64,000 bases of DNA from Atopobiaceae bacterium (GTDB lineage Bacteria; Actinomycetota; Coriobacteriia; Coriobacteriales; Atopobiaceae). Made by a program: the position numbers and the translations under genes. The stretch is taken from the NCBI GenBank assembly GCA_040268355.1, contig JAWRIT010000020.1:470-64469 (forward strand), in the 5' to 3' direction. This document shows positions 1 to 64,000 of the stretch, piece after piece (position 1 is the stretch's first letter; the number at the start of each line of letters is the position of its first letter). The notes under the pieces were generated by a model. That model was not told the DNA's origin and ran no database searches. It was given only the letters and a program-made list of their open reading frames with translations.

Positions 1-1
1 C

Positions 2-892
2 CAGATCGCTTACCAGAGCGCGTTCAGGGGCTTCGAGGTCACCATCTGGCTGCGCAGCGAGGGCTCCATCGACCGCTGTCAGCCCAGGCTCGACCGCCTG
101 CACGGCATCTACGTGGCGAGCCTCACCGCCATGAAGACCGACAAGTCCAAGTGGGCGCCTGGCTTCTGCGCCTCGCCCGACGTGACCGCCGCCGAGATCG
201 ACACGCTCATCGCTGACGCCAACGCCGCCTACGCCAACCTCAAGCTCACCACCGACTGGGACGAGGCCTTCGCCGACGCCGACCTCGTGATCGAGGCCGT
301 CGCCGAGGTGCCACAGCAGAAGATCGACTTCTACACCGAGCTGGCCAAGCACGTCCCCGAGAAGACCATCGTGGTCACCAATTCCTCCACCCTGCTGCCG
401 AGCTTATTTGCCGAGGCCACCGGTCGCCCTGAGAAGTTCCTGGGATACCACTTTGCCAACAACATCTGGATCGGCAACACCGCCGAGATCATGCCGCACC
501 CCGGCACCAGCCAGGAGGCCTACGACGCGCTCGTGCAGTACTCCCGCGACATCCTCATGGTGCCCATCGAGCTGCACAAGGAGCAGCCGGGCTACGTTCT
601 CAACTCCATGCTCGTGCCGTTCCTCGGTGCCGCGCAGCGGCTCTGGGCCAACGACGTGGCAAGCCCGCAGGACATCGACCGCGTGTGGGAGATCGCCACA
701 GGCGCACCGCATGGCCCGTTCCGCATCATCGACGTCGTCGGCCTCGCCACCGTGCTCAACATCGAGAAGATGCACGTAACCAGCGACGACCCCGAGGACG
801 TGCACAACAAGCTCATCGCCAAACTCGAGACCATGATCGAGGAGGGCAAGACGGGCATCGGCGCGGGCGAGGGCTTCTACACCTACCGATAG
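2..892 (+). CDS. 3-hydroxyacyl-CoA dehydrogenase family protein (5' end outside window)
   Basis: ORF track gives 113..892, but the frame stays open back to nt 2 (QIAYQSAFRGFEVTIWLRSEG...), so the start lies upstream of the window. The C-terminal half has 3HCDH-like stretches (NSSTLLPS, PGYVLNSMLVPFL, GPFRIIDVVGL). Confidence 0.8.
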   Translation, partial: QIAYQSAFRGFEVTIWLRSEGSIDRCQPRLDRLHGIYVASLTAMKTDKSKWAPGFCASPDVTAAEIDTLIADANAAYANLKLTTDWDEAFADADLVIEAVAEVPQQKIDFYTELAKHVPEKTIVVTNSSTLLPSLFAEATGRPEKFLGYHFANNIWIGNTAEIMPHPGTSQEAYDALVQYSRDILMVPIELHKEQPGYVLNSMLVPFLGAAQRLWANDVASPQDIDRVWEIATGAPHGPFRIIDVVGLATVLNIEKMHVTSDDPEDVHNKLIAKLETMIEEGKTGIGAGEGFYTYR

Positions 893-1038
893 GCCCCACT
901 CCCCTGTCCGACGCTTTGCAACGAGACCGACCCGATGTCGCAGCTGTGGCATCGGGTCGGCCGCTCAGGGAACGTGGGGCGTGGGGGACGCGTACGGAAC
1001 GGCCCCGACCGAAACGCCCGCCAGTCAGGAGTGGAGCC

Positions 1039-1797
1039 TCACGTGCCGCGCGCGTCGGGCTTCCTGAGAAAGACGTAGGTGCCCTCGTCCGAGCGCGCGG
1101 GGTCGAAGCCATATCCCAAGGCCGAAAAACCCTGCATCTCCTCGGGAGCCTGCGCCTTGCGCTCGGCGAGATAGCGCACCATCTCGCCGCGTGCCATCTT
1201 GGCATAGGTGCCCTTCTGCACCACCTTCGAGCCCACAAGCTCGCCAAAGACCGCCGTCACAAAGCGGTCGCCTGGTGCCAGGTGGCGCTCGATCGCGCGG
1301 CTGTACTCGGCGGATGCCAGGTTCACGATCATGCGGTCCTTGGGCACGACCTCCTCATAGAGCGCGCTGCCCCAGAAGTCATAGAGATTGCGTACGTGCC
1401 CCACCTGCACCTTCGCGCCCATCTCCAGGCGATAGGGCACCACGCCGTCCAGGGGCCTGAGCACGCCATAGAAGCCCGAGAGGATCCGCAGGTGCTCCTG
1501 CAGGTAGTCGTAGGACTCCCCTTCGAGCACCCCCGCCGCCATGTACTGGTACTGGATGCCCTCGAAGGCGAGCAGTGCCGGCGTGAGGTCGCGCCGCAGG
1601 TCCATCTCGTGAAAGCGTTCGTAGTTGAGCTGCGCAAGGCGCGCGTTGCAGCCCCAGAGCCGCTGGCACTCCTCGAAGCTGAGCTTACAGACCCACGCGC
1701 GCAGAACCTCGGTACGCTCGAGCAGCGCTGGCAGGTCGCTCCAGGCCAGCACGTCATCGCGCACCATCTTCTTTGCGGGAGAAATGATGATCCTCAC
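1039..1797 (-). CDS. yaaA: YaaA-family peroxide stress protein (DUF328)
   Basis: 252-aa ORF beginning MRIIISPAKKM, the hallmark N-terminus of the YaaA family. It lies directly downstream of a peroxiredoxin gene on the same strand. Confidence 0.85.
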   Translation of the reverse strand: MRIIISPAKKMVRDDVLAWSDLPALLERTEVLRAWVCKLSFEECQRLWGCNARLAQLNYERFHEMDLRRDLTPALLAFEGIQYQYMAAGVLEGESYDYLQEHLRILSGFYGVLRPLDGVVPYRLEMGAKVQVGHVRNLYDFWGSALYEEVVPKDRMIVNLASAEYSRAIERHLAPGDRFVTAVFGELVGSKVVQKGTYAKMARGEMVRYLAERKAQAPEEMQGFSALGYGFDPARSDEGTYVFLRKPDARGT

Positions 1798-1809
1798 GGT
1801 AGCTCCTGC

Positions 1810-2262
1810 CTACAGCGCGTCGAGCATGTCCTGGGGATTGTCCGCAGCCTTGACCTTGCCTGAGGCCTGCAGGATCGTGCCCCGCTCGTCAATGAGGTAG
1901 GTCGTGCGTATGGTGCCCACGCTCACCTTGCCGAAGCTCTTCTTCTCGCCCCAGGCTCCGTAGGCCTCGAGCACCTCGTGCTCAGGATCCGAGAGCAGCG
2001 TGAAGGGCAGGCCGTGCTTCTCCTCGAAGCGCTTGTGCGACGCCACCGTGTCCTTGCTCACACCCAGCACCACGGCGCCCCGCTCCTGGATCTGCGGGTA
2101 GCGCTCGGCGAAGCCGCAGGCCTGCTTGGTGCAGCCAGGGGTGTTGTCGCGCGGATAGAAGTACAGGATGACCTTGGTGCCGCGATAGTCCGAGAGGCTG
2201 TGCGGATCGCCGTTCTGGTCGAGCAGCGTGAAGTCGGGGGCGACGCTTCCTGGGGCAAGCAT
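1810..2262 (-). CDS. bcp: thioredoxin-dependent peroxiredoxin Bcp
   Basis: Long ORF 1810..2625 trimmed to the internal ATG at 2262, which is preceded by GAGGAAGGA. Has PDFTLLDQNG and the peroxidatic-Cys motif YFYPRDNTPGCTKQAC. Confidence 0.9.
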   Translation of the reverse strand: MLAPGSVAPDFTLLDQNGDPHSLSDYRGTKVILYFYPRDNTPGCTKQACGFAERYPQIQERGAVVLGVSKDTVASHKRFEEKHGLPFTLLSDPEHEVLEAYGAWGEKKSFGKVSVGTIRTTYLIDERGTILQASGKVKAADNPQDMLDAL

Positions 2263-2464
2263 GGGAATCCTTCCTCTGAGGCCTTTGAGGCAAAACGGAG
2301 AGCTCCATCGTAGCGTGCCGCGGAGGGCGATGGGACGTGATTGGGAGGCGACGGCTCGGATTTTAGGACGAGCAGCCGACACGACGAGGCCCACCCGCCA
2401 GCTCGGCGGATGGGCCCTGCGAAACCCGCATGTTCCGCACCCCGCCCGTGCTCCAACAGTAGCG

Positions 2465-3040
2465 CTACTCGCCCCTAGGGGCAGCAGGCGTGAGGGCGGC
2501 CATCGCACGCTCTTTGCCAAAGATGGCCCCACAGATCGCCCCTCCGCCGAGCACCAGCACCGTCGCCAGCACGAGCCCGTAGCAGAAGAAGCCAAGCAGG
2601 TGGAGGGGCGTGAGGTCGGCCACACCCATAAAGATCACGAAGAATGACTCGGCCATGCCGAGGAAGAGCGAGGGGATGTTGCCGGCGATGGTGCCAGCAA
2701 GAAGCGTCTGGTGCACCGTCAGCACGCAGAAGATGACAAGCACCGTCGGCAGCAGCTGGCTCACCAGCGGGTTGCCGCCAGATATGGTGCCGAACGCATT
2801 GCTCACCAGGCCGTTCACGACGGCCCACGCCTGACCGCAGGCAAAGCCGACCACCATCGAGGGTATGACCTTGAGGTCGGCGCCAAGGGCGAAGAAGAGC
2901 AGCAGGGGCAGGAAGAGCATCCAGGTGTGCTGCGGCATCCCCAGAAGCGTCATGGCCTGCATGAGGATGGTGAGGATGATCGCCCCGCTGAGGTTGTTGA
3001 CCAGACCGATGGTGATGCGGTCATTCTTGCTGATGTTCAT
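2465..3040 (-). CDS. integral membrane protein, function unknown
   Basis: ORF 2465..3136 trimmed to ATG 3040 (GGGAGG upstream). About six hydrophobic segments; no motif I can name. Confidence 0.6.
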   Translation of the reverse strand: MNISKNDRITIGLVNNLSGAIILTILMQAMTLLGMPQHTWMLFLPLLLFFALGADLKVIPSMVVGFACGQAWAVVNGLVSNAFGTISGGNPLVSQLLPTVLVIFCVLTVHQTLLAGTIAGNIPSLFLGMAESFFVIFMGVADLTPLHLLGFFCYGLVLATVLVLGGGAICGAIFGKERAMAALTPAAPRGE

Positions 3041-3218
3041 GTGACGCCTCCCGTCCGTCCCGATGCCCATGCCTTGCCTGAAATTGACGGAATGGCCGTA
3101 CCGGTAGAGCGGCGCGGCTACCCATGTAACTACCATACCGGATACTCAAGGCGCTCGGTCATCCGCAGGCATCGCGTTGACGACGGCGCCCGTCCTGCCG
3201 CCCCAGCAACCACGCGTC

Positions 3219-5012
3219 TCACGTGAAAAGCCAGTCGAGGGCATCCTGCACGCGGTCGTAGTCATCGCGTCGCTCGAGCTGCCTTTTGGCCTCAAGCGCT
3301 ATGTCGGGATTGTCGGTGATGATCGCGTCGCAGTCCGACGTCAGGAACCGGTGGATGGACTCCTCATCGTTCACGGTCCAGACGATCATCCGTTTGCCGA
3401 CCGCATGCGCGGTCACCGTGGCCGTGCTCGTGGCGGGCAGCTCCTCCACTATGAGGTCGTCGACGTTGATGCCGGCACTTTCGCCGAACGAGAAGAAGTA
3501 CAGCAGGCCCGTGTCGAACTCCGGATACTCCCTGCTCACGTAGTCGACGAGATCGTACCTCAGCGAGATGATGCCCACCTGATCCACCATGCCCATCTCC
3601 CGCACCATGGCCACGACGTCGTCGGCCATCCGGCGGTCGGCCGTGTGACCCTTCAGCTCTATGTACAGCATCAGATTGCCGCGCGACACCTCCAGCATCT
3701 CGCGCAGCGTGGGCACCTGCGCCTGCTGGACTTTTCCATCCGGCGCCGTCCAGCTCATGCGCAGCTGCTTCACCTCTTCGAGCGTCATCTCCTCGGGCGA
3801 TCGGTCGTCTCCCGCCACGCGCGAGAAGTCGGAGTCGTGGTTGATGATGTAGTGGCCATCGGCCGTGCGCTGGACGTCTATCTCGCTTCCGGAGCATCCG
3901 AGCGCGATGGCCGCTTGCAGGCCCTCGAGGCTGTTCTCGGGACCAACGTTGCCGCCGCCTCGATGCGCGACGATCTCCACGTTGCTCTCGGCGGGAAAGA
4001 GCGCGTCGAAGTTCGCGGCCAGCGGATAGCTCCCCGCAAACGCAACTACCAGGACACCAGCCAGCGCGACCGGCACCCAACGGCCCCGACTGCCAGAGCC
4101 CGCGATCTGCGTGGGTTCGTCCGTGCCGTCGGCCACGTCATGGTATGCGACCGTGACGCCCAACACGATGGCGCATCCCAAGAAGGCCGTCGAGACAGGA
4201 CCCCACAGGTTGTCCAGGATGGAGAAGGCCAGCAACAGGTAGCGGCCCAACAGCTGCTTTTCCTGCGCTACGGAGACGCTGAGGGCGACGAAGGTCAGCG
4301 CGAAATGGATGGCCACAATCACCGCGACGGCAGCAACAATGAGCAGGCCGTAAATCGCATACCGCTTGACCAGCATGCGAAAATTCGCCCTCATCTGCCC
4401 AGGCGAGACCCGAATAGCCTGGCACGACGTGAGCCCACCGATGATCATGTTGTGAATGGTGAAGATCCACAAGAGGGCCGCGAGTGTCAGGGCGACCAGC
4501 ACGACGATATAGGGCACCGCCAAAAACGGATTGTCGAAGATGGCCGACTCGATGAAATTCGGGACCGCCAGCCTCTTGGTGGCCGAGATGGCCGCGAACA
4601 GCCCCAGGATCGGGAACAGGATGGCGACAAAGAGCGTGACCAGCACGCCGGCCGGATTCATGAAGCGCCTGATGCTGCGAAGCGCCTCCCCCACGATACG
4701 CCATACGCCCTTGCCCGTAGGAGCTATGCACTCCTCGGCAACCATGATGAGTCCGCTCAGGTCGAAGGCGACGTACACCATGAGGGTCATAAGCCCGATG
4801 AGCAGGATGCACCAGCCCTGCCACGAGGTGAACAGAAAGCCGAAGTCGCCGCTGGTCAAAGCGCCGCGGCCTGTGGACGCCAGCAAGATGCGCGCCAGCA
4901 TCGAGAACACAAACGCAACAATGGTCAAGATGGCCTTGGACACCACCTGGTATTCCACCATGCGGTAGAGAGACGACCACACTATTCGGATGTGCGCGCG
5001 GCTGAAAGCCAT
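3219..5012 (-). CDS. membrane-anchored glycerophosphodiester phosphodiesterase (GDPD domain)
   Basis: Multi-TM N-terminal half, then a GDPD signature (VEIVAHRGGGNVGPENSLEG, SGSEIDVQRTADGHYIINHD). Start is ATG 5012 or 5024 (GAGG-like sequence upstream); the Arg-rich upstream part of ORF 3219..5201 was discarded. Confidence 0.8.
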   Translation of the reverse strand: MAFSRAHIRIVWSSLYRMVEYQVVSKAILTIVAFVFSMLARILLASTGRGALTSGDFGFLFTSWQGWCILLIGLMTLMVYVAFDLSGLIMVAEECIAPTGKGVWRIVGEALRSIRRFMNPAGVLVTLFVAILFPILGLFAAISATKRLAVPNFIESAIFDNPFLAVPYIVVLVALTLAALLWIFTIHNMIIGGLTSCQAIRVSPGQMRANFRMLVKRYAIYGLLIVAAVAVIVAIHFALTFVALSVSVAQEKQLLGRYLLLAFSILDNLWGPVSTAFLGCAIVLGVTVAYHDVADGTDEPTQIAGSGSRGRWVPVALAGVLVVAFAGSYPLAANFDALFPAESNVEIVAHRGGGNVGPENSLEGLQAAIALGCSGSEIDVQRTADGHYIINHDSDFSRVAGDDRSPEEMTLEEVKQLRMSWTAPDGKVQQAQVPTLREMLEVSRGNLMLYIELKGHTADRRMADDVVAMVREMGMVDQVGIISLRYDLVDYVSREYPEFDTGLLYFFSFGESAGINVDDLIVEELPATSTATVTAHAVGKRMIVWTVNDEESIHRFLTSDCDAIITDNPDIALEAKRQLERRDDYDRVQDALDWLFT

Positions 5013-6005
5013 GCCCCACCTCATTCCTCTGCCAGAGCAGGCCCGTGGCGGGCCGCTTGAACGGCGGCGCGAACGCCGATGCGTCGATGTCGCACTCCTT
5101 TGCGGTGGCGGCTCGCCCCGCAGATCGACAACAGCCGACGGGCCACCGTCAAGGCTCTCGAACAATCCCCTCATGCGAGCAACATGCCCCTCGCGACGCA
5201 TCCCCGTCTCCGATAGCTCCTACTGCCGCGAAATCGGGTGTCGGCGCGACGCGCGGCAGCGACAGGGCACCTGTCGAGGTCGGAATGCAGACGCCATTGT
5301 AGAACAGTGTCTGGAGCAGGCGTTACTTTACATTTCGTAAGGTAGCGCGCATGCGGACGGACGATGCCCGTTTCAAGGGGAGCCTCACGCGCAACCGCAC
5401 GATGCCCGTGCCGCGCCGATGACAGGCCCCAAGAGGAGCGGGGAGCTGCACGAATGCGCCCTCTCGAACCGCAATGCCGCCTGGTCCGCACCACGAACGT
5501 CGGCACGAACCGCGCAGGTTTTCACCGACGCATAGGAGGCGATTTACGGCCCTCCGGGCGGTGCATGCGACAAATCATGCGTCGGGAGGGCCTCTCGGGC
5601 CCAGTGGCGCCTCTCAGACGTTTACCCAGCTAGCTGGCCCGTTTTGAGCAGGGCAGTACACGGGACCCGGGCATGGCTCCCCACGGTGGGGAAATGAGAC
5701 CAGAAAAGGCGCAGGTCAGAGGCCCTGAAATCCAGTGCCATTCCTCCACGGGCGGCGTACGGAGTCGCCACGCACCCTCTCTCACCTCGCCCTTTGTGGA
5801 CGCCTGTAGCGCCTATGAAAGGGATCGGTCCGCAAAAAAACGGCCCGTTATCGTCTTTTTAGTTTAGAGTTTTATTTTGAACCCTGCGGTTTTGCGAACA
5901 GGTCGAGAGATATGGGGCCGAAAAATGAGACCCTATCCATCTCCTGAGGGGCAGGGCCAAGTGGCCATCACGGCCGCCTCGCAAAAGAGGCGACCGCGCT
6001 GGCTG

Positions 6006-7637
6006 TCATTGGGTGCGCGAGGAGGCCGATTGCCCGCGCGCGTAATGCGCGGGATACCATCTTTGGAACCATGCCGTGAAGACGCCCATCAGCGCCGGGA
6101 GCACGGAGTTGACGAGCCCGACGTAGCTGGCGATCGAGCTGTGCATGAAGAAGTAGGTCCAGATGGGAGTCAGCAGATATAGCACGCCCCAACAGCAGCT
6201 CAGGATGCGATTCGTGGACATGAACAGAGGGTTCGAAAGCGCCTTCTCGTACCCGTATTCGTTCATCGAGTAATGCGCCGACAGCGGGAGCTTCGCAAAG
6301 ACGCTGGAGAGCCACATGATGCCAAAGGCGAAATACGACGCTGGTACCACCATGGTCGTCGGCACGCCCAGAAGCGCGGCCAGCCCCACCATCGTCACGA
6401 CGGCAACGGTGACGCACTCATAGGGAGTTGGCTTCCACCTCAGGAACGCGAGCGGCGTTATGCCTGCCGCGAGAATGCTCGCGATGCCGCCGACCTGCGC
6501 GTCGATGGGCACGACGGTGAAGCATGCGATCCAAGCGAGCAGCATGACGCCCATGTTCGTGCGGCGGGTGTCGCCGTCCCGTTGCGCTTGGGCCCCGTCG
6601 TGGGCGCCCTCGTTTTGCGCCGTCGATCCCCCGGCACCGAACAGGTCATCCCAACGCAGCATCGTGTCAAAGTCGCCCTCGACGGTATACAGACGGTCCA
6701 TCATGGCCTGCGTCCCCGACATCTCGCCGCGGGCGATTGCCTGCCACACGGAAAGCGGCGTTCGAATGCGGGTCGTGCAGGGCAGAAAGTCCTCTGTGAT
6801 GACGCGCTGTCCGTCCTTGGTCAGGACGATCTGCGCGCTTACGCCCTCGTCGGTGTAATCCATCTGCAGGATGATGTCATGCTCCCAAGCAGCAGGGTCG
6901 TACAGGGCCGCCATCTGCCGCGTGAAGGCGATGGCCTGCGAAGATGGCGCCGCACCATCGTCCGAGACGCCCCAGCTGGCATCGGCCATCTGCTCGAAGG
7001 TCTCGCGCGGATACAGCAGCTCATCGAGCCGTGTCCGACCTGCCTGCGTAATGGCCCCATGCGCAAACTCGGACCCAGCCACGCGCACGGCATCCAGGTA
7101 CTGCGACGTACGGCTGGAAAGCTCCTTCACGCGAAAGAGCTCGCCTTGTCCGCAATAGATCCGCTCGAAGTCGCCATAGAGCCGCCCGAACAGCGCGTCC
7201 ACGACGTCGTAGTTTCCCTGCGCCGTGTAAAACCCGCAGGTCGAGATCACGACGTAGCGCTTGCCCTCCATGTCATAGCGGCTGGGATGGCCTCCGCTCG
7301 CGTCATCCGTCATGAACGGCAGGCTCATCGGCAGCAGGCGATCCATCACCATCTTCACGCGCGAGGGCAGCGAGAAGTAATACAGCGGGAAGCTCCAGAT
7401 GACCACGTCAGCCGCCACGATCCTCTCGATGACGCCTACCATGTCGTCGTGGATCACGCAGGTGCCCGGCGTCTTGCTCCAGCAGGCGAAGCAGCCTCGA
7501 CACTCGTGCACGTCCAGCTTGTAGAGGTCCAGAACCTCCGCCTCGTCGGGTGCCAGCCCATCCAGAAACGCCCTGGTCAGCTGTAAGGTGTTTGACGAGG
7601 CGCCCTTGGGGCTGCCGTGCAGGACCAGCGCCTTCAT
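6006..7637 (-). CDS. flavodoxin-like NAD(P)H oxidoreductase fused to an SCP2-like domain and a C-terminal multi-TM domain
   Basis: ORF 6006..7934 trimmed to ATG 7637 (GGAGGGA upstream; ATGA overlap with the padR stop). N-terminus MKALVLHGSPKG...CRGCFACW...VVIWSFPLYYF resembles iron-sulfur flavoprotein / NADPH-FMN reductase. The middle (VWQAIARGEMSGTQAMMDRLYTVEGD) looks SCP2-like. The last ~190 aa are hydrophobic helices. Confidence 0.75.
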   Translation of the reverse strand: MKALVLHGSPKGASSNTLQLTRAFLDGLAPDEAEVLDLYKLDVHECRGCFACWSKTPGTCVIHDDMVGVIERIVAADVVIWSFPLYYFSLPSRVKMVMDRLLPMSLPFMTDDASGGHPSRYDMEGKRYVVISTCGFYTAQGNYDVVDALFGRLYGDFERIYCGQGELFRVKELSSRTSQYLDAVRVAGSEFAHGAITQAGRTRLDELLYPRETFEQMADASWGVSDDGAAPSSQAIAFTRQMAALYDPAAWEHDIILQMDYTDEGVSAQIVLTKDGQRVITEDFLPCTTRIRTPLSVWQAIARGEMSGTQAMMDRLYTVEGDFDTMLRWDDLFGAGGSTAQNEGAHDGAQAQRDGDTRRTNMGVMLLAWIACFTVVPIDAQVGGIASILAAGITPLAFLRWKPTPYECVTVAVVTMVGLAALLGVPTTMVVPASYFAFGIMWLSSVFAKLPLSAHYSMNEYGYEKALSNPLFMSTNRILSCCWGVLYLLTPIWTYFFMHSSIASYVGLVNSVLPALMGVFTAWFQRWYPAHYARGQSASSRTQ

Positions 7638-8176
7638 CGCAGTCCCTCCAGCCTCTCGATGGAGTCCTGCGCCCACTCGACGCACATCCGCATGTAACGT
7701 GCGCCAAAGTCCGCCACGAGCTCCCAGTACGGGGGATTGGCATCGGGGACGAGCGGGCCATAGAACTCGATGGACTGTGGAATCTGTCGCATGTCGGCGG
7801 AGTACGCCTCGCAGTCGTCGATGAACTCCCGCAGATGCCCTATCGTCTGATCGGGAGTCAGGTTTCCCGAGAAGAAGAGCTTCATCAGCAGCGTGCTCTT
7901 GAAGTCGACGTCGCCCGCGCCGTGTGCGAGCCACGTCAGAAACTCCGAGCGTCCCTCATCGGTTATGGCATAGAGCTTCTTATTCGGCCGCCCGTCCTGC
8001 ACGACGCGCTCGTACGTCACGAGGCCCTGCCGCTCGAGCCTGTCCAGCGTTTGGTAGATCTGCGCCTTCTGGGCGTGCCAAAAGAAGCGCACCGAGGAAT
8101 CGAACGCCTTCGCCAGATCGTAGCCGGACATGTCCCCATAGGCGAGAAACCCGAGGATCCCCTTTGCCAGCGACAT
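7634..8176 (-). CDS. PadR family transcriptional regulator
   Basis: MSLAKGILGFLAYGDMSGYDLAKAF...QIYQTLDRLERQGLV...KKLYAITDEGR is the canonical PadR winged HTH. Confidence 0.9.
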   Translation of the reverse strand: MSLAKGILGFLAYGDMSGYDLAKAFDSSVRFFWHAQKAQIYQTLDRLERQGLVTYERVVQDGRPNKKLYAITDEGRSEFLTWLAHGAGDVDFKSTLLMKLFFSGNLTPDQTIGHLREFIDDCEAYSADMRQIPQSIEFYGPLVPDANPPYWELVADFGARYMRMCVEWAQDSIERLEGLR

Positions 8177-8203
8177 CGCATCCCCTCCATAGCAGACCCG
8201 TAG

Positions 8204-8227
8204 GAATAGTATACTTATATACTATTC
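8204..8227. promoter_or_regulatory. perfect 10-bp inverted repeat (GAATAGTATA-CTTA-TATACTATTC), candidate PadR operator
   Basis: Read directly from the sequence, 28 nt upstream of the padR start codon, in an AT-rich patch that would hold the promoter. Confidence 0.5.
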
Positions 8228-8406
8228 TAGCCTGATCCTATAGAGCGTGCAGACGTCAAGTCGCAGGTATTCATCCGGAGCCCGCTTCGGCCTTTCGCCG
8301 ATCATGGTGGTCGCGCTCTGCGCCTGTCCAGGCGAGCTCGCCCTCGGTCTGCGGGTACGAGGTGCCTGGCTCGTCAAACCATCCGACCACTCCCACCTGT
8401 CACGCA

Positions 8407-9096
8407 TCAGAACAGGTACGAGCCCGTCACAAGGTACACGATGGGATCAACGATCAGCAGGAGCGCCACGACAAGCAGCACCATGTTGACGACCTTTGTG
8501 AACCTGTCGCCGATCATTCCGCGAACGCCCTCAACGAGGGCGGTGAGTCGCTCCGTGGCGCCCAACAGCACGGCCACGCAGGTCGCTAGGAAACCAAACT
8601 GGCTGATGACGAACCACAGCAGCATGAGGAGCGCCGCCATGACGGGGCTTCCGCTCTTGCCGCCGAGCAGAACCACGCCGTAGCAGGTGGGATCAGTGAA
8701 CGATGTGACTCCGAAGAAGGCGCCAAGTGCCACGAACTTCAGGATGGAACCTTCGGCCGTGCGCTGTCCCTCGCCCTCGTCCTCTCTCCCCTTCTTGCCA
8801 CACACGCGACGCGCCATCCACGCGAGGACGACAACACCGATGCCGAGTTCGACAATCGCCCAGAGGGGGCTGTCGTCCGCCGGGATGAGGCCCTGGATGA
8901 TACGGGAGGCGGCGGTCCCGAGCGCCACGGCGAGCACCGTGCCTATGCCCACGGTCACAACCGCGAACGTAACGAGGAGCGCGGCGACGTTGGCCTTCCT
9001 CTCGCCACGTGCTCCCATGGAGAGCGCCACGGCGGCGGCCATGAAGTCTATGCCGAGGACGCCGAGCCCCAGCGTCTCGAGTATCTGATGGAGCAA
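8407..9096 (-). CDS. integral membrane protein, function unknown
   Basis: ORF 8407..9147. I prefer the TTG start at 9096 (AAGAGG 7 nt upstream). Hydrophobic helices throughout plus a charged central loop (KKGREDEGEGQ). Confidence 0.55.
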   Translation of the reverse strand: MLHQILETLGLGVLGIDFMAAAVALSMGARGERKANVAALLVTFAVVTVGIGTVLAVALGTAASRIIQGLIPADDSPLWAIVELGIGVVVLAWMARRVCGKKGREDEGEGQRTAEGSILKFVALGAFFGVTSFTDPTCYGVVLLGGKSGSPVMAALLMLLWFVISQFGFLATCVAVLLGATERLTALVEGVRGMIGDRFTKVVNMVLLVVALLLIVDPIVYLVTGSYLF

Positions 9097-9252
9097 GGTG
9101 GGACCTCTTTCGTCATCTGGACACTGTCGCACGTCGCGAATTTGCACATGATACCGTAATCCATCCAGATCGGTACGAGCCCTAGATACTAGCCAGCCGC
9201 GCCACCTCGGCGGCCTTGAGCACCCTGCTTGTAGCTCAGGCGCACGCGTGAC

Positions 9253-9295
9253 AAGGACCCTGCGGTGCCCCTTGCCCGGGTGTCGCAGGGTCCTT
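9253..9295. terminator. 12-bp perfect stem hairpin (AAGGACCCTGCG ... CGCAGGGTCCTT, 19-nt loop)
   Basis: Read directly. Lies between convergently arranged neighbours. No clear U-tract, so its function as a terminator is uncertain. Confidence 0.35.
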
Positions 9296-9312
9296 TCTAG
9301 CTTGCTGAGGGG

Positions 9313-9516
9313 TCAAATGCTCTTCCGTAGGTAGACCATGTCGACAAGCTGCACAGCACCTCGGTCCTCCCGAAGATGGTATCGCGCGCGAGGTCGGAGA
9401 AGCTCTTGCTCGAGCGACGCGACCCTCTCGGCCAACTCGACGCCGATCTCGGACATCCTCAGTGTCATCGCCACCATGCTCGTCCCTTTCTCTCGGCACA
9501 GGCACAGCGCGTCCAC
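9313..9516 (-). pseudogene. possible remnant: C-terminal tail of a GNAT acetyltransferase
   Basis: The last residues (AVQLVDMVYLRKSI-stop) mirror the C-terminus of the intact GNAT at 48094..48618 (GVRLVDMVYLQKRL-stop). The rest has no GNAT core. Confidence 0.25.
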
Positions 9517-9657
9517 CCGAAAAGGGACTCTCCAGGAAACAATTGGTTGCTACCACATTCGGGGAAGCAACCGTAGGATGTACCTTGTACGTGCACGATC
9601 GCTCCACCCGAGTTTCGGTTTGGACGCGTGACGGATGAGATGAAAGAGGAGGACCCC

Positions 9658-10290
9658 ATGGCATTCGACTTCAAGAAGGAATACAAGGAGTTCTACCTAC
9701 CGAAGCGCAAACCCTCCATCGTGGAGGTCCCGGCGATGAACTACGTCGCGGTCCGCGGACAGGGTGACCCCAACGCGGAGGATGGCGAGTACAAGGCCTC
9801 CATCGAGCTGCTCTACGGCATCGCCTACACCATCAAGATGAGCAGGAAGGGCGACCGCCGGATAGACGGCTACTTCGACTTCGTCGTGCCCCCGCTCGAG
9901 GGCTTCTGGTGGCAGGAGAGCGTGGAGGGCGTCGACTACGCGCGCAAGGAGGGCTTCAAGTTTGTCTCCGTGATTCGTCTGCCCGACTTCGTGTCGAGGG
10001 AGGACTTCGCCTGGGCCGTCGACGAGGCGACCCGGAAGAAGAGGCGGGACTTCTCGAAGGTGGAATTCTTGACGGTAGATGAGGGGCTGTGCGTCCAGTG
10101 TATGCACGTCGGCTCCTACGACGACGAACCTGCGACGGTCGCGCTCATGCACGAGTACCTGGAAGACCAGGGCTACGTCCTCGACATCACGGACGAGCGC
10201 CTGCATCACGAGATCTACCTCAACGATGCGAGGAAGGTCGCCCCGGAGAAGCTGAAGACCGTCATCCGCCATCCGATACGCAAAAGGTAG
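9658..10290 (+). CDS. GyrI-like small-molecule-binding domain protein
   Basis: Start moved to ATG 9658 (GAGGAGG upstream). MAFDFKKEYKEFYLPKRKP...VEVPAMNYVAVRGQGDPN...PPLEGFWW is the typical signature of this family. Confidence 0.85.
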   Translation: MAFDFKKEYKEFYLPKRKPSIVEVPAMNYVAVRGQGDPNAEDGEYKASIELLYGIAYTIKMSRKGDRRIDGYFDFVVPPLEGFWWQESVEGVDYARKEGFKFVSVIRLPDFVSREDFAWAVDEATRKKRRDFSKVEFLTVDEGLCVQCMHVGSYDDEPATVALMHEYLEDQGYVLDITDERLHHEIYLNDARKVAPEKLKTVIRHPIRKR

Positions 10291-10338
10291 GACCGCACAA
10301 TCTCGATCGCTCGTGACACGTCCTCAAGCACGCCCGAT

Positions 10339-10713
10339 CTACCCCGCGCCCTCATAGCCACCCACGACCCCAAGCCTCTGCAGGGTGGCGTGACCATGCG
10401 GAGAGCGGAGGAACCCCTCCGTCTGGTCACGTCCCGCCGTAAGCCCATGATGCTCGCCGTCCTCCCAGGTGTCCGTGACGTCGTACACGATGCCGTTCAC
10501 GGCCACGTAGGCGGGGCGCCCGTCCTTCCCGTCAAACTCGGCCAGGGTCTCTGGCGTGAATACGTTCTCCTCGACGATCGTCTGCTCCTCGGACGTCAGC
10601 TCGCGGGCAAGCTTCTCCTCGTCGCTCTCGGGGCTTCCCGAGAGGAGCGCAAGGCACCCAACAACGACTGCAACCACCACGACGATGCCAATGACCTTCA
10701 GCTTCCCGCCCAT
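10339..10713 (-). CDS. membrane-anchored cytochrome b5-like heme/steroid-binding domain protein
   Basis: N-terminal TM helix, then FTPETLAEFDGKDGRPAYVAVNGIVYDVT...HHG, the cyt-b5-like pattern. Confidence 0.8.
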   Translation of the reverse strand: MGGKLKVIGIVVVVAVVVGCLALLSGSPESDEEKLARELTSEEQTIVEENVFTPETLAEFDGKDGRPAYVAVNGIVYDVTDTWEDGEHHGLTAGRDQTEGFLRSPHGHATLQRLGVVGGYEGAG

Positions 10714-10715
10714 CG

Positions 10716-10958
10716 CTATGCCTCCCTTGTGCGGTGCAAGCCCTTGATGAACATGTCTTCATCAGCACAGGACACGAACCTTCCGTCGACGAGCCCGAAG
10801 GACAGGCCGACAAGCTCCGGGTGCCGCTGCCGGCACTTGCCTATGCAGCCCACCTTGACCCTGAATCCCTCTTGCTTGGCGCAGGCTTTGAGCCGCGCTA
10901 CGTCAACGCTCGAGCAGTGCCGACAGACCTTCACCGTCATCTTCTTCGCAGGCCACAT
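10716..10958 (-). CDS. small Cys-rich protein (DUF1450-like)
   Basis: 80 aa (CRHC...GCIGKC...). Start at ATG 10958 after GGAAGGGGGAG. A 2-nt gap separates it from the next gene. The upstream part of ORF 10716..11369 was rejected. Confidence 0.55.
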   Translation of the reverse strand: MWPAKKMTVKVCRHCSSVDVARLKACAKQEGFRVKVGCIGKCRQRHPELVGLSFGLVDGRFVSCADEDMFIKGLHRTREA

Positions 10959-10972
10959 GTCTCCCCCTTCCG

Positions 10973-11335
10973 CTAGTTCCAGAGCCTGGTTGTCAGCCAA
11001 ACCGTGAGGGCGACGAGGGGCACGAGGCCGATGAGCCCCACGACCGGATCCAGACTGGACAGGCTCCAGAGATAGATGCCTCCCGCGATCGCCGCCAGCC
11101 AGACACCCGCGACGCGGACGATGGGCGGCAGGCTCGCCACCAAGCACAGCCCAACGGCCAGCAGCACCGCGCCTCCCATCACGAAGGACATGAAGTTGGG
11201 GTCCGTCGGACTCGCCGGGAACAGCGTCGCTCCCCAGACCGCGACCAGGACTCCGACGATTACCAACGCGATTCCGAACACACCGAGATCGCCCAAGGCC
11301 TTCACTCCCCTTTTCTCGTCTTTCTGCCGGTCCAT
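10973..11335 (-). CDS. small integral membrane protein
   Basis: 120 aa with four hydrophobic helices. First gene of a three-gene string downstream of tetR. Confidence 0.6.
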   Translation of the reverse strand: MDRQKDEKRGVKALGDLGVFGIALVIVGVLVAVWGATLFPASPTDPNFMSFVMGGAVLLAVGLCLVASLPPIVRVAGVWLAAIAGGIYLWSLSSLDPVVGLIGLVPLVALTVWLTTRLWN

Positions 11336-11351
11336 CTCGTTCCATCCCTTC

Positions 11352-11379
11352 TGAATGAACTATTTCCAATATTCATTCA
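11352..11379. promoter_or_regulatory. TGAATGAA-N12-TTCATTCA palindrome, copy 1 (candidate TetR operator)
   Basis: Read directly, in the 86-nt gap between the tetR stop (11422) and the start of the membrane-protein operon (11335). Confidence 0.5.
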
Positions 11380-11421
11380 TTTCGTTGCCGCAGAAGAGGG
11401 CGCATTGCGCCCCACCTCCTG

Positions 11422-12042
11422 TCACTCTTGTTCGAACAGTCCCCTGACAAAGCAAGTGGCCAGGGTTTCCATCGCCTCAGCATAGCCGGGGAAGTCCCGC
11501 TCGCTCACGCGCATGTCCACGAAGTAGAGCAGCTCATAGGCCCGCATCGCGCGGTCGATCTTCTCCTTGGGAAAACCTGCCTCGGCCATCCTGCGCGCAA
11601 ACACTTCGACGAGGAACTGGTAGAAGGGATAGCCTCGCTGCCCCTCAGCCGACAGGAAGTGCGCGTGGAGCTTGTCGGCTATGGCCGGATTCTCCCACTC
11701 CGAGATGATCCTGTTGCTCGAGATGAGTCTGAAGGTGCAATCGAACAACTGCCCGACCACGACGACCGGCTCTGCCGACCAATCGACCTCGTCCATGATC
11801 CGCTGCCGCATGCGGTTGTTCTCCTCGATGAAGACGTCCAAGAAAACCTCGTCCTTCGAGGCATAGTAGTTGTAGAAGCTACCAACGGCGACGCCAGCCT
11901 TCCGGGCGATCTCGGCGATGCTCGCCGCCTTGTAGCCCTTGGATGTGAACACCTGCCGTGCGGCCAGCGCCAAAACCTGCTTCTTGTCCTGTTCCACCGG
12001 TCCCCCCGCGAAATGAATGAATTTGAACGATCGTTCATTCAT
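11422..12042 (-). CDS. TetR/AcrR family transcriptional regulator
   Basis: The N-terminal HTH FTSKGYKAASIAEIARKAGVAVGSFYNYYASKDEVF is canonical TetR_N. Confidence 0.9.
   Translation of the reverse strand: MNERSFKFIHFAGGPVEQDKKQVLALAARQVFTSKGYKAASIAEIARKAGVAVGSFYNYYASKDEVFLDVFIEENNRMRQRIMDEVDWSAEPVVVVGQLFDCTFRLISSNRIISEWENPAIADKLHAHFLSAEGQRGYPFYQFLVEVFARRMAEAGFPKEKIDRAMRAYELLYFVDMRVSERDFPGYAEAMETLATCFVRGLFEQE
12014..12041. promoter_or_regulatory. TGAATGAA-N12-TTCATTCA palindrome, copy 2, overlapping the tetR start codon
   Basis: Same 8-bp arms and same 12-nt spacing as copy 1. The spacer overlaps a second perfect palindrome, GAACGATCGTTC (12025-12036). Confidence 0.45.
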
Positions 12043-12278
12043 ACCCTATCACAGGCCGAAAGCGCACGTCAAGGCCTACTGCGCACCAACGGCGACGTGC
12101 GACGTGAGCCTGCTCGAGCCGGGGTCGAGGCCCGGAGGGATGGGCACATGACAACCCTTTAGTTTCAGTTGCCTTGCTGTCGCAGGGCACGAGGTATCGC
12201 CTGCCGGCATCGGCAAGATACTGCGTAAATATAGTGTATAATGAGAAAGAAAATTGCCGATAGGAAAGACATACGAAG

Positions 12279-13178
12279 ATGCAGGACTTCATTTCGGTGA
12301 AACAGGCCGCTGGCAAGTGGGGCGTATCGGAGCGGTCGGTGCGCAACTACTGTGCGCAAGGACGCGTACCCGGAGCCTTCATCTCCGGCAAGACCTGGAA
12401 TATCCCTGCCGACGCGGAGAAGCCAGGCAGGAGGACGGCGGCAAAACCCAGGCAGCGGAAGCTACTGCAGATATTGCGCGACGAGAAGGACGCGAGGATG
12501 CCTGGCGGCATCTACCACCGCCTGCAGATAGACCTCACCTATAACTCCAATCACATCGAGGGCAGCAGTCTCACGCGCGACCAGACGCGCCTCATATTCG
12601 AGACCCGGACCATCGGCCCGCAGGAGGGCGCGGTGAACGTCGACGATGTGATAGAGACGGTGAACCACTTCAACTGCATCGACTACGTTATCGACACGGC
12701 AGGCAGGCGGCTGACTCAGGCATATGTCAAACGGCTCCATCTCATGTTGAAGACCGGCACCAACGACGCCATGCGCGAATGGTTCACCGTAGGCGACTAC
12801 AAGCAGCTCCCCAACGAGGTCGGCGGCGTCATGACCGCCGAGCCTGAGGAAGTGGAGGGGGCAATGACCGATCTTTTGGACTGGTACGAGGCCCGGGAGC
12901 AAATCGGCATGAACGACATCCTGGAGTTCCACTGGCGCTTCGAGCGCATCCATCCCTTCCAGGACGGAAACGGACGCGTCGGCAGGCTCATCATGCTGAA
13001 GGAGTGCCTCAAGCACGACGTAGTGCCCTTCGTCATCACCGACGAGATCAAGGCATTCTACTACCGAGGCCTCGCGGAATACCGCCGTGAGCCGGGATAC
13101 CTCGAAGGCACGGCACTCAGCGCCCAAGACCGCTTCAAAAAGGTGTTGGACCAGTTCAGAATTCCGTACGAAGATTAG
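12279..13178 (+). CDS. Fic family protein with N-terminal HTH
   Basis: Active-site motif HPFQDGNGRVGR. The N-terminus (VKQAAGKWGVSERSVRNYCAQGRVPGA) is an excisionase/MerR-type HTH. SNHIEG fits the (S/T)xxxE(G/N) inhibitory-helix motif. Confidence 0.9.
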   Translation: MQDFISVKQAAGKWGVSERSVRNYCAQGRVPGAFISGKTWNIPADAEKPGRRTAAKPRQRKLLQILRDEKDARMPGGIYHRLQIDLTYNSNHIEGSSLTRDQTRLIFETRTIGPQEGAVNVDDVIETVNHFNCIDYVIDTAGRRLTQAYVKRLHLMLKTGTNDAMREWFTVGDYKQLPNEVGGVMTAEPEEVEGAMTDLLDWYEAREQIGMNDILEFHWRFERIHPFQDGNGRVGRLIMLKECLKHDVVPFVITDEIKAFYYRGLAEYRREPGYLEGTALSAQDRFKKVLDQFRIPYED

Positions 13179-13341
13179 TCGCGCCGTTGCATGGGACCGA
13201 CTGCCACCTAACCCTTCGGACCACAAGCGCCCAGCTCCCGAGTCTGAGCGGACCTCGCGGACCTCGCTCAGAGGTCGAGCGATTCGAAGGCCCTGATCGA
13301 GCTCCGGAGCGAGGCGAGCCCGCGCACCTCCAACGCGCGGC

Positions 13342-13797
13342 TCATCGCTCGCTCCCTTTGCCGCCGCGAAGCGTGCCGGCACCCATCGCGTCTGCCAGCC
13401 GCTGCATCCTCGTGAGGAAGTCGTCCGTCTTCATGAGCGCGATGCCCTGCTCGTCATCGCCCAAGCACAGCAGCTCGTCGCCCGGTTCGATGCCGAAGAC
13501 CTCGCGGGCCTTCTTGGGAATCACCATCTGACCGCGCTCGCCGACCTTCACCACGCCGAAGATGTGCCTGCCGCGCGGCGGCGGGGCCTCGCCCATGTCA
13601 GTGGGCTCATAGTTCGTCAAGTCATCGAGCGTCACGCCCAGCGCACGCGCCAGCGCGTCGCTGTTGGCCAAGTCGGGCACGCTCTCGCCGGACTCCCACT
13701 TTGCGACGGTCTGGCGCGACACGCCGACCTTCTCGGCAAGCTGCTCCTGCGTGAGGCCCTGCATCTTGCGCAGTGTTTGGACGTTATGACTGATCAC
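13342..13797 (-). CDS. XRE-family HTH regulator fused to an AbrB/SpoVT-type domain
   Basis: NVQTLRKMQGLTQEQLAEKVGVSRQTVAKWESG (XRE HTH), then VKVGERGQMVIPKKAREVFGIEPGDEL (SpoVT/AbrB swapped hairpin). I prefer the GTG start at 13797 (GGAGGAGGAAAGC upstream). The alternative is ATG 13821. Confidence 0.8.
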   Translation of the reverse strand: MISHNVQTLRKMQGLTQEQLAEKVGVSRQTVAKWESGESVPDLANSDALARALGVTLDDLTNYEPTDMGEAPPPRGRHIFGVVKVGERGQMVIPKKAREVFGIEPGDELLCLGDDEQGIALMKTDDFLTRMQRLADAMGAGTLRGGKGSER

Positions 13798-13817
13798 GCT
13801 TTCCTCCTCCGCGCTTG

Positions 13818-14921
13818 TCATACCTGCGATGCCGCGTCGTCGACGGCCGAGATGAAGAAGTCCGGATGCTCCACGTGGATGTCGTGGCCGGACTTGATGG
13901 TGCGCATCTCGCAATCCGGCACGGCCCTCCTCACGCGTTCCGCGTCCTCGTCAGTGTTCGCGGCGTAGAGGACGCCATCATCCCCGTAGTCCGTCTCTGC
14001 CTTGAGGTATATGGCAGGGCATTCGACGCCCGCCAGGATCTGCGCCTGGTCCGCACCGTCGAAGAAGGAGCCGGTGTAGAAACTATCGCCGAAAGCGGGA
14101 TCGAAGTCATCCATGAAGTGCAGGCCCCTCGTCCAGGCACGCGGGATCCAGGCGTTGACCACGTGCTCATCGGGGTGCGCGGCGCACCACTCCCGCGTGT
14201 CGCGTGCCAACTTGTCCTGCAGGTCGCCGAACAGCGAGAACAGGTAGCTGCGCTCGGCGTAGTACGCCGCATAGGGCATGGCCTCGCCGCTCGTGACGTA
14301 TTCGTGCGCAGGAATGTAACCGTCGTAGTAGGCGAACGCGCCGGCGCCCTCCGTGACCTCCTCGGGGAGCACGCTGAAGAACGGCGGGTCCTCCAGCACG
14401 CATGCGGCGACGTGGTCGGGGTCGTTCGCAGCGACGTAGGCAACGATGATGCCGCCCGAGGAGTGACCCGAGACGATGTAGCGGTCGCCGGTCACCTCGC
14501 GGGCGAAGCCGATGAGCGCGGTGCCCTGGGTCTCGAGCGTGTAGAGGTCCCGGTCATGGGAGGACTCCCCGTGCCCGAAGCAGTCGACGGCGAACACGTG
14601 GTAGCGCTTTGCGAGCTCTGGCAGGACGGAGGCGTAGTCCTCCCACTCCATGCCCTGGCCGTGGACGAGCAGCAGCGCAGGGCCATTGTCGGGACCCTCC
14701 GCGTAGTTGATGGTGGCACCGTCGACCTCGACCTGCCTCTCGACCATCCCGGCATCGAAGGCCTTGGCGATGGTCCTCTCCTCTCCGTGCAGGTTGTCGT
14801 CTCGATAGATCGTCAAGGCGATGCCCGCCGCGACGACGAGCGCCGAGACGACGATGAGTGCGACTCTTTTGCGGTTCCCCCGCCTACCCGATTGAGCAAT
14901 CTGACTAATCATGCAAATCAC
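13818..14921 (-). CDS. alpha/beta hydrolase with N-terminal membrane anchor
   Basis: LLLVHGQGMEWEDY (oxyanion region) and the nucleophile elbow VSGHSSGG. Confidence 0.85.
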   Translation of the reverse strand: MICMISQIAQSGRRGNRKRVALIVVSALVVAAGIALTIYRDDNLHGEERTIAKAFDAGMVERQVEVDGATINYAEGPDNGPALLLVHGQGMEWEDYASVLPELAKRYHVFAVDCFGHGESSHDRDLYTLETQGTALIGFAREVTGDRYIVSGHSSGGIIVAYVAANDPDHVAACVLEDPPFFSVLPEEVTEGAGAFAYYDGYIPAHEYVTSGEAMPYAAYYAERSYLFSLFGDLQDKLARDTREWCAAHPDEHVVNAWIPRAWTRGLHFMDDFDPAFGDSFYTGSFFDGADQAQILAGVECPAIYLKAETDYGDDGVLYAANTDEDAERVRRAVPDCEMRTIKSGHDIHVEHPDFFISAVDDAASQV

Positions 14922-15266
14922 CTTCCGTCAGATAGCTTCGCACGTGCCGAGCAGCCTGACCACCAACCGAAGGTGGAATTCATCGGCTTAGTCTGTCAAG
15001 GACGGTTGGCAAAGCGCCTTGCATGAGTTCGTTCTATGGCTGCTGCCCGTGACGGCTGCGGGGCAGCGGGGAGCAACCGGCAGCAGCAGCCAAGCGATGG
15101 CCAGCTGCTTGCAATCGACTTCGGAAAAGGCGGTGGGGCTCGCGTGAGTCCGGCGGTATCGTATGGGTTGATTTTGTCGTGCAAAGTCAACAGCAAATCC
15201 CTTGCTCGGCCAAGAACCCCCTCGTATCCTCGAATCGAAGCCAAGCGGTTGTCGAGGAGGATTCGC

Positions 15267-16376
15267 ATGCAGACCGACATCGCCATCTCCCAAAACATAG
15301 CACGGATGCGCAAGGAGCAGGGATTCACCCAAGAAGACCTCGCCACGTTCCTCGGCGTGACGAAGGCGTCGGTCTCGAAATGGGAATGCGGGCAGAGCTT
15401 CCCCGACATAGCGCTGCTCCCCAGAATCGCCACGTACTTTGGCGTGAGCATCGACGAGCTGATGGGCTACGCACCGCAGATGACCAAGGCCCAAGTGCGC
15501 GCCACGTACCTGAAGCTCCGAGACGTGTTTGCGAGCGAGCCCTTCGATGACGCCCACGACGCATGTCGCGAAATCGCGAAGAAGTACTGGTCCTGTCCGC
15601 CGCTGCTCGTGCAGCTGGCGGTCCTGTACCTCAACCATGCCGCCGAGGCTCCCACCGAGGCAAAGCGAGACGCATTCCTGAAGGAGGCCGAGGGGTACTG
15701 CCGAAGGACGATGGATTTGGACTCCGACTCGACCACCATCCGTCACGCGAACGCGCTCTTGGCCGCCCTCCTGCTCGCCCAGAACAGGCCCGAAGAGGCC
15801 GTAGAGCGGCTCGAAGGCGCACTGGATCCGGCCCTTGGGGAGCGGTCCCTGCTCGCGCAGGCCTACCTCGCCCAGGGGATGGCGGAAGAGGCCGAACGCT
15901 GCACGCAGGTGAGCATATTCGAGAGCCTCGTCGCCCTGATGAACGGCCTGCCGATGCTGGCAAGTCTGTGCGCATCCGACGCTGGGCGCCTGGAGGAGGC
16001 GTACGTTCGCACACTCGCCGTCATCGAAGCGTTCGAGTTCGAGGAGGCGTGGGCGAATTGCCCGGCGGTGTACGCCACCTTTGCGGCGACCTTCGCCGCG
16101 GGCGGCAATACGGAGCGCGCATACGAGTGCCTCGAGCACTACGTACGTGTCGTGGGAAAGATGCAGTTCCCACCGAGACTGCACGGGGACGAGTTCTTCG
16201 ACAAAGTGGACGATTACCTGGAAGATCTCGACCTGGGAGGCAACGCGTCGCGCAACGAAGAGCTGATCAAGAGGTCGGCGATCTCCGGCATCGAGCACAA
16301 CCCCGCGTTTGCGGGCATAGCCGACGAGCCGCGCTTTAGGCAGCTGGTCGCTGACCTACGTGGGAGGCTGCAATGA
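15267..16376 (+). CDS. XRE-family HTH regulator with helical-repeat C-terminal domain
   Basis: Start at ATG 15267 (GAGGAGGA upstream). IARMRKEQGFTQEDLATFLGVTKASVSKWECGQSFP, then a ~280-aa TPR-like helical region. Confidence 0.8.
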   Translation: MQTDIAISQNIARMRKEQGFTQEDLATFLGVTKASVSKWECGQSFPDIALLPRIATYFGVSIDELMGYAPQMTKAQVRATYLKLRDVFASEPFDDAHDACREIAKKYWSCPPLLVQLAVLYLNHAAEAPTEAKRDAFLKEAEGYCRRTMDLDSDSTTIRHANALLAALLLAQNRPEEAVERLEGALDPALGERSLLAQAYLAQGMAEEAERCTQVSIFESLVALMNGLPMLASLCASDAGRLEEAYVRTLAVIEAFEFEEAWANCPAVYATFAATFAAGGNTERAYECLEHYVRVVGKMQFPPRLHGDEFFDKVDDYLEDLDLGGNASRNEELIKRSAISGIEHNPAFAGIADEPRFRQLVADLRGRLQ

Positions 16377-17281
16377 ACACGCAGGCCGCCAGGAAGCGCG
16401 TGCTCGTCTTTTTGGCGATCACGTTCGGCATCAGTTGGACCTTGCTGATCGCCGGTGGCATCGCGACCGGCTCCTTCGAGGCGGGAGAATCCGCATCGCC
16501 CGTCATGCTCGGCATGCTCGTGCTCACGATGTTCACGCCGCTCGTTGGCGCGCTGCTGGCCAACGCCATCGTGGGGAAGGACGCTCGCATCGACCTCGCG
16601 CTTCGACCACGCATCAAGGGAAACGTCAAGCATTACCTACTCGCGTGGTTCGGCCCGGCCGTGGTGGTGGTCGCAGGGACCGCCGTGTTCTTCACCGCAT
16701 TCCCGAGCTGGTTCGACCCACGCGCCGGCTCGCTCGCCACGTCGCAGCTCGCAGCCGACGCCGGCCAGGTGACGGAGGGCAGGGCTCCCCTGGTCGCGGC
16801 GGCGACGGTGGCTTCCGCCGTGCTGGTGGCGCCGCTCATCAACATGGTCCCCGCATTCGGCGAGGAGGCCGGCTGGCGTGGCATGCTGTTCCCGTCGCTG
16901 TGCGAGCGCTTCTCCCCGCGAGATGCTGCGGTTGTCTCGGGGATCATCTGGGGAGTCTGGCATGCCCCCGCCATCTGCATGGGGCACAACTACGGAATGG
17001 CGTACCCGGGCTTCCCCGTGGCGGGCATCCTCGTGATGGTCCTGCTCTGCACGGCGTTTGGCGCTTGTCTCTGCCGGCTGAGGATGCGTTCGGAAAGTGT
17101 CTGGCCGTGCGCGCTCGCTCACGGCGCCTTCAACGCCGTGGCGAACATAGGCATCGTGCTCTGCGCCGTCGATCCGACCCCGCTCGGGCCGTCCCCGCTG
17201 GGTCTTGTCGCAGGCATACCGGTCATCTTCCTGGGGCTCTGGTGCTTGGTGCGCCTGAGGGATCTGCCAGCGCAGTCATAG
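16373..17281 (+). CDS. CPBP family intramembrane glutamic endopeptidase (CAAX/Abi-type)
   Basis: Motifs FGEEAGWRG and IIWGVWH in a polytopic membrane protein. ATGA overlap with the upstream XRE gene. Confidence 0.85.
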   Translation: MNTQAARKRVLVFLAITFGISWTLLIAGGIATGSFEAGESASPVMLGMLVLTMFTPLVGALLANAIVGKDARIDLALRPRIKGNVKHYLLAWFGPAVVVVAGTAVFFTAFPSWFDPRAGSLATSQLAADAGQVTEGRAPLVAAATVASAVLVAPLINMVPAFGEEAGWRGMLFPSLCERFSPRDAAVVSGIIWGVWHAPAICMGHNYGMAYPGFPVAGILVMVLLCTAFGACLCRLRMRSESVWPCALAHGAFNAVANIGIVLCAVDPTPLGPSPLGLVAGIPVIFLGLWCLVRLRDLPAQS

Positions 17282-17331
17282 CTGGCCTCAGACGTCCGAG
17301 ACCGCGGATCAGTCCGTCGAGGACGCCCCTA

Positions 17332-17573
17332 TCACCACAAAACGATCGAGGGTCCTGTCGTATACACTCCACATCCCGGTACCCCACCATTCTTTCCCGA
17401 ACTCGAATTGAGTACGAAGTCGGCGTCGGGATCGCTAAACACACGGCAGAGTAGCCTGTGGAAGTAGAACCCGGCAATCGCCCTGTTGGTGTCCAAGGCG
17501 ATTCCTTGGCGGCCTGCTTGACCGCCATCTCCAGCGCGGCAGGCGTCCTGTACCGCATGCTCACCACTTCCAA
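17332..17573 (-). pseudogene. AbiEii/AbiGii nucleotidyltransferase toxin, N-terminal fragment, frameshifted
   Basis: MRYRTPAALEMAVKQAAKESP in one frame continues in another as DTNRAIAGFYFHRLLCRVFSDPDADFVLNSS, then stops. The catalytic part is missing. Confidence 0.6.
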
Positions 17574-18028
17574 TCCAGCCCTGCGTCGGCCATGAGCCAG
17601 AAGAACGCATCAGCGGCCCTCTGCTCGCCCATCGCGTCGCGCAGAATGTCCTTGAACCTATCAACGTCGAAGCCCCGCGCCGCGGTTGCGGCATCGGCGA
17701 GGGCGCCGGCGATGAGCGATGGGTCCTCGTGGTCGAGGCGAAGGTCGGCCACCGTCCGCTCGGCCCGGGTGAAGGGGACCCCTCGAAGAAGGAGGTGTCG
17801 TTTCGCGAGACGCTACGAACTCCGAACCTGGCAACCGGGTTCCTCGTGTTGAAGTGTCGGGGGGGCAAGCAGCCTGTAGGGTGAGAGGTGGAAATCACCG
17901 AGGCCAAGGATGCTTGCGGCGGTGGTCCCTGCGACCGCGACTCCGTCCCATGCGGCAGGAAGGATCCTCTCGTGCGAGAGCTTCTCGGGCGCGGTGAGCT
18001 TCCATGAGCCACTACGTCGCAATTGCAC
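17561..18028 (-). pseudogene. AbiEi-type antitoxin, broken by at least two frameshifts
   Basis: Pieces occur in three frames: ILPAAWDGVAVAGTTAASILGLGDF, then VRSVSRNDTSFFEG, then RTVADLRLDHEDPSLIAGALADAA... Confidence 0.55.
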
Positions 18029-18036
18029 AGACGGTA

Positions 18037-18984
18037 TCAGTGAAGGTCGAGTCGCAGGTCGACGAGGACGCGGGACAGGTCACCCTGCACGACAAAGGAG
18101 CGGTTGCCGAGCTGCGCGGGAGCTGATCCCTTCGCCAGATTCACCACGCCTAGGCGGGTATTCTCGTGTGCCTGAGCCATGCGCCAGAACGGCAGCGTGA
18201 TCACTGCGGGCGTCATATCGCCCACACCCAGGCTCAGGAGCAGCACACGCTTGCCCGACGCCAAGCGCTCACGCACGAAGTCCTGGTAACGACCTAACTC
18301 CCCTTGCCAGGCTTCGCCCTGCAGGAAGGTGTCATCGCGAATCCAAGGCATCATCTGCCAGCCACATTCGGGACAGCGCGGCACCAGATCGCTCGGAACG
18401 CGCTGGTCACCGTCTGTTGCGGCAACCATAGCATTCACCAGCTCCTGGCTGGGGTAGAGATGGTCGTGGCAAGGCTGACTGCACTGGAAGTAGCCCGCAT
18501 CGCCCTGGAAGCGCGCCACGCGCTCCATGGGGAAGCCAGCGCGCTCGAACTGTCCGTCCACGTTGGTGGTGATGATGAAGTAGTCCTTCTCCTCCAGCAC
18601 GGCAAGCAGGTCCCGATAGGCCTGGCCTGCGGGTGCCTGCTGCATAAACTGCAGGTAGCGCGCGTAATAGGCCCACTGCGACTCAAGCGAGGGATACAGG
18701 TAGTAGTAACCCTCCCCCATCGAACGAAAGCCGTACTTCTTCTTGAAGGCGGCGAACTCGAGATCGAAGACAGGTACGTCGTGGTAGTGGTTGTTGCCGT
18801 CAGCGCTCGAGAGGCCTGAACCCGCACCCACCACGACGGCGTCGGCCTCTGCGATCTCCTGAGCGAGGCGCTGCACCTGCGAGCGGTACGCTTCGCTGCC
18901 CGTTGTCTCTCGACCCCGTGCCGCTTCTTCGGCATTGGGCTGGAAGAAGCAGAAGCTCTCGGGACGTCCCCCTGCCTTACCCAT
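18037..18984 (-). CDS. SIR2-like protein, paralogue 1
   Basis: GAGSGLS (NAD-binding Gly-rich), TTNVDG, and a zinc ribbon CSQPC...CPECG. The position of the catalytic His of sirtuins reads FQGD. Start at ATG 18984 (GAAGGAG upstream), overlapping the tetR stop by 8 nt. Confidence 0.75.
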   Translation of the reverse strand: MGKAGGRPESFCFFQPNAEEAARGRETTGSEAYRSQVQRLAQEIAEADAVVVGAGSGLSSADGNNHYHDVPVFDLEFAAFKKKYGFRSMGEGYYYLYPSLESQWAYYARYLQFMQQAPAGQAYRDLLAVLEEKDYFIITTNVDGQFERAGFPMERVARFQGDAGYFQCSQPCHDHLYPSQELVNAMVAATDGDQRVPSDLVPRCPECGWQMMPWIRDDTFLQGEAWQGELGRYQDFVRERLASGKRVLLLSLGVGDMTPAVITLPFWRMAQAHENTRLGVVNLAKGSAPAQLGNRSFVVQGDLSRVLVDLRLDLH

Positions 18985-19522
18985 GACGAACTCCTTCGTA
19001 TCCGGCGGCAATGAAGTCGCGGATAAGCGCCTGAGCCTGCAAGAACTCTTGCCCGCGCCTCCAGCCCAAAGCCTGGTTCACGGCGAGATTGCCATTGGCG
19101 GTAAAGGCAAAGAGGGTCTGCGCATCCCGTTCGGACAGGCCCGTGCGCTCCATGATGCTGGACACGCCCTCGGCCTCACCGCGCGCCACCACACGCCGTG
19201 CGACAAAGGGATAGAGTTCGCGGTCGGTGTAGAGCAGGCGATAGTCCTCGTTGACCGGAACTCGCTGGCACATGCTCACGGGCGTCGTGCCGTCAAGCAT
19301 CGGCTCGGCATCAATCGCCTCGTCGACGACCTCCTCGAGCAGCGCATACTTGTCCTCGTAGTGCAGGTAGAAGGTCCCGCGGTTGATCTCGGCGCGCTTG
19401 CAGACCTCAGCCACACTCGTCTTGCCAAAGCCTCGCTCGTGCAGCAGCTCAAAAAAGGCCTGCTTGATGACCTGCTTGGTATAACGCGTGCGCCGGTCTT
19501 CGCGCCTGGGCTTCCCCGCCAT
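18977..19522 (-). CDS. TetR/AcrR family transcriptional regulator
   Basis: FFELLHERGFGKTSVAEVCKRAEINRGTFYLHYEDKYAL. Start at ATG 19522 (GGGGAG upstream). Confidence 0.9.
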   Translation of the reverse strand: MAGKPRREDRRTRYTKQVIKQAFFELLHERGFGKTSVAEVCKRAEINRGTFYLHYEDKYALLEEVVDEAIDAEPMLDGTTPVSMCQRVPVNEDYRLLYTDRELYPFVARRVVARGEAEGVSSIMERTGLSERDAQTLFAFTANGNLAVNQALGWRRGQEFLQAQALIRDFIAAGYEGVRHG

Positions 19523-19559
19523 GACCACTCCCCATATCGACTCTGATCTTGGCTTGATT

Positions 19560-19812
19560 ATAGACAGATGTTCAGATTCCATCAATCTGTTGATCTAAAG
19601 ACAGAAAGGGTCACCATGCCAGGGAAAGCAAGCCCAGACACTCGCAGCTGTTCGCAATGCTCTTCCTACGTCACGCAATGAACAGGGGCGTACATCCGTT
19701 GAGGATTTAACAGCTCCGCATCGCTGTCCATTTCTGAACAATCCTGAGCAATTGCCTGTTGTGAGCGTCAGTCTTCCTGGGAATATCTATGCATAGACAC
19801 TTGTTCAGCTTC
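19560..19812. promoter_or_regulatory. divergent tetR / SIR2-2 control region with repeated TGTTCAG-containing motifs
   Basis: ATAGACAGATGTTCAGATTC (19560-19579) and ATAGACACTTGTTCAGCTTC (19793-19812) are identical at 16/20 positions. An inverted copy, TCTGAACAAT, lies at 19733-19742. Confidence 0.4.
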
Positions 19813-19867
19813 TTTCATTCTGTTGAGTAAAATATGACCGCTTCACCTGGGCCATCAAGGAGGAGAC

Positions 19868-20842
19868 ATGCCACAGGGACAAACCCTTTACGAGGAGCTC
19901 GTCAACATGGCGGGCTACAACTACAGCCGCTACTATCAGTACTACGCGCAGGGCGGCGTGCCGGTGGAGCTCTCCACGCGCGAGGAGCCCTACAAGGAGC
20001 AGATCGCCAAGCTTGCCACCCAGATCCAAGAGGCGGACGTGATTGTCGTTGGCGCGGCAGCGGGCCTTTCCGCAGCCGGGGGCGGCGACTTCTATTACGG
20101 TGACTCCCCCTCATGGCGCGAGCATTTCGGCAAGTACACCAAAAGGTTCGGCTTCGAGGGTGCCTTCGTGGGCATGCGGCATCGCTGGAAGTCGCCCGAG
20201 GAGCGCTGGGGCTTCCTGGCGACCTTCCTGCACACCACACAGTCCGCACCGCTACGCAAGCCCTACCTCGACCTGGACGTTCTTGTGCAGGGCAAGGACT
20301 CCTTCATGCTCACCACCAACCAGGACACTCAGCTCGTGAAGCTCTACCCCGAGGACAAGGTCGCGCAGATCCAGGGCGATCACCGTTACTTCCAATGCTC
20401 CAAGCCCTGCTGCGACCATCTCTGGGATGCCGTGGAGCCCGTGAACCAGATGTTTGAGGCCATGGGCGATGGCTTCGAGGTGCCCACCGAACTCATTCCC
20501 CGCTGTCCGCATTGCGGTGCCGAGGCCTTCCCTTGGGTGCGTGGCTACGGCAACCTGCTGGAGGGCGAGCGCTACCACGCCGAGTACGCCAAGGCCGGCA
20601 CCTTCATCGAGGCACAGCGCGACCGCAAGGCGCTCCTCCTCGAAATCGGCGTGGGTCGCATGACCCCCATGTTCATCCAGGAACCTTTCTGGAACCTCAC
20701 GCTCGCCTACCCCCACGCGCGCTACGTCACCATCAACAGCGAGCACGCCCTCCTCCCCCGGCAAATCGAGGACAAGGGCATGGCCATCAAAGCCGACATC
20801 GCGCAGACGCTGATCGACACGCGCAAGGCATTGGGGAGGTAA
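19868..20842 (+). CDS. SIR2-like protein, paralogue 2
   Basis: GAAAGLS, TTNQD, IQGD at the catalytic-His position, CSKPC...CPHCG. Collinear with paralogue 1 over the full length. Confidence 0.75.
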   Translation: MPQGQTLYEELVNMAGYNYSRYYQYYAQGGVPVELSTREEPYKEQIAKLATQIQEADVIVVGAAAGLSAAGGGDFYYGDSPSWREHFGKYTKRFGFEGAFVGMRHRWKSPEERWGFLATFLHTTQSAPLRKPYLDLDVLVQGKDSFMLTTNQDTQLVKLYPEDKVAQIQGDHRYFQCSKPCCDHLWDAVEPVNQMFEAMGDGFEVPTELIPRCPHCGAEAFPWVRGYGNLLEGERYHAEYAKAGTFIEAQRDRKALLLEIGVGRMTPMFIQEPFWNLTLAYPHARYVTINSEHALLPRQIEDKGMAIKADIAQTLIDTRKALGR

Positions 20843-20844
20843 GC

Positions 20845-21759
20845 ATGGGCAAGACAGACCTGCTTAGCGGCGGCATGACAGCCGAGAAGGTCACACGCAT
20901 CCGCGAGGTGCTAGACGCCGCCGACCTGGTGATCGTGACCGCAAGCAACGGCCTCGACATGAGCGAGGGACTCAATATATTCCGCCCTGACCAGCATTTT
21001 ATTGAGACATACGGCGACCTTGCAACGGCCACCGGCGCCATGAGCATCCTGCAGGGCATGGCCTCACCAGGGATTGCCCCAGAACAGCGCTGGGCCTGGT
21101 TTGCCCGCTTCGCCCAGGTGGAGTGGCTTAGCTACGAACCCACGCCCCTCATGCGCACGGTGCGTGAGCTCGTGGGCGAGAAGGACCACATGGTCGTGAC
21201 GTGCAACATTGATGGCCGCCTTGCCAAGGTGTTCGACGAGCAGCGCATCGTTGAGACCGAAGGATCCGTTCGCCAGCTCACCTGCTCTGCACACTGCTGT
21301 GACGAGCGCCTTGATGCGACTGAGGCCATGCGCGCCGCCAATGCAAGGATTGAAGACGGCCGCGTACCCACCGAGCTCATCCCCCGCTGTCCCCACTGCG
21401 GTGCCATGCTTACGCCCGCAACAGACGAGATGCTTCTCGCCCACCCCGACGGAGAGCTCAGAGAGCGCCTCGCCCTTCTCAACCAGAAGATCGAGCGGGC
21501 GCATGGCAAGAATATCGTGGTGCTTGAGCTGGGCATCGGCGCACGCAACCAAGCCATCAAGGTCCCGACGATGGACCTCGTTGCCACAGAGGAACGTGCC
21601 ACGTACATCACGTTCAACTACAACGAGGTCTTCATCCCCAAAACCATAGCCGACCGCTCCATCGGCATCTCCGGCGACCTGGGACACGCCCTCGCCCAGC
21701 AGCGCAGACACCCCGATGATGGAAAGCGCAGAGGACGACGCCCTCTCCATCATGGGTGA
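20845..21759 (+). CDS. SIR2-like protein, paralogue 3 (most divergent)
   Basis: Internal ATG 20845 of ORF 20512..21759 (GGGGAGG upstream, 2 nt after the paralogue-2 stop). TASNGLDMS, TCNIDG, TEGS at the catalytic-His position, CSAHC...CPHCG. Confidence 0.7.
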   Translation: MGKTDLLSGGMTAEKVTRIREVLDAADLVIVTASNGLDMSEGLNIFRPDQHFIETYGDLATATGAMSILQGMASPGIAPEQRWAWFARFAQVEWLSYEPTPLMRTVRELVGEKDHMVVTCNIDGRLAKVFDEQRIVETEGSVRQLTCSAHCCDERLDATEAMRAANARIEDGRVPTELIPRCPHCGAMLTPATDEMLLAHPDGELRERLALLNQKIERAHGKNIVVLELGIGARNQAIKVPTMDLVATEERATYITFNYNEVFIPKTIADRSIGISGDLGHALAQQRRHPDDGKRRGRRPLHHG

Positions 21760-22147
21760 AAGGGCGAAGCTGTGGCAGCCTAAGGTCCAGCTCATCGCAT
21801 CGGCTGATCCAACAATGCCCAAGGGGCTTGACCTCTTGAGCATTTTTCACCCAAACATATCCCCTCACCTGCCTGCGACTCTGCTGCAACGAAGCGATGG
21901 CACCGTGGGCCTTCCCCTGGGGAGGTCATAACGACTGCCACGCCATGGCGAGGCTTGGAGCCGGACGTCGCAGCAAGCCTCTCGCCGCTGTCGTATCATG
22001 TGTCGCGACCACAGAAGGAAAGTCGAGGCCTCGTGGTTTGAGCGCAGGTGTCCGCTCCTGCGGCTTCCCGGCCATCGGGGCGGCGCACTCTATGCGCGGC
22101 GCGCATGCCGGTCTTGCAGCCGGACACGATGGAGGGGCAACCAGAAC

Positions 22148-23119
22148 ATGAAAGATTGCGCGGACATCCTCAGATCCGTGTGCGCCCAGCTTGGCTTGAG
22201 GAAGGCCGATGCGAACCCCTACGAATGCGGAGAATACCTCGTGGGAAACGGCATCGACGTCACGGGCTACTTCTGGTTCCTCCCCTATGAGCGGCATATC
22301 GCCATCTCCACGTGCGATTTCTCATTTTGTCGGGACGTGGTCGCCAATTTTCCGGAAAAGACCCGCTACATAGCGCTCCGGCTCGAATATGCGAAGCACC
22401 TTCCCTCCGGCAGGATCATCGCCTTTCTGGAGGAGAGCGGCGGCAGCGTGAACGCCCACATGAGACGCGGTATGCGGGTGGCCTACACCGAGGTCATGTA
22501 CCTTCCGTCGTTCTACCATCAGCACCTTTCCGAATGCTTCAGCGGATACCCGGAAGAACCGTCGAAGATCCTGCGGGACATGGGCGGCGAGCACAACTGG
22601 CCCGCCTCAATGATGACGGTCCTCAATGACATCCGCAAAAGCCAGCTCAGCGGCACGGCAAAGGAGCTCTACGTTGTGGCGAAGGCATATGAGCTCATGG
22701 CCGTGCTCCTCAAGATGGGCAGCGACCGCCTTCCAGCTCGAAGCGCCGACTTCGAGAGCGTCACCTCAGCCGTGGAATACATAAACGAGAACTACACGGG
22801 AAGCATCGAGCAACGGGACCTCGTCCGCATGGCGAACATGAGCGCCACCAAGCTCAAGCGCCTCTTCAAGTTGGTCACCGGACTCACCATCACTCAGTAC
22901 GTCGTGGAGCGCAAGACCGACCTGGCAATGCACCTCCTTGCCGACACCGACCTGCCTGTTGCCGACATCGCGCGAAAGTCCGGGTTCAAGACACCGAGCG
23001 GCTTCGCGACGTCCTTCAAGCGACAGGTGGGCATGACGCCCAGGGAATACCGCCTCTCCATGCGTGCGGGCGTCCTGCACAACCCCTCTTCCATCGGCAG
23101 CCTCACATTTGACTCGTGA
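22148..23119 (+). CDS. AraC family transcriptional regulator
   Basis: C-terminal double HTH (LVRMANMSATKLKRLFKLVTG...IARKSGFKTPSGFATSFKRQVGMTPREYR). Start at ATG 22148 (GGAGGGG upstream). Confidence 0.9.
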   Translation: MKDCADILRSVCAQLGLRKADANPYECGEYLVGNGIDVTGYFWFLPYERHIAISTCDFSFCRDVVANFPEKTRYIALRLEYAKHLPSGRIIAFLEESGGSVNAHMRRGMRVAYTEVMYLPSFYHQHLSECFSGYPEEPSKILRDMGGEHNWPASMMTVLNDIRKSQLSGTAKELYVVAKAYELMAVLLKMGSDRLPARSADFESVTSAVEYINENYTGSIEQRDLVRMANMSATKLKRLFKLVTGLTITQYVVERKTDLAMHLLADTDLPVADIARKSGFKTPSGFATSFKRQVGMTPREYRLSMRAGVLHNPSSIGSLTFDS

Positions 23120-24836
23120 GCAGCTCGACGTAGCGAGCGTAGACACCGCCGCGCCTTCTGAGCGCTTCGTCGGTGCCGCGCTCGGCGATCTCGCCATCCT
23201 TGATGACGAGAATCTGGTCGGCGTTGCGGACCGTCGCGAGCCGATGCGCGATGACCAGCAGGGTCTTCCCGCGGACGAGCTCCCCGATGGCCGCCTGGAT
23301 GTAGCTCTCGTTATCCGGGTCGACGCTCGCCGTCGCCTCGTCGAGGATGACCACCGGTGCGTCTTTGAGTATGCACCTCGCGATGGAGATCCGCTGCCGC
23401 TCGCCACCCGACAGGTTCGCGCCGCCCTCGCCGACCAGGGTGTCGAACCCGTCTGGCATCTCCTCGATGAAATCGAGGCAGCGCGCCTTGCGTGCCGCCT
23501 CGACGACCTCCTCCCGGGTCGCGTCGGGCCTGCCGAGCGCGATGTTGTTGTACACCGTGTCTCGAAACAGGTAGACCCGTTGGAAGACCATGCCGACATG
23601 CTCCATGAGCTCGGAGAGGGGCACATCGCGCACGTCGACCCCCCGGACGCGAAGGCTGCCGCCGGTCACGTCCCAGAAGCGCGTCAGCAGCTGCGCCACC
23701 GTCGACTTTCCCGAACCCGACGGCCCGACAAGGGCGGTCATGGTGTCCTTTCGCATGCTCAGCGAGATGCCGTGCAGGACCTCTTCGTCGGCGTACGCGA
23801 ACCGCACGTCGTCGTACTCTACCTCGGGGGCATCGCCTCCCCTCTCGGGCGGGATGTGGGAGCACCCCTCGTCGGGGAGCTCGATCTCGGCAAAAAGGGC
23901 GTCCATGCGATCGAGCGCCGCGTTCATGATCGTGAGCTGGGCGCTCTGGTTGTAGAGGGCCCTGAACGGCCCGAACAGGTCGAAGACGAACAGGAGCACT
24001 CCCAAAAGGGCGGTGGCCGCGAGCGTGCCCTGGGAATGGAGGAAGAACGACAGGGCCAGCACGGCGACCGAGCCAAGCCCGTAGAGCAGGTTCAGGGCCA
24101 CGAACCATGGGTTGTAGCGCTTCTCGAACCCTATGCTCGTCCGGCGACTTTGGGCGAAGCTCTCCGTCAGCTCGGCGGCCCGCTCTCCGAGGAGGTTGTA
24201 CGTCTTTGCGATGCCTATGCCCTCTGCGAAGTCGAGCACCGACTGGGTGAGCCTCTCACTCTGCTCCTGCCGTTTTACGGACTCGTCCAGCGCGGTGCCC
24301 TTCATGCCGCGGGCCACGAGCAGAATCAGCGCCGAGACGAACACGGCGGCCAGGCCAAGCCAGGGGGAGAGCAGCATGAGCAGGGCGAGCATGACGATCT
24401 CCGAGAAGATGTAGTTCATCATGTTCGCGATGTCACCCATGCAGCTCTGCTCGACGTAGACCATGTCCACCGATAGGATCGAGCTGATCCGCCCAATGTT
24501 GCCTTCGGTGTAGAAGCCCATCGGCAGCCTCAGCAAATGCCGGCCAAGCTCGAGCCGCTTCTCGGCGAAGATCTCGTACCCAGCTCCCGACTGCAACCGG
24601 TCCGTGACGTTCTGGAGCACCATCTGCGCCGCCACGCAGACGAGGAATATCGTCCCGATCAACAGGCACGTTCGCGCCGTGATGGTGCCGTTGTAGAAAG
24701 ACGCGAGGGCGAGGAAGGAAAGGACTATCGGGGCCTTCGACAGCATCGACTTGACGAAGGCGAGCACGAACGCGGTTCGTATCGCAGCGCGCTTGGCACC
24801 TGCGAGGGAGAGGATCCTCCTGATGAGCGGAATCAT
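23103..24836 (-). CDS. ABC exporter, fused permease/ATPase half-transporter
   Basis: Six-TM domain, then GPSGSGKST, LSGGERQ, VVILDEAT. Confidence 0.9.
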   Translation of the reverse strand: MIPLIRRILSLAGAKRAAIRTAFVLAFVKSMLSKAPIVLSFLALASFYNGTITARTCLLIGTIFLVCVAAQMVLQNVTDRLQSGAGYEIFAEKRLELGRHLLRLPMGFYTEGNIGRISSILSVDMVYVEQSCMGDIANMMNYIFSEIVMLALLMLLSPWLGLAAVFVSALILLVARGMKGTALDESVKRQEQSERLTQSVLDFAEGIGIAKTYNLLGERAAELTESFAQSRRTSIGFEKRYNPWFVALNLLYGLGSVAVLALSFFLHSQGTLAATALLGVLLFVFDLFGPFRALYNQSAQLTIMNAALDRMDALFAEIELPDEGCSHIPPERGGDAPEVEYDDVRFAYADEEVLHGISLSMRKDTMTALVGPSGSGKSTVAQLLTRFWDVTGGSLRVRGVDVRDVPLSELMEHVGMVFQRVYLFRDTVYNNIALGRPDATREEVVEAARKARCLDFIEEMPDGFDTLVGEGGANLSGGERQRISIARCILKDAPVVILDEATASVDPDNESYIQAAIGELVRGKTLLVIAHRLATVRNADQILVIKDGEIAERGTDEALRRRGGVYARYVELLTSQM

Positions 24837-27800
24837 TTGACACCCCTTTCGACCAGGACGGCGTCCCGCTTGTTGTCAACGCCCCAGCAGGCACTTTCTA
24901 CGGCTGCTTGCCAGAGCTTCGAATACCGGTCGCTCGAGGCCAGGAGCTGCTCATGTGTTCCTGTGGCTTCCACGCGTCCGCCGTCCATCACGACGATCTG
25001 GTCCGAGTCCTTGACCGACGGCAACTTGTGCGCGATCACCACGACGGTTTTGCCCCGGATGATGCCCGCGATGGCGGCCCGCATCTTCCGTTCGTTTTCG
25101 GGGTCGATGAAGGCCGTCGCCTCGTCCAGCACGACTATGGGCGCATCCTTGAGCAACGCCCGTGCGAGCGCTATGCGCTGCCGCTCGCCGCCCGACAGCT
25201 TGGCCCCTCCCGCGCCGGCGTTCGTACGGATGCCGTCTGCCAGCCGTGCGAGGAACTCCCCGCATTGCGCCTGCTTTGCGGCAGCCTCCACCTCCTCGTC
25301 CGTTGCCTCGGGCCTGCCGATGCGGATGTTCTCGAGGATGCTCGTGTTGAAGAGGTAGAGGTCCTGCGAGACGTAGGAGATCAGGCCGTTCAAGGACGCG
25401 AGGCTCATGTCCCCCACGTCCTGGCCGCCGATGCGGACACGTCCCCCGGACACGTCGTAGTAGTGCACCAGCAGTTTGGCGAGCGTGGACTTCCCGCTGC
25501 CCGATTCGCCCACTATCGCGGTCGTGGTGCCGTCGGCAATGTCCAGGCTGACGCCCTTTAAGACCTCGACGTCCCCGTAGGAGAACCTGACGTCGGTGAA
25601 GGCTATGGAGTGTCCCTCGCCCGCAAACGGCCCATCGCCCTGCTGCAGGGATTCCGCCGAGAACACCTGCTCCAGGGCATCTATCTTGAAGTTGATCTGC
25701 GGCACGCTCCCCATGAAGTTCACCGCGCGTATGAGCGGCGTGCCCGCCGCTATGCACATGCAGAGCGCGAGGACGAGGTCGGGGACGGTGGAGATGCCCA
25801 TCGTCACGAACCATGCCCCTATGGGCAGCGTGAACAGGCACACACAGGGGATTATGCTGCCGTACACCGCCATCCACGGCCAGCAGACCTTGTACCACGC
25901 CAGCGTGAAATCGCGGTAGTCCGCTACCGAGGCCTGGTAGCGCTCGTAGGACTGCCCACCCTTGTTGAAGACCTTCGCGACTTCCATTCCGTTCACGTAT
26001 TCGATGATGGTGTCGTTCATCCTCTGGCCTGCGGCGTAATACGCGCCCATGCGCGCCATGCCCGCCTTGTACATCCTCCCCATGGCGAACAGGCCTATTG
26101 GCAACGTGAGCAATGAGAGCAGCGCGAGCTTCCAGTCGACGAAGAACAGTGCTGCGAAGATGACGACCGGGACGAGGGTGGTCGCGAACCCCTCGGGGAG
26201 CGCGTGCGCGATCATCGTCTCGAGGGAGTCGATGTCGTCCACGAACATCTTCTTGATCGATCCTGTCCCCATGTCCTGAACGGCCCCCAGGGGCTGCCTC
26301 TCCAGCTTGCCCTGAAGCGACCTGCGCAGGTTCTCGAGCGTGTGGTAAGCGCCCTTGTGCGAAAGGTCCAGCCCCCATGCGTAGAGCACGGCATAGAGGA
26401 GCGCGCAGAGGGCCATGCCTCCCAGCCGCGTTGCGAGGAACGCGGGCTCGATCGGCCCTTTGGCGAGCACCGCCACGACGAGCTCGTAGCTAACGTAGAA
26501 CGGGATGACGTTTGCGAGCGTCGCCAAGACCAGCACGGCCGCCGCGGCGTACGTGTACCTCTTGTGCGGGCCCGCGTACTCTAATAGTTTGGAGAACATG
26601 CTCCTGCCCCCTTCCTCTTCGTGTCGATGCTTTCTCCTGGATGCGCGCTGGCCGTCGTGCAGCCGCGTTGCCCGGTCGGCCGCATCGTCGATGAAGTACT
26701 GCCTCACGCGCTCCCTGCCCTCTGCGTCAAGCGCGTAGAAGGACCTCACATGTCCGTTTTCCATGTGGAGCACGTGCGTGGAGCATCCCAGGATGAGCTC
26801 TAGGTCGTGGGTGATGACCGCGATGACCCTGCCCGCGCCTCTGGCCGACTCCATGAGCTGGAAGTAGCGCTCCATGTTCTCGCGGTCGAGGCCCGACGTG
26901 GGCTCGTCGCAGAAAAGGAGCTCTTTGTTCGAGTAGAGCGCGGATGCGATTGCCAGACGCTGCTTCTGCCCGCCGGACAGCGTGCTCGGGTGCCGGTCCG
27001 AGAGATCGGCCAGGCTCAGGCACTCGAGCAGCCTGCGCCTCTCGCCGGCGTCGTCTCGGGAGCTGCCCATCGCCACCTCATCGGCCACCGATGGTGCGAA
27101 GAGCTGTCGGTTGACGTCCTGCATGACCACGAAGCTCAGGTCGCTGAGTTCGCCCCTCTGCCGAACGGCCCCTTCGAACTGCACGGTCCCGCTACATTCG
27201 AGCAGACCCGACAGGCATCCGACCAGCGTGCTCTTGCCAGCGCCGTTCTCCCCGACGACGGCGACGATGCTGTCATCGGGGATCTCGAGGTGGGGTATGG
27301 AGAGCACGGTCTTGCCGTCGCGCCTGCAGGTCAGGTCTCGCACGGCAAGAGCACACCCCGTCCGGCGGCCCGACCGCTCCCGGCGCTCGCGGCCCCGCGG
27401 TTCGAGATTCCGAAGGTCCGTGCTCCGAAGGCCCAGCCCCTCAAGCTCCCCGTCCTTGAGGTGGACGAGCTCCTCGGGAGTGAAGGCGCAGGTCGCCCTG
27501 CCACCTTCCATGCACACGAACCTGTCTGCAAGGCCTGTCAGATAATGGAGCCTGTGCTCCGCCACGACGATGGTCTTGCCCGCGGACTTGAGCTCTTGGA
27601 GCGCACGGGTAAGACGCACTATCGAGGATATGTCCATGTTCGAAGCCGGTTCGTCCAGCACGAGGACGTCGGGTCCGGTGGCGTGGACCGACCCGACGGC
27701 TATCTGCTGCCTCTCGCCGCCCGACAGCTTGAAGATATCCCTGTCGACCAGGTGCTGCAGCCTGAGGTCGGCTACTGCGCGCCCAACCCGATCCACGATT

Positions 27801-28153
27801 TCCTCTCTGGGCAGCGCCTGGTTCTCGCATCCGAAGGCGAGCTCGCCGGTTGTGTCGAGGTTGAAGAACTGGCTCCTTGGGTTCTGGAACACGCTCCCCA
27901 CGACCCTCGAGATGTCGGACAGCTCGGAGTTGGCGATGTCGAGCTCGCCCACCCACACGTTTCCTGAGAGCTCGCCTTCGTAGTAGTGCGGGACGAGCCC
28001 GTTGATCGCCCTGGTGACCGTCGTCTTCCCACACCCGCTCTTCCCGCAGAGCACCACGAACTCACCCTCGCCGATATCGATGCTGAAGTCGTCGAGGCTC
28101 TTCTCTCCGTTGGCATTGGGATAGCTGCAGCTCACATGTTCCAGCGTGATCAT
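24833..28153 (-). CDS. fusion of a duplicated ECF-type ATPase (two NBDs) with an ABC exporter half-transporter (TMD plus third NBD)
   Basis: One uninterrupted 1106-aa frame. NBD1: GKSGCGKTT / LSGGERQ / VLVLDEP. NBD2: GENGAGKST / LSGGQKQ / LLFCDEP. A TM domain follows, then NBD3: GESGSGKST / LSGGERQ / IVVLDEAT. The internal ATG at 26599 is preceded by GGAAGGGGGCAGGAG. Confidence 0.8.
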   Translation of the reverse strand: MITLEHVSCSYPNANGEKSLDDFSIDIGEGEFVVLCGKSGCGKTTVTRAINGLVPHYYEGELSGNVWVGELDIANSELSDISRVVGSVFQNPRSQFFNLDTTGELAFGCENQALPREEIVDRVGRAVADLRLQHLVDRDIFKLSGGERQQIAVGSVHATGPDVLVLDEPASNMDISSIVRLTRALQELKSAGKTIVVAEHRLHYLTGLADRFVCMEGGRATCAFTPEELVHLKDGELEGLGLRSTDLRNLEPRGRERRERSGRRTGCALAVRDLTCRRDGKTVLSIPHLEIPDDSIVAVVGENGAGKSTLVGCLSGLLECSGTVQFEGAVRQRGELSDLSFVVMQDVNRQLFAPSVADEVAMGSSRDDAGERRRLLECLSLADLSDRHPSTLSGGQKQRLAIASALYSNKELLFCDEPTSGLDRENMERYFQLMESARGAGRVIAVITHDLELILGCSTHVLHMENGHVRSFYALDAEGRERVRQYFIDDAADRATRLHDGQRASRRKHRHEEEGGRSMFSKLLEYAGPHKRYTYAAAAVLVLATLANVIPFYVSYELVVAVLAKGPIEPAFLATRLGGMALCALLYAVLYAWGLDLSHKGAYHTLENLRRSLQGKLERQPLGAVQDMGTGSIKKMFVDDIDSLETMIAHALPEGFATTLVPVVIFAALFFVDWKLALLSLLTLPIGLFAMGRMYKAGMARMGAYYAAGQRMNDTIIEYVNGMEVAKVFNKGGQSYERYQASVADYRDFTLAWYKVCWPWMAVYGSIIPCVCLFTLPIGAWFVTMGISTVPDLVLALCMCIAAGTPLIRAVNFMGSVPQINFKIDALEQVFSAESLQQGDGPFAGEGHSIAFTDVRFSYGDVEVLKGVSLDIADGTTTAIVGESGSGKSTLAKLLVHYYDVSGGRVRIGGQDVGDMSLASLNGLISYVSQDLYLFNTSILENIRIGRPEATDEEVEAAAKQAQCGEFLARLADGIRTNAGAGGAKLSGGERQRIALARALLKDAPIVVLDEATAFIDPENERKMRAAIAGIIRGKTVVVIAHKLPSVKDSDQIVVMDGGRVEATGTHEQLLASSDRYSKLWQAAVESACWGVDNKRDAVLVERGVK

Positions 28154-28848
28154 GCGAACCCTCCGCGGGCGAGGACGTACAGGCAGACTGCGCCTGCGAT
28201 GAAGGCCCAGTCGATATGCCCCATCCGGACGTCGGCGATGGAGGTCCGTCGCCGGGTGCTGTCAAGACCGCGCGCCATCGCCGCGGATGCGAGCTCGTCC
28301 ATGGCCGTCATCGAGCTGAACAGCAGGGGCACGAGGATTCGCTCGATCGTGAGCGCCGGATGGCGCAGCACGCTTCTCCACGTGACGCGCATGCCGCGGA
28401 ACGACATCGCCTGCATCACGCCCTCGTACTCCTCGCGCACCGTGGGAACGAATCGAAAGACCGTCGCGATGGGGATCACGAGGGCCATGGGCAGGCGCAT
28501 CTCCTGCATCGCCGCCATGAACTCGCCCACGTCGGTGGTGCGCCCGACGTAGTTGAACGCCATGATGACGAGCATCATGATCCGCACGATGACGGCGAGC
28601 GACATGACCACGACGAGCGCTGCCTCCGGTTCGGACGACCTGAGGGTTGCCTCGAGCAACAGCACCGCCACGAATGCGACGAGGCTGCGCAACGCAAAGC
28701 GTCGCTGCCCCTCGCAGGCGAGCAGGAACGCGATCAGGCAGGCGAAGAGCAGGTTGGGCGCAAGCGCTGACGAGCGTATCGCCAGCAGGTCGACGACGAT
28801 GAAGAGGACGAGCCTTGCGCGGGGGTCGAGGCGCAACCCGGGCAGCAT
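28150..28848 (-). CDS. ECF transporter transmembrane (T) component, CbiQ/EcfT family
   Basis: 232-aa polytopic protein taken from the internal ATG 28848 of ORF 28150..29349. C-terminal AMxARG-type motif (ELASAAMARGLD). ATGA overlaps on both sides. Confidence 0.75.
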   Translation of the reverse strand: MLPGLRLDPRARLVLFIVVDLLAIRSSALAPNLLFACLIAFLLACEGQRRFALRSLVAFVAVLLLEATLRSSEPEAALVVVMSLAVIVRIMMLVIMAFNYVGRTTDVGEFMAAMQEMRLPMALVIPIATVFRFVPTVREEYEGVMQAMSFRGMRVTWRSVLRHPALTIERILVPLLFSSMTAMDELASAAMARGLDSTRRRTSIADVRMGHIDWAFIAGAVCLYVLARGGFA

Positions 28849-29426
28849 CAGGCGATCCCGTCCCTCTCGAAGTGCTTCTTGAACAGCTTTGCGGCAATGA
28901 AGGCTCCCACGAGCGCCCCGACGACGGCCTCCACGACGAGCGCCGCGAGAATCCAGTCGGGCACGAGGGTCTGCAGGGTCTGCACGTACTCCTGCCCGTA
29001 ATAGTTCGCGGCGATGGAGAGGAACTGGTCCTTGGCGAACACAAGCATGAGGAACGGGCCGACCATGTTCAGGTTGAAGACGACGTAGGACAGGCGGAAC
29101 AGCTTCATGGACTCGTAGCTGCCCGCACGTGCGATGAGTTCGGCGGCGATGGCGGCCACCGCCGCCCAAGCCATGGCATACGGGGAGCTCGTGCACGCAA
29201 GAAGGATGAACAGCACGCCCAGGATGAGGATGGCGCCGGGCTTGCGGATGCGGGTGACACACAACAGGTAGACGGTCGCACCGACCAGGCCCACGAACAA
29301 GGGGGCCATCAGGTAGAGCACCGGGACCGCCGCGAGCGCCACGACACACACCAGCACGACGACGAGGTAGATGGCGCCAAAGGCACCGGCAAAGATCAGG
29401 TCCTTCGTGTTCATCTTTCGTTTCAT
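28848..29426 (-). CDS. MptD-family (Trep_Strep) putative ECF transporter S component
   Basis: 192-aa six-helix protein (MNTKDLIFAGAFGAIYLVV...) at the head of the T / ATPase / exporter string, the context I remember for this family. Confidence 0.65.
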   Translation of the reverse strand: MKRKMNTKDLIFAGAFGAIYLVVVLVCVVALAAVPVLYLMAPLFVGLVGATVYLLCVTRIRKPGAILILGVLFILLACTSSPYAMAWAAVAAIAAELIARAGSYESMKLFRLSYVVFNLNMVGPFLMLVFAKDQFLSIAANYYGQEYVQTLQTLVPDWILAALVVEAVVGALVGAFIAAKLFKKHFERDGIA

Positions 29427-29770
29427 ACCGGTCCTTTCGATAAAGTAACCATGTAGTTAGTTATGACTAACTGGAAGCATAGCCAGACGTATGTGCTTCA
29501 TTGCGACGCTTGGCCAATTAGACCTGCGCGAAAAAGATAGATGTCCGACAGATAAAGTAGTGTGATTGAACGTGGCATCAGAGAGACGCCTGTTGCCGAC
29601 AAGGGCCATCCCCACCCCGCCGCTCCACATGGCCTTCCACCTTGCGAGGGTCTAAGCGGGGGTCACGCGCAATCGAGTTCGACGCTCCGAAGCGATCGAC
29701 GGTTTGGATGGAATCGGAAACCAGCTGTCAAAAGAAGGGCGTGATGGCAACCGGAAGCCGACATGAGAGT

Positions 29771-29797
29771 GCCCTCCGGAACGCTTTTCCGGAGGGC
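29771..29797. terminator. perfect 11-bp stem hairpin GCCCTCCGGAA-cgctt-TTCCGGAGGGC
   Basis: Read directly, 35 nt downstream of the yoeB stop on the minus strand. No strong U-tract. Confidence 0.45.
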
Positions 29798-29831
29798 ATC
29801 CCTGGGCATCCCCTAGTATCTTGGTCGGAGG

Positions 29832-30098
29832 CTAGTGCTCCCCATAGTGCGACTTGCAGGAAGCGATCTCCAGGTTCACTCCCACGATGCGGTAGACGAG
29901 GCGGTTCTGATCGTCTATCCGGCACGACCAGAAGCCCGCTAGATCCCCGCGCAACGGCTCCGGCTTGCCCACGCCCTCGAACGGGTCGCCGCGATCGATG
30001 TCCTTTATGAGGGCGTTGATGCGCCTGAGCGTCTTGCGGTCCTGCGCTTGCCACCAGACGTAGTCCTCCCACGCCTCCGGGGCCCAGACTTTATTCAT
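29832..30098 (-). CDS. yoeB: YoeB/Txe family type II toxin
   Basis: WEDYVWWQAQDRKTLRRINALIKDIDRGDPFEGVGKPEPLRGDLAGFWSCRIDDQNRLVYRI is the YoeB signature. Confidence 0.9.
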   Translation of the reverse strand: MNKVWAPEAWEDYVWWQAQDRKTLRRINALIKDIDRGDPFEGVGKPEPLRGDLAGFWSCRIDDQNRLVYRIVGVNLEIASCKSHYGEH

Positions 30099-30351
30099 CG
30101 TCGTCGGCTAGCTCGTGGGCGACACCGTGACCGGCGTTGAGGTCGGCAACCGAGCGGCGCAGATGGGCGAGGTTCTCAGCGCTGTAGAACGGGTCGACCG
30201 AAACCTCGAACGGGATGCGACGCTCGCGGCCCATCTTCTTCGCGAAGATGGTGAATGCGGTGGTCATGCTCATCCCGAGCTCCCGGCAGACCGCCTCCAT
30301 GTCCCTTTTGACATCCTGGTCCATGCGTATGTTCACCATTGCGGTTGCCAT
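30091..30351 (-). CDS. RelB/DinJ-type antitoxin paired with YoeB
   Basis: VNIRMDQDVKRDMEAVCRELGMSMTTAFTIFAKKM is an RHH of the DinJ type. 8-nt overlap with yoeB. Confidence 0.8.
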   Translation of the reverse strand: MATAMVNIRMDQDVKRDMEAVCRELGMSMTTAFTIFAKKMGRERRIPFEVSVDPFYSAENLAHLRRSVADLNAGHGVAHELADDDE

Positions 30352-30414
30352 GAGTAGGCTCCTTCCTGTCTGAGAAGAAGTCTATCATGACTCTTCAGAT
30401 ACGTAAAGCGAATG

Positions 30415-30424
30415 TATAGCTATA
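30415..30424. promoter_or_regulatory. TATAGCTATA palindrome flanked by GTAAAGC / GCTTTAC arms, candidate antitoxin operator
   Basis: Read directly, ~65 nt upstream of the antitoxin start in an AT-rich stretch. Confidence 0.35.
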
Positions 30425-31116
30425 TGCTTTACATATTCTCCCCTGCGTAACCGTTCACTCATTGTGCGGAAGGCGTCACGCGCAACGCAGAAGTATCTCC
30501 TGATGTCATTTCTCAGTGCTCCCCTTGTAGGGCAGCAACAACATGAGCGGACGGCTCACGCGGTCGCTGACGTCGTTGAAGGGGTTGATGCGCGTGAGGT
30601 CGAGCACGTTGCGGGAGGCGGCTATCCCCTCCTCGTCGAGGCTCCGCAAGGTCGGCCTTGTCGGCCATAGTCTCTTTGAGGCGTCTGCCGCTGACGCGGA
30701 AACCCTCAATGCCAGGGCCTTCCCGCCCCATGCTATCGGTTTATTTTTTGATGCGGCAAATACAAGGATGATGTAGCAAAACTATCTTGAATGGGTTCTT
30801 CTGCGCGAATTCATCTGCTTGTGAGGTCGTCATCGGGGGCGCCCATGAAGCCATGTGCGGAAAACCATGGGAGGATAGCTCCGGACACGTACCCGGCTTC
30901 GCTTTCGGCAATTGGTCTTTCCATCCGCGCGCATGCGGATAGGAAGGCACGCATGAGACGCTTGTCTTGCGAATGGCTGGCCGGGTTTCGTGAGATCGGG
31001 ATCGACCAGCAGCGCTGCCTGCTGGCCCTCTGGCTGACCCTTCTCATCGCCCTGGCGTGCACGGGATGATTGGTCCTTCTCGGCACCCTCACCATGAAAG
31101 CGAAAGTGCCTATCGC

Positions 31117-31434
31117 TTAACGATTCGAAAGCTCACGCAGGTGGCCGAGATGGATTCCGATGTGGCCGATCCCGAGTATCACGGCGGCCAGAATGATGGG
31201 TGGCGACTGGCACCAGACGCCGAGCAGGGCCAGAGCGGCGACGGGCAATGTGGCAAGCGGCACGGGAACGAGACCCAAGGGCGCATACATGGCTGTGAGC
31301 TCTCCCCCTCCCTTGAAATAGCGCGCCCAGGCAAGCTCGTCGTAGCCAAGTGGCTGGTTCTTCGCCCATTTGATGTTCGGCGCGAACAACATGAGCAGGA
31401 ACACGACGCCCGCAATTGAGAAGCCAAGCTGCAT
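31117..31434 (-). CDS. small membrane protein, function unknown
   Basis: 105 aa from the internal ATG 31434 (GAAGGTG upstream) of ORF 31117..31599. Three hydrophobic helices. Confidence 0.45.
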   Translation of the reverse strand: MQLGFSIAGVVFLLMLFAPNIKWAKNQPLGYDELAWARYFKGGGELTAMYAPLGLVPVPLATLPVAALALLGVWCQSPPIILAAVILGIGHIGIHLGHLRELSNR

Positions 31435-31681
31435 CTTCACCTTCTTGCCCCGCCAAAGCTCTTGGCGACATTTTAAGGCACGGGCGGGATTGTGGCGTGC
31501 GCGGATGCTCCACCTTGCATATCGGCACGATTGATGGAGGTGCGCATGAGCACGAGTACGATGGACGAGTGCTGGGTGTCGGAGCACGTGAAGGAACACC
31601 TGCGGGAGTTCGGCCTCACGCTTCCCCGGAGGACATGACGGGCCGCATCAGGACCTGGGAACGGGTGCCTTCGCACTGTGG

Positions 31682-32810
31682 GTGGGCCTCAACAAGCGAA
31701 AGGTTCGCATCCGACATTACGACGCACGCATGGTGATCCCGCTCACGTGGGATGAGGACGGGGTGATGGAGTGCGCCTTCGCCACGCGCGCCTTTTCCCG
31801 TGGCAAGGCCGTCGACCAGCTACAGATGCACCTGCTGGGCGGCATGGGATTCTCGGCAATGGATTTGCCCTTCTTGCCTTCACAATACGCAACCGTAGAG
31901 AACGATTCGCCTTCCGAACTTTCGACTCACACAGCACAAAACGCAACGGACGCGAACGCTCTTATCGACATGGAGAGCGATCCCACGTATCGCATCGTCA
32001 TCGTTTGCTTCGACCATGAGGGAAACGAGCCTACACCCGTAGGTATCCTCCCGCTCTACGAAATGGGCAGCACCTTCCCGACTATCTCGATAGTCAAACC
32101 CGCCATCACCAACACGCACGTAGACATCTCGCCATAGAGCCAGAGCGTGCTCGCAGGCACCATAGATGCAATGCAAACGGTTGGACCTCACCTTCGATGC
32201 CTTGATTAACAAGGTTGACCTGAGCAAGATGCGCGTGTTCCCCTCGGACATGATGTTCGACAAAGAGAGCTCCAACGGCGAGGGCATCACCATCCCGTTC
32301 GGCAAGCAGGGCCGCACCGTCTTCCGCAAGGTCATGAGCACGGAGGACATGACCCACGAGTTCACGCCCGCACTTCGCACTAACGCGCAAAGCGGGGCCT
32401 TCCGTATCGCCCTGCAGATGCTCGGCGACCTCACCGGCTTTCGGCCTCACGTACTTCGGCTTCGACACCACCGAATACGTGAAGACGGCCACGGAGGTGT
32501 CGAGCGACAACTCGGCTCTCATGCGCAGAATCAAGCGGCACGAAAACCTTCTGCAGGGCTCTCTGGCCAACATCACACACGCTGTCATGGCCGTGTCGCG
32601 TCACTTAGGCGAGGTCGGCCCCGATGAGGGAGTCATCCGTATCCGTTTCGACGGCTCCATCATCCAGGACACGGATGCGGAGAAACAAAGAGACATGCGC
32701 GAGGTGGCGTCACCATGGCCGCCTGGGAGTACCGCATGAAGTGGTGAGGCGAGGACGAGAGCACGGCTAAGGCACGCGCACGCGAACTTGGTGCTGGATC
32801 CTCTAGGAGC
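31682..32810 (+). pseudogene. phage portal protein (SPP1 Gp6-like), N-terminally truncated, frameshifted, with an in-frame stop
   Basis: Portal-like pieces in three frames. The C-terminal block is KTATEVSSDNSALMRRIKRHENLLQGSL...IRIRFDGSIIQDTDAEKQRDM, then AAWEYRMKW-TGA-GEDESTAKARA. Confidence 0.6.
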
Positions 32811-32864
32811 GGTAGCAACGCCATCGGATAAAATGGGGGCGACCAGATCAGGAAGGACCGTCCC

Positions 32865-33173
32865 ATGGCATCAAGCAGCGAATACCTCGATTACGCGCTG
32901 GACCTCCTGGCAGACGTGCCGGAGGTCACCGTCCGCAAGATGATGGGCGAATGCCTGCTTTACGCATCCGGGAAGCTGTTCGGGGGTGTCTACGACGACC
33001 GCTTCTTGGTGAAGGACACAGCAGCCTCTCGCGCCGTGCTGTCGGCTGAGGAGATTCCCTACGAGGGCGCGTCTGCGATGCTCCTGGTGGACGTGGAGGA
33101 CGCCGAGGCCGTCGGCGCTATGGTAACGGCCATGCTCCCTGAGCTACCCGCGCCCAAGAAGCGTCGCAAGTAG
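32865..33173 (+). CDS. TfoX N-terminal domain protein
   Basis: YLDYALDLLADVPEVTVRKMMGECLLYASGKLFGGVYDDRFLVK matches the TfoX_N pattern. Confidence 0.75.
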   Translation: MASSSEYLDYALDLLADVPEVTVRKMMGECLLYASGKLFGGVYDDRFLVKDTAASRAVLSAEEIPYEGASAMLLVDVEDAEAVGAMVTAMLPELPAPKKRRK

Positions 33174-33558
33174 GTCGCTGACGGGCTGCTGCGAGCCCGT
33201 GTGGAGCCGTTGGTGGCGCTGCGCCGGCTGGACTGCTGCCCGGGTGCCCCGAGCTGGGATGCGCCTGCGGCTGACACGAACACTGTGCTGCCTGCGCCTG
33301 GACGATGGACCGGGCGGCCGTGCTGCTGGAGTGGACGCCGACGACGCACCGCGCGACCGGGCCAGCGGCCAGGACTGGCGGCACAGATAAACACGAGAAC
33401 GTGAGACTCGCCGGTTCGGTCGACTCTCTGCAAAGTCAACCGTCTAGATCCGTCGGAGTAGATAGATATACCAGCTCATGACTTTTCTCTTCTCATCCGC
33501 TCTCTGCATTTCAGCAGTTAATCAGGCGTGATGAGCAACAAAACACAACAGAAATCCC

Positions 33559-33592
33559 ATGCAATGGTAGAGTGTACGCGAAGTTATTGCAT
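33559..33592. promoter_or_regulatory. ATGCAAT-N20-ATTGCAT inverted repeat upstream of the RHH gene
   Basis: Read directly, 26 nt upstream of the ATG at 33618. Candidate operator for the RHH protein. Confidence 0.3.
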
Positions 33593-33617
33593 TTGTCAGC
33601 TCAGCGACAGGAGGGTC

Positions 33618-33821
33618 ATGAAGTACTCCGAGCTCCTGGAAAGCGGTGCAACGGCTGCTCAGCGACAGGACTTTCTCACTGAGGGCGACCAAACACCTAT
33701 CACTCTCCGGGTTCCCAAGAACCTCAAGGATGCGGCTGCTGAGGCTGCCAAACTCCGCGGCATCAGCTTCTCCGCCTTCATCCGCAACTGCATCATCAAC
33801 GAGCTTGCGGGGAGGGCATAG
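33618..33821 (+). CDS. ribbon-helix-helix (CopG-like) protein, possible controller of the downstream operon
   Basis: Start at ATG 33618 (AGGAGGG upstream). ITLRVPKNLKDAAAEAAKLRGISFSAFIRNCIINEL has a beta-strand plus two-helix RHH pattern. Confidence 0.65.
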   Translation: MKYSELLESGATAAQRQDFLTEGDQTPITLRVPKNLKDAAAEAAKLRGISFSAFIRNCIINELAGRA

Positions 33822-33822
33822 C

Positions 33823-34521
33823 GTGGCATCGCAGGTTAAGTCGCGTCAGAGAGTACAAGACCACGGCGAAGTGTTCACCAACGAGCGCGAGGTGAACGCC
33901 ATGCTGGACATGGTGAAGCAGGAGACCGAGCGCATCGACTCCCGCTTCCTCGAACCCGCCTGCGGCGACGGCAACTTCCTCGCGGAGGTTCTGCGGCGCA
34001 AGCTTGCCGTCGTCAACAGCCGCTACCGCCGCTCGCTTTCCGAGTATGAGAAGTACACGTTCGTGGCCGTCGGCAGCATCTACGGCGTGGAGCTGCTTCA
34101 CGACAACGCCGTCGCCTGTCGCGACCGCCTTTATGGCATCGTGGAGGCAGACTATATGCGCGTGTGCAAGAAGTCGCCGACGCCCGGCTACCTTGACGCC
34201 ATCCGCTTCGTCTTGGAGCGCAACATCTTGAACGGCAACGCCCTCAGCCTCAAGGCTGTGGACGAATCAGGCTCGGACACTGATGAGCCGATCATCTTCT
34301 CGGAGTGGTCCATCGTTACCGGCGACCGAGTTAAGCGCAGGGACTTTCGCCTGGACGAGATGCTAGAGGGCAGCGCCGATCAGGCTCAATTCTCTCTTTT
34401 CGGATCTAGCGGTACCCCGACATCCGAGTGGGAGTTCGACGAGGAGACCGGAGCACTGATTCCCAAACCCATCTGGGAATACCCGTTGATTAGGCTGTAT
34501 GAGGTGCAGAACGATGAGTAA
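33823..34521 (+). CDS. SAM-binding DNA-methyltransferase-like protein lacking the NPPY catalytic motif
   Basis: GTG start at 33823 (GGGGAGGG upstream, 1 nt after the RHH stop). GEVFTNEREVNAMLDMV and motif I FLEPACGDGNFL are present, as are YGVELLHDNAVACRDRL and ILNGNAL. No (N/D)PP(Y/F) anywhere in the 232 aa. Confidence 0.7.
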   Translation: MASQVKSRQRVQDHGEVFTNEREVNAMLDMVKQETERIDSRFLEPACGDGNFLAEVLRRKLAVVNSRYRRSLSEYEKYTFVAVGSIYGVELLHDNAVACRDRLYGIVEADYMRVCKKSPTPGYLDAIRFVLERNILNGNALSLKAVDESGSDTDEPIIFSEWSIVTGDRVKRRDFRLDEMLEGSADQAQFSLFGSSGTPTSEWEFDEETGALIPKPIWEYPLIRLYEVQNDE

Positions 34522-35965
34522 CCTATTCGAGGCGACATACAACCCTGACGTGTTGAGCTGTATCGCCAACCTCAGCAATGACGAGGTCTTTACGCCACCC
34601 GAGCTTGCAAACCAGATACTTGAGTTGTTGCCTGATGGCATATGGAGCGACCCGAACGTCACTTTCTTGGACCCCGCAAGTAAGTCAGGAATCTTCCTGC
34701 GTGAGATAGCTAAGCGCCTTATTGACGGACTTGAGGACGAGCTCTCCGACCTAGAGGAGAGACTTGACCACATCTATCGAAAGCAGCTGTTCGGCGTTGC
34801 GATAACCGAGCTTACAAGCCTGCTTTCGCGGCGCAGCGTCTATTGCTCAAAGTACCCGAACAGTATCTACTCCGTCGTCAGGTTCGACGACGCAGCCGGC
34901 AACATACGCTTCAAGAACACTGAGCATGTTTGGTCAGGCGGACGCTGCGTCTACTGCGGCGCAACACAGAAGGAATACGACCGCGACAAAACGCTTGAAC
35001 AGTACGCATACGAATTCATACACCTGGATGACCCAGAAGAGGTTCTGCCCATGAAGTTTGACGTTATCGTCGGCAATCCGCCATATCAGCTCAGCGATGG
35101 CGGCAACAACGCTTCCGCCATGCCCATTTACCAGAAGTTCGTGGAGCAGGCAAAGAAGCTTAACCCGCGCTACCTGGTCATGATTACGCCCTCGCGGTGG
35201 TTCTCAGGCGGCCGAGGGCTTGACGCATATCGAGCAACAATGCTCGGCGACCGACGCATCAGGAAGCTTGTCGACTTCGAGGACGCCAACGATTGCTTCC
35301 CCGGCGTGGATATGTCGGGCGGCGTGTCGTACTTCCTGTGGGACCGAAATTACGATGGTAACTGCACTGTCGTGAACATGAAGAACGGGGTCGGAACCGA
35401 GCAACAGCGTGACCTGCGCAGATACGATATCCTTATCCGTTCGAACGAGGCCGTTTCCATCGTGGATAAAGTGCTCAGCCACACGTCGGCGTTCCTCAGC
35501 AAATACGTCAGCAGCCAACGGCCTTTCGGTTTGAGGACGTTTGCAAAGCCTTCCAAGAAGGGTGATTTGACCCTCAGGTGGCGCGAGGGCAAAGGCCCTA
35601 TAAGCAGCAGCGAGATTACTATCGGCAAGGAGTGGATAAACAAGTGGAAGGTCATCGTATCCCGTGTCGTATACGAACATGCCGGTGGAACCGACGCACA
35701 GGGCATGCGCCGCATCCTCTCTATCCTCGAGGTGCTTGGTCCGAAGGAGGTCTGCACCGAAACCTACATCGTCATCAAGACCTTTGACACCCAGGAGGAG
35801 GCGCAGAACTGTTACGAATACCTCTCGTTGAAGTTCCCCCGTTTCCTTATCAGCCAGGTCGCATCTGCCCAGATGGTCAACAAGAAGTCCTTCACCTTTG
35901 TGCCAGACGTAGACTTCACGAGAAGCTGGACGGAAGGAGCTTTACGACGAATTCGGGCTCGATGA
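34514..35965 (+). CDS. N6-adenine DNA methyltransferase (Eco57I-like, gamma class), C-terminal tail frameshifted
   Basis: ATG 34514 overlaps the upstream stop (ATGAGTAA). DEVFTPPELANQILELLP, motif I FLDPASKSGIFL, motif IV IVGNPPYQ. After ...SWTE the family-typical tail ELYDEFGLDEEEIAYIESHIKKMN continues in another frame to the TAA at 36030-36032. Confidence 0.85.
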   Translation: MSNLFEATYNPDVLSCIANLSNDEVFTPPELANQILELLPDGIWSDPNVTFLDPASKSGIFLREIAKRLIDGLEDELSDLEERLDHIYRKQLFGVAITELTSLLSRRSVYCSKYPNSIYSVVRFDDAAGNIRFKNTEHVWSGGRCVYCGATQKEYDRDKTLEQYAYEFIHLDDPEEVLPMKFDVIVGNPPYQLSDGGNNASAMPIYQKFVEQAKKLNPRYLVMITPSRWFSGGRGLDAYRATMLGDRRIRKLVDFEDANDCFPGVDMSGGVSYFLWDRNYDGNCTVVNMKNGVGTEQQRDLRRYDILIRSNEAVSIVDKVLSHTSAFLSKYVSSQRPFGLRTFAKPSKKGDLTLRWREGKGPISSSEITIGKEWINKWKVIVSRVVYEHAGGTDAQGMRRILSILEVLGPKEVCTETYIVIKTFDTQEEAQNCYEYLSLKFPRFLISQVASAQMVNKKSFTFVPDVDFTRSWTEGALRRIRAR

Positions 35966-36021
35966 GGAGGAGATCGCCTACATCGAAAGCCACATCAAAA
36001 AGATGAACACGGGTGACGGCG

Positions 36022-38988
36022 ATGCCAAGTAAAGAATTCTTTCCGCCACGGCCGGATGCGCAGCCGATTATCTACGCCTTCTGCGAACCCAATAATCGCG
36101 ATGTCAAGGGCATGCTCAAGGTCGGCTATACGGCCCGCACTTTAGAGGAGCGCATGCACGAGCACTATCCGACGTTAAAGCCTGGGCCAGTGCCCTACGA
36201 GGTCGTGTTCGTCGCCCCTGCCATGCGCACCGACGGCACGACGTTCATGGACCACGAGATCCACGAGAACCTTGCGCTGAACGGATTCAAGAAGCAGCGT
36301 GATCACGACGGCAAGAAGACCGAGTGGTTCCGCTGCACGCTCGATGACGTGAAGGCTGCATACATCGCCGTTCGTGACCGGGCCGAAAACGTCGAGCGAC
36401 GCACCCGCGACTTCAAGATGCGACCCGAGCAGGAGACCGCCGTACACAAGACTGAGGCATACTTCCACTCCGTCGAGAACGAGGGCGGCGCTCTCACGCC
36501 GAAGTTCCTGTGGAACGCCAAGATGCGGTTCGGCAAGACGTTCGCCACCTACGAGCTTGCCAAGCGCATGGGCTTCAAGCGAGTGCTGATCCTGACCTTC
36601 AAGCTCGCCGTGCTGGCGGCGTGGGAGGAAGACCTGAACACGCACGTTGACTTCGAGGGCTGGCAGTTCGTGAGCCGGCCGAAGGACCCGACCAGGCCCG
36701 ACATCGCCCAGCAGTACGCCAAGGCCGACAAGAGCAGGCCGATCGTATGCTTCGGCAGCTTCCAGGACTTCCTTGGGCGTGAGGCTCGTACGGGACGCAT
36801 CAAGGCCCACCACGAGTGGGTGCGCGAGGAGGACTGGGACCTCGTCGTGTTCGACGAGTACCACTTCGGCGCGTGGAACGACAACTCCAAGAAGCTTTTC
36901 GAGCAGGAGGAAGAGGACGAGCGCGACACCACCGAGGTCACCGACACGCGGCTCGGCAAGGTGAACACCGGCAACGAGGTGAACGAGGGCGACCTGCCCA
37001 TCGTGACGCGCTACTACCTGTTCCTCTCCGGCACGCCCTTCCGGGCGCTCAACAGCGGCGAGTTCATTGAGGAGCAGATCTACAACTGGACCTACTCCGA
37101 CGAGCAGGCGGCCAAGGAGGCCTGGCCCGCCGAGCATCCCGGCAAGCCCAACCCGTACGCGTCGCTGCCGCGCATGGTGATGCTCGCCTACCAGATGCCC
37201 GACGAGATAAAGAACGTGGCGCTGGGTGGCGAGTACAACAGCTTCGACCTGAACGCCTTCTTCGAGGCGACCGGCGAGGGCGACAGCGCGGAGTTCGTGC
37301 TCAAGGACTCGGTCCAGAAGTGGCTCGACCTTATACGCGGCTCCTACAAGCCCTCTGCCGTGGACGACCTCAAGCTGGGCGCCGAGAAACCAGCTCTTCC
37401 ATACGCCGACACGCGCCTGCTGCGGGTGCTCAATCACACGCTCTGGTACCTGCCGCGCGTGAACAGCTGCTACGCGATGCGCAACCTCCTGCGCGAACCG
37501 CAGAACGTGTTCTTCCACGACTACACAATCAACGTATGTGCGGGCACCGAGGCCGGCATCGGCATGGTCGCGCTCGACAAGGTGCGCGAGACCATGGAGG
37601 ACCCGCTGCACTCCCAAACCATCACGCTGACCTGTGGCAAGCTGACCACGGGCGTGACCGTTAAGCCGTGGTGCGGGATATTCATGCTCGCCAACATGCG
37701 CAGCCCCGAAACCTACTTCCAGGCCGCCTTCCGCGTGCAGTCGCCATGGACCGTAGAAAACGACGCCAGCAAGATGGAGATCGTGAAGCAGGAATGCTAC
37801 GTTTTCGACTTCGCTCTAGACCGGTCGCTCCGTATGGTCTCCGACTACTCATGCCGCCTGAAGGTGGACGGGAATGTGGGTCCCGAGCAGAAGGTCGGCG
37901 AGTTCATCAACTTCCTTCCCGTGCTTGCCTATGACGGCAGCGCCATGCGTCCCGTGAGCGCGGCTGACATCCTCGACATCGCCATGGCTGGCACATCCGC
38001 GACGCTGCTTGCAAGGCGCTGGGAATCCGCTCTGCTTGTCAACGTGGACAACGACACGCTTCGCCGCATCCTCAACAACGAGGACGCGCTCAACGCCCTC
38101 ATGAGCATCGAGGGCTTCCGCTCGCTCAACGCCGACATCGAGACCATCATCAATCGGTCCGAGGCCATCAAGAAGGTCAAGCGTGGGAAGGAAGAGATGA
38201 CCCCCAAGGAGAAGAAGCAGATCTCCGAGGAGGAGAAGGAGCTCAAGAGCAAGCGCAAGCAGATCCAGGAGAAGCTGATCAAGTTCGCCACGCGCATACC
38301 GGTCTTCATGTACCTGACCGACTACCGCGAGGAGACCCTGAAGGACGTTATCACGCAGCTTGAGCCAGGGCTCTTCAAGAAGGTGACCGGCCTCACCGTC
38401 GCTGACTTCGAGCTGCTGGTATCTCTCGGCGTCTTCAACGACGCGTTGATGAACGATGCCGTTTACAAGTTCCGCCGCTACGAGGACTCCTCGTTGCGCT
38501 ACACCGGCATCGACCGACACGCTGGCGAGCGCGTCGGCTTGTTCGACACGTCGCTCAGCGAGTTCGAGTACATGGCCATGGCCCAAGAGGAGTCGATGGT
38601 TGCGCCGAACGGTCTTGCGAGGCCCGTCGGGCGTGCGACCGGCGCGAGCGCGAAGGTACCCACACGCAAACTGGCTGCTGCCAGCAAGCCTGCAGGCGGC
38701 GGCGACACGCGCACGGCCAAGGCCACCGTGCCCGTGGCAAAGCCCACGCCCAAGAAGGCCGAGAGCCGCAGGATCGAGCGCGGCGACGCCCGCACGGCCG
38801 CCAAGCCCTCCCAGAATGCAGCGAGGCGTGACTGGATCGTTGAGGCGCTGGAAGACGCCGGGCTCAAGTACCTGGACAAGCGCGGCAACTCTGGCTGCCT
38901 GTGGGTCATCGGCGCGAGCGAACTCTCTGGCCGCATGAAGGAGCTTGAGCTGCGCGGGGCGCGGTTCAGGTTCAGCTCGACGACCTAG
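36022..38988 (+). CDS. T5orf172/GIY-YIG nuclease domain fused to an SF2 (DExH, type III Res-like) helicase
   Basis: N-terminus: IIYAFCEP...MLKVGYTARTLEERMHEH...TEWFRCTLDDV (T5orf172-type GIY-YIG). Helicase motif I MRFGKTF, motif II VVFDEYHFG, motif III FLSGTPF. Lys/Glu-rich coiled segment near aa 700-750. Confidence 0.8.
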   Translation: MPSKEFFPPRPDAQPIIYAFCEPNNRDVKGMLKVGYTARTLEERMHEHYPTLKPGPVPYEVVFVAPAMRTDGTTFMDHEIHENLALNGFKKQRDHDGKKTEWFRCTLDDVKAAYIAVRDRAENVERRTRDFKMRPEQETAVHKTEAYFHSVENEGGALTPKFLWNAKMRFGKTFATYELAKRMGFKRVLILTFKLAVLAAWEEDLNTHVDFEGWQFVSRPKDPTRPDIAQQYAKADKSRPIVCFGSFQDFLGREARTGRIKAHHEWVREEDWDLVVFDEYHFGAWNDNSKKLFEQEEEDERDTTEVTDTRLGKVNTGNEVNEGDLPIVTRYYLFLSGTPFRALNSGEFIEEQIYNWTYSDEQAAKEAWPAEHPGKPNPYASLPRMVMLAYQMPDEIKNVALGGEYNSFDLNAFFEATGEGDSAEFVLKDSVQKWLDLIRGSYKPSAVDDLKLGAEKPALPYADTRLLRVLNHTLWYLPRVNSCYAMRNLLREPQNVFFHDYTINVCAGTEAGIGMVALDKVRETMEDPLHSQTITLTCGKLTTGVTVKPWCGIFMLANMRSPETYFQAAFRVQSPWTVENDASKMEIVKQECYVFDFALDRSLRMVSDYSCRLKVDGNVGPEQKVGEFINFLPVLAYDGSAMRPVSAADILDIAMAGTSATLLARRWESALLVNVDNDTLRRILNNEDALNALMSIEGFRSLNADIETIINRSEAIKKVKRGKEEMTPKEKKQISEEEKELKSKRKQIQEKLIKFATRIPVFMYLTDYREETLKDVITQLEPGLFKKVTGLTVADFELLVSLGVFNDALMNDAVYKFRRYEDSSLRYTGIDRHAGERVGLFDTSLSEFEYMAMAQEESMVAPNGLARPVGRATGASAKVPTRKLAAASKPAGGGDTRTAKATVPVAKPTPKKAESRRIERGDARTAAKPSQNAARRDWIVEALEDAGLKYLDKRGNSGCLWVIGASELSGRMKELELRGARFRFSSTT

Positions 38989-39002
38989 AGCCGGGTGACA
39001 CT

Positions 39003-39155
39003 GTGCTTCACAAGGCCTTCGGATACGGGCGGATCATCGACATCGATGAGTCCTACGTGGAAGTCACGTTCGACTCGGACAACAAGAAGAAGAAATCGTC
39101 TCGCAAGTTCATCTTCCCTGGGGCGTTCCACCAGGGGCTGCTGCAGATTGGGTAG
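39003..39155 (+). CDS. 50-aa ORF resembling the small beta-barrel tail found at the C-terminus of UvrD-like helicases
   Basis: Not in the ORF track (<60 aa). The frame opens at 38949 and reads LEPGDTVLHKAFGYGRIIDIDESYVEVTFDSDNKKKKSSRKFIFPGAFHQGLLQIG-stop. The only canonical start is GTG 39003. It may instead be the frameshifted tail of the helicase. Confidence 0.35.
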   Translation: MLHKAFGYGRIIDIDESYVEVTFDSDNKKKKSSRKFIFPGAFHQGLLQIG

Positions 39156-39162
39156 GTGTGTC

Positions 39163-42100
39163 TTGGGAATATTCGATAAGTTCAACAATCAGAGCTTGAG
39201 CAATCAGGATGCTTTCGAGGAACTGTGCTGCCAGCTCTTCGAGACATGGGGTGTGCATTCAAGGGGCTTTGATAGCGGTTGGGATTATCGAGACATCCGA
39301 GGTGCCGGTGGCGACGGGGGCATTGAGGCCTATTGGTATAACCAGAATGACGACCAGTACATCGGTATTCAGGCGAAGTGGTTCCCAAAGACCATCACAG
39401 ACAATCAATATGGGCAGGTAAGAGGCTCAATCAAAACGGCGGTGGAACTACGACCGACCTTGTCCACATACATCATCTGCATACCGCATAATCTTACATC
39501 CGTGCATGTTGGAAGGGGTAAGATCGTAACACCCGGAGAAGAAGCGTCATGGAAGTCGTTCGTGGACGAGATCGCTGAGGATTATCCCAAGGTCAAGTTC
39601 TTGCTCTGGGACGAGCATCACATCGAAAACCTGCTGCAAGATCCTGCGAATGAAGGTCGCCTACGGTTTTGGTTCAAAAAGTCTGCGGTTAACCCAGCTA
39701 CCGTAAAGCTTGCCTTGAACGAAGCAATCCAAAGCCTTAATGATCGTTATGTGCCTGAGATCACCGATGATGGCGGCCTTGCTACTTTTCTTGACAACTT
39801 CTTTGGCACGATTGAAAGTAGAAAGCTCACGGTCAAGGACATCGATGCCTGCCTGGATGTCTGCCACAGCCTTGAATACGTCACCGATTCTTTCATTGGC
39901 GTAGGGGACAAGATATCGGATGAGCTCAAGTCTTCGACCATCCGATGCCACGATGCCATTTGTGCGTATGCCGATGCCCTATCCCAGTGGCGCTCCGCGC
40001 TCATTGCGGAGCCGCGTGGGCTGATTAATGTTGCAAGCATGACTGTCGATTACGGTGCAATCGAAGAGTTCGAATCCGACATCCAGGACCTGAAGGACAA
40101 ATACAAGCTTACCGGACATGCGGATGAGCTGATTAAGCTGATCGATAAGTTCAGAGGGCTGCCTGGCGAATATGAGATTCGACAGGCAATGCACTATGCT
40201 TTCAGCTCCCCTCACTGTCTTGTTGTCGGCGAGCAAGGAACCGGTAAGACCTGTGGGTTCGCAAGCGAAGCTACCGGCTACCTCAACAACGGGAAGCATT
40301 TACCCATCCTTTTGAGAGCCGGCGACATCAGCGAGCATGACGGTTGGAGGCAGATAATCACGAGCGCCCTTGGCCTTACCGACTGGACGGAAGCTCAGCT
40401 ATGGCAAGCGTTGAGTGCGTCCGCTGCCATGTACGACAAGCGTGAGGATGATATTACCGTCAGGGCAAAAGTTGCGATCTTTGTTGATGGGCTGGATGAA
40501 AAGCAGCCTGCGTCACGATGGACGACACTCATCAGGCAAGGCGATGCAATCGCAAAGGAATACCCGAGAATGAGATTCGCTTATTCCACGCGTCCTCACG
40601 GTGTTGAACGTGACGGTGCCGATGATTTGTGGGACTGCTGGTACCGTATCGATAAAAACGGTGATGTTCCTGCATGGAAGCTTTTCGACCGTTATATTGA
40701 GCACTACTCAATAGATCTGGATGGCAATACCCGTTATAAGTGGCTGCTCAAAACGCCCATGGAGTTGCACATGTTCTGCACCGCTTATGGCGGAAGACCA
40801 ATCGACAGGGAGGTTTCAACCTGCCTGACCTCTCTCGTTAGGGCCGAGGTCAAGAGGCTTGATGAAGAGTATGCCGCACGTAACGCGAAATCGAATGGTA
40901 TCCACGAAACACCAGTCTGGTCCACGCTCGCCGCACTTGCGAACTCGTTCCTGCTGGATGATAGCCCTCGGGATCGCGCAATAATTGGCGGTTTGATAGG
41001 GGTGACTGGGATTCAACGTGAAGATATTGGCTTGATGCTCGACTTTCTCGAAATGTACGGGATTCTTACTACCGTACGAAATCTTGGTCCTACGAGTGTG
41101 TCTCCTCCCGTATTCACATATCAGCCCGGTTCACGTCATTTGTGGGACTACTTCATGGCTGTAATGCTCATGAATACCGATGACGGAATGGCCGCCGAAC
41201 TCCTCTCCAAACATAAAGACACTGCTCGCATGTACGCGATATTGCTGGTTGAAAAATGCGGCACCCTGCCCCTTGAGAGCAATGCTCTCGTCAACGCCCT
41301 TGGAACCGGCGGAGCTCGCCGGGTGACCATAGATGCTCTGGCAAGCGCGGAGAAGGGTGCTGCCGGCAAATTCAGGCAGTGGGCGCTTGGCGAGATGGCA
41401 AAGGGCAGAGAATCACTCTCTGAGATCGTCAATGGCATAGTCGTTCAAGTAGCGTGCGAGCAGGATCACCCTCTTGGGCCTCTGATGTTCGATGAGTACA
41501 TGAGAACATTCCCAACGCCAATCGAACGAGATCGGGTATGGGCGACACCAAGGGAGATGTCAAACGGCTACGGACTGTCGATGTACTACGAGCGAGATGC
41601 CGTGCGACACTTGCCTCGGCTACACGAGAACGATCACTGGAATCAAATGCCGCTCTTATTGGCCTGGTGCCTGATTGCAGTCAGCAACCTGCAACGGCGT
41701 CACTGCAGAAACGAGCTAGTGCAGTGGGCAATGACCAATCCCGACGAGTATGCCGAGCTGTTTGCACGGTTTGTCAATTGCGATGACCCTCAAGTCCGTG
41801 AAGACATGTTTGCCATCGCAGAGGAGGTAGTCTGTCAAGGAGAGGCAGACTTGAGCGTCAAGAAACGTTTTGCTGACATCGTTCTCGAGGCCTTATTCAA
41901 GAATCCTGACAAACCAGGAAACAGGGACGCCTCGCTGCGCCATTACGGAAGGATGCTTGTCGAGCATTGTGGCGAGAAAGGACTTGTCGGCCAGAAAGAC
42001 ATCGAACTGTGCAGGCCGCCTTACGCAGTTGAAGACAGATCGATTGCACTGCCCATTTACGCCGCCGCTGCCGAATCGGAACGAATGGGCGGTTACGAGA

Positions 42101-43557
42101 CCATCCACTACGACCTGGCCCGCTATGTGCTCGTAGACAAGCTTGAAAGCGCGTTCGGTATTTCTCGTTTCCATGGCAACGGCGACCACGACTTCGACGA
42201 TGCGCTGCAAATCGTCAAAAGGTCTGCTGATGCAGCGGGCATCGACGTGCCGAAGTTTGAGGGATGGGTTATTTCCGCCGCTTACCAGTACCTCGTTGAC
42301 CATGGTTACGATACAGACGCTTTCGTCGGCCCCCTCGATGACGAAGGCTATCGCCATGGAGGCATCGACTATAAGATATCTGGTGCATTCGGAAGCGCCG
42401 ACCATGGTTCAAGAAGCACGGTCATGACAGTCGCTGAGAAGTACGCCTGGTGCGCAAGGGCTGAAATCTGCGGTTTCATGGCAGACAGGGTGCCAATGTA
42501 TAGGAGCGCCTGGCAGAACGGTAATACCAACGAATCCTATGAGCTTGTCCACGACTACTCAGACCTGCTCAGTTATCAAAGCCCCCTTTTCGAGGCAACT
42601 GTGAACAGACTGACGGTGGAACGGGAGGGCATCACACCGGTTTTCCCACCCGCTTTCACGTGCGAGGACGGCGATCAGTTATGTTCGGAGCAAGAGCTCA
42701 ATGATTGGATCGGGGCGGGTGACGCCGAGTCCCTTGTTTCGCTCATCGAGCATGTGCCCGACGTTGATTTCTCGATTGATGGATCCACCGTTCCCGTTGC
42801 GCTATATGCAAGCGACTGGGGGATTTGCGGCAAGCAGGCCCGCGCTTGGATCTACGCTGGAGCCATGGCTTCCAGCGAACTTTCCAAGCTTTCGGAATTC
42901 GGGACGGTGGCAATAGCAGGCTACGACCATGCCTCCGCATTTGCTACGGGCATTGCTTGCGAAGCAACCTATATCTCGCCAGTCGAATACTTGTCAGCTC
43001 CTTGGCTTACCGAATACGACGAGGACCACGAGAGGGCTAAGATAGCCGATGTCCATGTCGAGGCATCACCTCTATCAGGAAGCGGTGTTGACAGCCTTAC
43101 TGACATTGGAGATTGCTGGTATCGATTCCCCTCAAAGCTTGCGATGGACCTGTGTGGAGTAACGCGCACCGACGGCGTACGCTACTTCGATACGAATGGC
43201 ATGGTCGCGTTTGAGGATATTGAGTATGGTGAGCCTTACAGGAAACATTACCAGGCTTTGCTTGCAAGCAGAGACAGACTTTATGGAGCCCTTGACGAGA
43301 GAGACTTGCATCCCGTTTGGTATGTCACTCTCCAAAGAGATGGCAACAGGCTTGCTGATGAACGGTTGCGTCAGGTCGATGCGCGCACCGAAACTTCTTG
43401 GCTGATTTGGATAGGGGCAGACGACAAGTACTGTTCGTGTCTCATGTCGGATGAGTATCCCGTGCCAGAACGGACTTATGAACCATCAGGGCTAATTGCA
43501 GAATTCCTTGAAAAGTATGCCGCTCATGATGACGAGGGCGAGGAAACAAGCGACTAG
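39163..43557 (+). CDS. Mrr-like PD-(D/E)xK nuclease - NACHT/STAND NTPase - large uncharacterised C-terminal domain
   Basis: Preferred start is TTG 39163 (GGGTAGGTG upstream; alternative TTG 39148). Nuclease core GAGGDGGIEAYW...IGIQAKW (39301-39381). Walker A VVGEQGTGKT (~40228-40251). Walker B AIFVDGLDE (~40474-40500). About 950 further aa have no repeat periodicity I can see. Confidence 0.8.
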   Translation: MGIFDKFNNQSLSNQDAFEELCCQLFETWGVHSRGFDSGWDYRDIRGAGGDGGIEAYWYNQNDDQYIGIQAKWFPKTITDNQYGQVRGSIKTAVELRPTLSTYIICIPHNLTSVHVGRGKIVTPGEEASWKSFVDEIAEDYPKVKFLLWDEHHIENLLQDPANEGRLRFWFKKSAVNPATVKLALNEAIQSLNDRYVPEITDDGGLATFLDNFFGTIESRKLTVKDIDACLDVCHSLEYVTDSFIGVGDKISDELKSSTIRCHDAICAYADALSQWRSALIAEPRGLINVASMTVDYGAIEEFESDIQDLKDKYKLTGHADELIKLIDKFRGLPGEYEIRQAMHYAFSSPHCLVVGEQGTGKTCGFASEATGYLNNGKHLPILLRAGDISEHDGWRQIITSALGLTDWTEAQLWQALSASAAMYDKREDDITVRAKVAIFVDGLDEKQPASRWTTLIRQGDAIAKEYPRMRFAYSTRPHGVERDGADDLWDCWYRIDKNGDVPAWKLFDRYIEHYSIDLDGNTRYKWLLKTPMELHMFCTAYGGRPIDREVSTCLTSLVRAEVKRLDEEYAARNAKSNGIHETPVWSTLAALANSFLLDDSPRDRAIIGGLIGVTGIQREDIGLMLDFLEMYGILTTVRNLGPTSVSPPVFTYQPGSRHLWDYFMAVMLMNTDDGMAAELLSKHKDTARMYAILLVEKCGTLPLESNALVNALGTGGARRVTIDALASAEKGAAGKFRQWALGEMAKGRESLSEIVNGIVVQVACEQDHPLGPLMFDEYMRTFPTPIERDRVWATPREMSNGYGLSMYYERDAVRHLPRLHENDHWNQMPLLLAWCLIAVSNLQRRHCRNELVQWAMTNPDEYAELFARFVNCDDPQVREDMFAIAEEVVCQGEADLSVKKRFADIVLEALFKNPDKPGNRDASLRHYGRMLVEHCGEKGLVGQKDIELCRPPYAVEDRSIALPIYAAAAESERMGGYETIHYDLARYVLVDKLESAFGISRFHGNGDHDFDDALQIVKRSADAAGIDVPKFEGWVISAAYQYLVDHGYDTDAFVGPLDDEGYRHGGIDYKISGAFGSADHGSRSTVMTVAEKYAWCARAEICGFMADRVPMYRSAWQNGNTNESYELVHDYSDLLSYQSPLFEATVNRLTVEREGITPVFPPAFTCEDGDQLCSEQELNDWIGAGDAESLVSLIEHVPDVDFSIDGSTVPVALYASDWGICGKQARAWIYAGAMASSELSKLSEFGTVAIAGYDHASAFATGIACEATYISPVEYLSAPWLTEYDEDHERAKIADVHVEASPLSGSGVDSLTDIGDCWYRFPSKLAMDLCGVTRTDGVRYFDTNGMVAFEDIEYGEPYRKHYQALLASRDRLYGALDERDLHPVWYVTLQRDGNRLADERLRQVDARTETSWLIWIGADDKYCSCLMSDEYPVPERTYEPSGLIAEFLEKYAAHDDEGEETSD

Positions 43558-43586
43558 CACATACTCCGTTCCCTCGCACCTTGTGA

Positions 43587-43620
43587 CAGCCCCTTAACCT
43601 CATCGCAGGTTAAGGGGCTG
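43587..43620 (+). terminator. intrinsic terminator: 13-bp perfect stem CAGCCCCTTAACC / GGTTAAGGGGCTG, 8-nt loop, then CCGCTTTCTCT
   Basis: Read directly, 30 nt after the stop of the NACHT gene. Confidence 0.7.
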
Positions 43621-43668
43621 CCGCTTTCTCTGGCCGCCCAAAGTCTTAAACGGAAGGCAGGACAGAGC

Positions 43669-44202
43669 ATGGACGGTGAGCAGAATGGCACGCAAGAGGG
43701 CACGCAGAACGCGCAGGAGCAAGGGCAGCAGCAGCTCCAGCAGACGGCGTCAGTACAGGTAGACAACGGGGGCAACGAATCTGGAAACGCACCCGCCCCC
43801 GACTACGAACGACAGATCGCCGAGCGCGACGAGAAGATCGCATCCCTTGAGGCGCGGATCGCCGAGGCTGCCAAGAGCGCCGAGCAGGCGGAGAAACTCT
43901 CCGCCGAGATCGCCGAGCTTAAACAGGCAAGCGCAGACGAGCGTATCGACTTCTTCCTGCAGCTCGCGGGGTGCCGCAACGTGAAGGCTGCCCGTGCCGT
44001 CCTGGACGACTACGACGGCGGCATCGACAAGATGAGGGAGGCCGAGCCCTGGCTCTTCGCCAAACACATGGGCGGCGACAACTCCGGCGGCCAGACCGGA
44101 AAGACAGGGCTTCCCAACGCGGGCGCGGCATCCAACGAGGGCAAGACGATGGCCCACCGGCGCGAGATCGCCGGGCTCGCCGACGACAAGGACAAGGAAT
44201 AG
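43669..44202 (+). CDS. phage scaffolding protein
   Basis: Gln-rich N-terminus, a long coiled coil (ERDEKIASLEARIAEAAKSAEQAEKLSAEIAELK) and ...REAEPWLFAK, directly upstream of a capsid gene. Confidence 0.7.
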   Translation: MDGEQNGTQEGTQNAQEQGQQQLQQTASVQVDNGGNESGNAPAPDYERQIAERDEKIASLEARIAEAAKSAEQAEKLSAEIAELKQASADERIDFFLQLAGCRNVKAARAVLDDYDGGIDKMREAEPWLFAKHMGGDNSGGQTGKTGLPNAGAASNEGKTMAHRREIAGLADDKDKE

Positions 44203-44235
44203 GCCGGCACGCCCGGTAGGAAGTGAGGAACCACC

Positions 44236-44900
44236 ATGCCTAACAGCATCGCATTCGTGAAGAACTACACCAGCCTGATCGACGAGGTCTACCAGCGCGC
44301 GGCCGTATCGACCGTGCTCAACTCCGGGCGCCGCATGGTGCGTGCCGGCCACAACGCCAAGGAGATCATGATTCCGAAGATCAGCGTCACCGGCCTTGGC
44401 GACTACACCCGAAACGTCGGCTACAAGACCGGCACCATCACCTACGAGTTCGAAACCAAGACGTTCAACTACGACCGCGGCATCCGCCTGCTCGCCGACG
44501 TCATGGACGTGGAGGAGGCCGGCGTCCTGGATTGCTTCGTTGGAGGTGGGCGCCGAGCTGCAGCGCACGCAGGTGGCGCCCGAGGCCGACGCCTTCACCT
44601 TCAGCCAGATCGCCTCCCACGACGGCGTGGCCATGACGAGCGAGGACCTGTCTGCCGCCTCCGCGACCGACATCCTGGCGTCGCTGCGCGAGGTCACGAG
44701 CGACATGGACGAGAAGCAGGTCTCCACGGGGTCGCGCATCCTGTTCATCACACTGACGCTCAAGGGCGTGCTGGACGACTTCTCCTACGCGAGCCCGACG
44801 CGCTCCAACCGCATGCTCGAACGCTTCAGCCGCGTGGTGGAGGCGCCGCAGGTGCGCTTCTGCGCGGCGATCGACCTGCTTTCCGGCGGCGATCTCACAG
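44236..44900 (+). pseudogene. phage major capsid protein, frameshifted and 3'-truncated
   Basis: IAFVKNYTSLIDEVYQRAAVSTVLN...VTGLGDYTRNVGYKTGTITYEFETKTFNYDRGIRLLADVMDVEEAG, then a frame change near 44540 to EVGAELQRTQVAPEADAFTFSQIA... The normal C-terminus is lost near 44900. Confidence 0.65.
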
Positions 44901-44909
44901 CGATTCGAG

Positions 44910-45809
44910 GTGGATGCGTCCGGCTACTCGTCGGGTTCCGCGCAGCCCTGGGACGGCGTCAAGTCTCAGGTCACGCGCGTCGTCTTCGATTCCGCCTTCG
45001 CTGACGCAGACATGACGAACCTGGCCTACTTCTGCATGTCCTTTTCCAACTGCACGGAGGTCGTGGGCCTCCAGTACCGCGCTGGCGTGACCGACGTGAA
45101 GCAGATGTTCTCGAGCTACAACAGCCTGGAGGCCATCTACGCCATGACGTTCGACAACTCGACCATCACGAGCTACAGCACGGTCCTCTACGGGTGCAAC
45201 CGGCTTGTGGGCAGCACGGACGGCTTCGTGCCCACGAGCACGAGCGGCAAGACCGTGCTCAAGGTTAGTTCCGGCGGCGCGCCGACGGACCTGGGCAGCG
45301 ACGCCCGCACGTGGTTCCACGCCTTCTACTACGCCGACGACGCCGGCGTGCTCTCGGCGAGTTCTGCGGCGGACTCCACAAAGGAGCTCATCGCCACGAA
45401 CCGGATCTGCGCCATCGGCAAGTACCAGGGGCTGGGCTTCACGCCGTAGGACGGCAACACAGGCGCGACGCACCGCGAGCACCTTGCCAGCGCGAGCTTC
45501 GCGGCCGACATGGCCACGTTCGCGTACCTGAACCTGAACCACCTGTTCTACAGCTGCACGAACCTTGCTGCTGTTTCTGGCCTGGACAACTTGGCGAACG
45601 TCTAATACATGCGCTTCGCGTTCGCCTCGTCGGCGGTGACGGAACTGGACTTCCGAGGCTTCAACCCATCTAAGCTGAAGGACGTGGCCTACCTCTTCTC
45701 GAGCAGCCTGGTTGGCGGCAACGGGACTGCCTACGCGAGCTCCAAGGCCAGCTACAACCACTTCCGCATCGACACGGCGAGCACGCCCGGATACCTGACA
45801 GCAGCCTAG
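44910..45809 (+). pseudogene. BspA/DUF285-type leucine-rich-repeat protein with two in-frame stop codons
   Basis: Repeats of the xMFxxCxxL type (MSFSNCTEVVGL, KQMFSSYNSLEAI, VLYGCNRLVG, HLFYSCTNLAAVSGL, YMRFAFASSAVTELD). A single frame is interrupted by TAG 45447-45449 and TAA 45603-45605. Confidence 0.55.
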
Positions 45810-45873
45810 CGCTTGGGGATAAACTTGACGTCATCCTCTGCAATCGGTAAGGCCTTATCCTTCACGATAGGGC

Positions 45874-46035
45874 CTATCTTGTCCCTTGCAAAACGACAGC
45901 GCCTCCGCCTAAAACCAGGGCGCCTAGTCCAACTTTCTTCGCACGTTCGGCGGCGACGCCTTTGTGGTACTCGCAAACCGGCAGCTTAGATCCTTCTGGA
46001 AGCTCCTTTTTACAGATGATGCATTTGGCAGCCAT
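45874..46035 (-). CDS. 53-aa zinc-finger-like protein with Gly-rich hydrophobic tail
   Basis: Not in the ORF track. Translated by hand: MAAKCIICKKELPEGSKLPVCEYHKGVAAERAKKVGLGALVLGGGAVVLQGTR. The ATG overlaps the upstream TAA (TAATG), with AGGGA 5 nt upstream. Confidence 0.5.
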   Translation of the reverse strand: MAAKCIICKKELPEGSKLPVCEYHKGVAAERAKKVGLGALVLGGGAVVLQGTR

Positions 46036-47168
46036 TATTGTCCCTGGCTTTCTTCGTCGTCTTCCTCCGGTCCTTCTTCGTCAATCACGATGGAACCATC
46101 ACCCAACAACCCTGCCGGCTCTTCTGAGCTTTCAATTTGCAAGCTTACTACCGAACTCGATATCTCCACGAAACCCCTGACGATGTCTTCGCGGTTGCCC
46201 TTGCTGTAAGAATTGAGCAGGCGTAGCGTCTCTGGGTTTTCTAGCTTGTTTTCCAAGATGAACTGTTTGAACTGCCCAAGCGCGGCGTTGGCAGCTTCCG
46301 GCTCCTCGAGGACGCGATAAGCCGCGTATTCCGTCTTGGCCATGAGCGCAACTACCGTAAGGTCGACCATTGCGGTGTTGGCCGCCTTGCCCCAATCTTT
46401 CGCTTTGCCTTGTTTTCCCATGGCCAGCAATAGTTCAGCTTTGAAGTTCCCTTGCAGTGTGCATCTTGCCTGAGTTGCTGACGAGGCGATATCGAGGATC
46501 TTTATTTCGCGAAGGCGTGAATCCTCGATGAGCATGGCTTGTTGTAGTTGCTGCCAGGCGCTTTCCGCCAGGGCTATCCTGTCCGCCTGGTTCTCGATCC
46601 GAAGCGCCTCGACGTTGGCGGCTACGGCTTCGATCGCATCCATGATGTTCGCCATCATCACCTGCATCTGGATATCAACGACCGACTGCGTCATGTCCTG
46701 CGGCATCTGCTCCGCCTTGAGCCTTGCCTGCTCGACAACATGGCCTGTCTTCTTGCTCCTCAATGTCGGCAGCAGGGCGCCTGTCTTCTTCTCGACGCTC
46801 AGCACGAGCTCGCCGTTTTTCATCATCTCCTCGGCTGCTGCGGTGAAGTCCGCCACATACTTGATGTCTCCACGGCCCACGAGCTTCTTGATGATGTCGT
46901 AGATTGCCGGAGCGAATCGAGCCATGTTGTCGGCATCGGCCAGGAACTTTACGAGCGATTCGTTGTTCTTGGCAGGAATAAGGCTCATGCCATTGTCGAA
47001 GACAGAGGCTTCGAGCACCGTCACTCTGGGCGTGACCGTAGCGGGAGGCAGCGAACTTATCGGGACGATATCTGTTCCTTCGCTCTTTGCGGTGAATCCG
47101 CAGTGAGGGCAAGTGGTCGCGCTAGAAGATATCTTCGCATGGCATTCGGGGCAGAAGATCAATGACAC
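46035..47168 (-). CDS. zinc-ribbon protein with long helical C-terminal domain, function unknown
   Basis: N-terminus MSLIFCPECHAKISSSATTCPHCG (zinc ribbon), then ~330 aa of predicted helices and an acidic tail (EEGPEEDDEESQGQ). No enzymatic motif recognised. Confidence 0.7.
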   Translation of the reverse strand: MSLIFCPECHAKISSSATTCPHCGFTAKSEGTDIVPISSLPPATVTPRVTVLEASVFDNGMSLIPAKNNESLVKFLADADNMARFAPAIYDIIKKLVGRGDIKYVADFTAAAEEMMKNGELVLSVEKKTGALLPTLRSKKTGHVVEQARLKAEQMPQDMTQSVVDIQMQVMMANIMDAIEAVAANVEALRIENQADRIALAESAWQQLQQAMLIEDSRLREIKILDIASSATQARCTLQGNFKAELLLAMGKQGKAKDWGKAANTAMVDLTVVALMAKTEYAAYRVLEEPEAANAALGQFKQFILENKLENPETLRLLNSYSKGNREDIVRGFVEISSSVVSLQIESSEEPAGLLGDGSIVIDEEGPEEDDEESQGQ

Positions 47169-47334
47169 GAGTTCACTCCTTCTCGTTATTTCACTTAACT
47201 TTCCATTATCGACGTTTTCTCCTGGACTGTCATTAGCTCGAAGCCTGCTAGTTGCGGTTGTAGCGACCTTGTGACATGAGCCGACGCTCTCAGCAGCTGG
47301 GGTATCGGTCTATTCCTATGTCACGGAGGTCTGG

Positions 47335-47835
47335 ATGGAGTCAATTGTCGTCGCGATCATCACGGGCGTCGTGACGCTGGCAGGCACCATCCTCTCCAGC
47401 CCGAAGATCCGTGTCGTCATGGAGGTCAAGCTGGACGCCCCACGGCGAAGGTCGAGAAGCTCGGAGCAGGTCCTGAAGCGCACCCACAAGCTCGAGCGGG
47501 ACATGGCCGTTGCGAAGAGCGACATAGCAGACCCCCGAGAGGAAGGTGGCCTGACATGGACGAGTCCCCTGCAAGCAGCGACTGGAAGTGGCACCCGCTG
47601 CGCACGGTGGTGCAGGACGTGCTGGGCGTGGTGGTCACGACCCTGGACCTACTCCATGCACGCTCGCGTGAACGAGATCCTGGGCGGAGGCTCCGGCAGC
47701 GCAATGCTCTTCACCTACAAGCCGCAGGTCTTGGCTGCGTCGTCTGCTCGAGGAGCCGAGCCTGCACCTTCTCCCTGCCGGCACAAGGTTCTGTCCCCTT
47801 CGCGCCGGGGCTCCCCGTCACCCATCATGTCGTGA
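47335..47835 (+). CDS. hypothetical protein with N-terminal TM helix (possibly a decayed phage gene)
   Basis: MESIVVAIITGVVTLAGTILSS looks genuine. The Arg/Ser/Pro-rich remainder looks like out-of-frame read-through. Confidence 0.25.
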   Translation: MESIVVAIITGVVTLAGTILSSPKIRVVMEVKLDAPRRRSRSSEQVLKRTHKLERDMAVAKSDIADPREEGGLTWTSPLQAATGSGTRCARWCRTCWAWWSRPWTYSMHARVNEILGGGSGSAMLFTYKPQVLAASSARGAEPAPSPCRHKVLSPSRRGSPSPIMS

Positions 47836-48093
47836 CGAAGCGCCTCCAGCCGCTCACGGCAGCAGGTCGTGCTGTGCTGGCGGAGCTGTCCGAATGCATG
47901 CGGAACGTCTGTCACAGCGATGAGTGACCTGCCTCTTTGTCCTTGCCGGCTGGAAGCTAAATCCAGAGTATGTCGAACTCCGTCCTGAGCTCCGAGACAT
48001 AGATACGTGGGGATTTGCACCCCGCCTCGTGACCCCTACCGCTTGCACCAACATGCGGAAGGGTCACAGAAGAGTCGTCCTCGCCACAGTGGT

Positions 48094-48618
48094 TTAGAGC
48101 CTCTTCTGCAGGTACACCATGTCCACAAGCCGCACGCCGTCCTCCCAGATGGGGTGGTCGTAGTTGTCGGTGAAGAAGTCCGGTACCACATGGTGCCGCA
48201 CGAAGCCGCACTGCTCGTAGAAGGGCACGGTGAGGGGGCTGTCTCCCGTCCCCACCTGCAGCGCATGGAAGCCCCGATCCGCGCAGGCGCGTGCCGCGAA
48301 GTCAAGCAGGGCGCGGCCGTAGCCCCTCCCCTGGAAGCGCGGGTCCACCGCGAGGCTCTTGACCTCGGCCAGGCCACCGTCCTCATCGGTGACCAGGACC
48401 TCCCCCACCATACCCGAATCCTCAAGCACCCACATGGTTCCGCTGCCCAAGTAGCGCTCAACCATGTCCCGCTGCTCGTCAGCAAGCAGGAGCAGAGGGA
48501 GGTAGGCCCTGCGGTCACCCGTCACCTCGCGGATCCTCACGGCATCCATGGCGATGCAAGCGTCTTTTCGTTCATACTTGTGCTGCTCCTCAACTGGGCA
48601 GATTATGTCCGTCTCCAT
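48094..48618 (-). CDS. GNAT family N-acetyltransferase
   Basis: Acetyl-CoA motif LAVDPRFQGRGYGRALLDFA. The start is uncertain (ATG 48618 or 48549). Confidence 0.85.
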   Translation of the reverse strand: METDIICPVEEQHKYERKDACIAMDAVRIREVTGDRRAYLPLLLLADEQRDMVERYLGSGTMWVLEDSGMVGEVLVTDEDGGLAEVKSLAVDPRFQGRGYGRALLDFAARACADRGFHALQVGTGDSPLTVPFYEQCGFVRHHVVPDFFTDNYDHPIWEDGVRLVDMVYLQKRL

Positions 48619-48923
48619 TCAGTTTACAGAGATTGCAGGGTGCCTTTGAGGTCGAGGCTAGTCCCGAAGGCATCCGATGGGGACAACGAGCACGCTGTCG
48701 CCCCGCCTGTACCCATACTTCGCACCAATGACCACCAGATCCGGCGGCTTAATGAGACATGTAGACAAGCGCCTCTACGAGGGTGAGTCGGTGCTGACAT
48801 CCCGAAAGGGTTCGCTGAACAACGTCACGTATCTTAACGAAGCATTTTGAACTGCGGACACGATGCTTTTCACGGCACCCGCCTGCGCTGGCGCGGCGAA
48901 ATAGACGTGTCTCAAGTTGACGC

Positions 48924-49208
48924 TTAGGCAGGTAGGGCGACATCCAGCTTGTAGCCAAGTGCCCGAACGACCTTTTGCACGGTGTTGAAAGACGGATTGC
49001 CCGTGGGCGAGAGCGCCTTGTAGAGGCCATCGCGGGTGATGCCGGTGTCCTTCGCCAGCTGCGTCATGCCCCTCGCGCGGGCGATGTCGCCGAGGGCGGC
49101 GGACACGAGCGAGGGGTCGCCGTCTTCGAGTGCGGCGTTCAGATATGCGACGATATCCTCGTCGGTCTCAAGGAATTCGGCCGCATCGTATGTGGTTGCC
49201 TGTTTCAT
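48924..49208 (-). CDS. higA: HigA-type addiction-module antidote protein (HTH)
   Basis: Start at ATG 49208 (GAGGTGAAGCG upstream). AAEFLETDEDIVAYLNAALEDGD...IARARGMTQLAKDTGITRDGLYKALS. Confidence 0.8.
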   Translation of the reverse strand: MKQATTYDAAEFLETDEDIVAYLNAALEDGDPSLVSAALGDIARARGMTQLAKDTGITRDGLYKALSPTGNPSFNTVQKVVRALGYKLDVALPA

Positions 49209-49224
49209 CGCTTCACCTCGCATC

Positions 49225-49521
49225 TCACTCGTATTCCCGGTTCAGTTTCTTCGCCTTTTCTATATCGCGCTGCTGCGACGATTTGTCACCACCTACGAGC
49301 AGCAGGACTATCTCGCCTCCGCGGTTCGCGAAGTACAATCGGCATCCCGGACCATAGTCGATACGCAACTCAAATACACCATCGCCCACCGGCTTCGAAT
49401 CGCCTAGGTTGCCCGTCAAAGAAATCCGGCGAATTCGCAAGTTGATGCGCGACTTGGCACTCGAATCTTTCAGGCGCTTCAGCCACTTCGCGAACTCGTC
49501 TGTTCTCCTGACCTCTATCAT
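49225..49521 (-). CDS. higB: RelE/ParE-superfamily addiction-module killer protein (HigB-like)
   Basis: MIEVRRTDEFAKWLKRLKD...GDSKPVGDGVFELRIDYGPGCRLYFANRGGEIVLLLVGGDKSSQQRDIEKAK. Confidence 0.8.
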   Translation of the reverse strand: MIEVRRTDEFAKWLKRLKDSSAKSRINLRIRRISLTGNLGDSKPVGDGVFELRIDYGPGCRLYFANRGGEIVLLLVGGDKSSQQRDIEKAKKLNREYE

Positions 49522-49809
49522 GCACTGATTGTATATCACAGTATACGTTTAGACAATGGGTAACGTTGCCTAAAACCCCTGATTCCCAAGTTCATCGAAA
49601 CGCTTCCAAGGCTCAACAGAACATGTTGCGATGGGCCATAAAGGCGAGGCTTTCACCATGGCCCCGGAATGGGCCGGGGCAACGGTGAAAGGAGGCCGAC
49701 AGCGGTCAGGAGAAAGAGGGGCGAGCGCCCCGGCGTGTCTTTGGCCTCGCCCTGACCGACAACGGAAGTCGCGTACCGGAGTCGCGTACCGTACACCTTT
49801 TTGACTCAA

Positions 49810-50309
49810 CCTTCTATGCAAGAAAGACCATCCTCAAAGGGGGCTGACCCGACCCCATCCTCGACGGCCCGCAGCTCATGGAAGCGGTTAGATACGTCCA
49901 CCAGAACCCTAGTGAGGCAATGATCTGCAGCTACAACCGATACCGTTGGAGCAGCTACGCGGCGTATGTCGAGGGGGGTGAGGCTGCCTTCCCTCCCCTG
50001 CCAATCCACAGCGTTACCGAATTCGTCTTAGATGTCTTCGGCGGGATGGACGGACTAGTCAGGTTTCACTCTGAGGAGGGCGACTTCGACCTCACAAGAC
50101 AGGCAGCCAGAGTCCCCGTAGCGCTCTCCGAAGCAGCCTCGAGAGCACTTGCGAAGGAGCTCCTGGGAGCGGAGCGCCTCGCCGCACTCCCCTCCCTAAG
50201 AAAGGCAGAACGAGATGTGAACCTAGCCACGCTCAAGAAGGCGGGCCTGTCCGTACGACAGATCGAGCGGATTACTGGAATCGGGAGAAACATCATCCAG
50301 CGAGCGTGA
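49810..50309 (+). pseudogene. IS200/RayT-like (Y1) transposase remnant lacking the catalytic N-terminus
   Basis: VRYVHQNPSEAMICSYNRYRWSSYAAY and the C-terminal HTH GLSVRQIERITGIGRNIIQRA are present. The HUH/Tyr part is absent, and there is an in-frame TGA at 49845-49847. Confidence 0.55.
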
Positions 50310-50410
50310 GTCAAAATGGTGTACGGGATTTGACTCGTGACTCGCTTGACTCCGATTATTTGCCTTTGTTACTTGCTGCGCAAAACTTCCGCCGGGAAGT
50401 CTCCTCCCCC

Positions 50411-51643
50411 TCAGAAAGTCCTTCCTTCTTGTATGAACTCGGGGATGTTCGCATGAATGATGCCGTCCCTTTGCTGAATGGGATCGCTTCGCGTTAACAG
50501 GTACTTCGGATAGTTGTCCCTGACCTGGGCGAAGGGGCGGTACTCTCGTTCCTCGGTGGCCTGATCAGCCATGATGGTCATGGCAACTTGGATGTAGACA
50601 TAGCCCATCTGGGGACTCCTCAAGATGAAGTCGCATTCTAACTTTCCGATCCGTCCAACGCTGATCTTGCAGCCCTGCGCACGGGCGTAGGAATAGACGA
50701 TGTTCTCCAGCACTGGTCCGTAGTTGATGCGATTGTCGGTGTTGAGTGCGAAGTAGAAGCCCAGGTCTGCCAGGTAGTACTTTTGCTCGCCTTGCAGGGA
50801 CTTGCGAGACTTCAGATCGAATCGGGTGCACTTGCTGATGATCTTCGCATCCTCGAGGATCTGGAGATAGCGCGCGAGGGTCTCCCTCTTAATCTTCAGA
50901 CCTTGCCTTCCTTCGAGGTCAGATTGGATGTTGCTAAGCGACACGGTGGCGCCGAAGTTGTTGATGACGTAGTCGCGCACCTGGTTGAACACCGAGACGT
51001 TCTTCACCTTCACACGCTTGCGAATGTCCTTCTGGAAGATCTCCTCGACGACTGCGGTGACATAGGCGCGCTTGTCCGCAAGCTGGGGATAATCCAGCGC
51101 CTTGGGAAAGCCTCCCTCGAGAATATACGAGTCGAACTCCGCGACGGGGTTTGGATTGACGGAGACTCCGAGGAAGCGTTTCATCTGGCAGTACTCACCG
51201 AAGTCCAGTGTCTGCATTTCGAACTCGATGTAGCGGCCGGTAAGCTTCGTGGCCAACTCGCCTGAGAGCAGGTAGGAGTTTGATCCGGTAATGAAGATGG
51301 AGAAGCCGCCCTCAGTGCGGAACTCGTTGAGCACCTCCTCGAAGCCTTCGACGTTTTGGATCTCATCGATGAAGAGGTACTTCATCCCTGCAATGTCGAG
51401 CATCGGCTCGATGAGGGCCTCGAGTTGCTCCGGGGCTTCTACGGAGCGATATCCGTATCTGTCGAGATCGAAATACGCAATGTGGTCGTCGGCGATGCCT
51501 TCATCCCTCAGCTCCTCTACGATGTACTTCATGAGGCAGGACTTGCCGCAGCGTCGAACGCCAGTGATGACTTTGATCATCCCGTCATCATGATAGAACC
51601 CACGAATCTTCTTCAGGTAGTTTTCTCGGGGGAACAGACGCAT
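50411..51643 (-). CDS. AAA-type ATPase with DUF4143-like C-terminal domain
   Basis: Start at ATG 51643. Walker A ITGVRRCGKS, Walker B YLFIDEIQ, then the ...KYYLADLGF... segment typical of this family. Confidence 0.8.
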   Translation of the reverse strand: MRLFPRENYLKKIRGFYHDDGMIKVITGVRRCGKSCLMKYIVEELRDEGIADDHIAYFDLDRYGYRSVEAPEQLEALIEPMLDIAGMKYLFIDEIQNVEGFEEVLNEFRTEGGFSIFITGSNSYLLSGELATKLTGRYIEFEMQTLDFGEYCQMKRFLGVSVNPNPVAEFDSYILEGGFPKALDYPQLADKRAYVTAVVEEIFQKDIRKRVKVKNVSVFNQVRDYVINNFGATVSLSNIQSDLEGRQGLKIKRETLARYLQILEDAKIISKCTRFDLKSRKSLQGEQKYYLADLGFYFALNTDNRINYGPVLENIVYSYARAQGCKISVGRIGKLECDFILRSPQMGYVYIQVAMTIMADQATEEREYRPFAQVRDNYPKYLLTRSDPIQQRDGIIHANIPEFIQEGRTF

Positions 51644-51744
51644 TATGGCTCCAATCTTCACTGGAGCCATACTACCAAATCACGCGATTATGGGGGTATT
51701 TTTCATCAAGTAAGCGATTTATACCCCAATAACTAAGGAATTTG

Positions 51745-52728
51745 CTACTCCCACTCGACCGTGGCGATCGGCTTCGGGCTCAGCTCGTAGCACACGCGGC
51801 AGATGCCGGGAACCTCGGCCAGGATGCGGTCGCACATGCGATGCAGCAGCGCCCAGTCGAGCTCGGGGACCTCTGCCGTCATGACGTCCACCGTGTTGAT
51901 GCAGCGGATGATACAGGGCCACTCGTAGGCACGCTTGTCGTCGCGCACGCCAGTGGCGCGGTAGTCGGGCACCACGCAGAAGTACTGCCAGATGTCGAGA
52001 CCCGCCGCGTCGATCTCCTCGCGCACGATGGCGTCGGCCTCACGCAGCGCCTCCAGGCGGTCGCGCGTGATGGCGCCGGTGCAGCGCACGCCCAGCCCCG
52101 GTCCGGGGAACGGCTGGCGGTACACCATGTCGTCAGGCAGCCCCAGCTGCTTGCCCACCACGCGCACCTCGTCCTTGAAGAGCAGCTTCACCGGCTCGAC
52201 GAGCTCCCAGTTGAGCTCGGCGGGAAGCCCTCCCACGTTGTGGTGGGCCTTCACGCCGGAGGCGGACTCAAGGATGTCGGGGTAGATGGTGCCCTGCCCC
52301 AGAAAGCCGATGCCGTCGAGCTTGGCGGCCTCCTCGTCAAAGACCTTGATGAACTCCTCGCCGATGACGTGGCGCTTGGCCTCGGGGTCGGCGACGCCCG
52401 CCAGCTTGTCGAGGAAGCGGTCGGTCGCGTCCACATAGACGAGGTCGGCCCCCATCTGGTTGCGGAACACCTCGACGACCTGCTCGGACTCTCCCTTGCG
52501 CATGAGGCCATGGTTGACGTGCACGCACACGAGCTGCTTGCCGATCGCCTTGATGAGCAGCGCGGCCACCACGGAGGAGTCAACGCCACCCGAGAGGGCC
52601 AAGAGCACTCGACCGTCCCCCACCTGGGCCCTCATGGCGCCAACGGCCTCATCTATGAAGGCGTCCGCCAGTTCGGGCGTGGTGATGCGGGCCATGTCGT
52701 CAGGACGGTGATTGCTCGTGAAGTCCAT
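51745..52728 (-). CDS. guaA: GMP synthase ATP-pyrophosphatase/dimerisation part only (no glutamine amidotransferase domain)
   Basis: PP-loop LALSGGVDSSV, then GQGTIYPDILES, HHNVGGLP and a C-terminus ...PKPIATVEWE. The ORF begins exactly where the ATP-PPase domain starts. Confidence 0.85.
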   Translation of the reverse strand: MDFTSNHRPDDMARITTPELADAFIDEAVGAMRAQVGDGRVLLALSGGVDSSVVAALLIKAIGKQLVCVHVNHGLMRKGESEQVVEVFRNQMGADLVYVDATDRFLDKLAGVADPEAKRHVIGEEFIKVFDEEAAKLDGIGFLGQGTIYPDILESASGVKAHHNVGGLPAELNWELVEPVKLLFKDEVRVVGKQLGLPDDMVYRQPFPGPGLGVRCTGAITRDRLEALREADAIVREEIDAAGLDIWQYFCVVPDYRATGVRDDKRAYEWPCIIRCINTVDVMTAEVPELDWALLHRMCDRILAEVPGICRVCYELSPKPIATVEWE

Positions 52729-52913
52729 GGGTTCTCCTTCGCACGATGGGGCCTCGACAGCAGACGAGTATAGCGAAGCGCGCTCTCCGCACGCCGAGCG
52801 TCGCGAGAACTCACGGAAGACACGCCCTTGCGCCTAACCAAACGCTCCCGGCCCGTGCACGTCTCGGCCCGAAGGCGTCCCGCGCGTCCAAGCCCGCCCA
52901 AAGAGCGACTCCC

Positions 52914-53852
52914 TCAGAGCAGGCCACGGGTCTCGTCGAGCCCGAGCGCGATGTTCATGTTCTGCACGGCCGCACCCGAGGCGCCCTTGCCCAGGTTGTC
53001 AAAAAGCGCGGTCACGGTCGTGCGGCCGCCTCCCCCGCAGACTGAGATGCGCAGCCGATCGGTGCCGGCGAGCTCGTTGGCGTACAGGGTGGGCGCGTCT
53101 GAACCAAGGGTGGAGACCTCCACGAGCCGCTGGTCCGCATAGTGGGCGCTCAGGCAGGCGTGGACCTCGCGCATGGTCGCCGTGCCCGCGAGCAGGTCGT
53201 CATGCAGCATGATGGTGGTGGCCATGCCCTTGTAGTAGTCGTCGACCACCGGCACGAAGACGGGAGGGCGCGTCAGGCCGCAGGCTTGCTGCATCTCGGG
53301 CAGGTGCTTGTGGGATTGTCCCAGCCCGTAGAGGCCAGGCGCATCGAGCTCCCCCGCGCGTGCGGGCGCCTCGTAGTCGGCGATCATGCGCTTGCCGCCG
53401 CCCGAGTAGCCCGTGAGCGAGAAGCAGGTGAGCGGGTAGTCTGCAGGGAGCAGGCCCGCCTGCACGAGTGGCGCCACGAGCGTGACGAACCCGGTGGCAT
53501 GGCAGCCCGGATTGGCGATGCGGGCGCTTGCGGCGATGGCCGCGCGTTGGGTGGCGCCCAGCTCGGGCAGCCCGTAGGTCCACCCTTCGGCCGTGCGGTG
53601 CGCCGTCGAGGCGTCGATGATGCGCACCGCGGGGTTCTCGACCAGCGCGACCGCCTCGCGGGCGCCCTCGTCGGGCAGGCACAGGAACACGAGGTCGGCG
53701 GCGTTCAGAAGGCGGCGGCGCTCCTCGGTGTCGTGGCGTTTGTCCTCGTCGATGCGCAGCAGCTCCAGGTCGTCGCGGGAGCCAATGCGCCCGAAGATCT
53801 GCAGGCCCGTCGTTCCGCTCTGTCCGTCGATGTACACCCGTGCCTTGACCAT
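52914..53852 (-). CDS. argC: N-acetyl-gamma-glutamyl-phosphate reductase
   Basis: Start at ATG 53852 (GGGGGAG upstream). IDGQSGTTGLQI and the active-site region IANPGCHATG. Confidence 0.9.
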   Translation of the reverse strand: MVKARVYIDGQSGTTGLQIFGRIGSRDDLELLRIDEDKRHDTEERRRLLNAADLVFLCLPDEGAREAVALVENPAVRIIDASTAHRTAEGWTYGLPELGATQRAAIAASARIANPGCHATGFVTLVAPLVQAGLLPADYPLTCFSLTGYSGGGKRMIADYEAPARAGELDAPGLYGLGQSHKHLPEMQQACGLTRPPVFVPVVDDYYKGMATTIMLHDDLLAGTATMREVHACLSAHYADQRLVEVSTLGSDAPTLYANELAGTDRLRISVCGGGGRTTVTALFDNLGKGASGAAVQNMNIALGLDETRGLL

Positions 53853-53922
53853 GCTCGTCTCCCCCGTCCCCCGTGCGCTTAGGCGTCTATGAGTCACCTT
53901 GCGAACAATTCGCCGTTCACGC

Positions 53923-53950
53923 TTGACTCAGCTCACGCATGTGGTATGTT
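53923..53950 (+). promoter_or_regulatory. candidate sigma-70 type promoter for argJBD (TTGACT - 16 nt - TATGTT)
   Basis: Read directly in the argC/argJ divergent intergenic region. Confidence 0.45.
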
Positions 53951-53973
53951 CACCCTCGAAAAACGCACGCTTT

Positions 53974-53997
53974 TGCATATCAAATTATCGATATGCA
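53974..53997. promoter_or_regulatory. candidate ArgR operator: TGCATATC-AAATTATC-GATATGCA
   Basis: 8-bp perfect inverted arms just downstream of the putative -10. TGCATA-type half sites are what I recall for actinobacterial ARG boxes. Confidence 0.45.
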
Positions 53998-54142
53998 GGC
54001 TTGGAGCAGAATCATTGGGTCATATATTTACGCATACGAAACAGGCGCCACCGTCCGACGACGATGACGCGACCCCGACCGGCCCCTCACACCCGTGTGC
54101 GACCGGCACCCTGTGATGCCCATCCCCAGCGAAAGAGGTTCC

Positions 54143-55432
54143 ATGTCCAGCGTCGCTCCCATTCCCATCCCCCCCACCATGACCGATCCCGCCTCCCTCG
54201 GCCTTTCCCCCTGCGAAGGCGGCGTCTGCTGCGCGGAAGGCATCAGCGCGGCGGGCGTGCACGCCGGCTTTCGCGATGACGCGTCCCGGCGCGACCTCGC
54301 CCTCGTCGCCGCCGATGAGACCTGCGTCGTCGCGGCGACCTTCACGCAGAACCGCTTCTGCGCGGCACCCGTGCAGGTGTCGCGTCCCCGTGCGGCATCA
54401 GGGCGCGGACGTGCCGTGATCCTCAACTCGGGCAACGCCAACGCCTCCACTGGCGAGCCCGGCGTGCGCGCGGCGGAGGCCACGACGGCCCTGGTGGCCC
54501 AGGCGCTGGGCTGCGCGGAGCAGGAGGTGCTCGTGGCTTCCACGGGCGTCATCGGCACCCCGCTGCCGCTGGCGCCCTTCGAGCGAAGCGTGCCCGCCGC
54601 CGTCTCGGCGCTCGACCACTCCCCCGCCGCCGCGCACGATGCGGCCCGCGCCGTCATGACCACCGACACCGTGCCCAAGGAGGTCTCGCTCGCCGCGACG
54701 CTGCCCCATGACGCCGCCGGGAGGGCACGCACGGTGCACGTGGGAGGTTTCGCCAAGGGCTCGGGCATGATCATGCCGAACATGGCCACGATGCTCTGCG
54801 TGCTCGCCACCGACGCGCCCCTCACGGCCGAGGCCGCCCGTGCGGCGCTGCGATCGGCCGTGGGGACGAGCTTCAACAAGGTGACGGTCGACTCGGACAC
54901 CTCCACCAACGACTCGTGCTTCCTGTTTGCCACCGGCCAGGCGGGCGGCGATCCCATCACGGAGGGCACGGAGGCCTACGAGGTCATCGCCTCGGCCGTG
55001 CGCGCTGCCTGCGAGCAGCTCGCCCGCAAGATCGCCGCCGATGGCGAGGGAGCCACCAAGCTCGTCACGGTCGACGTGGTGGGCGCCGCGACCGATACGG
55101 ACGCCGACACCGTGGCGCGCGCCATCGCCAACTCTCCGCTCGTGAAGACCGCCATCTTCGGCCACGACGCGAACTGGGGCCGCGTGGCGGTCGCCGCCGG
55201 CAAGTGCGGGGTGGCGTTCGACCAATACGACGTGGACATCGACTTTCTGGGCCTGCCCGTGTTGCGCGCAGGGCTGCCGCTGCCCCCCGACGAGGACGAG
55301 ATGCTGCGGCGCTTCGAGCAGGACGAGGTCGCGATCGCCGTCCGGCTCGGCACGGGCACAGGCTGCGCCCGCATCTGGACCTGCGACCTCACGCACGACT
55401 ATGTGGCCATCAACGGCGACTACCGGACCTAG
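54143..55432 (+). CDS. argJ: bifunctional glutamate N-acetyltransferase / amino-acid acetyltransferase
   Basis: Start at ATG 54143 (AAGAGG upstream). GVHAGF, NSGNANA and the autocleavage region PNMATMLCVLATDA. Confidence 0.9.
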   Translation: MSSVAPIPIPPTMTDPASLGLSPCEGGVCCAEGISAAGVHAGFRDDASRRDLALVAADETCVVAATFTQNRFCAAPVQVSRPRAASGRGRAVILNSGNANASTGEPGVRAAEATTALVAQALGCAEQEVLVASTGVIGTPLPLAPFERSVPAAVSALDHSPAAAHDAARAVMTTDTVPKEVSLAATLPHDAAGRARTVHVGGFAKGSGMIMPNMATMLCVLATDAPLTAEAARAALRSAVGTSFNKVTVDSDTSTNDSCFLFATGQAGGDPITEGTEAYEVIASAVRAACEQLARKIAADGEGATKLVTVDVVGAATDTDADTVARAIANSPLVKTAIFGHDANWGRVAVAAGKCGVAFDQYDVDIDFLGLPVLRAGLPLPPDEDEMLRRFEQDEVAIAVRLGTGTGCARIWTCDLTHDYVAINGDYRT

Positions 55433-55521
55433 CGGCGCCTGCGGCGAGCCGGCTTCGCCCAGCCGCAGGCCAAGCGTCCCCACCCCCGCCCACCGCAACG
55501 ATCCCCAGCAGGGAGGACCCC

Positions 55522-56406
55522 ATGAAACGACGCGACGCACGTGAGCGCGAGAAGGCGCTCGACAAAGCGAAGATCCTGACCGAGGCGTTGCCCTGGATCC
55601 ACCGCCACAACGGCGAGACCATCGTCGTCAAGTACGGCGGCGCGGCCATGGAGGACGAGGCGCTCATGGAGCAGGTGGTCGCAGACCTCGAGCTGCTCAA
55701 GCTCATGGGCATGCGCGTCGTGCTCGTCCATGGCGGCGGCAAGGCCATCAACAAGCTGCTCGGCGCCCTCGAGCTGCCCGCCACCTTCAAGGACGGCCTG
55801 CGCGTGACCGATGACGCCACCATGGAGGCCGTGCAGATGGTGCTCGTGGGCAAGGTCAACCAGCAGCTCGTCTGGGCGCTCAACGGCTTCGGCGAGAACG
55901 CCGTGGGCATTTCGGGCGCGGACGGCAAGACCTTCCGGTGCCGCGCGGTCGACCCCGCACTCGGACGCGTGGGTGAGATCGTCTCGGTCAACACGCATCT
56001 CATCGAGGCGGTGCTCGACGACGGCTACGTGCCGGTCATCGCGAGCGTGGGATCGGGCCCCGACGGCTTCTACAACATCAACGCCGACATCGCATCGAGC
56101 GAGGTGGCCCAGGCCCTGCACGCCGACACGCTCGTCTACCTCACCGACGTGGACGGCTTCTACCGCGACTTTGACGATGACGAGAGCCTTATCGCGCGCA
56201 TGACCGCCGCCGAGGCCCACGAGCTGCTCGAGAGCGGTACCCTTACCTCGGGGATGATCCCCAAGATCCGCTCCATCGTGGAGGCGCTCGACGCCGGGGT
56301 GCAGGACGTGCGCATCCTGAACGGGACCTTCCCCCACGCGTTGCTGCTCGAGATCTTCACCGACGCCGGCATCGGCACCATGTTCACCCAGGGAGAGGAG
56401 CGTTAG
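55522..56406 (+). CDS. argB: acetylglutamate kinase
   Basis: Internal ATG 55522 of ORF 54916..56406 (GGGAGGA upstream). IVVKYGGAAM, VLVHGGG, NINADIAS. Confidence 0.9.
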   Translation: MKRRDAREREKALDKAKILTEALPWIHRHNGETIVVKYGGAAMEDEALMEQVVADLELLKLMGMRVVLVHGGGKAINKLLGALELPATFKDGLRVTDDATMEAVQMVLVGKVNQQLVWALNGFGENAVGISGADGKTFRCRAVDPALGRVGEIVSVNTHLIEAVLDDGYVPVIASVGSGPDGFYNINADIASSEVAQALHADTLVYLTDVDGFYRDFDDDESLIARMTAAEAHELLESGTLTSGMIPKIRSIVEALDAGVQDVRILNGTFPHALLLEIFTDAGIGTMFTQGEER

Positions 56407-56408
56407 CC

Positions 56409-57659
56409 ATGACCGAACACGCCACGGACGCCACCTTCGAGGAGTTGCGCGCCCTCGACGACGCCTACGTCATGCACACCTACCCCCGCCTACCCGTCGC
56501 GTTCGTATCGGGCGAGGGGGCGACCCTCACCGACACGGACGGCAAGGTCTACCTCGACTTCCTTGGAGGCATCGGCTGCGCGAGCCTGGGCCATGCCAAC
56601 CAGGTCGTGGCCGAGGCCCTGCGCGAGCAGACAGGGCGCGTCTGGCAGGTGGGCAACTACTTCCACGTCACGCAGCGCGGCGAGCTCGCCCGCGCCCTCT
56701 CCGAGCTGCTCTCGGCCATCACCGACGAGCAGGGCCACGTGCACGGCTCGACGGGGACCTCTTGGAAGACCTTCTTTGCCAACACCGGCGCCGAGGCCAA
56801 CGAGGGCGCGTTCAAGGTCGCCCGTCGCTGGGGCGAGCGGCATCTCGGCGGCGCGTCGGGCATCATCACCGCACGCCAGAGCTTCCACGGCCGCACGCTC
56901 GCGGCGCTCGCGGCCACCGGGCAGGACTCCTTCCAACGAAGCTTCGGGCCGCTGCCCGCAGGCTTCTCGTCGGTACCCTTGAACGACATCGACGCCCTCA
57001 AAGACGCCGTCTCCGAGGGCGGGACCTGTGCCGTCATGCTGGAGTGCGTGCAGGGCGAGGGAGGCGTCTGGCCGGCGGAGCTCGACTACCTGCAAGACGT
57101 GCGCGCCCTCTGCGACGAGCGGGGCCTGGCCCTCATCATCGACGAGGTGCAGACCGGCTTCTTCCGGTGCGGGGCGCCCTTCGCCTACCAGTTGGCGGGC
57201 ATCGAGCCCGACATCGTGAGCATGGCCAAGGGCATCGCCGACGGCTTCCCCATGGGGGCCGTCGCAGCCCGCTCGGAGCTGGCCAACCTCATGGTGCCGG
57301 GCGATCACGGCTCGACCTTCGGCGGCAACGCGCTGGCGGCGGCGGCCGGCCTGGCGACCGTCACCGAGCTCGTCGAGCGGGAGGTGGGCGAGCATGTCAT
57401 CGCCACCGGGGCCCATCTCGCCAACCGGCTCGCAGCGCTGCCCCACGTGCAGGAAGTGCGCGGACGCGGACTCATGCGCGGCGCGCAGTTCGATGTGCCC
57501 ATCGCGGGCGAGCTGGTGCGTCGGGGGCTCGACGCCGGACTCGTGCTGAACCGCATCGGTGACACCATCCTGCGCTTCCTGCCGCCCTTGGTGGTGAGCG
57601 CCGAGCAGATCGACGCCATGGCCGAGCGGCTAGGAGCGCTCATCACCGAGCTCGCGTAG
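56409..57659 (+). CDS. argD: acetylornithine aminotransferase
   Basis: Class III aminotransferase: FANTGAEANEGAFK, IIDEVQTGFFRCG, and the PLP-lysine context SMAKGIADG. Confidence 0.9.
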   Translation: MTEHATDATFEELRALDDAYVMHTYPRLPVAFVSGEGATLTDTDGKVYLDFLGGIGCASLGHANQVVAEALREQTGRVWQVGNYFHVTQRGELARALSELLSAITDEQGHVHGSTGTSWKTFFANTGAEANEGAFKVARRWGERHLGGASGIITARQSFHGRTLAALAATGQDSFQRSFGPLPAGFSSVPLNDIDALKDAVSEGGTCAVMLECVQGEGGVWPAELDYLQDVRALCDERGLALIIDEVQTGFFRCGAPFAYQLAGIEPDIVSMAKGIADGFPMGAVAARSELANLMVPGDHGSTFGGNALAAAAGLATVTELVEREVGEHVIATGAHLANRLAALPHVQEVRGRGLMRGAQFDVPIAGELVRRGLDAGLVLNRIGDTILRFLPPLVVSAEQIDAMAERLGALITELA

Positions 57660-57763
57660 CGCCGCGCGGCGCCTCGACCCAGACGCGCGGGGCGGTCGCC
57701 GGCGGGCACGTTGTGAGATAATGCGGCACTACCTAGACATCCGCAACACCTGGGAGCGCCCCT

Positions 57764-59779
57764 ATGCCCACCTTCGACCGTCCCGCCTTTCCCGCGCGTG
57801 CCGTCATCACCGGCGGCATGCCCTATGGCAATAAGAGCCTGCACTTTGGTCACGTCGGCGGCGTCTTTGTGCCCGCCGACTTCTTTGCGCGCTTCCTGCG
57901 CGACCGCATCGGCGCCGCGAACGTCATCTTCGTCTCGGGCACCGACTGCTACGGCTCGCCCATCATGGAGGGCTTCCGCAAGAAGGTGGAGCAGGAGGGC
58001 TACACGGGCAGCATCACCGACTACGTGCGCGCCAACCACGAGGACCAGCGTCGCTCGCTCGAGCGCTACGGCATCTCCCTCGACCTCTACGGGGGCTCCG
58101 GCCTGGAGCCGGCGGGACCCTTCCATGCGGCCCTCTCCGACGAGCTGATTCGCCGCCTGCACGAGCAGGGCGCCCTGCGCAAGCTCTCAACCAGGCAGTT
58201 CTTTGACGTGGAGGCGGGCCAGTTCCTGAACGGACGGCAGGTCCACGGGCGCTGCCCCGTGCGCGGCTGCAAGAGCGAGAAGGCCTATGCGGACGAGTGC
58301 GACCAGGGGCACCAGTTCGACCCCGAGGAGCTCATCGCTCCCGTCTCACAGCTCACCGGCACCACCCCCGAGCTGCGTCCGGTGCACAACTGGTACTTTG
58401 ACCTGCCCGCCTATCGGGACACGCTCGAGCGGCTCATGGACAAGTGGGACGACGACCCCCAGGTGCGCGAGGTCGTGACCAAGACGGTGCGCGAGTCGCT
58501 CGTCGAGCCGGTCATCTTCGTACAGAACAAGTTCCGCGAGGCCTTCGACGGGCTGGCAGGGCAGCTTCCCTCCCACGAGCTGCGCGAGGCGGAGGGCAAC
58601 CAGCAGTCCTTCTCCGTCGCCTTCGCCGACTGGGAGGCCCGCGACGCGGCGCGATCGGTGCTCGAGGAGGCGGGTGTGCGCTTCCGCACGGGCAAGACGC
58701 TTCTGCCCTTCCGCATCACCGGCAACATCGACTGGGGCGTGCCCGCCCCCGACCTCGAGGACACCCACGACCTCACGGTGTGGTGCTGGCCCGAGAGCCT
58801 GTGGGCGCCGATCTCCTTCGTGCAGACGGTGCTCGATCGCGCCCCCGAGGGGCGCTACAGCTCGGTGGACTGGCGTGACTGGTGGTGTTCCGACGACGCC
58901 CGCGTGTACCAGTTCATTGGCCAGGACAACATCTACTTCTACTGCGTCGCGCAGCCCGCGATGTGGGAGGCGCTGGGATGGGGCCTCATCCAGGACACGC
59001 CCGTCGCCAACTACCACATCCTGTTCATGAACAAGAAGGCGTCAAGCTCGGGCGCGATCGCCCCGCCCATGGCCGAGGAGCTGCTCGAGGCCTACACCGC
59101 CGGGCAGCTACGCTGCCACTGGCTCTCGCTGGGGCTCGACCAGAGGGCCGTGAGCTTCGCTCCCAAGGCCTTCGACACCAGCGTCAGCCACAAGAACAAG
59201 AAGACGGGCGAGGAGGTGCTGGTGCGCGACGACCCGCGCGTGGTCGATCCCGCCCTCAAGGAGAGCGCGTTTCTCACCAACATCTTCAACCGGCTGGCCC
59301 GCAGCTGCTTCTATGGGGCGGCCAAGGCCTGCGCCAGCCACCTGCCTCGCGTGGAGCCGGACGCCGAGGTGGTGGAGGCCTGCCGGGAGGCGACGCTCGC
59401 CTTCGAGCGTGCGGCCCATGGCTTTGACGCGCACGGGGCGCTCGCCGTCGCGGAGCAGTTCTGCCGAGCCGCCAACAAGCGCTGGGGAGACGAGTCGAAG
59501 GCCGCCAAGGGCGACGACGCGGCCACCGAGCACGCCCTGGCCAACGCCTTCGCCGCCCTCAGGACGGTAACGCTGCTCATGCACCCGGCGGTGCCCGAGG
59601 GCTGCGAGCTTATCGCCGAGCGTCTGGGCTTTGACGCGGACACCTTCTTCTCGTGGAACCACGCCTTCGAGGGCGTGGGCGAGCTGGCGGCGCTCGCCGG
59701 GCAGACGCCCGCCGAGCATGCCATCGCGGAGCTGCCCCCGCGCTTCGACTTCTTCGAGAAGCACCCCAGCCAGCGCTAG
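57764..59779 (+). CDS. methionyl-tRNA-synthetase-like class I aminoacyl-tRNA ligase
   Basis: HIGH motif as LHFGH, a zinc-knuckle region CPVRGCKSEKAYADECDQGH, and NKKASSSG where KMSKS is expected. Confidence 0.7.
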   Translation: MPTFDRPAFPARAVITGGMPYGNKSLHFGHVGGVFVPADFFARFLRDRIGAANVIFVSGTDCYGSPIMEGFRKKVEQEGYTGSITDYVRANHEDQRRSLERYGISLDLYGGSGLEPAGPFHAALSDELIRRLHEQGALRKLSTRQFFDVEAGQFLNGRQVHGRCPVRGCKSEKAYADECDQGHQFDPEELIAPVSQLTGTTPELRPVHNWYFDLPAYRDTLERLMDKWDDDPQVREVVTKTVRESLVEPVIFVQNKFREAFDGLAGQLPSHELREAEGNQQSFSVAFADWEARDAARSVLEEAGVRFRTGKTLLPFRITGNIDWGVPAPDLEDTHDLTVWCWPESLWAPISFVQTVLDRAPEGRYSSVDWRDWWCSDDARVYQFIGQDNIYFYCVAQPAMWEALGWGLIQDTPVANYHILFMNKKASSSGAIAPPMAEELLEAYTAGQLRCHWLSLGLDQRAVSFAPKAFDTSVSHKNKKTGEEVLVRDDPRVVDPALKESAFLTNIFNRLARSCFYGAAKACASHLPRVEPDAEVVEACREATLAFERAAHGFDAHGALAVAEQFCRAANKRWGDESKAAKGDDAATEHALANAFAALRTVTLLMHPAVPEGCELIAERLGFDADTFFSWNHAFEGVGELAALAGQTPAEHAIAELPPRFDFFEKHPSQR

Positions 59780-59795
59780 GGTCGAGGAGCCCGTC

Positions 59796-60704
59796 ATGGA
59801 ACCATCTTGCAACCGTGCCGCCGCAGGCGCCGCCCCAGAGGGCCTATCCACACCGCCCGCGCCGCCTGCGCCGCACTTTCCCAGCCCGTACGCACCGCCG
59901 AGCCAGGCACCCACGCAGTGCCGGATGGTCACGATGGCCGATGGCGTGGGCGTTGCCACCTTCGTCTACGGCGACGCGCGGTCCCCGCTGGCCCCCGTGC
60001 TCATGCTGCACGGCAATGGCGAGGAGCACCGCATCTTTGGCCCCATCGTCGATGCCGTGGTCGAGAGCGGCCGCCCCGTGGTGGCCATCGACACGCGCGG
60101 CCAGGGGAAGAGCGAGTGGGGCGAGGCGACCCTCAGCTACGAGCTGTTTGCCAGCGATGCCCTCGCCGTGCTCGACGCCTACGAGATTCCCGCAGCGCAC
60201 GTGCTCGGCTTCTCGGACGGCGGGATCGAGGCGCTGCTTATGGCGCGCGACCATCCGGACCGCGTGGCGAGCCTCACGGTCCTGGGAGCCAACCTCACGC
60301 CCGAGGGCGTGATCGAGGACGACGAGTGGGACATCGCGGGCGCCGTCGCGGCCAACCGAGCCTGGGCCTCCTTCTGGGAAGAGTCCACCTCGCCTGTGAG
60401 GGCCGAGCTGCTCTCCCCCACCCCCACCGAGGCCGCCCGGACGGCCGACCTGCTGGACCTCATGCTGCGCGAGCCGCACATCCCGGCCGAGAGCCTCTCT
60501 GCCATCAGCTGCCCCACCACCATCATGGTGGGCGAGTTCGACTGCATCGACGCGGCGCAGACCGAGGCCATCTGTGCGGCCATCGCCGGCTCGCGCCTGG
60601 TCGTCGTGGACGAGATCGGCCACAACCTGCCCAAGCAGGCGCCCGACGCGGTGAGCTCCGAGCTGCTTGCCACCATCGCGGCATCCCATCAGAAGTCCGA
60701 CTGA
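59796..60704 (+). CDS. alpha/beta hydrolase
   Basis: Start at ATG 59796 (GAGGAG upstream). VLMLHGNGEEH and the nucleophile elbow LGFSDGG. Confidence 0.8.
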   Translation: MEPSCNRAAAGAAPEGLSTPPAPPAPHFPSPYAPPSQAPTQCRMVTMADGVGVATFVYGDARSPLAPVLMLHGNGEEHRIFGPIVDAVVESGRPVVAIDTRGQGKSEWGEATLSYELFASDALAVLDAYEIPAAHVLGFSDGGIEALLMARDHPDRVASLTVLGANLTPEGVIEDDEWDIAGAVAANRAWASFWEESTSPVRAELLSPTPTEAARTADLLDLMLREPHIPAESLSAISCPTTIMVGEFDCIDAAQTEAICAAIAGSRLVVVDEIGHNLPKQAPDAVSSELLATIAASHQKSD

Positions 60705-60738
60705 GCAAGCGAGCGTCCCTGCCGAAAGGAGGTGGCCC

Positions 60739-61314
60739 ATGCCGCGCCGCCCGATACGTGTGCGCATGTCAGAGATAGGCGCCCGCCGAAAGGGCAGGCG
60801 CCGTGCGCCCGACACGCCGCCGAAAGGTGGCCTGCCGCGTTTTCTGCGCTTCGCGGGAGCCTCGGTGAGCTGCACGTTTCTCGACCAGCTGCTCGCGGGG
60901 GTGCTCTTCTCGGTGCTCAGGACGCCGCTTCACGGGGCTGGGTTCCTGCGCATCACGGTGGCAAACGTGCTGGCACGCTGCGTGTCGCTCTCGCTCAACT
61001 ACGCCCTCAACCACCGCCTGGTCTTCACGCTCGACATGGACGACCACGACGACCCCCAGTGGCGACGCAGCGCCCGACGCGAGAGCCTGCCGCGCTTCCT
61101 CGCGCTTTCGGCGTTCGTCCTGGCTTGCTCGACGACAGGCGTCTACGTGGCCCACACCTTCTTCGGGGCGGTCGAATGGAAGGCGAAGCTCCTCATCGAC
61201 CTGGCCCTGTTCTTCCTCAACTACAACGTGCAGCGCACCTGGGTGTTCCGCGACGAGGTCACCGTGAGCCCGCCCCGCACGAAAAGGACGCCGCGCGAGC
61301 GAGCCGGAAGCTAG
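60739..61314 (+). CDS. GtrA family membrane protein
   Basis: Start at ATG 60739 (AAAGGAGGTGG upstream). FLRFAGASVSCTFLDQLL...SLNYALNHRLVF...FFLNYNVQRTWVF. Confidence 0.8.
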   Translation: MPRRPIRVRMSEIGARRKGRRRAPDTPPKGGLPRFLRFAGASVSCTFLDQLLAGVLFSVLRTPLHGAGFLRITVANVLARCVSLSLNYALNHRLVFTLDMDDHDDPQWRRSARRESLPRFLALSAFVLACSTTGVYVAHTFFGAVEWKAKLLIDLALFFLNYNVQRTWVFRDEVTVSPPRTKRTPRERAGS

Positions 61315-61394
61315 GGGGTGATCGCCGGCGCCACCACAGGGATGCGGCACGGACGCTGGCGCATGGCACGACGGCCATCCTGCGCCGACCGCCC

Positions 61395-62789
61395 TCAGCC
61401 CGAAAAGCTCACCGTCACGGTCGTCCCCTCGCCCAGCTCGCTCTCCAGCGAGACCGTGGCCCCGTGCAGCGTCGCGGCGTGCTTGACGATGGCCAGCCCC
61501 AGGCCCGTGCCACCGCTCTCACGCGAGCGCGACGCCTCCACCCGGAAGAAGCGCTCGAACACCTTGGCCTGCGCCTCCTGAGGGATGCCGATGCCGGTGT
61601 CTGTGACCTCGAGCGTCGGGCGGCCGTCACGCATCCCGACCCAGATGCGCACCGAGCCGCCCGGCCGATTGTAGCGGACGGCGTTGCTGCAGAGGTTCCC
61701 GACCAGCTCGTCGAGCATGTGCGGAAAGCCGCTCACCACCGTCGAGGTTCCCTCGACCGTGATGGTCACCTCAAGGTGGTCGGCCCGACCCGAGAGGCGC
61801 TCGCGCACGTCGCGCGCCAGCACGAGCAGGTCCACGGGCTCGACCGCCCCAAAGGTCTCCTGGCTGCGGAAGCGTTCCGACTCGTCGAGCCGCGAGAGGG
61901 TCAGGATGTCGTTGACGAGCGCGGCCAGGCGCTGGGCCTCGTCGTTGATGCGCGCCGCAAAGCCAGGGATGTCCTCGTCGAGCACGAACCCGTCACGCAG
62001 CAGCTCCGAGGCCCCCATGATGGAGGAGATGGGCGTCTTGAGCTCGTGAGTGACGTTGGCCGTGAACTCCCGGCGCGCCGCGTCGGCGTTGCGCAGCTCC
62101 TCCATCTGCTCCACGAGCGCGCGCTGCTGCTCGTCGAGCCGATCGGTCAAGGGGCGCAGCTCCTCGTAGGGCGTGCGCTGCGCCAGGCTGGCGTCGTCGA
62201 TCCCAATGATCGGGCTCACGAGCCACGACGCAAGAAAGCGCGAGGCGGCATAGGAGACGACGACCAGCACGGCGAGCAGGGTCGCCAGAATGCCCAGGTC
62301 ATCCATCAGGATCGCCGAGATGCCCGCACGGTCGACCGTGAGGCGGATGGCATTGCCCGAGGCGAGCACGCGCGTCTGGGAGAGGCTCATGTTGCCGGGC
62401 GCGTCTGCCGCCCGAACGGGAGAACCGTCCCCCTCGACCGAAGCGCCTCCCTCCCCTGAGTCCGCCACGTGACCGTCGGCTTTGCCGGTATCGGCCTCGC
62501 TGTCAAAGAGCACCTCACCGAGCGGGCTCACCAGGGTCGCCCGCACCTCTCCAAGGTCGATCGAGGCGAGCTCCGCGACCTCGTCGGCCGCCCCATCGAG
62601 CGCCGAGGCCACCATGTCGCACTCGTTGTCCAGCTCCACCCGGGCCGCGTTCATGATGACCCGCTGGTGGAGCAGCGCCGACGCCACCGTGGCGACGGCG
62701 GCCGAGCCCACCGAGATGGCGAGCAGCGTCGCGAAGATCCTGGTGGCCAGGCTCGCCATGCCGTGCCGAGTGCCGCGCCAAGGCCTCAT
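61395..62789 (-). CDS. sensor histidine kinase
   Basis: H-box FTANVTHELKTPISSI, N-box NAVRYNRPGG, G-boxes DTGIGI and GGTGLGLAIV. Two N-terminal TM helices. Confidence 0.9.
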   Translation of the reverse strand: MRPWRGTRHGMASLATRIFATLLAISVGSAAVATVASALLHQRVIMNAARVELDNECDMVASALDGAADEVAELASIDLGEVRATLVSPLGEVLFDSEADTGKADGHVADSGEGGASVEGDGSPVRAADAPGNMSLSQTRVLASGNAIRLTVDRAGISAILMDDLGILATLLAVLVVVSYAASRFLASWLVSPIIGIDDASLAQRTPYEELRPLTDRLDEQQRALVEQMEELRNADAARREFTANVTHELKTPISSIMGASELLRDGFVLDEDIPGFAARINDEAQRLAALVNDILTLSRLDESERFRSQETFGAVEPVDLLVLARDVRERLSGRADHLEVTITVEGTSTVVSGFPHMLDELVGNLCSNAVRYNRPGGSVRIWVGMRDGRPTLEVTDTGIGIPQEAQAKVFERFFRVEASRSRESGGTGLGLAIVKHAATLHGATVSLESELGEGTTVTVSFSG

Positions 62790-62792
62790 GCG

Positions 62793-63467
62793 CTAGTCCT
62801 TCAGGCGGTAGCCGACCCCGCGCACCGTCTGGATCAGGTCCGCATGGTCGGCGAACTTGGAGCGGATGGTCTGCACGTGCACGTCGACGGTGCGTGAGCC
62901 GCCATCGAAGTCCCATCCCCACACGCGCCGCAGCAGCGCCTCGCGGGAGAACACCTCGCCAGGGGAGCGCATCAGGAAGGCGAGCAGGTCGAACTCGCGC
63001 ATGGTGAGCGAGAGGGGCTCGCCGTCGAGGGTGGCCATGCGCCGGGAGGGCCACAGCTCGACCGGACCGACCGCAAGGCTCGCCGGCTGCTCCGCCGCCG
63101 TGCGCAGGGAGCGCCTGAGCAGCGCGCGCACGCGGCTCACCAGCTCCATCATGCCGAAGGGCTTGGCGAGGTAGTCGTCGGCGCCCCCGTCGAGCGCCCG
63201 GACGGTGTCGAGCTCGGTGTCCTTCGCTGTGAGCATCATCACGGGGACGTCGCGCAAGTCGCGGGTGCTGCGCATGCGTGCCAGGATCGCCAGTCCGTCG
63301 ATGTCGGGCAACATGATGTCGAGCAGGACCGCGTCGGGCGCGCGCTCGGCGCACGCCTGCCGAAACTCCGCGTCGTCGGCACAACCGCGGGCGTCGATGC
63401 CCGCCTGGGTGAGCGCGTAGACCGTCAGCTCGCGTATGTTGGTGTCATCCTCAACGTAGTAGACCAT
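62793..63467 (-). CDS. OmpR-family response regulator
   Basis: Internal ATG 63467 of ORF 62793..63866. VLLDIMLPDIDG, MMLTAKD, and the C-terminal wHTH TVDVHVQTIRSKF...VRGVGYRL. Confidence 0.9.
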   Translation of the reverse strand: MVYYVEDDTNIRELTVYALTQAGIDARGCADDAEFRQACAERAPDAVLLDIMLPDIDGLAILARMRSTRDLRDVPVMMLTAKDTELDTVRALDGGADDYLAKPFGMMELVSRVRALLRRSLRTAAEQPASLAVGPVELWPSRRMATLDGEPLSLTMREFDLLAFLMRSPGEVFSREALLRRVWGWDFDGGSRTVDVHVQTIRSKFADHADLIQTVRGVGYRLKD

Positions 63468-63752
63468 GCGACCCCCTTCGTGCCCCCATTGTAGCGCGGC
63501 GCCACCGACGCGACCCACCACCCGGCCGCGGTGCCCCCAAAGCGGGATTCCCTCGGTACCATGGAAGTATCTCTCGGTACCTTGACTTCTGGGGCGCATC
63601 ACGTATCGTAGAAGGCGGACACACGAGGCTCGCCCCCGCGTGGCCAGCGCGGACGCCCTTCGTGGACGGACCCGTTCACCACCATTTTCATCGCTCCGAC
63701 GGCCCTCCCGCGCATCTGCCTGCGGCGGCCTGCAAGAAAGAAGGGAATCGCG

Positions 63753-64000
63753 ATGCCAGACGCCACCGGCCAGCAGCCACCCCTTCCCCGCCGCGTGCTG
63801 CGGCTGTTCGGCTTCTTCGGCCACTACCTCCACATGCACTGGGGCGGCAGAAGCGGGCAGCAGCACGTCCTCGTCAAGCTCCGCATGAGCGGCGCACGCA
63901 TGACCCAGCGCGACCTGCAGGAGTCCGCCGGCATCTCCTCGGCGTCGATCTCCGAGGTGCTCGCCAAGCTCGAGTGCGCGGGACTCATCGAACGGACGAG
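63753..64000 (+). CDS. MarR-family transcriptional regulator (3' end outside window)
   Basis: Hand translation from ATG 63753 (GAAAGAAGGGA upstream): ...MTQRDLQESAGISSASISEVLAKLECAGLIERT, a MarR-type wHTH. The frame runs off the window. Confidence 0.6.
   Translation, partial: MPDATGQQPPLPRRVLRLFGFFGHYLHMHWGGRSGQQHVLVKLRMSGARMTQRDLQESAGISSASISEVLAKLECAGLIERT

Follow-up and report, generated by a model that had tools for sequence, protein, structure and literature searches.

Class M sirtuins and related proteins

The closest described systems are the class M sirtuins, SirTM (SpySirTM of S. pyogenes, PDB 5A3A-C; SauSirTM of S. aureus; Rack et al. 2015, PMC4518038). These ADP-ribosylating enzymes carry a Gln, Gln137 in SpySirTM, where other sirtuins have the catalytic His (PMC4518038). 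SirTM with Gln at this position is without deacylase activity, and a Gln-to-His mutant is inactive (PMC4518038). The SirTM operons are induced by oxidative stress, and their linkage to a Zn-macrodomain is the feature that names the class. A second relative is Mfs1 of Fusarium oxysporum (PDB 8RSN; PMC11490716), a sirtuin with Gln and Arg at the catalytic positions that is fused to a Zn-macrodomain.

SirTM-like proteins of lactobacilli have been sorted by three catalytic positions by Olesen et al. (bioRxiv 10.1101/252379). In the accessible part of that preprint, a 'NEX' group, Asn-Glu-(Ala/Pro/Thr), comprises 20 sequences from 11 species. The group is only tabulated there, and this part of the text gives no operon, Gln-type pairing, regulator or activity for it.

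The locus described here encodes three SirTM-like proteins, A, B and C, and a TetR-family protein. We put at somewhat better than even the chance that it is a TetR-controlled, multi-subunit, class-M-like sirtuin system. It differs from SirTM in having two or three paralogous subunits in place of one enzyme, and in its local regulator, which is TetR, Rrf2 or HxlR depending on the lineage.

Organisation of the locus

The genes form two divergent units, tetR-A and B-C, within a window of 64 kb, the whole stretch of DNA that was analysed. The features are as follows:

18037-18984, minus strand: gene A, an ORF for an A-clade SirTM-like sirtuin of 315 aa from its ATG, with an FQGD motif
18977-19522, minus strand: tetR, an ORF for a TetR-family repressor of 181 aa (PF00440, E = 7e-12)
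19523-19867, no strand: divergent control region of 345 bp, with the tetR-A and B-C units on either side
19560-19593, plus strand: candidate TetR operator copy 1, core ATAGACAGATGTTCAG at 19560-19575, overlapping the predicted tetR-A promoter
19793-19826, plus strand: candidate TetR operator copy 2, core ATAGACACTTGTTCAG at 19793-19808, 60 nt 5' of the B start
19868-20842, plus strand: gene B, an ORF for a B-clade SirTM-like sirtuin of 324 aa, with an IQGD motif
20845-21759, plus strand: gene C, an ORF for a C-clade Glu-type SirTM-like protein of 304 aa
21820-21838, plus strand: terminator-like hairpin and T-run, 60 nt past the C stop, from a consensus scan only

The ATG of A (18984-18982) and the stop of tetR (TAA, 18979-18977) overlap by 8 nt, and the ribosome-binding site upstream is GAAGGAG. 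As the start of A overlaps the end of tetR, the two genes are probably translationally coupled. An alternative TTG start of A lies at 19011. On the other strand, the B stop (TAA, 20840-20842) is followed by 2 nt and then the C ATG, and the ribosome-binding site of C, GGGGAGG, falls within the 3' end of B. The B-C transcript probably ends at the hairpin. In the window, the cluster has ABC exporter genes and an AraC regulator as neighbours. A database look-up found a gene product of exactly 181 aa, the same length as TetR, on record.

Motifs and catalytic residues

A, B and C are collinear in alignment, with B and C showing 35% and 28% identity to A. Their NAD loops read GAGSGLS, GAAAGLS and TASNGLD, respectively, and their TxNxD blocks TTNVD, TTNQD and TCNID. 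At the HG position of sirtuins they have FQGD, IQGD and TEGS. All three contain the zinc ribbon, CxxxC...CPxCG, and the GIPxFR motif is absent from their sequences. Gln137 of SpySirTM aligns with Gln in A, Gln in B and Glu in C, and no His is in register with the sirtuin catalytic His in any of them (HMMER and MAFFT).

A sequence-only reading of this DNA had described three collinear proteins of ~305-325 aa, A overlapping the TetR gene and B and C in tandem on the opposite strand, 2 nt apart. It had also listed the NAD-loop, TxN(V/Q/I)D and zinc-ribbon motifs, the lack of GIPxFR and the loss of the catalytic His from all three. Each of these points is borne out by the sequence and alignments above. 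The counter-case that it named, a catalytic His elsewhere in register, is not seen on alignment to SpySirTM. It also gave Gln as the class M residue in place of the catalytic His, in agreement with PMC4518038.

The residue table places equivalents of Asn118, Asp120, Gln137, Arg192, the four zinc-binding Cys and GVGxxTP in A, and the full Asn/Gln/Arg set in B. In the loop GVGx[NT]TP both have Met at the [NT] position (GVGDMTP and GVGRMTP). Common to A, B and SirTM are QG for HG, Asn118/Gln137/Arg192, GVGxxTP, Asn258 and the zinc ribbon. As judged by alignment, A and B retain every residue essential for ADP-ribosyl transfer by SirTM, together with the NAD loops and zinc ribbon. In an alignment of ~200 homologues, ~100% conservation is seen in the A and B clades, and in D (our label for a B-like sister form of B), for the Asn, Asp, Gln and Gly, the four Cys, the Arg, GVGxxTP and a second Asn.

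Unlike SirTM, C has Glu for Gln and no Arg. It keeps the Asn of the catalytic trio only, has no Arg192 equivalent and reads GIGARNQ in the loop; its other motifs are TASNG, TCNID and ETEGS, and the zinc ribbon is kept. In the alignment of ~200 homologues the C clade has Glu in 85/85 and ASNG in 85/85, with no Arg. The C-clade pocket is strictly conserved though altered (ASNG, Asn118, Glu for Gln137, GxGxRN, Asn258), and these residues are invariant over 85 to >290 diverse clusters. They map to the motifs that make the NAD pocket in SirTM. In some lineages the zinc ribbon has been lost from C. Taken at the level of alignments, C is a distinct, invariant Glu-type class from which the catalytic Arg is also missing. 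With Asn-Glu-Ala at the three catalytic positions, it resembles the 'NEX' group as tabulated in the part of the lactobacillal preprint described above; LBA1649 ('XFP' type), from the same source, is a different variant from C and is probably inactive.

Relationship to SirTM

By sequence and predicted fold, A, B and C are closer to SirTM than to sirtuin classes I-IV, class U or the SIR2_2 family. SirTM is the best match of A and C: HMMER sequence searches against PDB gave 5A3A at E = 8.7e-46 for A and E = 3.9e-17 for C, the latter with its Glu aligned to Gln137. The S. aureus SirTM matched A, B and C at E = 8.9e-42, 9.2e-40 and 1.7e-25. Second among PDB matches is Mfs1 (A, E = 5e-24; C model, TM-score 0.69), in which the catalytic Gln and Arg are kept as in A and B. 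The next non-SirTM PDB matches of A and C had E > 0.01. The AlphaFold model of C (pLDDT 92.7) has 5A3A as its best PDB match, with a TM-score of 0.78/0.82, and reaches at most ~0.69 against other sirtuins.

Against Pfam SIR2, A scored 20.5, short of the cut-off of 24, and C scored 24.9. B is recognised by no Pfam family and has no SIR2 match at E < 1. On custom clade HMMs A scored 420 (A-clade) and B 562 (B-clade). The S. aureus SirTM scored 180-226 on these HMMs, far below the 330-650 of clade members, so that A, B and C are sister clades of SirTM and not orthologues.

Distribution and operon conservation

In a neighbour-joining tree A, B and C each form a pure clade, with SpySirTM approximately equally distant from all. 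The survey used clade typing by HMMs built for this analysis, genes called as plain ORFs, and the 80 best-scoring loci of each scan (C-anchored species genomes; B-anchored metagenome contigs). At least 593 species genomes have a C-type gene. Among the 80 best-scoring C-anchored loci, a Gln-type paralogue lies beside C on the same strand in 78 and the full A+B+C triplet is present in 36. Conversely, C is present in 70/80 of the best-scoring B-anchored metagenome contigs, although such contigs are redundant and these counts are not independent events. Of the ten B-anchored contigs without C, nine end less than 1 kb from B on one side or both.

B or D almost invariably has C as its partner, and B-C gaps of 1-4 nt are common across loci. 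Natural C::B fusion proteins occur in many contigs. Where the Mfs1 sirtuin is fused to a Zn-macrodomain, the fusions in the A/B/C family are to the paralogue (C::B), HD and cupin domains. A is a frequent third member of the operon and is also found alone; as it appears fragmented in many loci, it may be dispensable. The operon is found in hundreds of Firmicutes, Coriobacteriia and spirochaete species, among them gut and soil bacteria. In Bacillaceae and Lachnospiraceae it sits on the chromosome in a syntenic position, and a conjugative Lactiplantibacillus plasmid carries the module beside a TetR gene.

The sequence-only reading had seen three copies under a local repressor and had suggested a survey of the triplet's distribution. 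The repressor link is conserved, as set out below; the idea of a local paralogue expansion is not upheld. These phylogenetic and synteny patterns show A, B and C to be members of three ancient sister clades that travel together as an operon, not a local triplication. No description of the conserved three-clade operon was found in the literature searched.

The TetR protein and other regulators

Full-length homologues of TetR with 53-58% identity lie beside SirTM-like clusters in five other loci (L004-L007, L091). More distant homologues, at 30-37% identity, are found in Lachnospiraceae loci, C::B fusion loci and the Lactiplantibacillus plasmid (phmmer, E = 2e-36 for the last). By homology, TetR belongs to a dedicated subfamily that recurs with these clusters, and the link is conserved in evolution.

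The control region contains a 34-nt element in two copies, and a sigma-70-like promoter for tetR-A is predicted on the minus strand at 19585-19557. The whole 64 kb window contains just two occurrences of the operator core pattern, ATAGACA-N2-TGTTCAG, where chance would give 0.11. A palindrome of the same type, ATGAACA-N2-TGTTCAT, lies 15-26 nt 5' of B in L004, L006, L007 and L091, with 12-13/14 matches; at least 11 matches arise in 3.5% of random 200-bp segments. The predicted hallmarks of a TetR repressor are present, namely PF00440, recurrent homologues and repeated palindrome-type candidate operators.

Most other lineages have an Rrf2 or HxlR regulator in the place of TetR. The former most resembles HypR and the latter RrpA, both with scores below the curated family cut-offs. 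This likeness loosely suggests a link to stress, which would recall the oxidative induction of the SirTM operons.

Partner genes and alternative explanations

The Zn-macrodomain linkage of class M is not found at this locus or its relatives. Searches with phmmer (E. coli YmdB and S. aureus queries) gave no Zn-macrodomain among 7,675 ORFs of the window and ~165 related loci; the positive controls recovered the S. aureus operon macrodomain (E = 1.4e-29) and a SirTM-like::macrodomain fusion, P0371. Pfam scans of the neighbour genes also gave no macrodomain, and S. aureus queries for GcvH-L, LplA2 and LLM had no match in the window or the ~165 loci. PADLOC assigned no family to A, B, C or TetR, and TIR, SLOG, HerA and pAgo partners are absent among the neighbour genes. 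The sequence-only reading had likewise seen no macrodomain, GcvH-L or LplA partner and no TIR, SLOG or HerA partner.

Among the 80 best-scoring C-anchored loci, 25 have an HD hydrolase directly 3' of C, 19 have PncB and 11 have PncA; HD::PncA and A::HD fusions exist, and a cupin-domain fusion was also seen. HD, PncA and PncB genes are absent from the 64 kb window itself, and the case for NAD recycling therefore comes from other lineages.

The co-transcription of PncA and PncB in many lineages, with an HD phosphohydrolase directly after C, would also suit an NAD+ glycohydrolase or a maker of an ADP-ribose-derived signal, with no macromolecular transfer. The Glu of C would then be catalytic, and NAD or nicotinamide would be adjusted, or a nucleotide signal made, under stress. 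A catalytic Glu is used by TIR and CD38-type NADases and by classical ADP-ribosyltransferases. The invariance of this Glu, the loss from some C proteins of the zinc ribbon, which is part of the substrate cleft in sirtuins, and an operon that encodes neither target nor eraser are all consistent with such an activity. We consider it unlikely, if a serious contender, as the SirTM transferase triad, Arg192 included, is intact in A, B and D and strongly conserved there, as is the zinc ribbon, and PADLOC gave no defence-type SIR2 match. Moreover, a transferase would need nicotinamide recycling equally.

A ligand-type TetR dedicated to the cluster, the plasmid-borne module beside a TetR gene and the exporter and AraC genes adjoining the cluster in the window would fit an inducible detoxification, in which a xenobiotic, antibiotic or metabolite is ADP-ribosylated in the way that Arr inactivates rifamycins. 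The probability of this is small. The Rrf2 and HxlR proteins of most lineages are closer to redox sensors than to ligand-binding TetRs, Bacillaceae and Lachnospiraceae carry the operon on the chromosome, in synteny, and modification of small molecules is not known for any sirtuin.

Slightly less credible again is a set of redundant, independent SirTM paralogues whose clustering has no functional meaning and in which C is a decaying pseudoenzyme. Solitary A-type genes, the fragmented appearance of A in many loci and the loss of two of the three catalytic residues from C could be so explained. Against this stand the invariance of the altered C pocket, the co-occurrence of B and C whichever of them anchors the survey, their repeated fusion and a B/C spacing suited to translational coupling.

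Anti-phage defence by NAD depletion on infection is very improbable. The defence SIR2 proteins (ThsA, DSR1/2, SIR2-HerA, SPARSA; SIR2_2) share the sirtuin fold and presumably NAD+ consumption with A, B and C, and the module is plasmid-borne in some lactobacilli. However, the nearest relatives are SirTM and not SIR2_2 (ThsA/DSR-type), the His used by the defence proteins is missing, neither a PADLOC match nor a sensor or effector partner (TIR, SLOG, HerA, pAgo or other) was found, and synteny with salvage genes and a dedicated repressor is stable on chromosomes.

Least probable of all are ordinary NAD-dependent deacylases of the CobB/Sir2 type: homologues are publicly annotated 'NAD-dependent protein deacetylase', and the proteins of the locus match CobB models weakly and have the TxNxD block and a Rossmann fold with zinc ribbon in common with CobB, Sir2Tm and SIRT5 (fold TM-scores ~0.55-0.65), but there is no catalytic His in register and no GIPxFR, NCBIfam sirtuin scores are 20-40 bits against cut-offs of 221-395, and Gln-type SirTM lacks deacylase activity.

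Proposed function

The locus most likely encodes an inducible, heteromeric, NAD-consuming ADP-ribosyltransferase. TetR would bind the two candidate ATAGACA-N2-TGTTCAG sites in the 345-bp control region and keep both transcription units repressed until it is released by a ligand or a stress signal. B and C would then form a complex, which A may join or alongside which it may act in parallel. We infer that this complex would cleave NAD+ and transfer ADP-ribose to a target other than GcvH-L, encoded outside the operon. C may bind NAD as a regulatory or specificity subunit, or it may supply a second, Glu-based catalytic centre.

Across the family, the role of TetR would be filled in other lineages by the HypR-like Rrf2 or the RrpA-like HxlR regulator. 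The HD, PncA and PncB genes often co-transcribed there would suit a system in which nicotinamide is released and recycled, with the HD protein perhaps an eraser that stands in for the missing macrodomain.

Gene organisation of the cluster

The GC content of the window is approximately 62%. Three SirTM-like genes (related to SirTM, the class M ADP-ribosylating sirtuins) and a repressor gene lie within it as four intact ORFs with a coding-type GC3 bias, in the stretch assigned to the cluster when the sequence alone was read:

18037-18984, minus strand, A, 315 aa counted from its ATG
18977-19522, minus strand, TetR gene (tetR), 181 aa
19868-20842, plus strand, B, 324 aa
20845-21759, plus strand, C, 304 aa

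A TetR gene product of identical length (181 aa) is on record in a public collection. The junctions are also as first described. The tetR stop codon and the ATG of A share an 8-nt overlap, with a GAAGGAG ribosome-binding site upstream, and the ATG of C lies 2 nt past the TAA of B, with a GGGGAGG ribosome-binding site within the 3′ end of B. The sequence-only reading had presented A, B and C as collinear; they do align in this way, at 28-35% identity, and contain every motif quoted for them. The C-terminal 20 residues of C (window 21700-21759) form a basic tail, …RRHPDDGKRRGRRPLHHG, which is missing from all aligned homologues and has a low prediction confidence.

Relationship to class M sirtuins

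A, B and C belong to the SirTM-like superfamily. Pfam and NCBIfam recognise them as weak sirtuin relatives only: A is below the Pfam SIR2 cut-off, B has no SIR2 match in Pfam, and the CobB models give 20-40 bits where their cut-offs are 221-395. In the PDB, A matched the Streptococcus pyogenes SirTM (5A3A) at E = 8.7e-46 and the Fusarium macrodomain-SirTM fusion Mfs1 (8RSN) at 5e-24, and C matched 5A3A at 3.9e-17; canonical sirtuins appeared with either query at E > 0.01 only. The Staphylococcus aureus SirTM, its sequence taken from a mislabelled ‘phage’ record, matched A, B and C at 8.9e-42, 9.2e-40 and 1.7e-25, respectively. The AlphaFold model of C (pLDDT 92.7, pTM 0.89) has 5A3A as the best match to its predicted fold (TM-score 0.78/0.82), followed by Mfs1 and then by SIRT5, SIRT3 and Sir2 at a TM-score of ~0.55-0.65.

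Class M is defined by a QG in place of the catalytic HG and by linkage to a Zn-macrodomain (Rack et al., PMC4518038). ADP-ribosyl transfer by SirTM requires Asn118, Gln137 and Arg192, the Gln137-to-His mutant is dead, and the enzymes are without deacylase activity (Rack et al., PMC4518038). For comparison of these residues, the 5A3A chain (residues 15-290) was rebuilt from HMMER alignments and aligned with ~200 homologues. At the SirTM positions A and B carry the Asn, the Asp, Gln-Gly, four zinc-binding Cys, the Arg, GVGxxTP and the Asn; the transferase residues are intact in both, with the Gln and the Arg at positions 169 and 225 of B. C retains the Asn and the four Cys, has Glu-Gly and lacks the Arg, with ASNG as its first NAD loop and GIGARNQ as its pyrophosphate loop. 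The loss of the catalytic His, which had been claimed for all three proteins, was correct, as no His is in register in this alignment and the SirTM position is Gln-Gly in A and B and Glu-Gly in C. A rival explanation takes the proteins for ordinary deacylases, a name under which their relatives are widely filed; the residues at the catalytic position are those just described. The name ‘NAD-dependent protein deacetylase’ is almost certainly wrong for thousands of database entries.

A conserved operon of three clades

Homologue searches resolved A, B and C as three separate families, several matches to A and to C coming from contigs of the same length. The best homologues, in Slackia heliotrinireducens (L004), an Eggerthellaceae MAG (L006) and L007, together with the GC content of ~62%, place the window in the Coriobacteriia. 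In Slackia heliotrinireducens a TetR gene is divergent from B-C; in other contexts it is divergent from a B-like gene, C and A, and in another A, a B-like gene and C are consecutive. With the C-family alignment as the query, a GTDB scan in which each species was represented by one genome found a C-type gene in at least 593 species. These include Eggerthellaceae and other Coriobacteriia, Lachnospiraceae, Oscillospiraceae, Bacillaceae, Paenibacillus, Sporosarcina, Megasphaera and spirochaetes. The multi-paralogue SirTM-like family is also frequent in human-gut metagenomes.

Two surveys, each of the best-scoring 80 loci of its scan, described the operon, with genes as plain ORF calls and the sirtuin-like ORFs typed by three self-built HMMs. 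In the loci anchored on C, a Gln-type paralogue adjoins C on the same strand in 78 of the 80, B or its B-like sister form D accompanies C in 76, and the complete triplet is present in 36. The gene orders B-A-C, A-C-B, D-A-C, B-C and D-C recur, often with 1-4 nt gaps or small overlaps between the genes. The reverse survey was anchored on B in metagenome contigs, which are redundant, and 70 of its 80 contigs contain C. In nine of the ten contigs without C the flank is <1 kb to one or both sides of B, which makes the absence uninformative in most of these nine; one of them, L141, is without C even though it runs on for 5.4 kb past B. Contig L126 is without C despite ~5 kb of flank to each side.

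A neighbour-joining tree resolves A, B and C as pure clades, with D joining B and the S. pyogenes SirTM about equally distant from the A, B and C clades. On the clade HMMs, members reach 330-650 and the S. aureus SirTM 180-226. By the tree and the scores together, A, B and C are not orthologues of the characterised SirTMs but three old clades that are sisters to them. The triplet is no product of local duplication: it is a conserved operon made of three old clades.

The A-type gene shows up as short ORF fragments in L023, L033, L044, L068, L073, L135, L147 and other loci, which keep intact B and C. The fragments could be pseudogenised A or assembly frameshifts.

Pairing of B with C and the pocket of C

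B and C are adjacent whichever of them anchors the survey, at a gene spacing suited to translational coupling. Natural fusions also occur, with an N-terminal C-type domain and a C-terminal B-type domain:

P0125, P0126, P0136, P0151, P0161: C::B fusions of ~563 aa, some on 5-25 contigs
P0123: another C::B fusion
P0329, P0330, P0352: further C::B fusions from an exhaustive profile search

B is thus joined to C by near-obligate pairing and by fusion. Alignment with MAFFT put single C-type sequences onto the B half of a C::B fusion.

The Glu-type pocket is conserved in C. In the ~563-aa fusions examined, P0126 and P0136, the C half is without the zinc ribbon and keeps the pocket motifs, and the same is true of a 232-aa free form of C in L091. 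The ASNG loop, Asn121, Glu139-Gly140, ELGxG...N and a few other residues are invariant in a family whose mean column identity is only 44%. The modified nucleotide pocket of C is therefore under strong selection, and C is no decaying copy, which speaks against the rival explanation that the paralogues act independently and C is dead; the missing Arg of C is in keeping with that rival.

Regulators and candidate operators

The SirTM-like operons have dedicated repressors. The linkage to TetR pointed out in the window recurs elsewhere, where homologous TetRs flank SirTM-like clusters. The homology is full length and includes the ligand-binding domain. Identity is 53-58% to the TetRs of the Coriobacteriia-type loci L004-L007 and L091, and 30-37% to those of Lachnospiraceae, Oscillospiraceae and C::B fusion loci. 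A further TetR (phmmer, E = 2e-36) is encoded by a conjugative plasmid of the food lactobacillus Lactiplantibacillus plantarum:

NZ_CP023773.1, 5136-7308 of locus L174: TetR, a Gln-type SirTM-like gene and a C-type::Cupin_5 fusion

An IS30 insertion separates this TetR from the operon, and the fusion gene is annotated merely as ‘cupin domain-containing protein’.

The 345-bp divergent region of the window contains a 34-nt element twice (19560-19593 and 19793-19826, 82% identical). Its core, ATAGACA-N2-TGTTCAG, has only these two copies in the window, where 0.11 matches are expected by chance. Copy 1 overlaps a predicted sigma-70-like promoter of tetR-A, and copy 2 is 60 nt upstream of B. In L004, L006, L007 and L091 a related palindrome, ATGAACA-N2-TGTTCAT, precedes B by 15-26 nt with 12-13 of 14 matches; 3.5% of random 200-bp segments score 11 or more. 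The motif is conserved only among the loci with closely related TetRs (53-58% identity) and is unrecognisable in the distant TetR-linked loci. From their sequence and position, the two elements and the palindromes are candidate operators.

Across the 80 C-anchored loci, neighbours were identified by clustering of the flanking ORFs and by Pfam scans. A divergent regulator stands immediately upstream of the operon:

Rrf2 regulator: 49 of 80 loci
HxlR regulator: 12 of 80 loci, in Bacillaceae
TetR: 6 of 80 loci

The Rrf2 regulators are nearest to HypR, a thiol-based redox sensor, and the HxlR regulators to RrpA and RrpB; both resemblances are below the family cut-offs and count as a hint. SirTM operons are induced by oxidative stress (PMC4518038), with which the resemblance would agree.

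Partner genes

The partners of the extended SirTM operon had been reported as missing from the cluster, and the absence extends further. A phmmer search with Escherichia coli YmdB found no macrodomain in 7,675 ORFs of the whole 64 kb window and ~165 related loci, and in the same set the four S. aureus operon proteins found no macrodomain, GcvH-L, LplA2 or LLM. The YmdB search was sensitive enough, as it recovered the S. aureus Zn-macrodomain (1.4e-29) and a SirTM-like::macrodomain fusion. A macrodomain or the target could be encoded in the genome beyond the window and the fetched flanks.

Phage defence, the reading of these proteins as a defence SIR2 system, was dropped, as PADLOC found no defence family for A, B, C or TetR, in line with the sequence-only reading, which saw no TIR, SLOG or HerA partner. 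In a phage collection the only matches were to an S. aureus sequence with the canonical SirTM operon, which served as the positive control. This record (L173, OR844992.1, labelled ‘Staphylococcus phage SA 1306 Kay’) is probably bacterial rather than phage DNA.

In other lineages the operon is frequently coupled to NAD salvage. An HD-domain protein of ~192 aa is encoded immediately downstream of C in 25 of the 80 loci. Nicotinate phosphoribosyltransferase (PncB) is present in 19 and an isochorismatase-family nicotinamidase (PncA) in 11, both often after the HD gene; HD::PncA and A::HD fusions exist. The window has no HD, PncA or PncB gene. This linkage supports an enzyme that splits NAD+ with release of nicotinamide, an activity that would equally suit the rival explanation of a pure NADase or signal generator; the transferase residues of A and B are on the side of transfer. 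Examples of the HD-domain protein are:

L034, 8923-9504
L012, 6967-8088
L046, 8836-10305

Its motifs are HCARVLL, FHDxRR, YHDQDD and FKDADALDRFRLG. It has no informative match in the PDB or NCBIfam, which makes a role as an eraser speculation.

Genes for AraC, ArsR, CopA, radical SAM, DUF5131 and flavin reductase proteins also recur near the clusters. They were rejected as parts of the system, as their distance and orientation vary, and are treated as shared synteny or helix-turn-helix-driven clustering. An MGMT-type DNA_binding_1 gene (L001 5249-5605; L087 4967-5275) or a 3-methyladenine glycosylase gene (L090 4687-5241) lies beside a SirTM-like gene or its TetR. These DNA-repair neighbours, in three unrelated contexts, may be coincidence or a hint of a link to DNA damage.

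Genomic neighbourhood in the window

Pfam scans identified the neighbours of the cluster as an XRE-TPR regulator, a CPBP protease, an AraC regulator, a Trep_Strep membrane protein, a Fic protein, a second TetR and a GyrI-like protein. Two features follow the cluster:

21998-23119, AraC regulator gene, past a terminator-like site
23103-28153, minus strand, ABC-type exporter ORFs, read from their translations

The exporter ORFs (577 aa and a fused 1106 aa) adjoin the AraC gene, and the Trep_Strep gene is ~0.7 kb further on (23103-29426 in all, minus strand). On the other side, the ORF of the XRE-TPR regulator (446 aa, with an XRE-type helix-turn-helix) overlaps the start of the gene for the CPBP/Rce1-like intramembrane protease by 4 nt, forming a regulator-protease pair (15036-17281, plus strand). 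The Fic/DOC protein, with an N-terminal helix-turn-helix (12279-13178, plus strand), is encoded ~5 kb from the cluster and is possibly an AMPylating enzyme. Just upstream of it is the second TetR gene (11422-12042, minus strand), unrelated to that of the cluster. The GC content steps from ~0.53-0.60 (38000-52000) to ~0.69 (52000-64000) at ~52 kb and is patchy over 34-52 kb, possibly the sign of a segment that is mobile or was acquired horizontally.

Proposed function and significance

In the proposed mechanism, B and C, with or without A, would form a complex that consumes NAD+ and moves ADP-ribose onto a target encoded outside the operon. C would either bind a nucleotide as a subunit for specificity or regulation, or serve as a second, Glu-based catalytic centre. 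TetR would hold both divergent units off pending a signal, and the HD protein, in the other lineages that have it, may undo or process the product. Small-molecule ADP-ribosylation is a rival explanation that would share the writer and differ in the acceptor. The full reading is of a hitherto unrecognised kind of B-C (±A) heteromeric sirtuin-fold ADP-ribose writer, with a Glu-type C as second active site or NAD/ADP-ribose sensor beside a Gln/Arg-type SirTM-like subunit, in a redox- or ligand-triggered stress response where the HD protein is a non-macrodomain eraser and PncA/PncB recycle nicotinamide. It is put forward tentatively, as a combination with the odds against it.

SirTM is the only sirtuin class known to have protein ADP-ribosylation as its main activity. 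GcvH-L is its sole known target, and targets and roles beyond the extended operon are acknowledged as open by the field (PMC11490716). The present locus family differs from SirTM in being without macrodomain, GcvH-L and LplA2 (window and ~165 loci), in combining two or three specialised paralogues, of which the Glu-type is without a characterised counterpart, and in its own repressors and, often, NAD-salvage genes. Full-text searches of literature other than subscription-only papers found only macrodomain-linked SirTM systems, and no account of a multi-paralogue operon, of B-C pairing or fusion, of HD/PncA/PncB linkage, or of dedicated TetR, Rrf2 or HxlR control. The one literature trace of the C type in these searches is a bioinformatic table in Olesen et al. 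(bioRxiv 10.1101/252379), where a small ‘NEX’ group of SirTM-like proteins from lactobacilli is listed without context or assay.

If the proposal is true, sirtuin ADP-ribosylation signalling would have a second branch, one that does not depend on macrodomains and is abundant in the Lachnospiraceae, Oscillospiraceae and Coriobacteriia of the human gut and in Bacillaceae. The locus offers a testable route to new ADP-ribosylation targets in commensal bacteria, to the cooperation of sirtuin paralogues, or of an enzyme with a pseudoenzyme, and to a possible HD-domain-based eraser.

Follow-up and report, generated by a model that had tools for sequence, protein, structure and literature searches.

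The DrdVI restriction-modification (R-M) system, entered in REBASE as M1.DrdVI, M2.DrdVI and DrdVI, is carried on plasmid pDrdVI of Deinococcus wulumuqiensis NEB 479, and M1.MaeIV and M2.MaeIV are related to it. Methylation by DrdVI and MaeIV is known from the literature, with M1 and M2 together placing m6A in an asymmetric motif, and we found no biochemical study of DrdVI cleavage or of the DrdVI family in the literature searched. The gene order M1-M2-R is that of pDrdVI and of two other plasmids, the plasmids belonging to three phyla, and one metagenome scan returned 580 confirmed relatives of this split-methylase type. A conserved operon of defence islands in Bacillus subtilis and Vibrio, DnmA(YeeA)-YeeB-YeeC, also unites an adenine methylase, related to MmeI/Eco57I, with an SF2 helicase and a T5orf172 protein (PMC9973331). 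Avs2 (AVAST type 2; KpAvs2, PMC11564622; structure 9o4e) is a tripartite protein with a nuclease, a STAND NTPase and a long C-terminal sensor, and some Avs2 proteins require accessory genes, as KpAvs2 does with Avap2 (PMC11564622). Defence hotspots have been described in phages and satellites, where variable defence cargo occupies a fixed site of a mobile phage-like element (Rousset et al., 2022, as cited within PMC11564622).

We compared these systems with a block of five tightly packed genes, all on the plus strand, in the window, which is the 64,000-nt stretch of DNA analysed here (contig JAWRIT010000020.1, from an Atopobiaceae bacterium). The original prediction counted six ORFs and saw in them a single composite defence system that fitted none with a name. 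The sixth, ending at 39155, is a remnant of the C-terminal domain of R itself, and profile and pairwise searches assigned genes 2-4 to the DrdVI-type R-M of REBASE and gene 5 to Avs2. The block is two named defence systems following a small regulator gene, not a new composite one; the DrdVI-type cassette and the Avs2 gene each add a new member to a known kind, within a modular operon of defence genes. Taking all the evidence together, we give a probability of roughly 80% to the reading that this operon, led by the RHH gene, occupies a hotspot for cargo genes in a decayed phage-like element and holds two independent systems that are probably co-transcribed and provide layered immunity.

The DrdVI-type cassette

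The features of the block and its flanks are listed in Table 1. Several details of spacing were confirmed: one nucleotide (33822) separates the RHH gene from M1, M1 and M2 overlap by 8 nt (34514-34521), the frame-corrected tail of M2 overlaps an ATG at 36022 by 11 nt, and 7 nt lie between 39155 and 39163. If R is taken to begin at the GTG at 36013, M2 and R share 20 nt, which is also the arrangement at locus L095, where the orthologue is intact. This spacing makes the earlier proposal of a single transcription unit plausible.

Table 1. Features of the block and its flanks, with positions in the window.
Feature	Position	Strand	Basis
Phage portal gene, two fragments, upstream flank	31682-32627	+	phrog_533 portal protein, 3.4e-8 and 8e-4
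Promoter/operator-like leader of RHH gene (putative function)	33559-33592	+	Layout common to RHH homologues
RHH gene	33618-33821	+	ORF, 67 aa
M1	33823-34521	+	ORF; M1.DrdVI homologue
M2	34514-36032 (ORF stop at 35965)	+	Eco57I-domain NPPY adenine methyltransferase with target-recognition part
R	36013-38988	+	T5orf172/GIY-YIG nuclease fused to SF2 (DEYH) translocase
Tudor-like domain of R C-terminus, out-of-frame remnant	38950-39155	+	Comparison with 30 related loci
Avs2 gene	39163-43557	+	1464 aa, TTG start; PADLOC Avs2 models
Hairpin 3' of Avs2 gene	43587-43620	+	RNA fold and conservation
Head scaffolding gene, downstream flank	43669-44202	+	Pfam Phage_scaffold, 3.2e-8; phrog_194 scaffold, 5.5e-6
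Major head protein gene, N-terminal fragment, downstream flank	44236-45015	+	phrog_422, 2.5e-25, profile positions 1-94 of 297

The domains predicted for the first four genes were confirmed, namely RHH (weakly), a SAM-motif protein without NPPY, an NPPY methylase of the Eco57I type, and T5orf172/GIY-YIG joined to an SF2 helicase. M1, which has SAM motif I (EPACGDGNF) but lacks NPPY, is the small subunit of a split methylase, and M2 carries NPPY and the Eco57I domain (Pfam, 1.1e-36). R, in which T5orf172 (1.2e-12) and ResIII were both matched, fuses the nuclease to the translocase. Gene order and architecture are those of DrdVI, and the three proteins align with their DrdVI counterparts over essentially their full lengths, at 42% identity for M1 (E = 2e-49), 44% for M2 (E = 1e-145) and 54% over 867 aa for R (E = 0). 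In R, the residues K36, V37, G38, T40, R47 and E104, together with GKT (174-176), DEYH (281-284) and SGTP (339-342), do not vary across four phyla. Of 60 related metagenomic loci, 59 have M1 and M2 on the 5' side of R. The motif of the window system, given the 44% identity of M2, is probably not the GCAGCC of DrdVI. The window R also belongs to a sub-branch with a C-terminal extension of roughly 200 aa that ends in a Tudor-like domain, and it is only among the Coriobacteriia relatives that the cassette follows an RHH gene.

The DnmA-YeeB-YeeC operon, compared through published descriptions, has a one-protein methylase and separate helicase and T5orf172 proteins, whereas the window has a split methylase and a helicase-nuclease fusion. 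A link to Hma (helicase-methylase-ATPase), which also places a helicase and a methylase in one operon, had been suggested; at E <= 0.01 the five proteins gave no match to an Hma model of PADLOC (HmaA/B/C), and their best PADLOC models were MTase_II, REase_MTase_IIG and Avs2. M1 scored 21.7 bits with the MADS MAD2 equivalog NF047738, for which the cut-off is 720, and matches to PADLOC mad2 were partial, at only 1.7e-5 and 1.3e-6.

Relative to the orthologues of L095 and L175, both M2 and R are frameshifted at their 3' ends. A 1-nt frameshift near 35931-35937 brings the M2 ORF to its early stop, costing it roughly 30 aa of a conserved tail (ELYDEFGLDEEEIAYIESHIKKM...) that runs on in another frame to a TAA at 36030-36032; the same tail is in frame in the intact M2 orthologues of 506/507 aa. 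IS1595 insertions were seen in M2 of the relatives L176, L177 and L179. R has been truncated by a deletion and a frameshift, with about 35-40 codons missing before its Tudor-like domain. Thirty related loci carry that domain behind the R core, in all 30 in the reading frame of R, and the intact R orthologues measure 1063-1067 aa. These frameshifts may have impaired the R-M system, or may be assembly errors, and the M2 shift, a single base, could be of the latter kind. If both were real, the cassette would be a decaying relic that has lost restriction and keeps at most an orphan methylase, leaving Avs2 as the sole working defence gene of the block. The missing tail of M2 and the lost codons and frame of R favour such decay, as do the IS1595 insertions among relatives and reports of DrdVI-like relics in Bibersteinia and of a DnmA-YeeB-YeeC relic in B. 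subtilis. DrdVI R, however, is itself just 851 aa long and lacks the entire C-terminal extension, so that the truncated window R still spans a complete DrdVI-length core. The corresponding core of M2 is intact as well, and M1, M2 and R all keep their catalytic motifs. We consider the relic explanation rather unlikely.

The Avs2 gene and its hairpin

The large protein had been described as an Mrr-NACHT fusion. Pfam detected neither an Mrr nor a NACHT domain in it, and its identity came instead from the PADLOC Avs2 models (4.7e-60, 1.5e-56 and lower). In addition, a profile built from its alignment hit 9o4e_A, a solved structure of Avs2, with E = 2.6e-18, the match covering profile positions 185-956. 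The score with the NCBIfam Avs2 equivalog NF041813 was 51.6 bits, far under the cut-off of 1000, which together with the Pfam result marks the protein as a divergent Avs2; we classify gene 5, on these profile matches, as a divergent Avs2-family antiviral STAND protein. Its layout resembles that of the family, with a putative nuclease as the N-terminal part. The PD-(D/E)xK-like motif at the N-terminus (D51, E55, Q70-A71-K72), in which K72 corresponds in position to K71 of KpAvs2, the Walker A motif GTGKT (G359-T363, with K362) and residues D442, G443, D445 and E446 of the Walker B motif DGLDE (442-446) are all invariant among 17 homologues, and a long C-terminal sensor region follows. Accessory genes like Avap1 or Avap2 were not seen among the called neighbours of the gene. 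The clade to which the window protein belongs is restricted to Coriobacteriia, where its genes often come last in an RHH-led operon, and DNA homology to orthologous Avs2 genes begins at 39161-39169 in every locus.

A perfect terminator with a 13-bp stem had been noted behind the gene. A strong, conserved hairpin is indeed present (-31.7 kcal/mol, z = -5.3), with a stem of 14 bp and a weak U-tract, and a simple terminator scan did not call it. The hairpin is kept 3' of Avs2 orthologues in other contexts, with compensatory changes in 5 pairs. It is probably the operon terminator and moves along with the Avs2 gene.

RHH-led operons and their phage-like setting

The 67-aa RHH protein gave weak Pfam matches to DUF6290, HicB, NikA-like and RHH_1, a PHROG match to an Arc-like repressor (3.5e-4), and 35.6 bits with NCBIfam YlcI/YnfO_N, above the cut-off of 30. 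We presume that it is the transcriptional regulator of the operon. Its leader has an extended -10-like element, TGgTAGAGT (33565-33573), a TTATTGCAT box (33584-33592), and 7-bp inverted arms, ATGCAAT (33559-33565) and ATTGCAT (33586-33592), with an AGGAGG ribosome-binding site at 33609-33614. A generic sigma-70 scan did not call this putative promoter. The same layout, a TAGAAT/TATAAT-like -10 followed 10-15 nt on by a TATTGCA-like box, precedes RHH homologues at L095, L175, L004, L005, L013, L015 and L180.

Homologues of the RHH protein numbered 366. Across Coriobacteriia mobile elements the gene leads at least 14 different combinations of defence genes, taking first position in all 14 seen. 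The constant element of these operons is the RHH gene with a conserved putative promoter. Behind it come at least four types of R-M as well as GmrSD, PDC-S02, Avs2, AbiH, SLFN-like and OLD-family genes; in 13 of the 14 line-ups the first gene 3' of RHH is an R-M component or remnant, and at L015 Avs2 itself follows directly. Controller (C) proteins of R-M systems are small DNA-binding proteins of the HTH type that are encoded first in their operon. The window leader is RHH, not HTH, and it heads non-R-M genes too. We see an even chance that the promoter and the 67-aa gene form a portable leader behind which defence cargo is swapped in Coriobacteriia mobile elements. RHH would then set how complete multi-system operons are expressed, and the DrdVI-Avs2 pair of the window would be one of at least 14 cargo combinations. 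Possibly, R-M cargo and Avs2 are even held in one transcript through selection for joint regulation.

The genes could instead have come together as in any defence island, each module having its own promoter, with RHH controlling the R-M genes only, in the manner of a C protein, or nothing, and Avs2 transcribed alone. The prevalence of R-M immediately behind RHH would agree with this, as would the joint movement of the Avs2 gene and its 3' hairpin, with homology beginning at the start codon. Avs2 orthologues also function in contexts lacking an RHH gene, and these must have their own promoters, raising the possibility of an internal promoter in the window. No promoter-like site was predicted in 38900-39163, however, the junctions to Avs2 measure just 7-60 nt in five contexts, and L015 has Avs2 directly behind RHH. 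We find mere juxtaposition improbable and prefer co-transcription from the RHH promoter.

The operon sits in a decayed phage-like element, between portal fragments and the scaffold and major head genes. The upstream flank is homologous to L004 6136-6671, itself with a weak SPP1_portal call. Low GC had been read as a sign of horizontal acquisition of the whole block. Acquisition is supported by an island of roughly 62% GC beside core genes of about 69% (from 52 kb on), and by the position between portal and scaffold remnants; the low GC itself holds only for M1/M2 (0.55-0.56) and the Avs2 gene (0.51-0.56), while R (0.62-0.63) resembles the island. GC3 differs between the modules, R standing at 0.87, M2 at 0.70 and the Avs2 gene at 0.58, a difference that favours the independence of the two systems. 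The site recalls the hotspots of phages and satellites, and differs from them in lying between portal and scaffold genes of Coriobacteriia elements. This hotspot may be one of the sites used by RHH-led cargo.

Probable independence of the two systems

At the other loci examined, the methylase/helicase genes and the Avs2 gene did not co-occur. Avs2 was next to DrdVI-type R at 0 of 45 loci, the count being limited to those with at least 3 kb of downstream DNA, and at none of the three plasmids. The closest R-M relatives (L095, L175 and L178) have GmrSD where the window has Avs2, and Avs2 orthologues stand behind R-M of the XamI type (L004, L013), of the MmeI type with GmrSD (L005-7) or of the PstI type (L016), or without any R-M, or alone. 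The syntenic locus L004 is homologous to the window up to 33401 and again exactly from 39163, indicating that the cargo in between was exchanged. Homology and gene order were observed directly, as were the lack of co-occurrence and the swapping of cargo between RHH and Avs2; these last two indicate that DrdVI-type R-M and Avs2 are independent, not coupled. Within the Coriobacteriia clade, R-M genes lie directly upstream of Avs2 on the same strand in 5 of about 12 distinct contexts, compared with about 5 of 73 distant Avs2-like loci, which makes some selective or regulatory link between R-M and Avs2 possible. A true composite, in which the methylation/translocase module and Avs2 depend on each other, for example through methylation-guided self/non-self control of the Avs2 nuclease, would account for this recurrence and for the same-strand packing with its 7-nt junction, and has a parallel in the need of some Avs2 proteins, such as KpAvs2, for accessory genes, but is hardly credible when the upstream R-M types (DrdVI, XamI, MmeI, PstI) are mutually unrelated, none of the 45 DrdVI-type loci has Avs2, and Avs2 also occurs directly after RHH or without R-M.

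Under the preferred reading of two independent systems, the operon belongs to the genome of an Olsenella relative within Coriobacteriia, where it lies in a hotspot between portal and scaffold/major-head genes and is headed by the conserved promoter and the RHH gene, whose product would repress its own promoter. Transcription would run from there to the hairpin after Avs2. M1 and M2 would act jointly as an N6-adenine methyltransferase marking a short asymmetric motif of the host, while the ATP-dependent cleavage of incoming DNA that is unmethylated would fall to R. By analogy with characterised Avs2 proteins, the window protein may respond to a protein of the phage, for instance its large terminase, and oligomerise, after which its N-terminal nuclease would, as in KpAvs2, degrade DNA and abort infection. 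Both systems would work in parallel as layered immunity, neither requiring the other.

These results remove a false lead, since methylase/helicase genes beside an NLR-like gene are here two known systems and not a new methylation-guided NLR system. The DrdVI-type family, very widespread and named in REBASE, is a reasonable target for study. Avs2, a sensor of phage packaging proteins, here sits in a decayed phage-like element between portal and capsid genes, and the RHH-led operons of Coriobacteriia, with modules exchanged at gene boundaries, offer a convenient natural system for defence-gene swapping and co-regulation.

Composition and spacing of the gene block

Two known systems, a DrdVI-type restriction-modification (R-M) cassette and an Avs2 gene, share one compact block on a single strand; its first gene, which is conserved, encodes a 67-aa ribbon-helix-helix (RHH) protein, and a conserved hairpin lies at its end. 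The + strand ORFs of the original prediction were all present, and its spacing was correct, with a 1-nt gap, an 8-nt overlap, and 7 nt between 39155 and 39163. The tail of the methylase gene M2 continues in another frame, as had been read, and stops at the TAA codon 36030-36032; its overlap with the start of the nuclease-translocase gene R is 11 nt if the ATG at 36022 is used and 20 nt with the GTG at 36013. A hairpin does close the block, but its perfect stem is 14 bp rather than the 13 first counted (energy -31.7 kcal/mol, z = -5.3), and it was not called by a simple terminator scan because its U-tract is weak. Low GC content, which had been ascribed to the whole block, was found in M1 and M2 (0.55-0.56) and in the Avs2 gene (0.51-0.56) but not in R (0.62-0.63). 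The GC content of the surrounding island is ∼0.62, extending to ∼52 kb, and that of the sequence past this point is ∼0.69. GC3 values also differed (R, 0.87; M2, 0.70; Avs2 gene, 0.58), and the modules therefore differ in history.

Features of the block and its flanks
Feature	Position	Strand	Remark
YoeB toxin/RelB antitoxin pair	29832-30351	-	Pfam 7.6e-34 and 3.6e-10; left edge of variable island
Portal gene fragments	31682-32627		flank upstream of operon
Extended -10-like element	33565-33573	+	conserved upstream of RHH gene
TATTGCA-like box	33584-33592	+	conserved upstream of RHH gene
RHH gene (gene 1)	33618-33821	+	ORF
M1 (gene 2), 232-aa SAM-motif protein	33823-34521	+	ORF
M2 (gene 3), NPPY methylase	34514-35965	+	ORF; tail goes on in other frame
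R (gene 4), T5orf172-helicase	36013-38988	+	ORF
Avs2 gene (gene 5)	39163-43557	+	conserved TTG start at 39163
Hairpin	43587-43620		closes block
Scaffold gene, intact-looking	43669-44202		flank downstream of operon
Major-head fragment, first ∼95 residues only	44236-45015		flank downstream of operon
Zinc-ribbon protein gene	46035-47168	-	whole-length match to uncharacterised phage family phrog_31650, 6.1e-110
AAA_14 + DUF4143 ATPase gene	50411-51670	-	adjoins guaA
guaA	51745-52728

The restriction-modification genes and their reading frames

When plasmids were searched by megablast, short pieces of the R gene found matches, which led to one plasmid each of Mycolicibacterium, Deinococcus and Rhizobium. 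On all three, the genes and their order are those of M1, M2 and R: the gene of a small methyltransferase comes before that of a methylase with an Eco57I domain, which is followed by that of a GIY-YIG/DEAD-box protein. pDrdVI, from strain NEB 479, is the Deinococcus plasmid, and DrdVI has been described as a translocase fused to a restriction endonuclease, with a GIY-YIG domain (PMC4996451). In alignments over essentially the full length, identity to the pDrdVI proteins was 42% for M1 (E = 2e-49), 44% for M2 (E = 1e-145) and 54% for R (867 residues). The residues that form the nuclease and helicase motifs of R are the same in proteins from four phyla. Both R (model positions 137-802) and M2 (863-1320) matched PDLC03626, a PADLOC model for Type IIG enzymes in fused form. 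When metagenomes were scanned with four aligned R proteins, 580 relatives were confirmed, and among loci drawn from the best 80 of these plus the three plasmids, M1 and M2 were colinear upstream of R in 59 of the 60 with enough upstream DNA. Judged by sequence, genes 2-4 are a DrdVI-type R-M system.

The frames of the M2 tail and of the R extension were judged by direct three-frame comparison with relatives. In the closest orthologues (loci L095 and L175), M2 is intact at 506/507 aa and R at 1063-1067 aa, and therefore the window's M2 and R are each 3' frameshifted. In 30 loci the R core is followed by a Tudor-like domain (GDTV.HKAFGYG...), always in frame with it, whereas the window lacks ∼35-40 codons ahead of the domain and has it out of frame. 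The piece ending at 39155, originally counted as a sixth gene, was rejected as a gene of its own, since it is the out-of-frame Tudor-like remnant of R, and the block has five genes. The R protein of DrdVI is only 851 aa long, so the window's R still spans a complete core of DrdVI length. That the two frameshifts mark the window's R-M system as a relic seems rather unlikely to us.

Insertions were also seen in related cassettes. In three relatives of the window's operon (L176, L177 and L179, ∼11070-12140), an IS1595-family transposase lies inside the 3' part of M2, and L177 then has its R gene inverted. The R-M cassette has its closest relative in L095, where M1 and M2 are separated by an inserted gene for a YhcG/DUF1016 PDDEXK nuclease (3463-4611; PADLOC PDC-S02, 5.8e-121), which overlaps each of them by a few bases.

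The Avs2 gene and its neighbors

Pfam found nothing in the 1464-aa protein of gene 5, and a search of solved structures with the single sequence gave no match; six PADLOC Avs2 models matched it (best 4.7e-60), and a profile of 17 homologues, the only query to reach it, matched the solved Avs2 structure 9o4e_A (AVAST type 2) colinearly with E = 2.6e-18. Invariant residues of the family fit a PD-(D/E)xK nuclease (D51, E55, Q70-A71-K72), a Walker A motif (GTGKT, 359-363) and a Walker B motif (DGLDE, 442-446), in agreement with the layout and mutated lysines described for KpAvs2 (PMC11564622). These matches identify gene 5, at the sequence level, as Avs2, and as a divergent one, because its NCBIfam equivalog score is far under the cut-off. 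Relatives were found in Olsenella, Collinsella and other Atopobiaceae sequences. DNA homology to the gene begins at 39161-39169 in every locus, and the hairpin 3' of it is kept in different contexts, where 5 of its pairs show compensatory changes; Avs2 therefore moves as a gene-plus-terminator module.

The block had been proposed as a composite defense system fitting no named system. This is not supported: its genes are new representatives of two named systems, and Avs2 and DrdVI-type modules were not found together elsewhere. Avs2 adjoined R neither in any of the 45 loci that had 3 kb or more of downstream DNA nor on any of the three plasmids, and in the closest R-M relatives (L095, L175 and L178) a GmrSD type IV enzyme fills the slot after R. 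Avs2 itself follows a XamI-type restriction endonuclease and an unrelated methylase (L004, L013), an MmeI-type enzyme and GmrSD (L005-7), a methylase and a PstI-type restriction endonuclease (L016), or the RHH gene immediately (L015), and stands without any R-M genes in L009-L012, L014 and L017-L020. The window shares synteny with L004 of Olsenella sp. oral taxon 809; the two are homologous up to window position 33401 and again from exactly 39163 to 44629, so the cargo that the RHH and Avs2 genes enclose has been exchanged. R-M genes lay directly upstream of Avs2 in 5 of ∼12 distinct contexts in the window's clade and in ∼5 of 73 distant Avs2-like loci, so the adjacency reflects the RHH-led cargo site rather than Avs2 generally. 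Membership of Hma, which the original prediction had named as the closest grouping, or of MADS was rejected on PADLOC/NCBIfam scores.

Two further arrangements were observed. In L005 a GmrSD gene precedes Avs2, and its 3' end is similar to sequence 70 nt upstream of the Avs2 start in L009 and in L011, which has no called gene there; several contexts may descend from a GmrSD-Avs2 pair that has since eroded. In three Lachnospiraceae/Clostridiaceae loci (L021, L024 and L026; 7276-9930), a co-oriented 884-aa ORF lies 71 nt upstream of a distant Avs2-like gene (∼27% identity). The three ResIII matches among upstream ORFs probably correspond to these, and a restriction-type helicase may here have come to adjoin an Avs2-like gene independently.

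The RHH leader gene and the insertion site

RHH homologues (39-50% identity) head the Avs2-bearing operons L004, L005-7, L013 and L015, and among 83 R loci one was present in L095 only. A role as a type II antitoxin is unlikely, as no toxin-like gene follows and the RelB match, at 22.8 bits, is below the cut-off of 50. Roles as an Avs2 accessory protein and as a part of the DrdVI cassette were rejected, the former since most RHH-led operons are without Avs2, the latter since the gene occurs neither on the three plasmids nor in 79 of the 80 R loci from metagenomes. The RHH gene is therefore bound to neither module. Its protein scores 35.6 bits for the YlcI/YnfO N-terminal family of NCBIfam, where 30 is enough to pass; the family is otherwise uncharacterised.

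A profile search returned 366 homologues of ∼67 aa, and in the retrieved contexts, which gave at least 14 different line-ups, the RHH gene stood first, co-oriented and within ∼80 nt of the next gene. It led DrdVI-type R-M genes with Avs2, with GmrSD, or with an embedded PDC-S02 nuclease and GmrSD; XamI-type R-M genes with Avs2; an MmeI-type enzyme with GmrSD and Avs2, with GmrSD, an 809-aa protein and AbiH, or with DUF6414, AAA and SLFN-like genes; SNF2, DUF4391, N6_N4 methylase and ResIII genes with optional OLD, SLFN or second-methylase inserts; or Avs2 directly. In the SNF2 helicase operons of L180-L185 (9001-18200), which include ResIII/RE_endonuc and lie on mobilisable elements with relaxase and ArdC, single extra genes (OLD-TOPRIM, SLFN_AlbA_2, a second methylase) occupy one shared internal position. 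Upstream of the RHH genes an extended -10-like element and then a TATTGCA-like box are conserved, and 7-bp inverted arms flank the former in the window.

The elements that bear several of the RHH-led operons have genes for relaxase and integrase; other such operons are inside phage-like elements, 3' of the terminase and portal genes and ahead of the scaffold gene. The window's operon occupies this same portal/scaffold site, in an element that is decayed, because the portal and major head genes in its flanks are only fragments; by megablast, 29000-52000 had no match among 50,697 phage records, and so none to an intact prophage or phage. In relatives L187-L192 the genes for primase, AAA_25 helicase, large terminase and portal protein are retained, a set resembling a small capsid-encoding island. 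Where the window has the YoeB/RelB pair, a PhdYeFM antitoxin and a TfoX_N gene are found in the related locus L193. Near Avs2, L004 and L015 also have an ATPase gene of the AAA_14 + DUF4143 family. Since guaA is the immediate neighbor of Avs2 in L009, it marks the right border of the variable region.

We propose that all five genes would be transcribed from the RHH promoter, which the RHH protein may itself repress. M1 and M2 would together methylate adenine in a short asymmetric motif, and R would translocate on unmodified DNA and then cleave it. Avs2 would act independently, sensing a phage protein, degrading DNA and aborting infection, so that the two layers would be additive without interdependence. 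A narrow literature search found no description of an RHH-led swappable operon at a portal/scaffold site. The occurrence of such a defense operon at this hotspot in Coriobacteriia elements is a modestly new finding that merits a systematic survey.

Follow-up and report, generated by a model that had tools for sequence, protein, structure and literature searches.

The open reading frame that ends at position 38988 of the window (the whole stretch of 64,000 nucleotides analysed here) raises the question of whether a GIY-YIG nuclease joined to a helicase serves as the restriction subunit of a methylation-linked system, as a sequence-only reading had proposed, and whether such a pairing of nuclease and motor is unusual. 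Our analysis indicates that it most probably encodes the R subunit of a restriction-modification system of the DrdVI family, in an operon of the order M1-M2-R (Table 1), and we propose for it a mode of action similar to that of Type ISP and Type I enzymes. The assignment is based on the domains present, on homology to DrdVI, on the order and coupling of the genes, on conserved residues of the catalytic type and on a motor whose fold is Type ISP/Snf2-like.

Table 1 Features of the operon and of the R open reading frame (positions in the window)
Feature	Position	Strand	Description
Ribbon-helix-helix (RHH)-like ORF	33618..33821	+	67 aa from MKYSELL; weak Pfam DUF6290 match (9e-5), under cut-off
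M1 subunit ('mtA')	33823..34521	+	232 aa, methylase-like, without NPPY
M2 subunit ('mtB')	34514..35965	+	gamma-class N6-adenine methyltransferase (FLDPASKSG, NPPY); frameshift near 35934
Displaced M2 tail	35934..36032	+	other frame: KELYDEFGLDEEEIAYIESHIKKMNTGDGDAK-stop
R subunit	36022..38988	+	988-aa T5orf172/GIY-YIG nuclease-SF2 translocase fusion, homologue of DrdVI
T5orf172/GIY-YIG-type nuclease domain	36064..36378	+	R residues 15-119; Pfam, AF2, Foldseek
SF2 DExH dsDNA-translocase core	36412..37821	+	R residues ~131-600: RPEQ, GKT, DEYH, SGTP, QAAFRVQSP
Conserved all-helical region	37822..38595	+	R residues ~601-858, 3' of motor; predicted helical, highly conserved
Small alpha-beta-beta-alpha domain	38830..38952	+	WIVEALEDAGLKYLDKRGNSGCLWVIG...; lineage-specific
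Out-of-frame remnant of UvrD/PcrA-type Tudor domain	38949..39155	+	DLEPGDTVLHKAFGYGRIIDI...FPGAFHQGLLQIG

The R reading frame is open on the forward strand from a GTG at 36013 or an ATG at 36022 to the stop at 38988. The ATG was taken as the start because the homologues begin with MPS(K/D)EFFP; the database copy of R has 988 amino acids. At least 8000 homologous proteins with 60-88 % identity were found, which places the ORF far beyond chance, and the family comprises 3906 clusters at 50 % identity from many phyla. All the motifs quoted earlier for R were located in the ORF, with QPIIYAF, LKVGYT, EERMHEH and TEWF within residues 15-103, followed by the motor motifs RFGKTF (motif I), FDEYH (motif II) and LSGTPF (motif III). 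Pfam searches of R gave matches to T5orf172 (PF10544; residues 19-117, E 1.2e-12, 48.6 bits against a cut-off of 20), to MUG113 (2e-8, 35.1 bits, cut-off 22.3) and, just over the cut-off of 22.5, to ResIII (residues 134-297, 23.2 bits). The REBASE-derived PADLOC model REase_MTase_IIG (PDLC03626) aligned through its positions 137-802 with R residues 126-785 and through its positions 863-1320 with M2. Beyond this generic 'REase_MTase_IIG' and the candidate PDC-S57, PADLOC and NCBIfam gave no named system for the locus.

The reference for the family is the DrdVI system of plasmid pDrdVI (CP031164) from Deinococcus wulumuqiensis NEB 479, with the REBASE names M1.DrdVI, M2.DrdVI and DrdVI. R of the window has 54 % identity (E 0.0, 861 columns) with a pDrdVI protein annotated as 'DEAD/DEAH box helicase family protein', M1 has 42 % identity (2e-49) with M1.DrdVI, annotated as 'DNA methyltransferase', and M2 has 44 % identity (1e-145) with M2.DrdVI. 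Cloned M1-2.DrdVI methylates GCAGCC, producing m6A (Fomenkov et al. 2019, PMC6430315), and the term 'a fused translocase and REase' has been used for DrdVI, which has a GIY-YIG domain (PMC4996451). M1/M2.MaeIV, called a 'split methylase/RM' similar to DrdVI, generates m6A on GCACY (PMC10113651). In both systems the cloned M1 and M2 are reported as a 'split' methylase whose two parts jointly modify a short asymmetric sequence. Systems with GIY-YIG, helicase and methylase components were already discussed in 2009 and 2013 (PMC2731913, PMC3553950). Judged by these similarities, the window system belongs to the catalogued DrdVI type of restriction-modification systems ('split methylase', Type IIG-like). 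The pairing of nuclease and motor does differ from that of textbook Type I and Type III enzymes, as had been suggested, but it is not novel, having been catalogued as DrdVI (REBASE/NEB).

The N-terminal domain of R is a T5orf172-type GIY-YIG module, as supported by Pfam, the topology of the AlphaFold model, Foldseek and conserved residues, and it is fused to a DExH helicase. The AF2 model of the domain (pLDDT 85) has the order beta1-beta2-alpha1-beta3-alpha2-beta-beta-alpha3, in which strands at residues 16-21 and 32-37, a helix at 41-48, a strand at 60-66 and a helix at 77-86 make up the beta-beta-alpha-beta-alpha core. The features expected of a GIY-YIG enzyme are present: a tyrosine (Y18) on beta1, an arginine (R44) on alpha1 and an acidic metal ligand (E101). 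Eight residues, Y18, K33, G35, T37, R44, D77, H81 and E101, are invariant among 48 relatives and are retained in 76-90 of 90 sequences (the window R and 89 cluster representatives), Y18 being found in all 90, R44 in 80 and E101 in 87. With Foldseek the domain matched T5orf172 proteins among viral predicted structures (BFVD; E 7e-5, probability 1.0); in the PDB there was no match with E < 1, At-HIGLE, a GIY-YIG nuclease (7wme, TM 0.41/0.37, E 1.4), being the best among the relevant structures.

T5orf172 was first annotated as DNA-binding, and the database name 'Bacteriophage T5 Orf172 DNA-binding' persists. Together with the lack of a significant Foldseek match to solved GIY-YIG nucleases, and with the literature searched, in which no endonuclease or ATP-dependent cleavage assay was found for DrdVI or another family member, this might suggest that the domain binds DNA or regulates, and that the system interferes in a BREX-like manner without cutting or has another effector. 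We consider this very unlikely in view of the conservation of Y18, R44 and E101, and of the assignment of T5orf172 to the GIY-YIG endonuclease superfamily, in which Gp88, a T5orf172 protein from phage ICP1, is reported to be an origin-directed nuclease (PMC8263062). T5orf172 is also listed among the nuclease domains of N6A restriction-modification systems (PMC4738411). Further arguments against a non-nuclease role are that a different domain takes the place of the N-terminal module in fused relatives from lactococci, as expected of a swappable effector, and that no other nuclease is conserved within the operon in the related loci compared.

The translocase motifs of R are invariant among the relatives. 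A full-length model of R, moderately confident (pLDDT 67), had as its top Foldseek match in the PDB the Type ISP enzyme LlaBIII (4xqk_B, E 9.5e-10, 775 columns); Snf2-family translocases and ZorD ranked next. When R, its 48-sequence profile, M1, M2 and a lactococcal fused relative were used as sequence queries against the PDB, no meaningful match was obtained. The helical region of R is situated where the coupler of a Type ISP enzyme would be, and by analogy it may have a coupler-like function.

M1, M2 and R are translationally coupled, with R as the last gene. The ATG of M2 at 34514 overlaps the stop of M1 by 8 nt, as is typical for the family, and the overlap of the R start with the corrected methylase tail, described in the sequence-only reading, is real and amounts to 11 nt at ATG 36022. 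The linkage of the homologues to two methyltransferase-like genes, which that reading had set as a check, proved to be near-universal: among 70 related loci with enough upstream DNA, M2 is located 5' of R in 69, and in 53 the two genes abut directly; a separate M1 was found in 49 of 53 loci. The N-terminal domain thus models as GIY-YIG and methyltransferase partners are rarely missing, and 'restriction subunit' is the best reading of R. In about 16 loci ORFs are located between M2 and R; these are mutually unrelated and were rejected as core components.

M1 has motifs X, I, II and III in the forms GEVFT, FLEPACGDGNFL, YGVEL and NILNGNAL; its homologues number at least 8000 and bear the NCBI name 'SAM-dependent DNA methyltransferase'. 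Its homology to M2 is limited to motifs X-I (hhalign 1e-11). On plasmids of Lactococcus and Enterococcus, an M1 homologue (6e-38) is paired with a fused enzyme and located 5' of it. M2 matches Pfam Eco57I (1.2e-36), and neither its NPPY nor a Cys/His cluster varies among relatives. Residues ~270-450 of M2 are hypervariable, with a column identity of 0.30-0.43 compared to 0.6-0.8 in the catalytic half, and this variable C-terminal half is the putative target-recognition region. As for the RHH-like ORF, only L001 and L004, the closest relatives, have it directly 5' of M1 (tblastn 1e-28 and 3e-21). It was rejected as a core component, being confined to these nearest relatives, and is possibly a controller or regulator of the operon.

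Two of the three genes carry a frame disruption. The M2 homologues are 503-540 amino acids long and terminate in ...WTDEELY.KYGLT.EEI.FIE..IK.M, whereas the M2 ORF of the window as it stands has 483-488 amino acids, the conserved tail having been cut off by a small frameshift; with the frame corrected, M2 extends from 34514 to 36032. R itself, a point that the sequence-only reading of this gene did not weigh, has lost a C-terminal domain through a frameshifting deletion: near its 3' end a 109-nt gap in comparison with L004 places the Tudor tail out of frame. The C-terminal region gave weak Pfam matches to CarD_TRCF_RID and PcrA_UvrD_tudor, and the C-terminal profile of the family (A5) matched the structures of UvrD C-terminal domains (7egt, 7egs and 6yi2; 7e-5 to 3e-4). 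A C-terminal UvrD-type Tudor domain is carried by most family members. The alpha-beta-beta-alpha domain that precedes the remnant (block-mean pLDDT 76-90 in the full-length model) was without a match in the Pfam search and was found only in relatives of the Coriobacteriia type, e.g. L001, L002, L004-L006 and L008.

Because both the M2 tail and the R Tudor domain have been lost, the window copy may be attenuated or inactive. That M2, R or both are inactive in this strain, the module being a decaying relic that at most methylates or does nothing, is a substantial possibility, if short of an even chance, and it bears on the condition of the window copy, leaving the family assignment untouched. 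The missing M2 tail is invariant in relatives, and a base-calling artefact would hardly account for the 109-nt gap; the draft assembly, in 183 contigs, suggests short-read data, in which indel errors are uncommon. Decay also has precedents in the decayed DrdVI-like systems of Bibersteinia (PMC4996451), in an orphan R gene of a Corynebacterium plasmid, which has transposon and aph genes as its neighbours, and in DnmA-YeeB-YeeC of Bacillus subtilis, which has no restriction activity and in which DnmA is a regulatory orphan methylase (PMC9973331). On the other hand, no public read run was found by which either disruption could be confirmed or dismissed. M1, the catalytic half of M2 and the cores of both nuclease and motor are fully intact, with all their invariant residues kept. 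The loss of the Tudor domain need not inactivate R, because there are natural family members of 826-860 amino acids, including DrdVI (851 amino acids), without any C-terminal extension. Moreover, an active R would be toxic to its own cell if the methylase were dead, but the core of R has no further damage.

The Tudor domains of UvrD and PcrA bind RNA polymerase. The match of the family C-terminal domain to them, together with the regulatory role of B. subtilis DnmA, might suggest that R is a repair or transcription helicase-nuclease brought to RNA polymerase by its tail, and that the methylases are epigenetic. Such a role outside defence would be highly improbable, as R is strictly coupled in operons to a methylase with a hypervariable recognition region and many members, DrdVI among them, have no Tudor tail. 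The distribution of the family also argues against it. Within the class R was present in a patchy manner, in 30 of 201 genomes, and such patchiness across phyla at 60 % identity or more implies horizontal transfer; the family is carried on plasmids, including those of Enterococcus, Lactococcus and Lactiplantibacillus. In the window the locus lies in a low-GC island, next to an Avs2-like gene. This downstream gene was rejected as a part of the system, since it is absent from 80 of 80 related loci. The hypervariable M2 region, the patchy distribution and the island context are consistent with a mobile defence system.

As an R subunit of the DrdVI family, the protein would act with both methylase genes. 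The variable C-terminal region of M2, together with M1, would recognize the site and methylate the host DNA. At an unmethylated site the M1-M2 module would recruit or activate R, the SF2 motor of R would translocate along dsDNA driven by ATP, and the N-terminal GIY-YIG domain would make the cut, probably at a distance from the site, with collision or stalling as possible triggers. Cleavage by R, the position of the cut and the dependence on ATP are proposed here on the model of Type ISP and Type I enzymes. More speculatively, and in our estimate rather unlikely, the DrdVI type could be a mechanistically distinct class of ATP-dependent restriction enzyme, in which a GIY-YIG nickase is mounted on a motor of the Type ISP/Snf2-like kind and controlled by a heteromeric 'split' methylase. 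M1, without NPPY, would be a non-catalytic but obligatory partner in that methylase, and in most members the Tudor tail would tether the complex to a host machine such as RNA polymerase. If such tethering occurred, restriction of the invading DNA might be linked to its transcription.

The window locus is thus a real but ordinary, partly decayed addition to a little-studied kind of system. By itself the copy carries little weight, as one more partly broken member of a common, horizontally transferred family already named in REBASE. The interest lies in the family, which has thousands of members: in its cleavage mechanism, its catalytically incomplete M1 and its Tudor tail, in whether a Type ISP-like motor can drive a GIY-YIG nuclease, and in the role of the 'split methylase'.

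The window system and DrdVI have in common the three genes, the M1-M2-R order with overlapping boundaries, the GIY-YIG-translocase fusion in R and an M1 without NPPY. They differ in that only the window R has a lineage-specific C-terminal extension (a low-complexity linker, the alpha-beta-beta-alpha domain and the out-of-frame Tudor domain), in that the window operon is preceded by the RHH gene, and in the two frame disruptions of the window copy. The recognition region of M2 also differs, so that the window system probably has a target other than GCAGCC.

Type III (Res/Mod) and Type I (HsdR/M/S) systems share with the window system an ATP-dependent SF2 motor subunit and a separate methylase, in agreement with the ResIII match, whereas their methylases are of other classes and have no M1-like partner. 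Their nuclease is of the PD-(D/E)xK type, C-terminal in Res and N-terminal in HsdR (PMC2790908). R was rejected as a Type III Res subunit, its domain order being reversed and its nuclease fold different. The DnmA(YeeA)-YeeB-YeeC systems of B. subtilis and Vibrio crassostreae likewise link an N6A methylase, an SF2 helicase and T5orf172/GIY-YIG in defence islands, with the same proposed logic of a methylase that would provide specificity and a helicase and nuclease that would restrict (PMC2731913, PMC9973331). Compared by description only, they have the helicase (YeeB) and the GIY-YIG protein (YeeC) in separate genes, a single MmeI-like methylase and the order methylase-helicase-nuclease, while the window has one nuclease-helicase ORF and a split M1 and M2 of the Eco57I type.

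The Type ISP enzymes LlaGI and LlaBIII (PDB 4XQK) have a similar logic, with a nuclease followed by an SF2 dsDNA translocase, a helical connector, a gamma-class N6A methylase and the recognition region. Membership of R in their family by sequence was rejected, as there is no detectable similarity to either and the match is at the level of the fold only. The nuclease of the window enzyme is T5orf172/GIY-YIG, and that of Type ISP is an Mrr-type PD-(D/E)xK. The window enzyme is split into R and M2, with an extra M1, whereas the Type ISP enzyme is a single polypeptide; single-chain T5orf172-ResIII-Eco57I relatives of R, of 1193-1496 amino acids, do exist, and these fused forms repeat the domain order of Type ISP.

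The gene of the restriction subunit R is open on the forward strand from either GTG 36013 or ATG 36022; the ATG was taken as the start, since close homologues begin with MPS(K/D)EFFP and the database copy has 988 amino acids. All the motifs that the sequence-only reading had attributed to a GIY-YIG nuclease and a helicase (IIYAF, KVGYT, ERMHEH, EWF, GKT, DEYH and SGTP) are found in the ORF. Residues 19-117 match the Pfam family T5orf172 (E 1.2e-12, 48.6 bits, cut-off 20), MUG113 is matched as well (2e-8), and a ResIII match at residues 134-297 is barely over the threshold. REase_MTase_IIG (PDLC03626), a PADLOC model of 1359 positions derived from REBASE, aligns with R over positions 137-802 and with the upstream methylase M2 over positions 863-1320, and the two genes together therefore resemble one fused enzyme.

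The AlphaFold model of residues 1-138 of R, built from 48 sequences (pLDDT 85, pTM 0.76), has the topology beta1(16-21)-beta2(32-37)-alpha1(41-48)-beta3(60-66)-alpha2(77-86), followed by two strands and a helix. Its catalytic-type residues are Y18 on beta1, K33-x-G35-x-T37 on beta2, R44 on alpha1 and E101 ahead of the last helix, all invariant among the 48 relatives. In a set of 90 sequences (R and 89 representatives of clusters at most 50 % identical to each other), Y18 and K33 are kept in 90/90, G35 in 88/90, R44 in 80/90, D77 in 87/90, H81 in 78/90 and E101 in 87/90. Foldseek retrieved T5orf172 proteins from the predicted viral structures (probability 1.0, E down to 7e-5) and no significant match from the PDB, where the sole relevant hit was the GIY-YIG nuclease At-HIGLE (TM 0.41, E 1.4). 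The domain thus models as GIY-YIG at the level of the T5orf172 family, which is counted in that superfamily; the T5orf172-bearing ICP1 protein Gp88 has been reported as an origin-directed nuclease (PMC8263062), and the nuclease domains of N6A restriction-modification (RM) systems include T5orf172 (PMC4738411).

The sequences RPEQ, GKT, DEYH, SGTP and QAAFRVQSP are nearly invariant among the relatives of R. No solved structure related to R was detected by sequence, profile search included. The full-length model (pLDDT 67) best matched the Type ISP enzyme LlaBIII in the PDB (4xqk, E 9.5e-10, 775 columns), followed by Snf2-family dsDNA translocases and ZorD. With these as top matches, a Type ISP/Snf2-like dsDNA translocase is the best reading of the motor, whose modelled fold is Type ISP-like.

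Features of the window in and around the M1-M2-R operon
Feature	Position	Strand	Description
ABC ORF	24833-28153	-	1106 aa; three ABC ATPase stretches and an ABC transmembrane region (Pfam); adjoins a Trep_Strep membrane protein gene
Two small overlapping ORFs	29832-30351	-	88 and 86 aa; left edge of low-GC island; resemble, by eye, YoeB-type toxin and RelB/DinJ-type antitoxin
RHH-like ORF	33618-33821	+	67 aa; precedes M1; only in closest relatives
M1	33823-34521	+	GTG start; 232 aa; methylase motifs X, I, II, III kept; no (D/N)PP(Y/F)
M2	34514-35965 (present frame)	+	ATG start; Eco57I-family gamma-class N6-adenine methylase (Pfam 1.2e-36); NPPY invariant
R	36022-38988	+	ATG start; T5orf172/GIY-YIG and motor
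Alpha-beta-beta-alpha domain	38830-38952		small; C-terminal extension of R (WIVEALEDAGLKYLDKRGNSGCLWVIG...); confidently predicted; common only to Coriobacteriia-type relatives; no Pfam match
Last domain of R (Tudor remnant)	38949-39155		out of frame
Avs2-like STAND NTPase gene	39163-43557		downstream of R; PADLOC Avs2 6e-60; TTG start 7 nt past end of Tudor remnant

M1 and M2 are translationally coupled upstream of R, and their likeness to each other is confined to motifs X-I (hhalign 1e-11). Column identity is 0.6-0.8 in the catalytic half of M2 and 0.30-0.43 at the hypervariable residues from about 270 to 450, which look like a target-recognition region under diversifying pressure. An invariant Cys/His cluster of M2 (C111, H138, C145 and C148 in alignment numbering; residues about 111-148) sits in an insertion that separates methylase motifs II and IV and suggests a zinc-binding element. 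The Avs2-like gene was considered as part of the RM module; none of the 80 related loci has it, and it is a neighbour independent of the module.

The methylase partnership proposed for R extends to its homologues. Relatives were scanned in one genome per species, and the best 80 of at least 561 (58-87 % identity) span Actinomycetota, Bacillota, Planctomycetota, Bacteroidota, Pseudomonadota, Desulfobacterota, Verrucomicrobiota and others. Among these 80, M2 lies upstream of R in 69 of the 70 loci whose upstream sequence reaches 1.7 kb or more (abutting or overlapping R in 53), and a separate M1 is present in 49 of the 53 where it reaches 3.7 kb or more. Unrelated cargo ORFs stand between M2 and R at about 16 loci.

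Several loci depart from this arrangement. Unrelated ORFs of 130-324 aa lie between M2 and R at L006, L009, L012, L014, L017, L030, L031, L034, L039, L042, L043, L052, L059 and L078, and at L068 the R gene is interrupted, with a 74-aa copy of its own N-terminus left over. One 536-aa chimera takes the place of M1 and M2 at L007 (6398-8008); its N-terminus is M1-like (QQVKSRERVRAHGEVFTNPREVNAMLDMVKQETDRIDSRF) and changes to M2 at motif I (LDPACKSGVF), as if the two paralogues had recombined within their motif X-I regions. On the Corynebacterium crudilactis plasmid pCRULAC2 (L097, NZ_CP015624.1 12011-14569), a lone, 54 % identical R homologue follows directly downstream of aph(3'')-Ib/aph(6)-Id and transposase genes; neither M1 nor M2 was found within the 12.5 kb examined, and this R subunit is apparently an orphan. 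A locus from the same class as the window (L094, G046:C1 3091500-3103500) encodes, in order, a 471-aa Eco57I-type methylase, a 228-aa ORF without a Pfam match and a 1112-aa helicase protein, which at its C-terminal end matches the M2 N-terminus (tblastn 7e-10); the module boundaries are permuted.

Two apparent lesions were read in the window copy, from a draft assembly of 183 contigs. Past ...FTRSWTE, the M2 frame reaches a stop at 35965, and the conserved tail (KELYDEFGLDEEEIAYIESHIKKM...) runs on in another frame to 36032. Its overlap with the R start, already noted from the sequence, amounts to 11 nt. Relative to the close relative L004 (87 % identical), the window is short of 109 nt near 38980, and R therefore stops at 38988 with its last domain out of frame. 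This domain, which most members of the family possess, matches UvrD C-terminal Tudor domains in a profile comparison (7egt, 7e-5; 7egs and 6yi2, 3e-4). The C-terminal Tudor domains of UvrD/PcrA bind RNA polymerase. Loss of the tail need not kill R, since members such as DrdVI (851 aa) are without any such tail; the missing M2 tail, which is otherwise invariant, gives greater cause for concern.

M1-M2 would bind their site and methylate host DNA, and at unmodified sites would engage R, which would move along the DNA by ATP-driven translocation and cut it with its GIY-YIG head, probably away from the site. These steps are drawn by analogy from the Type I and Type ISP enzymes, because no cleavage assay was found in the literature for any DrdVI-family member. 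M1 may serve as an adaptor, sense SAM or be a partner without catalysis of its own. The value lies at the level of the family, in the cleavage mechanism, M1 and the Tudor tail; the window copy itself adds little.

An exhaustive HMMER search found 3906 cluster representatives of the R family, of which 1024 scored E < 1e-30. Some are single polypeptides (1193-1496 aa) in the order T5orf172-ResIII-Eco57I methylase, which are Type ISP-like fusions with a GIY-YIG head. Split and fused forms are patchy in the class of the window (30/201 genomes, 22/94 genera). On Enterococcus and Lactococcus plasmids, an M1 homologue (hhalign 6e-38) is followed by a fused enzyme of 1456-1461 aa; the N-terminal module of the lactococcal enzyme differs, and the nuclease head therefore appears exchangeable.

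The combination of nuclease and motor, called unusual in the sequence-only reading, is so beside the Type I and III enzymes of the textbooks (PMC2790908), but it has been known and catalogued before. In the proposal of Morgan et al. (2009), MmeI-like methylases and the helicase and GIY-YIG protein that flank them (YeeA/B/C) make up a restriction system (PMC2731913), and relatives of Type ISP enzymes using GIY-YIG nucleases were mentioned by Sisakova et al. (2013) (PMC3553950). A homologous DnmA-YeeB cluster reportedly affects phage sensitivity in Vibrio, whereas that of B. subtilis is without effect (PMC9973331). The fusion itself was confirmed, and its interpretation is partly supported. Three genes of plasmid pDrdVI (Deinococcus wulumuqiensis NEB 479), named 'DNA methyltransferase' (212 aa), 'Eco57I ... 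methylase' (539 aa) and 'DEAD/DEAH box helicase' (851 aa), share 42, 44 and 54 % identity with M1, M2 and R and stand in the same order. [quoted passage not shown] M1-2.DrdVI, typed IIG, was cloned by Fomenkov et al. (2019), who assigned m6A at GCAGCC (PMC6430315), and the window system is homologous to this one, whose M1 and M2 methylate an asymmetric hexamer. M1-M2-R is a partly decayed member of this known, biochemically neglected RM family.
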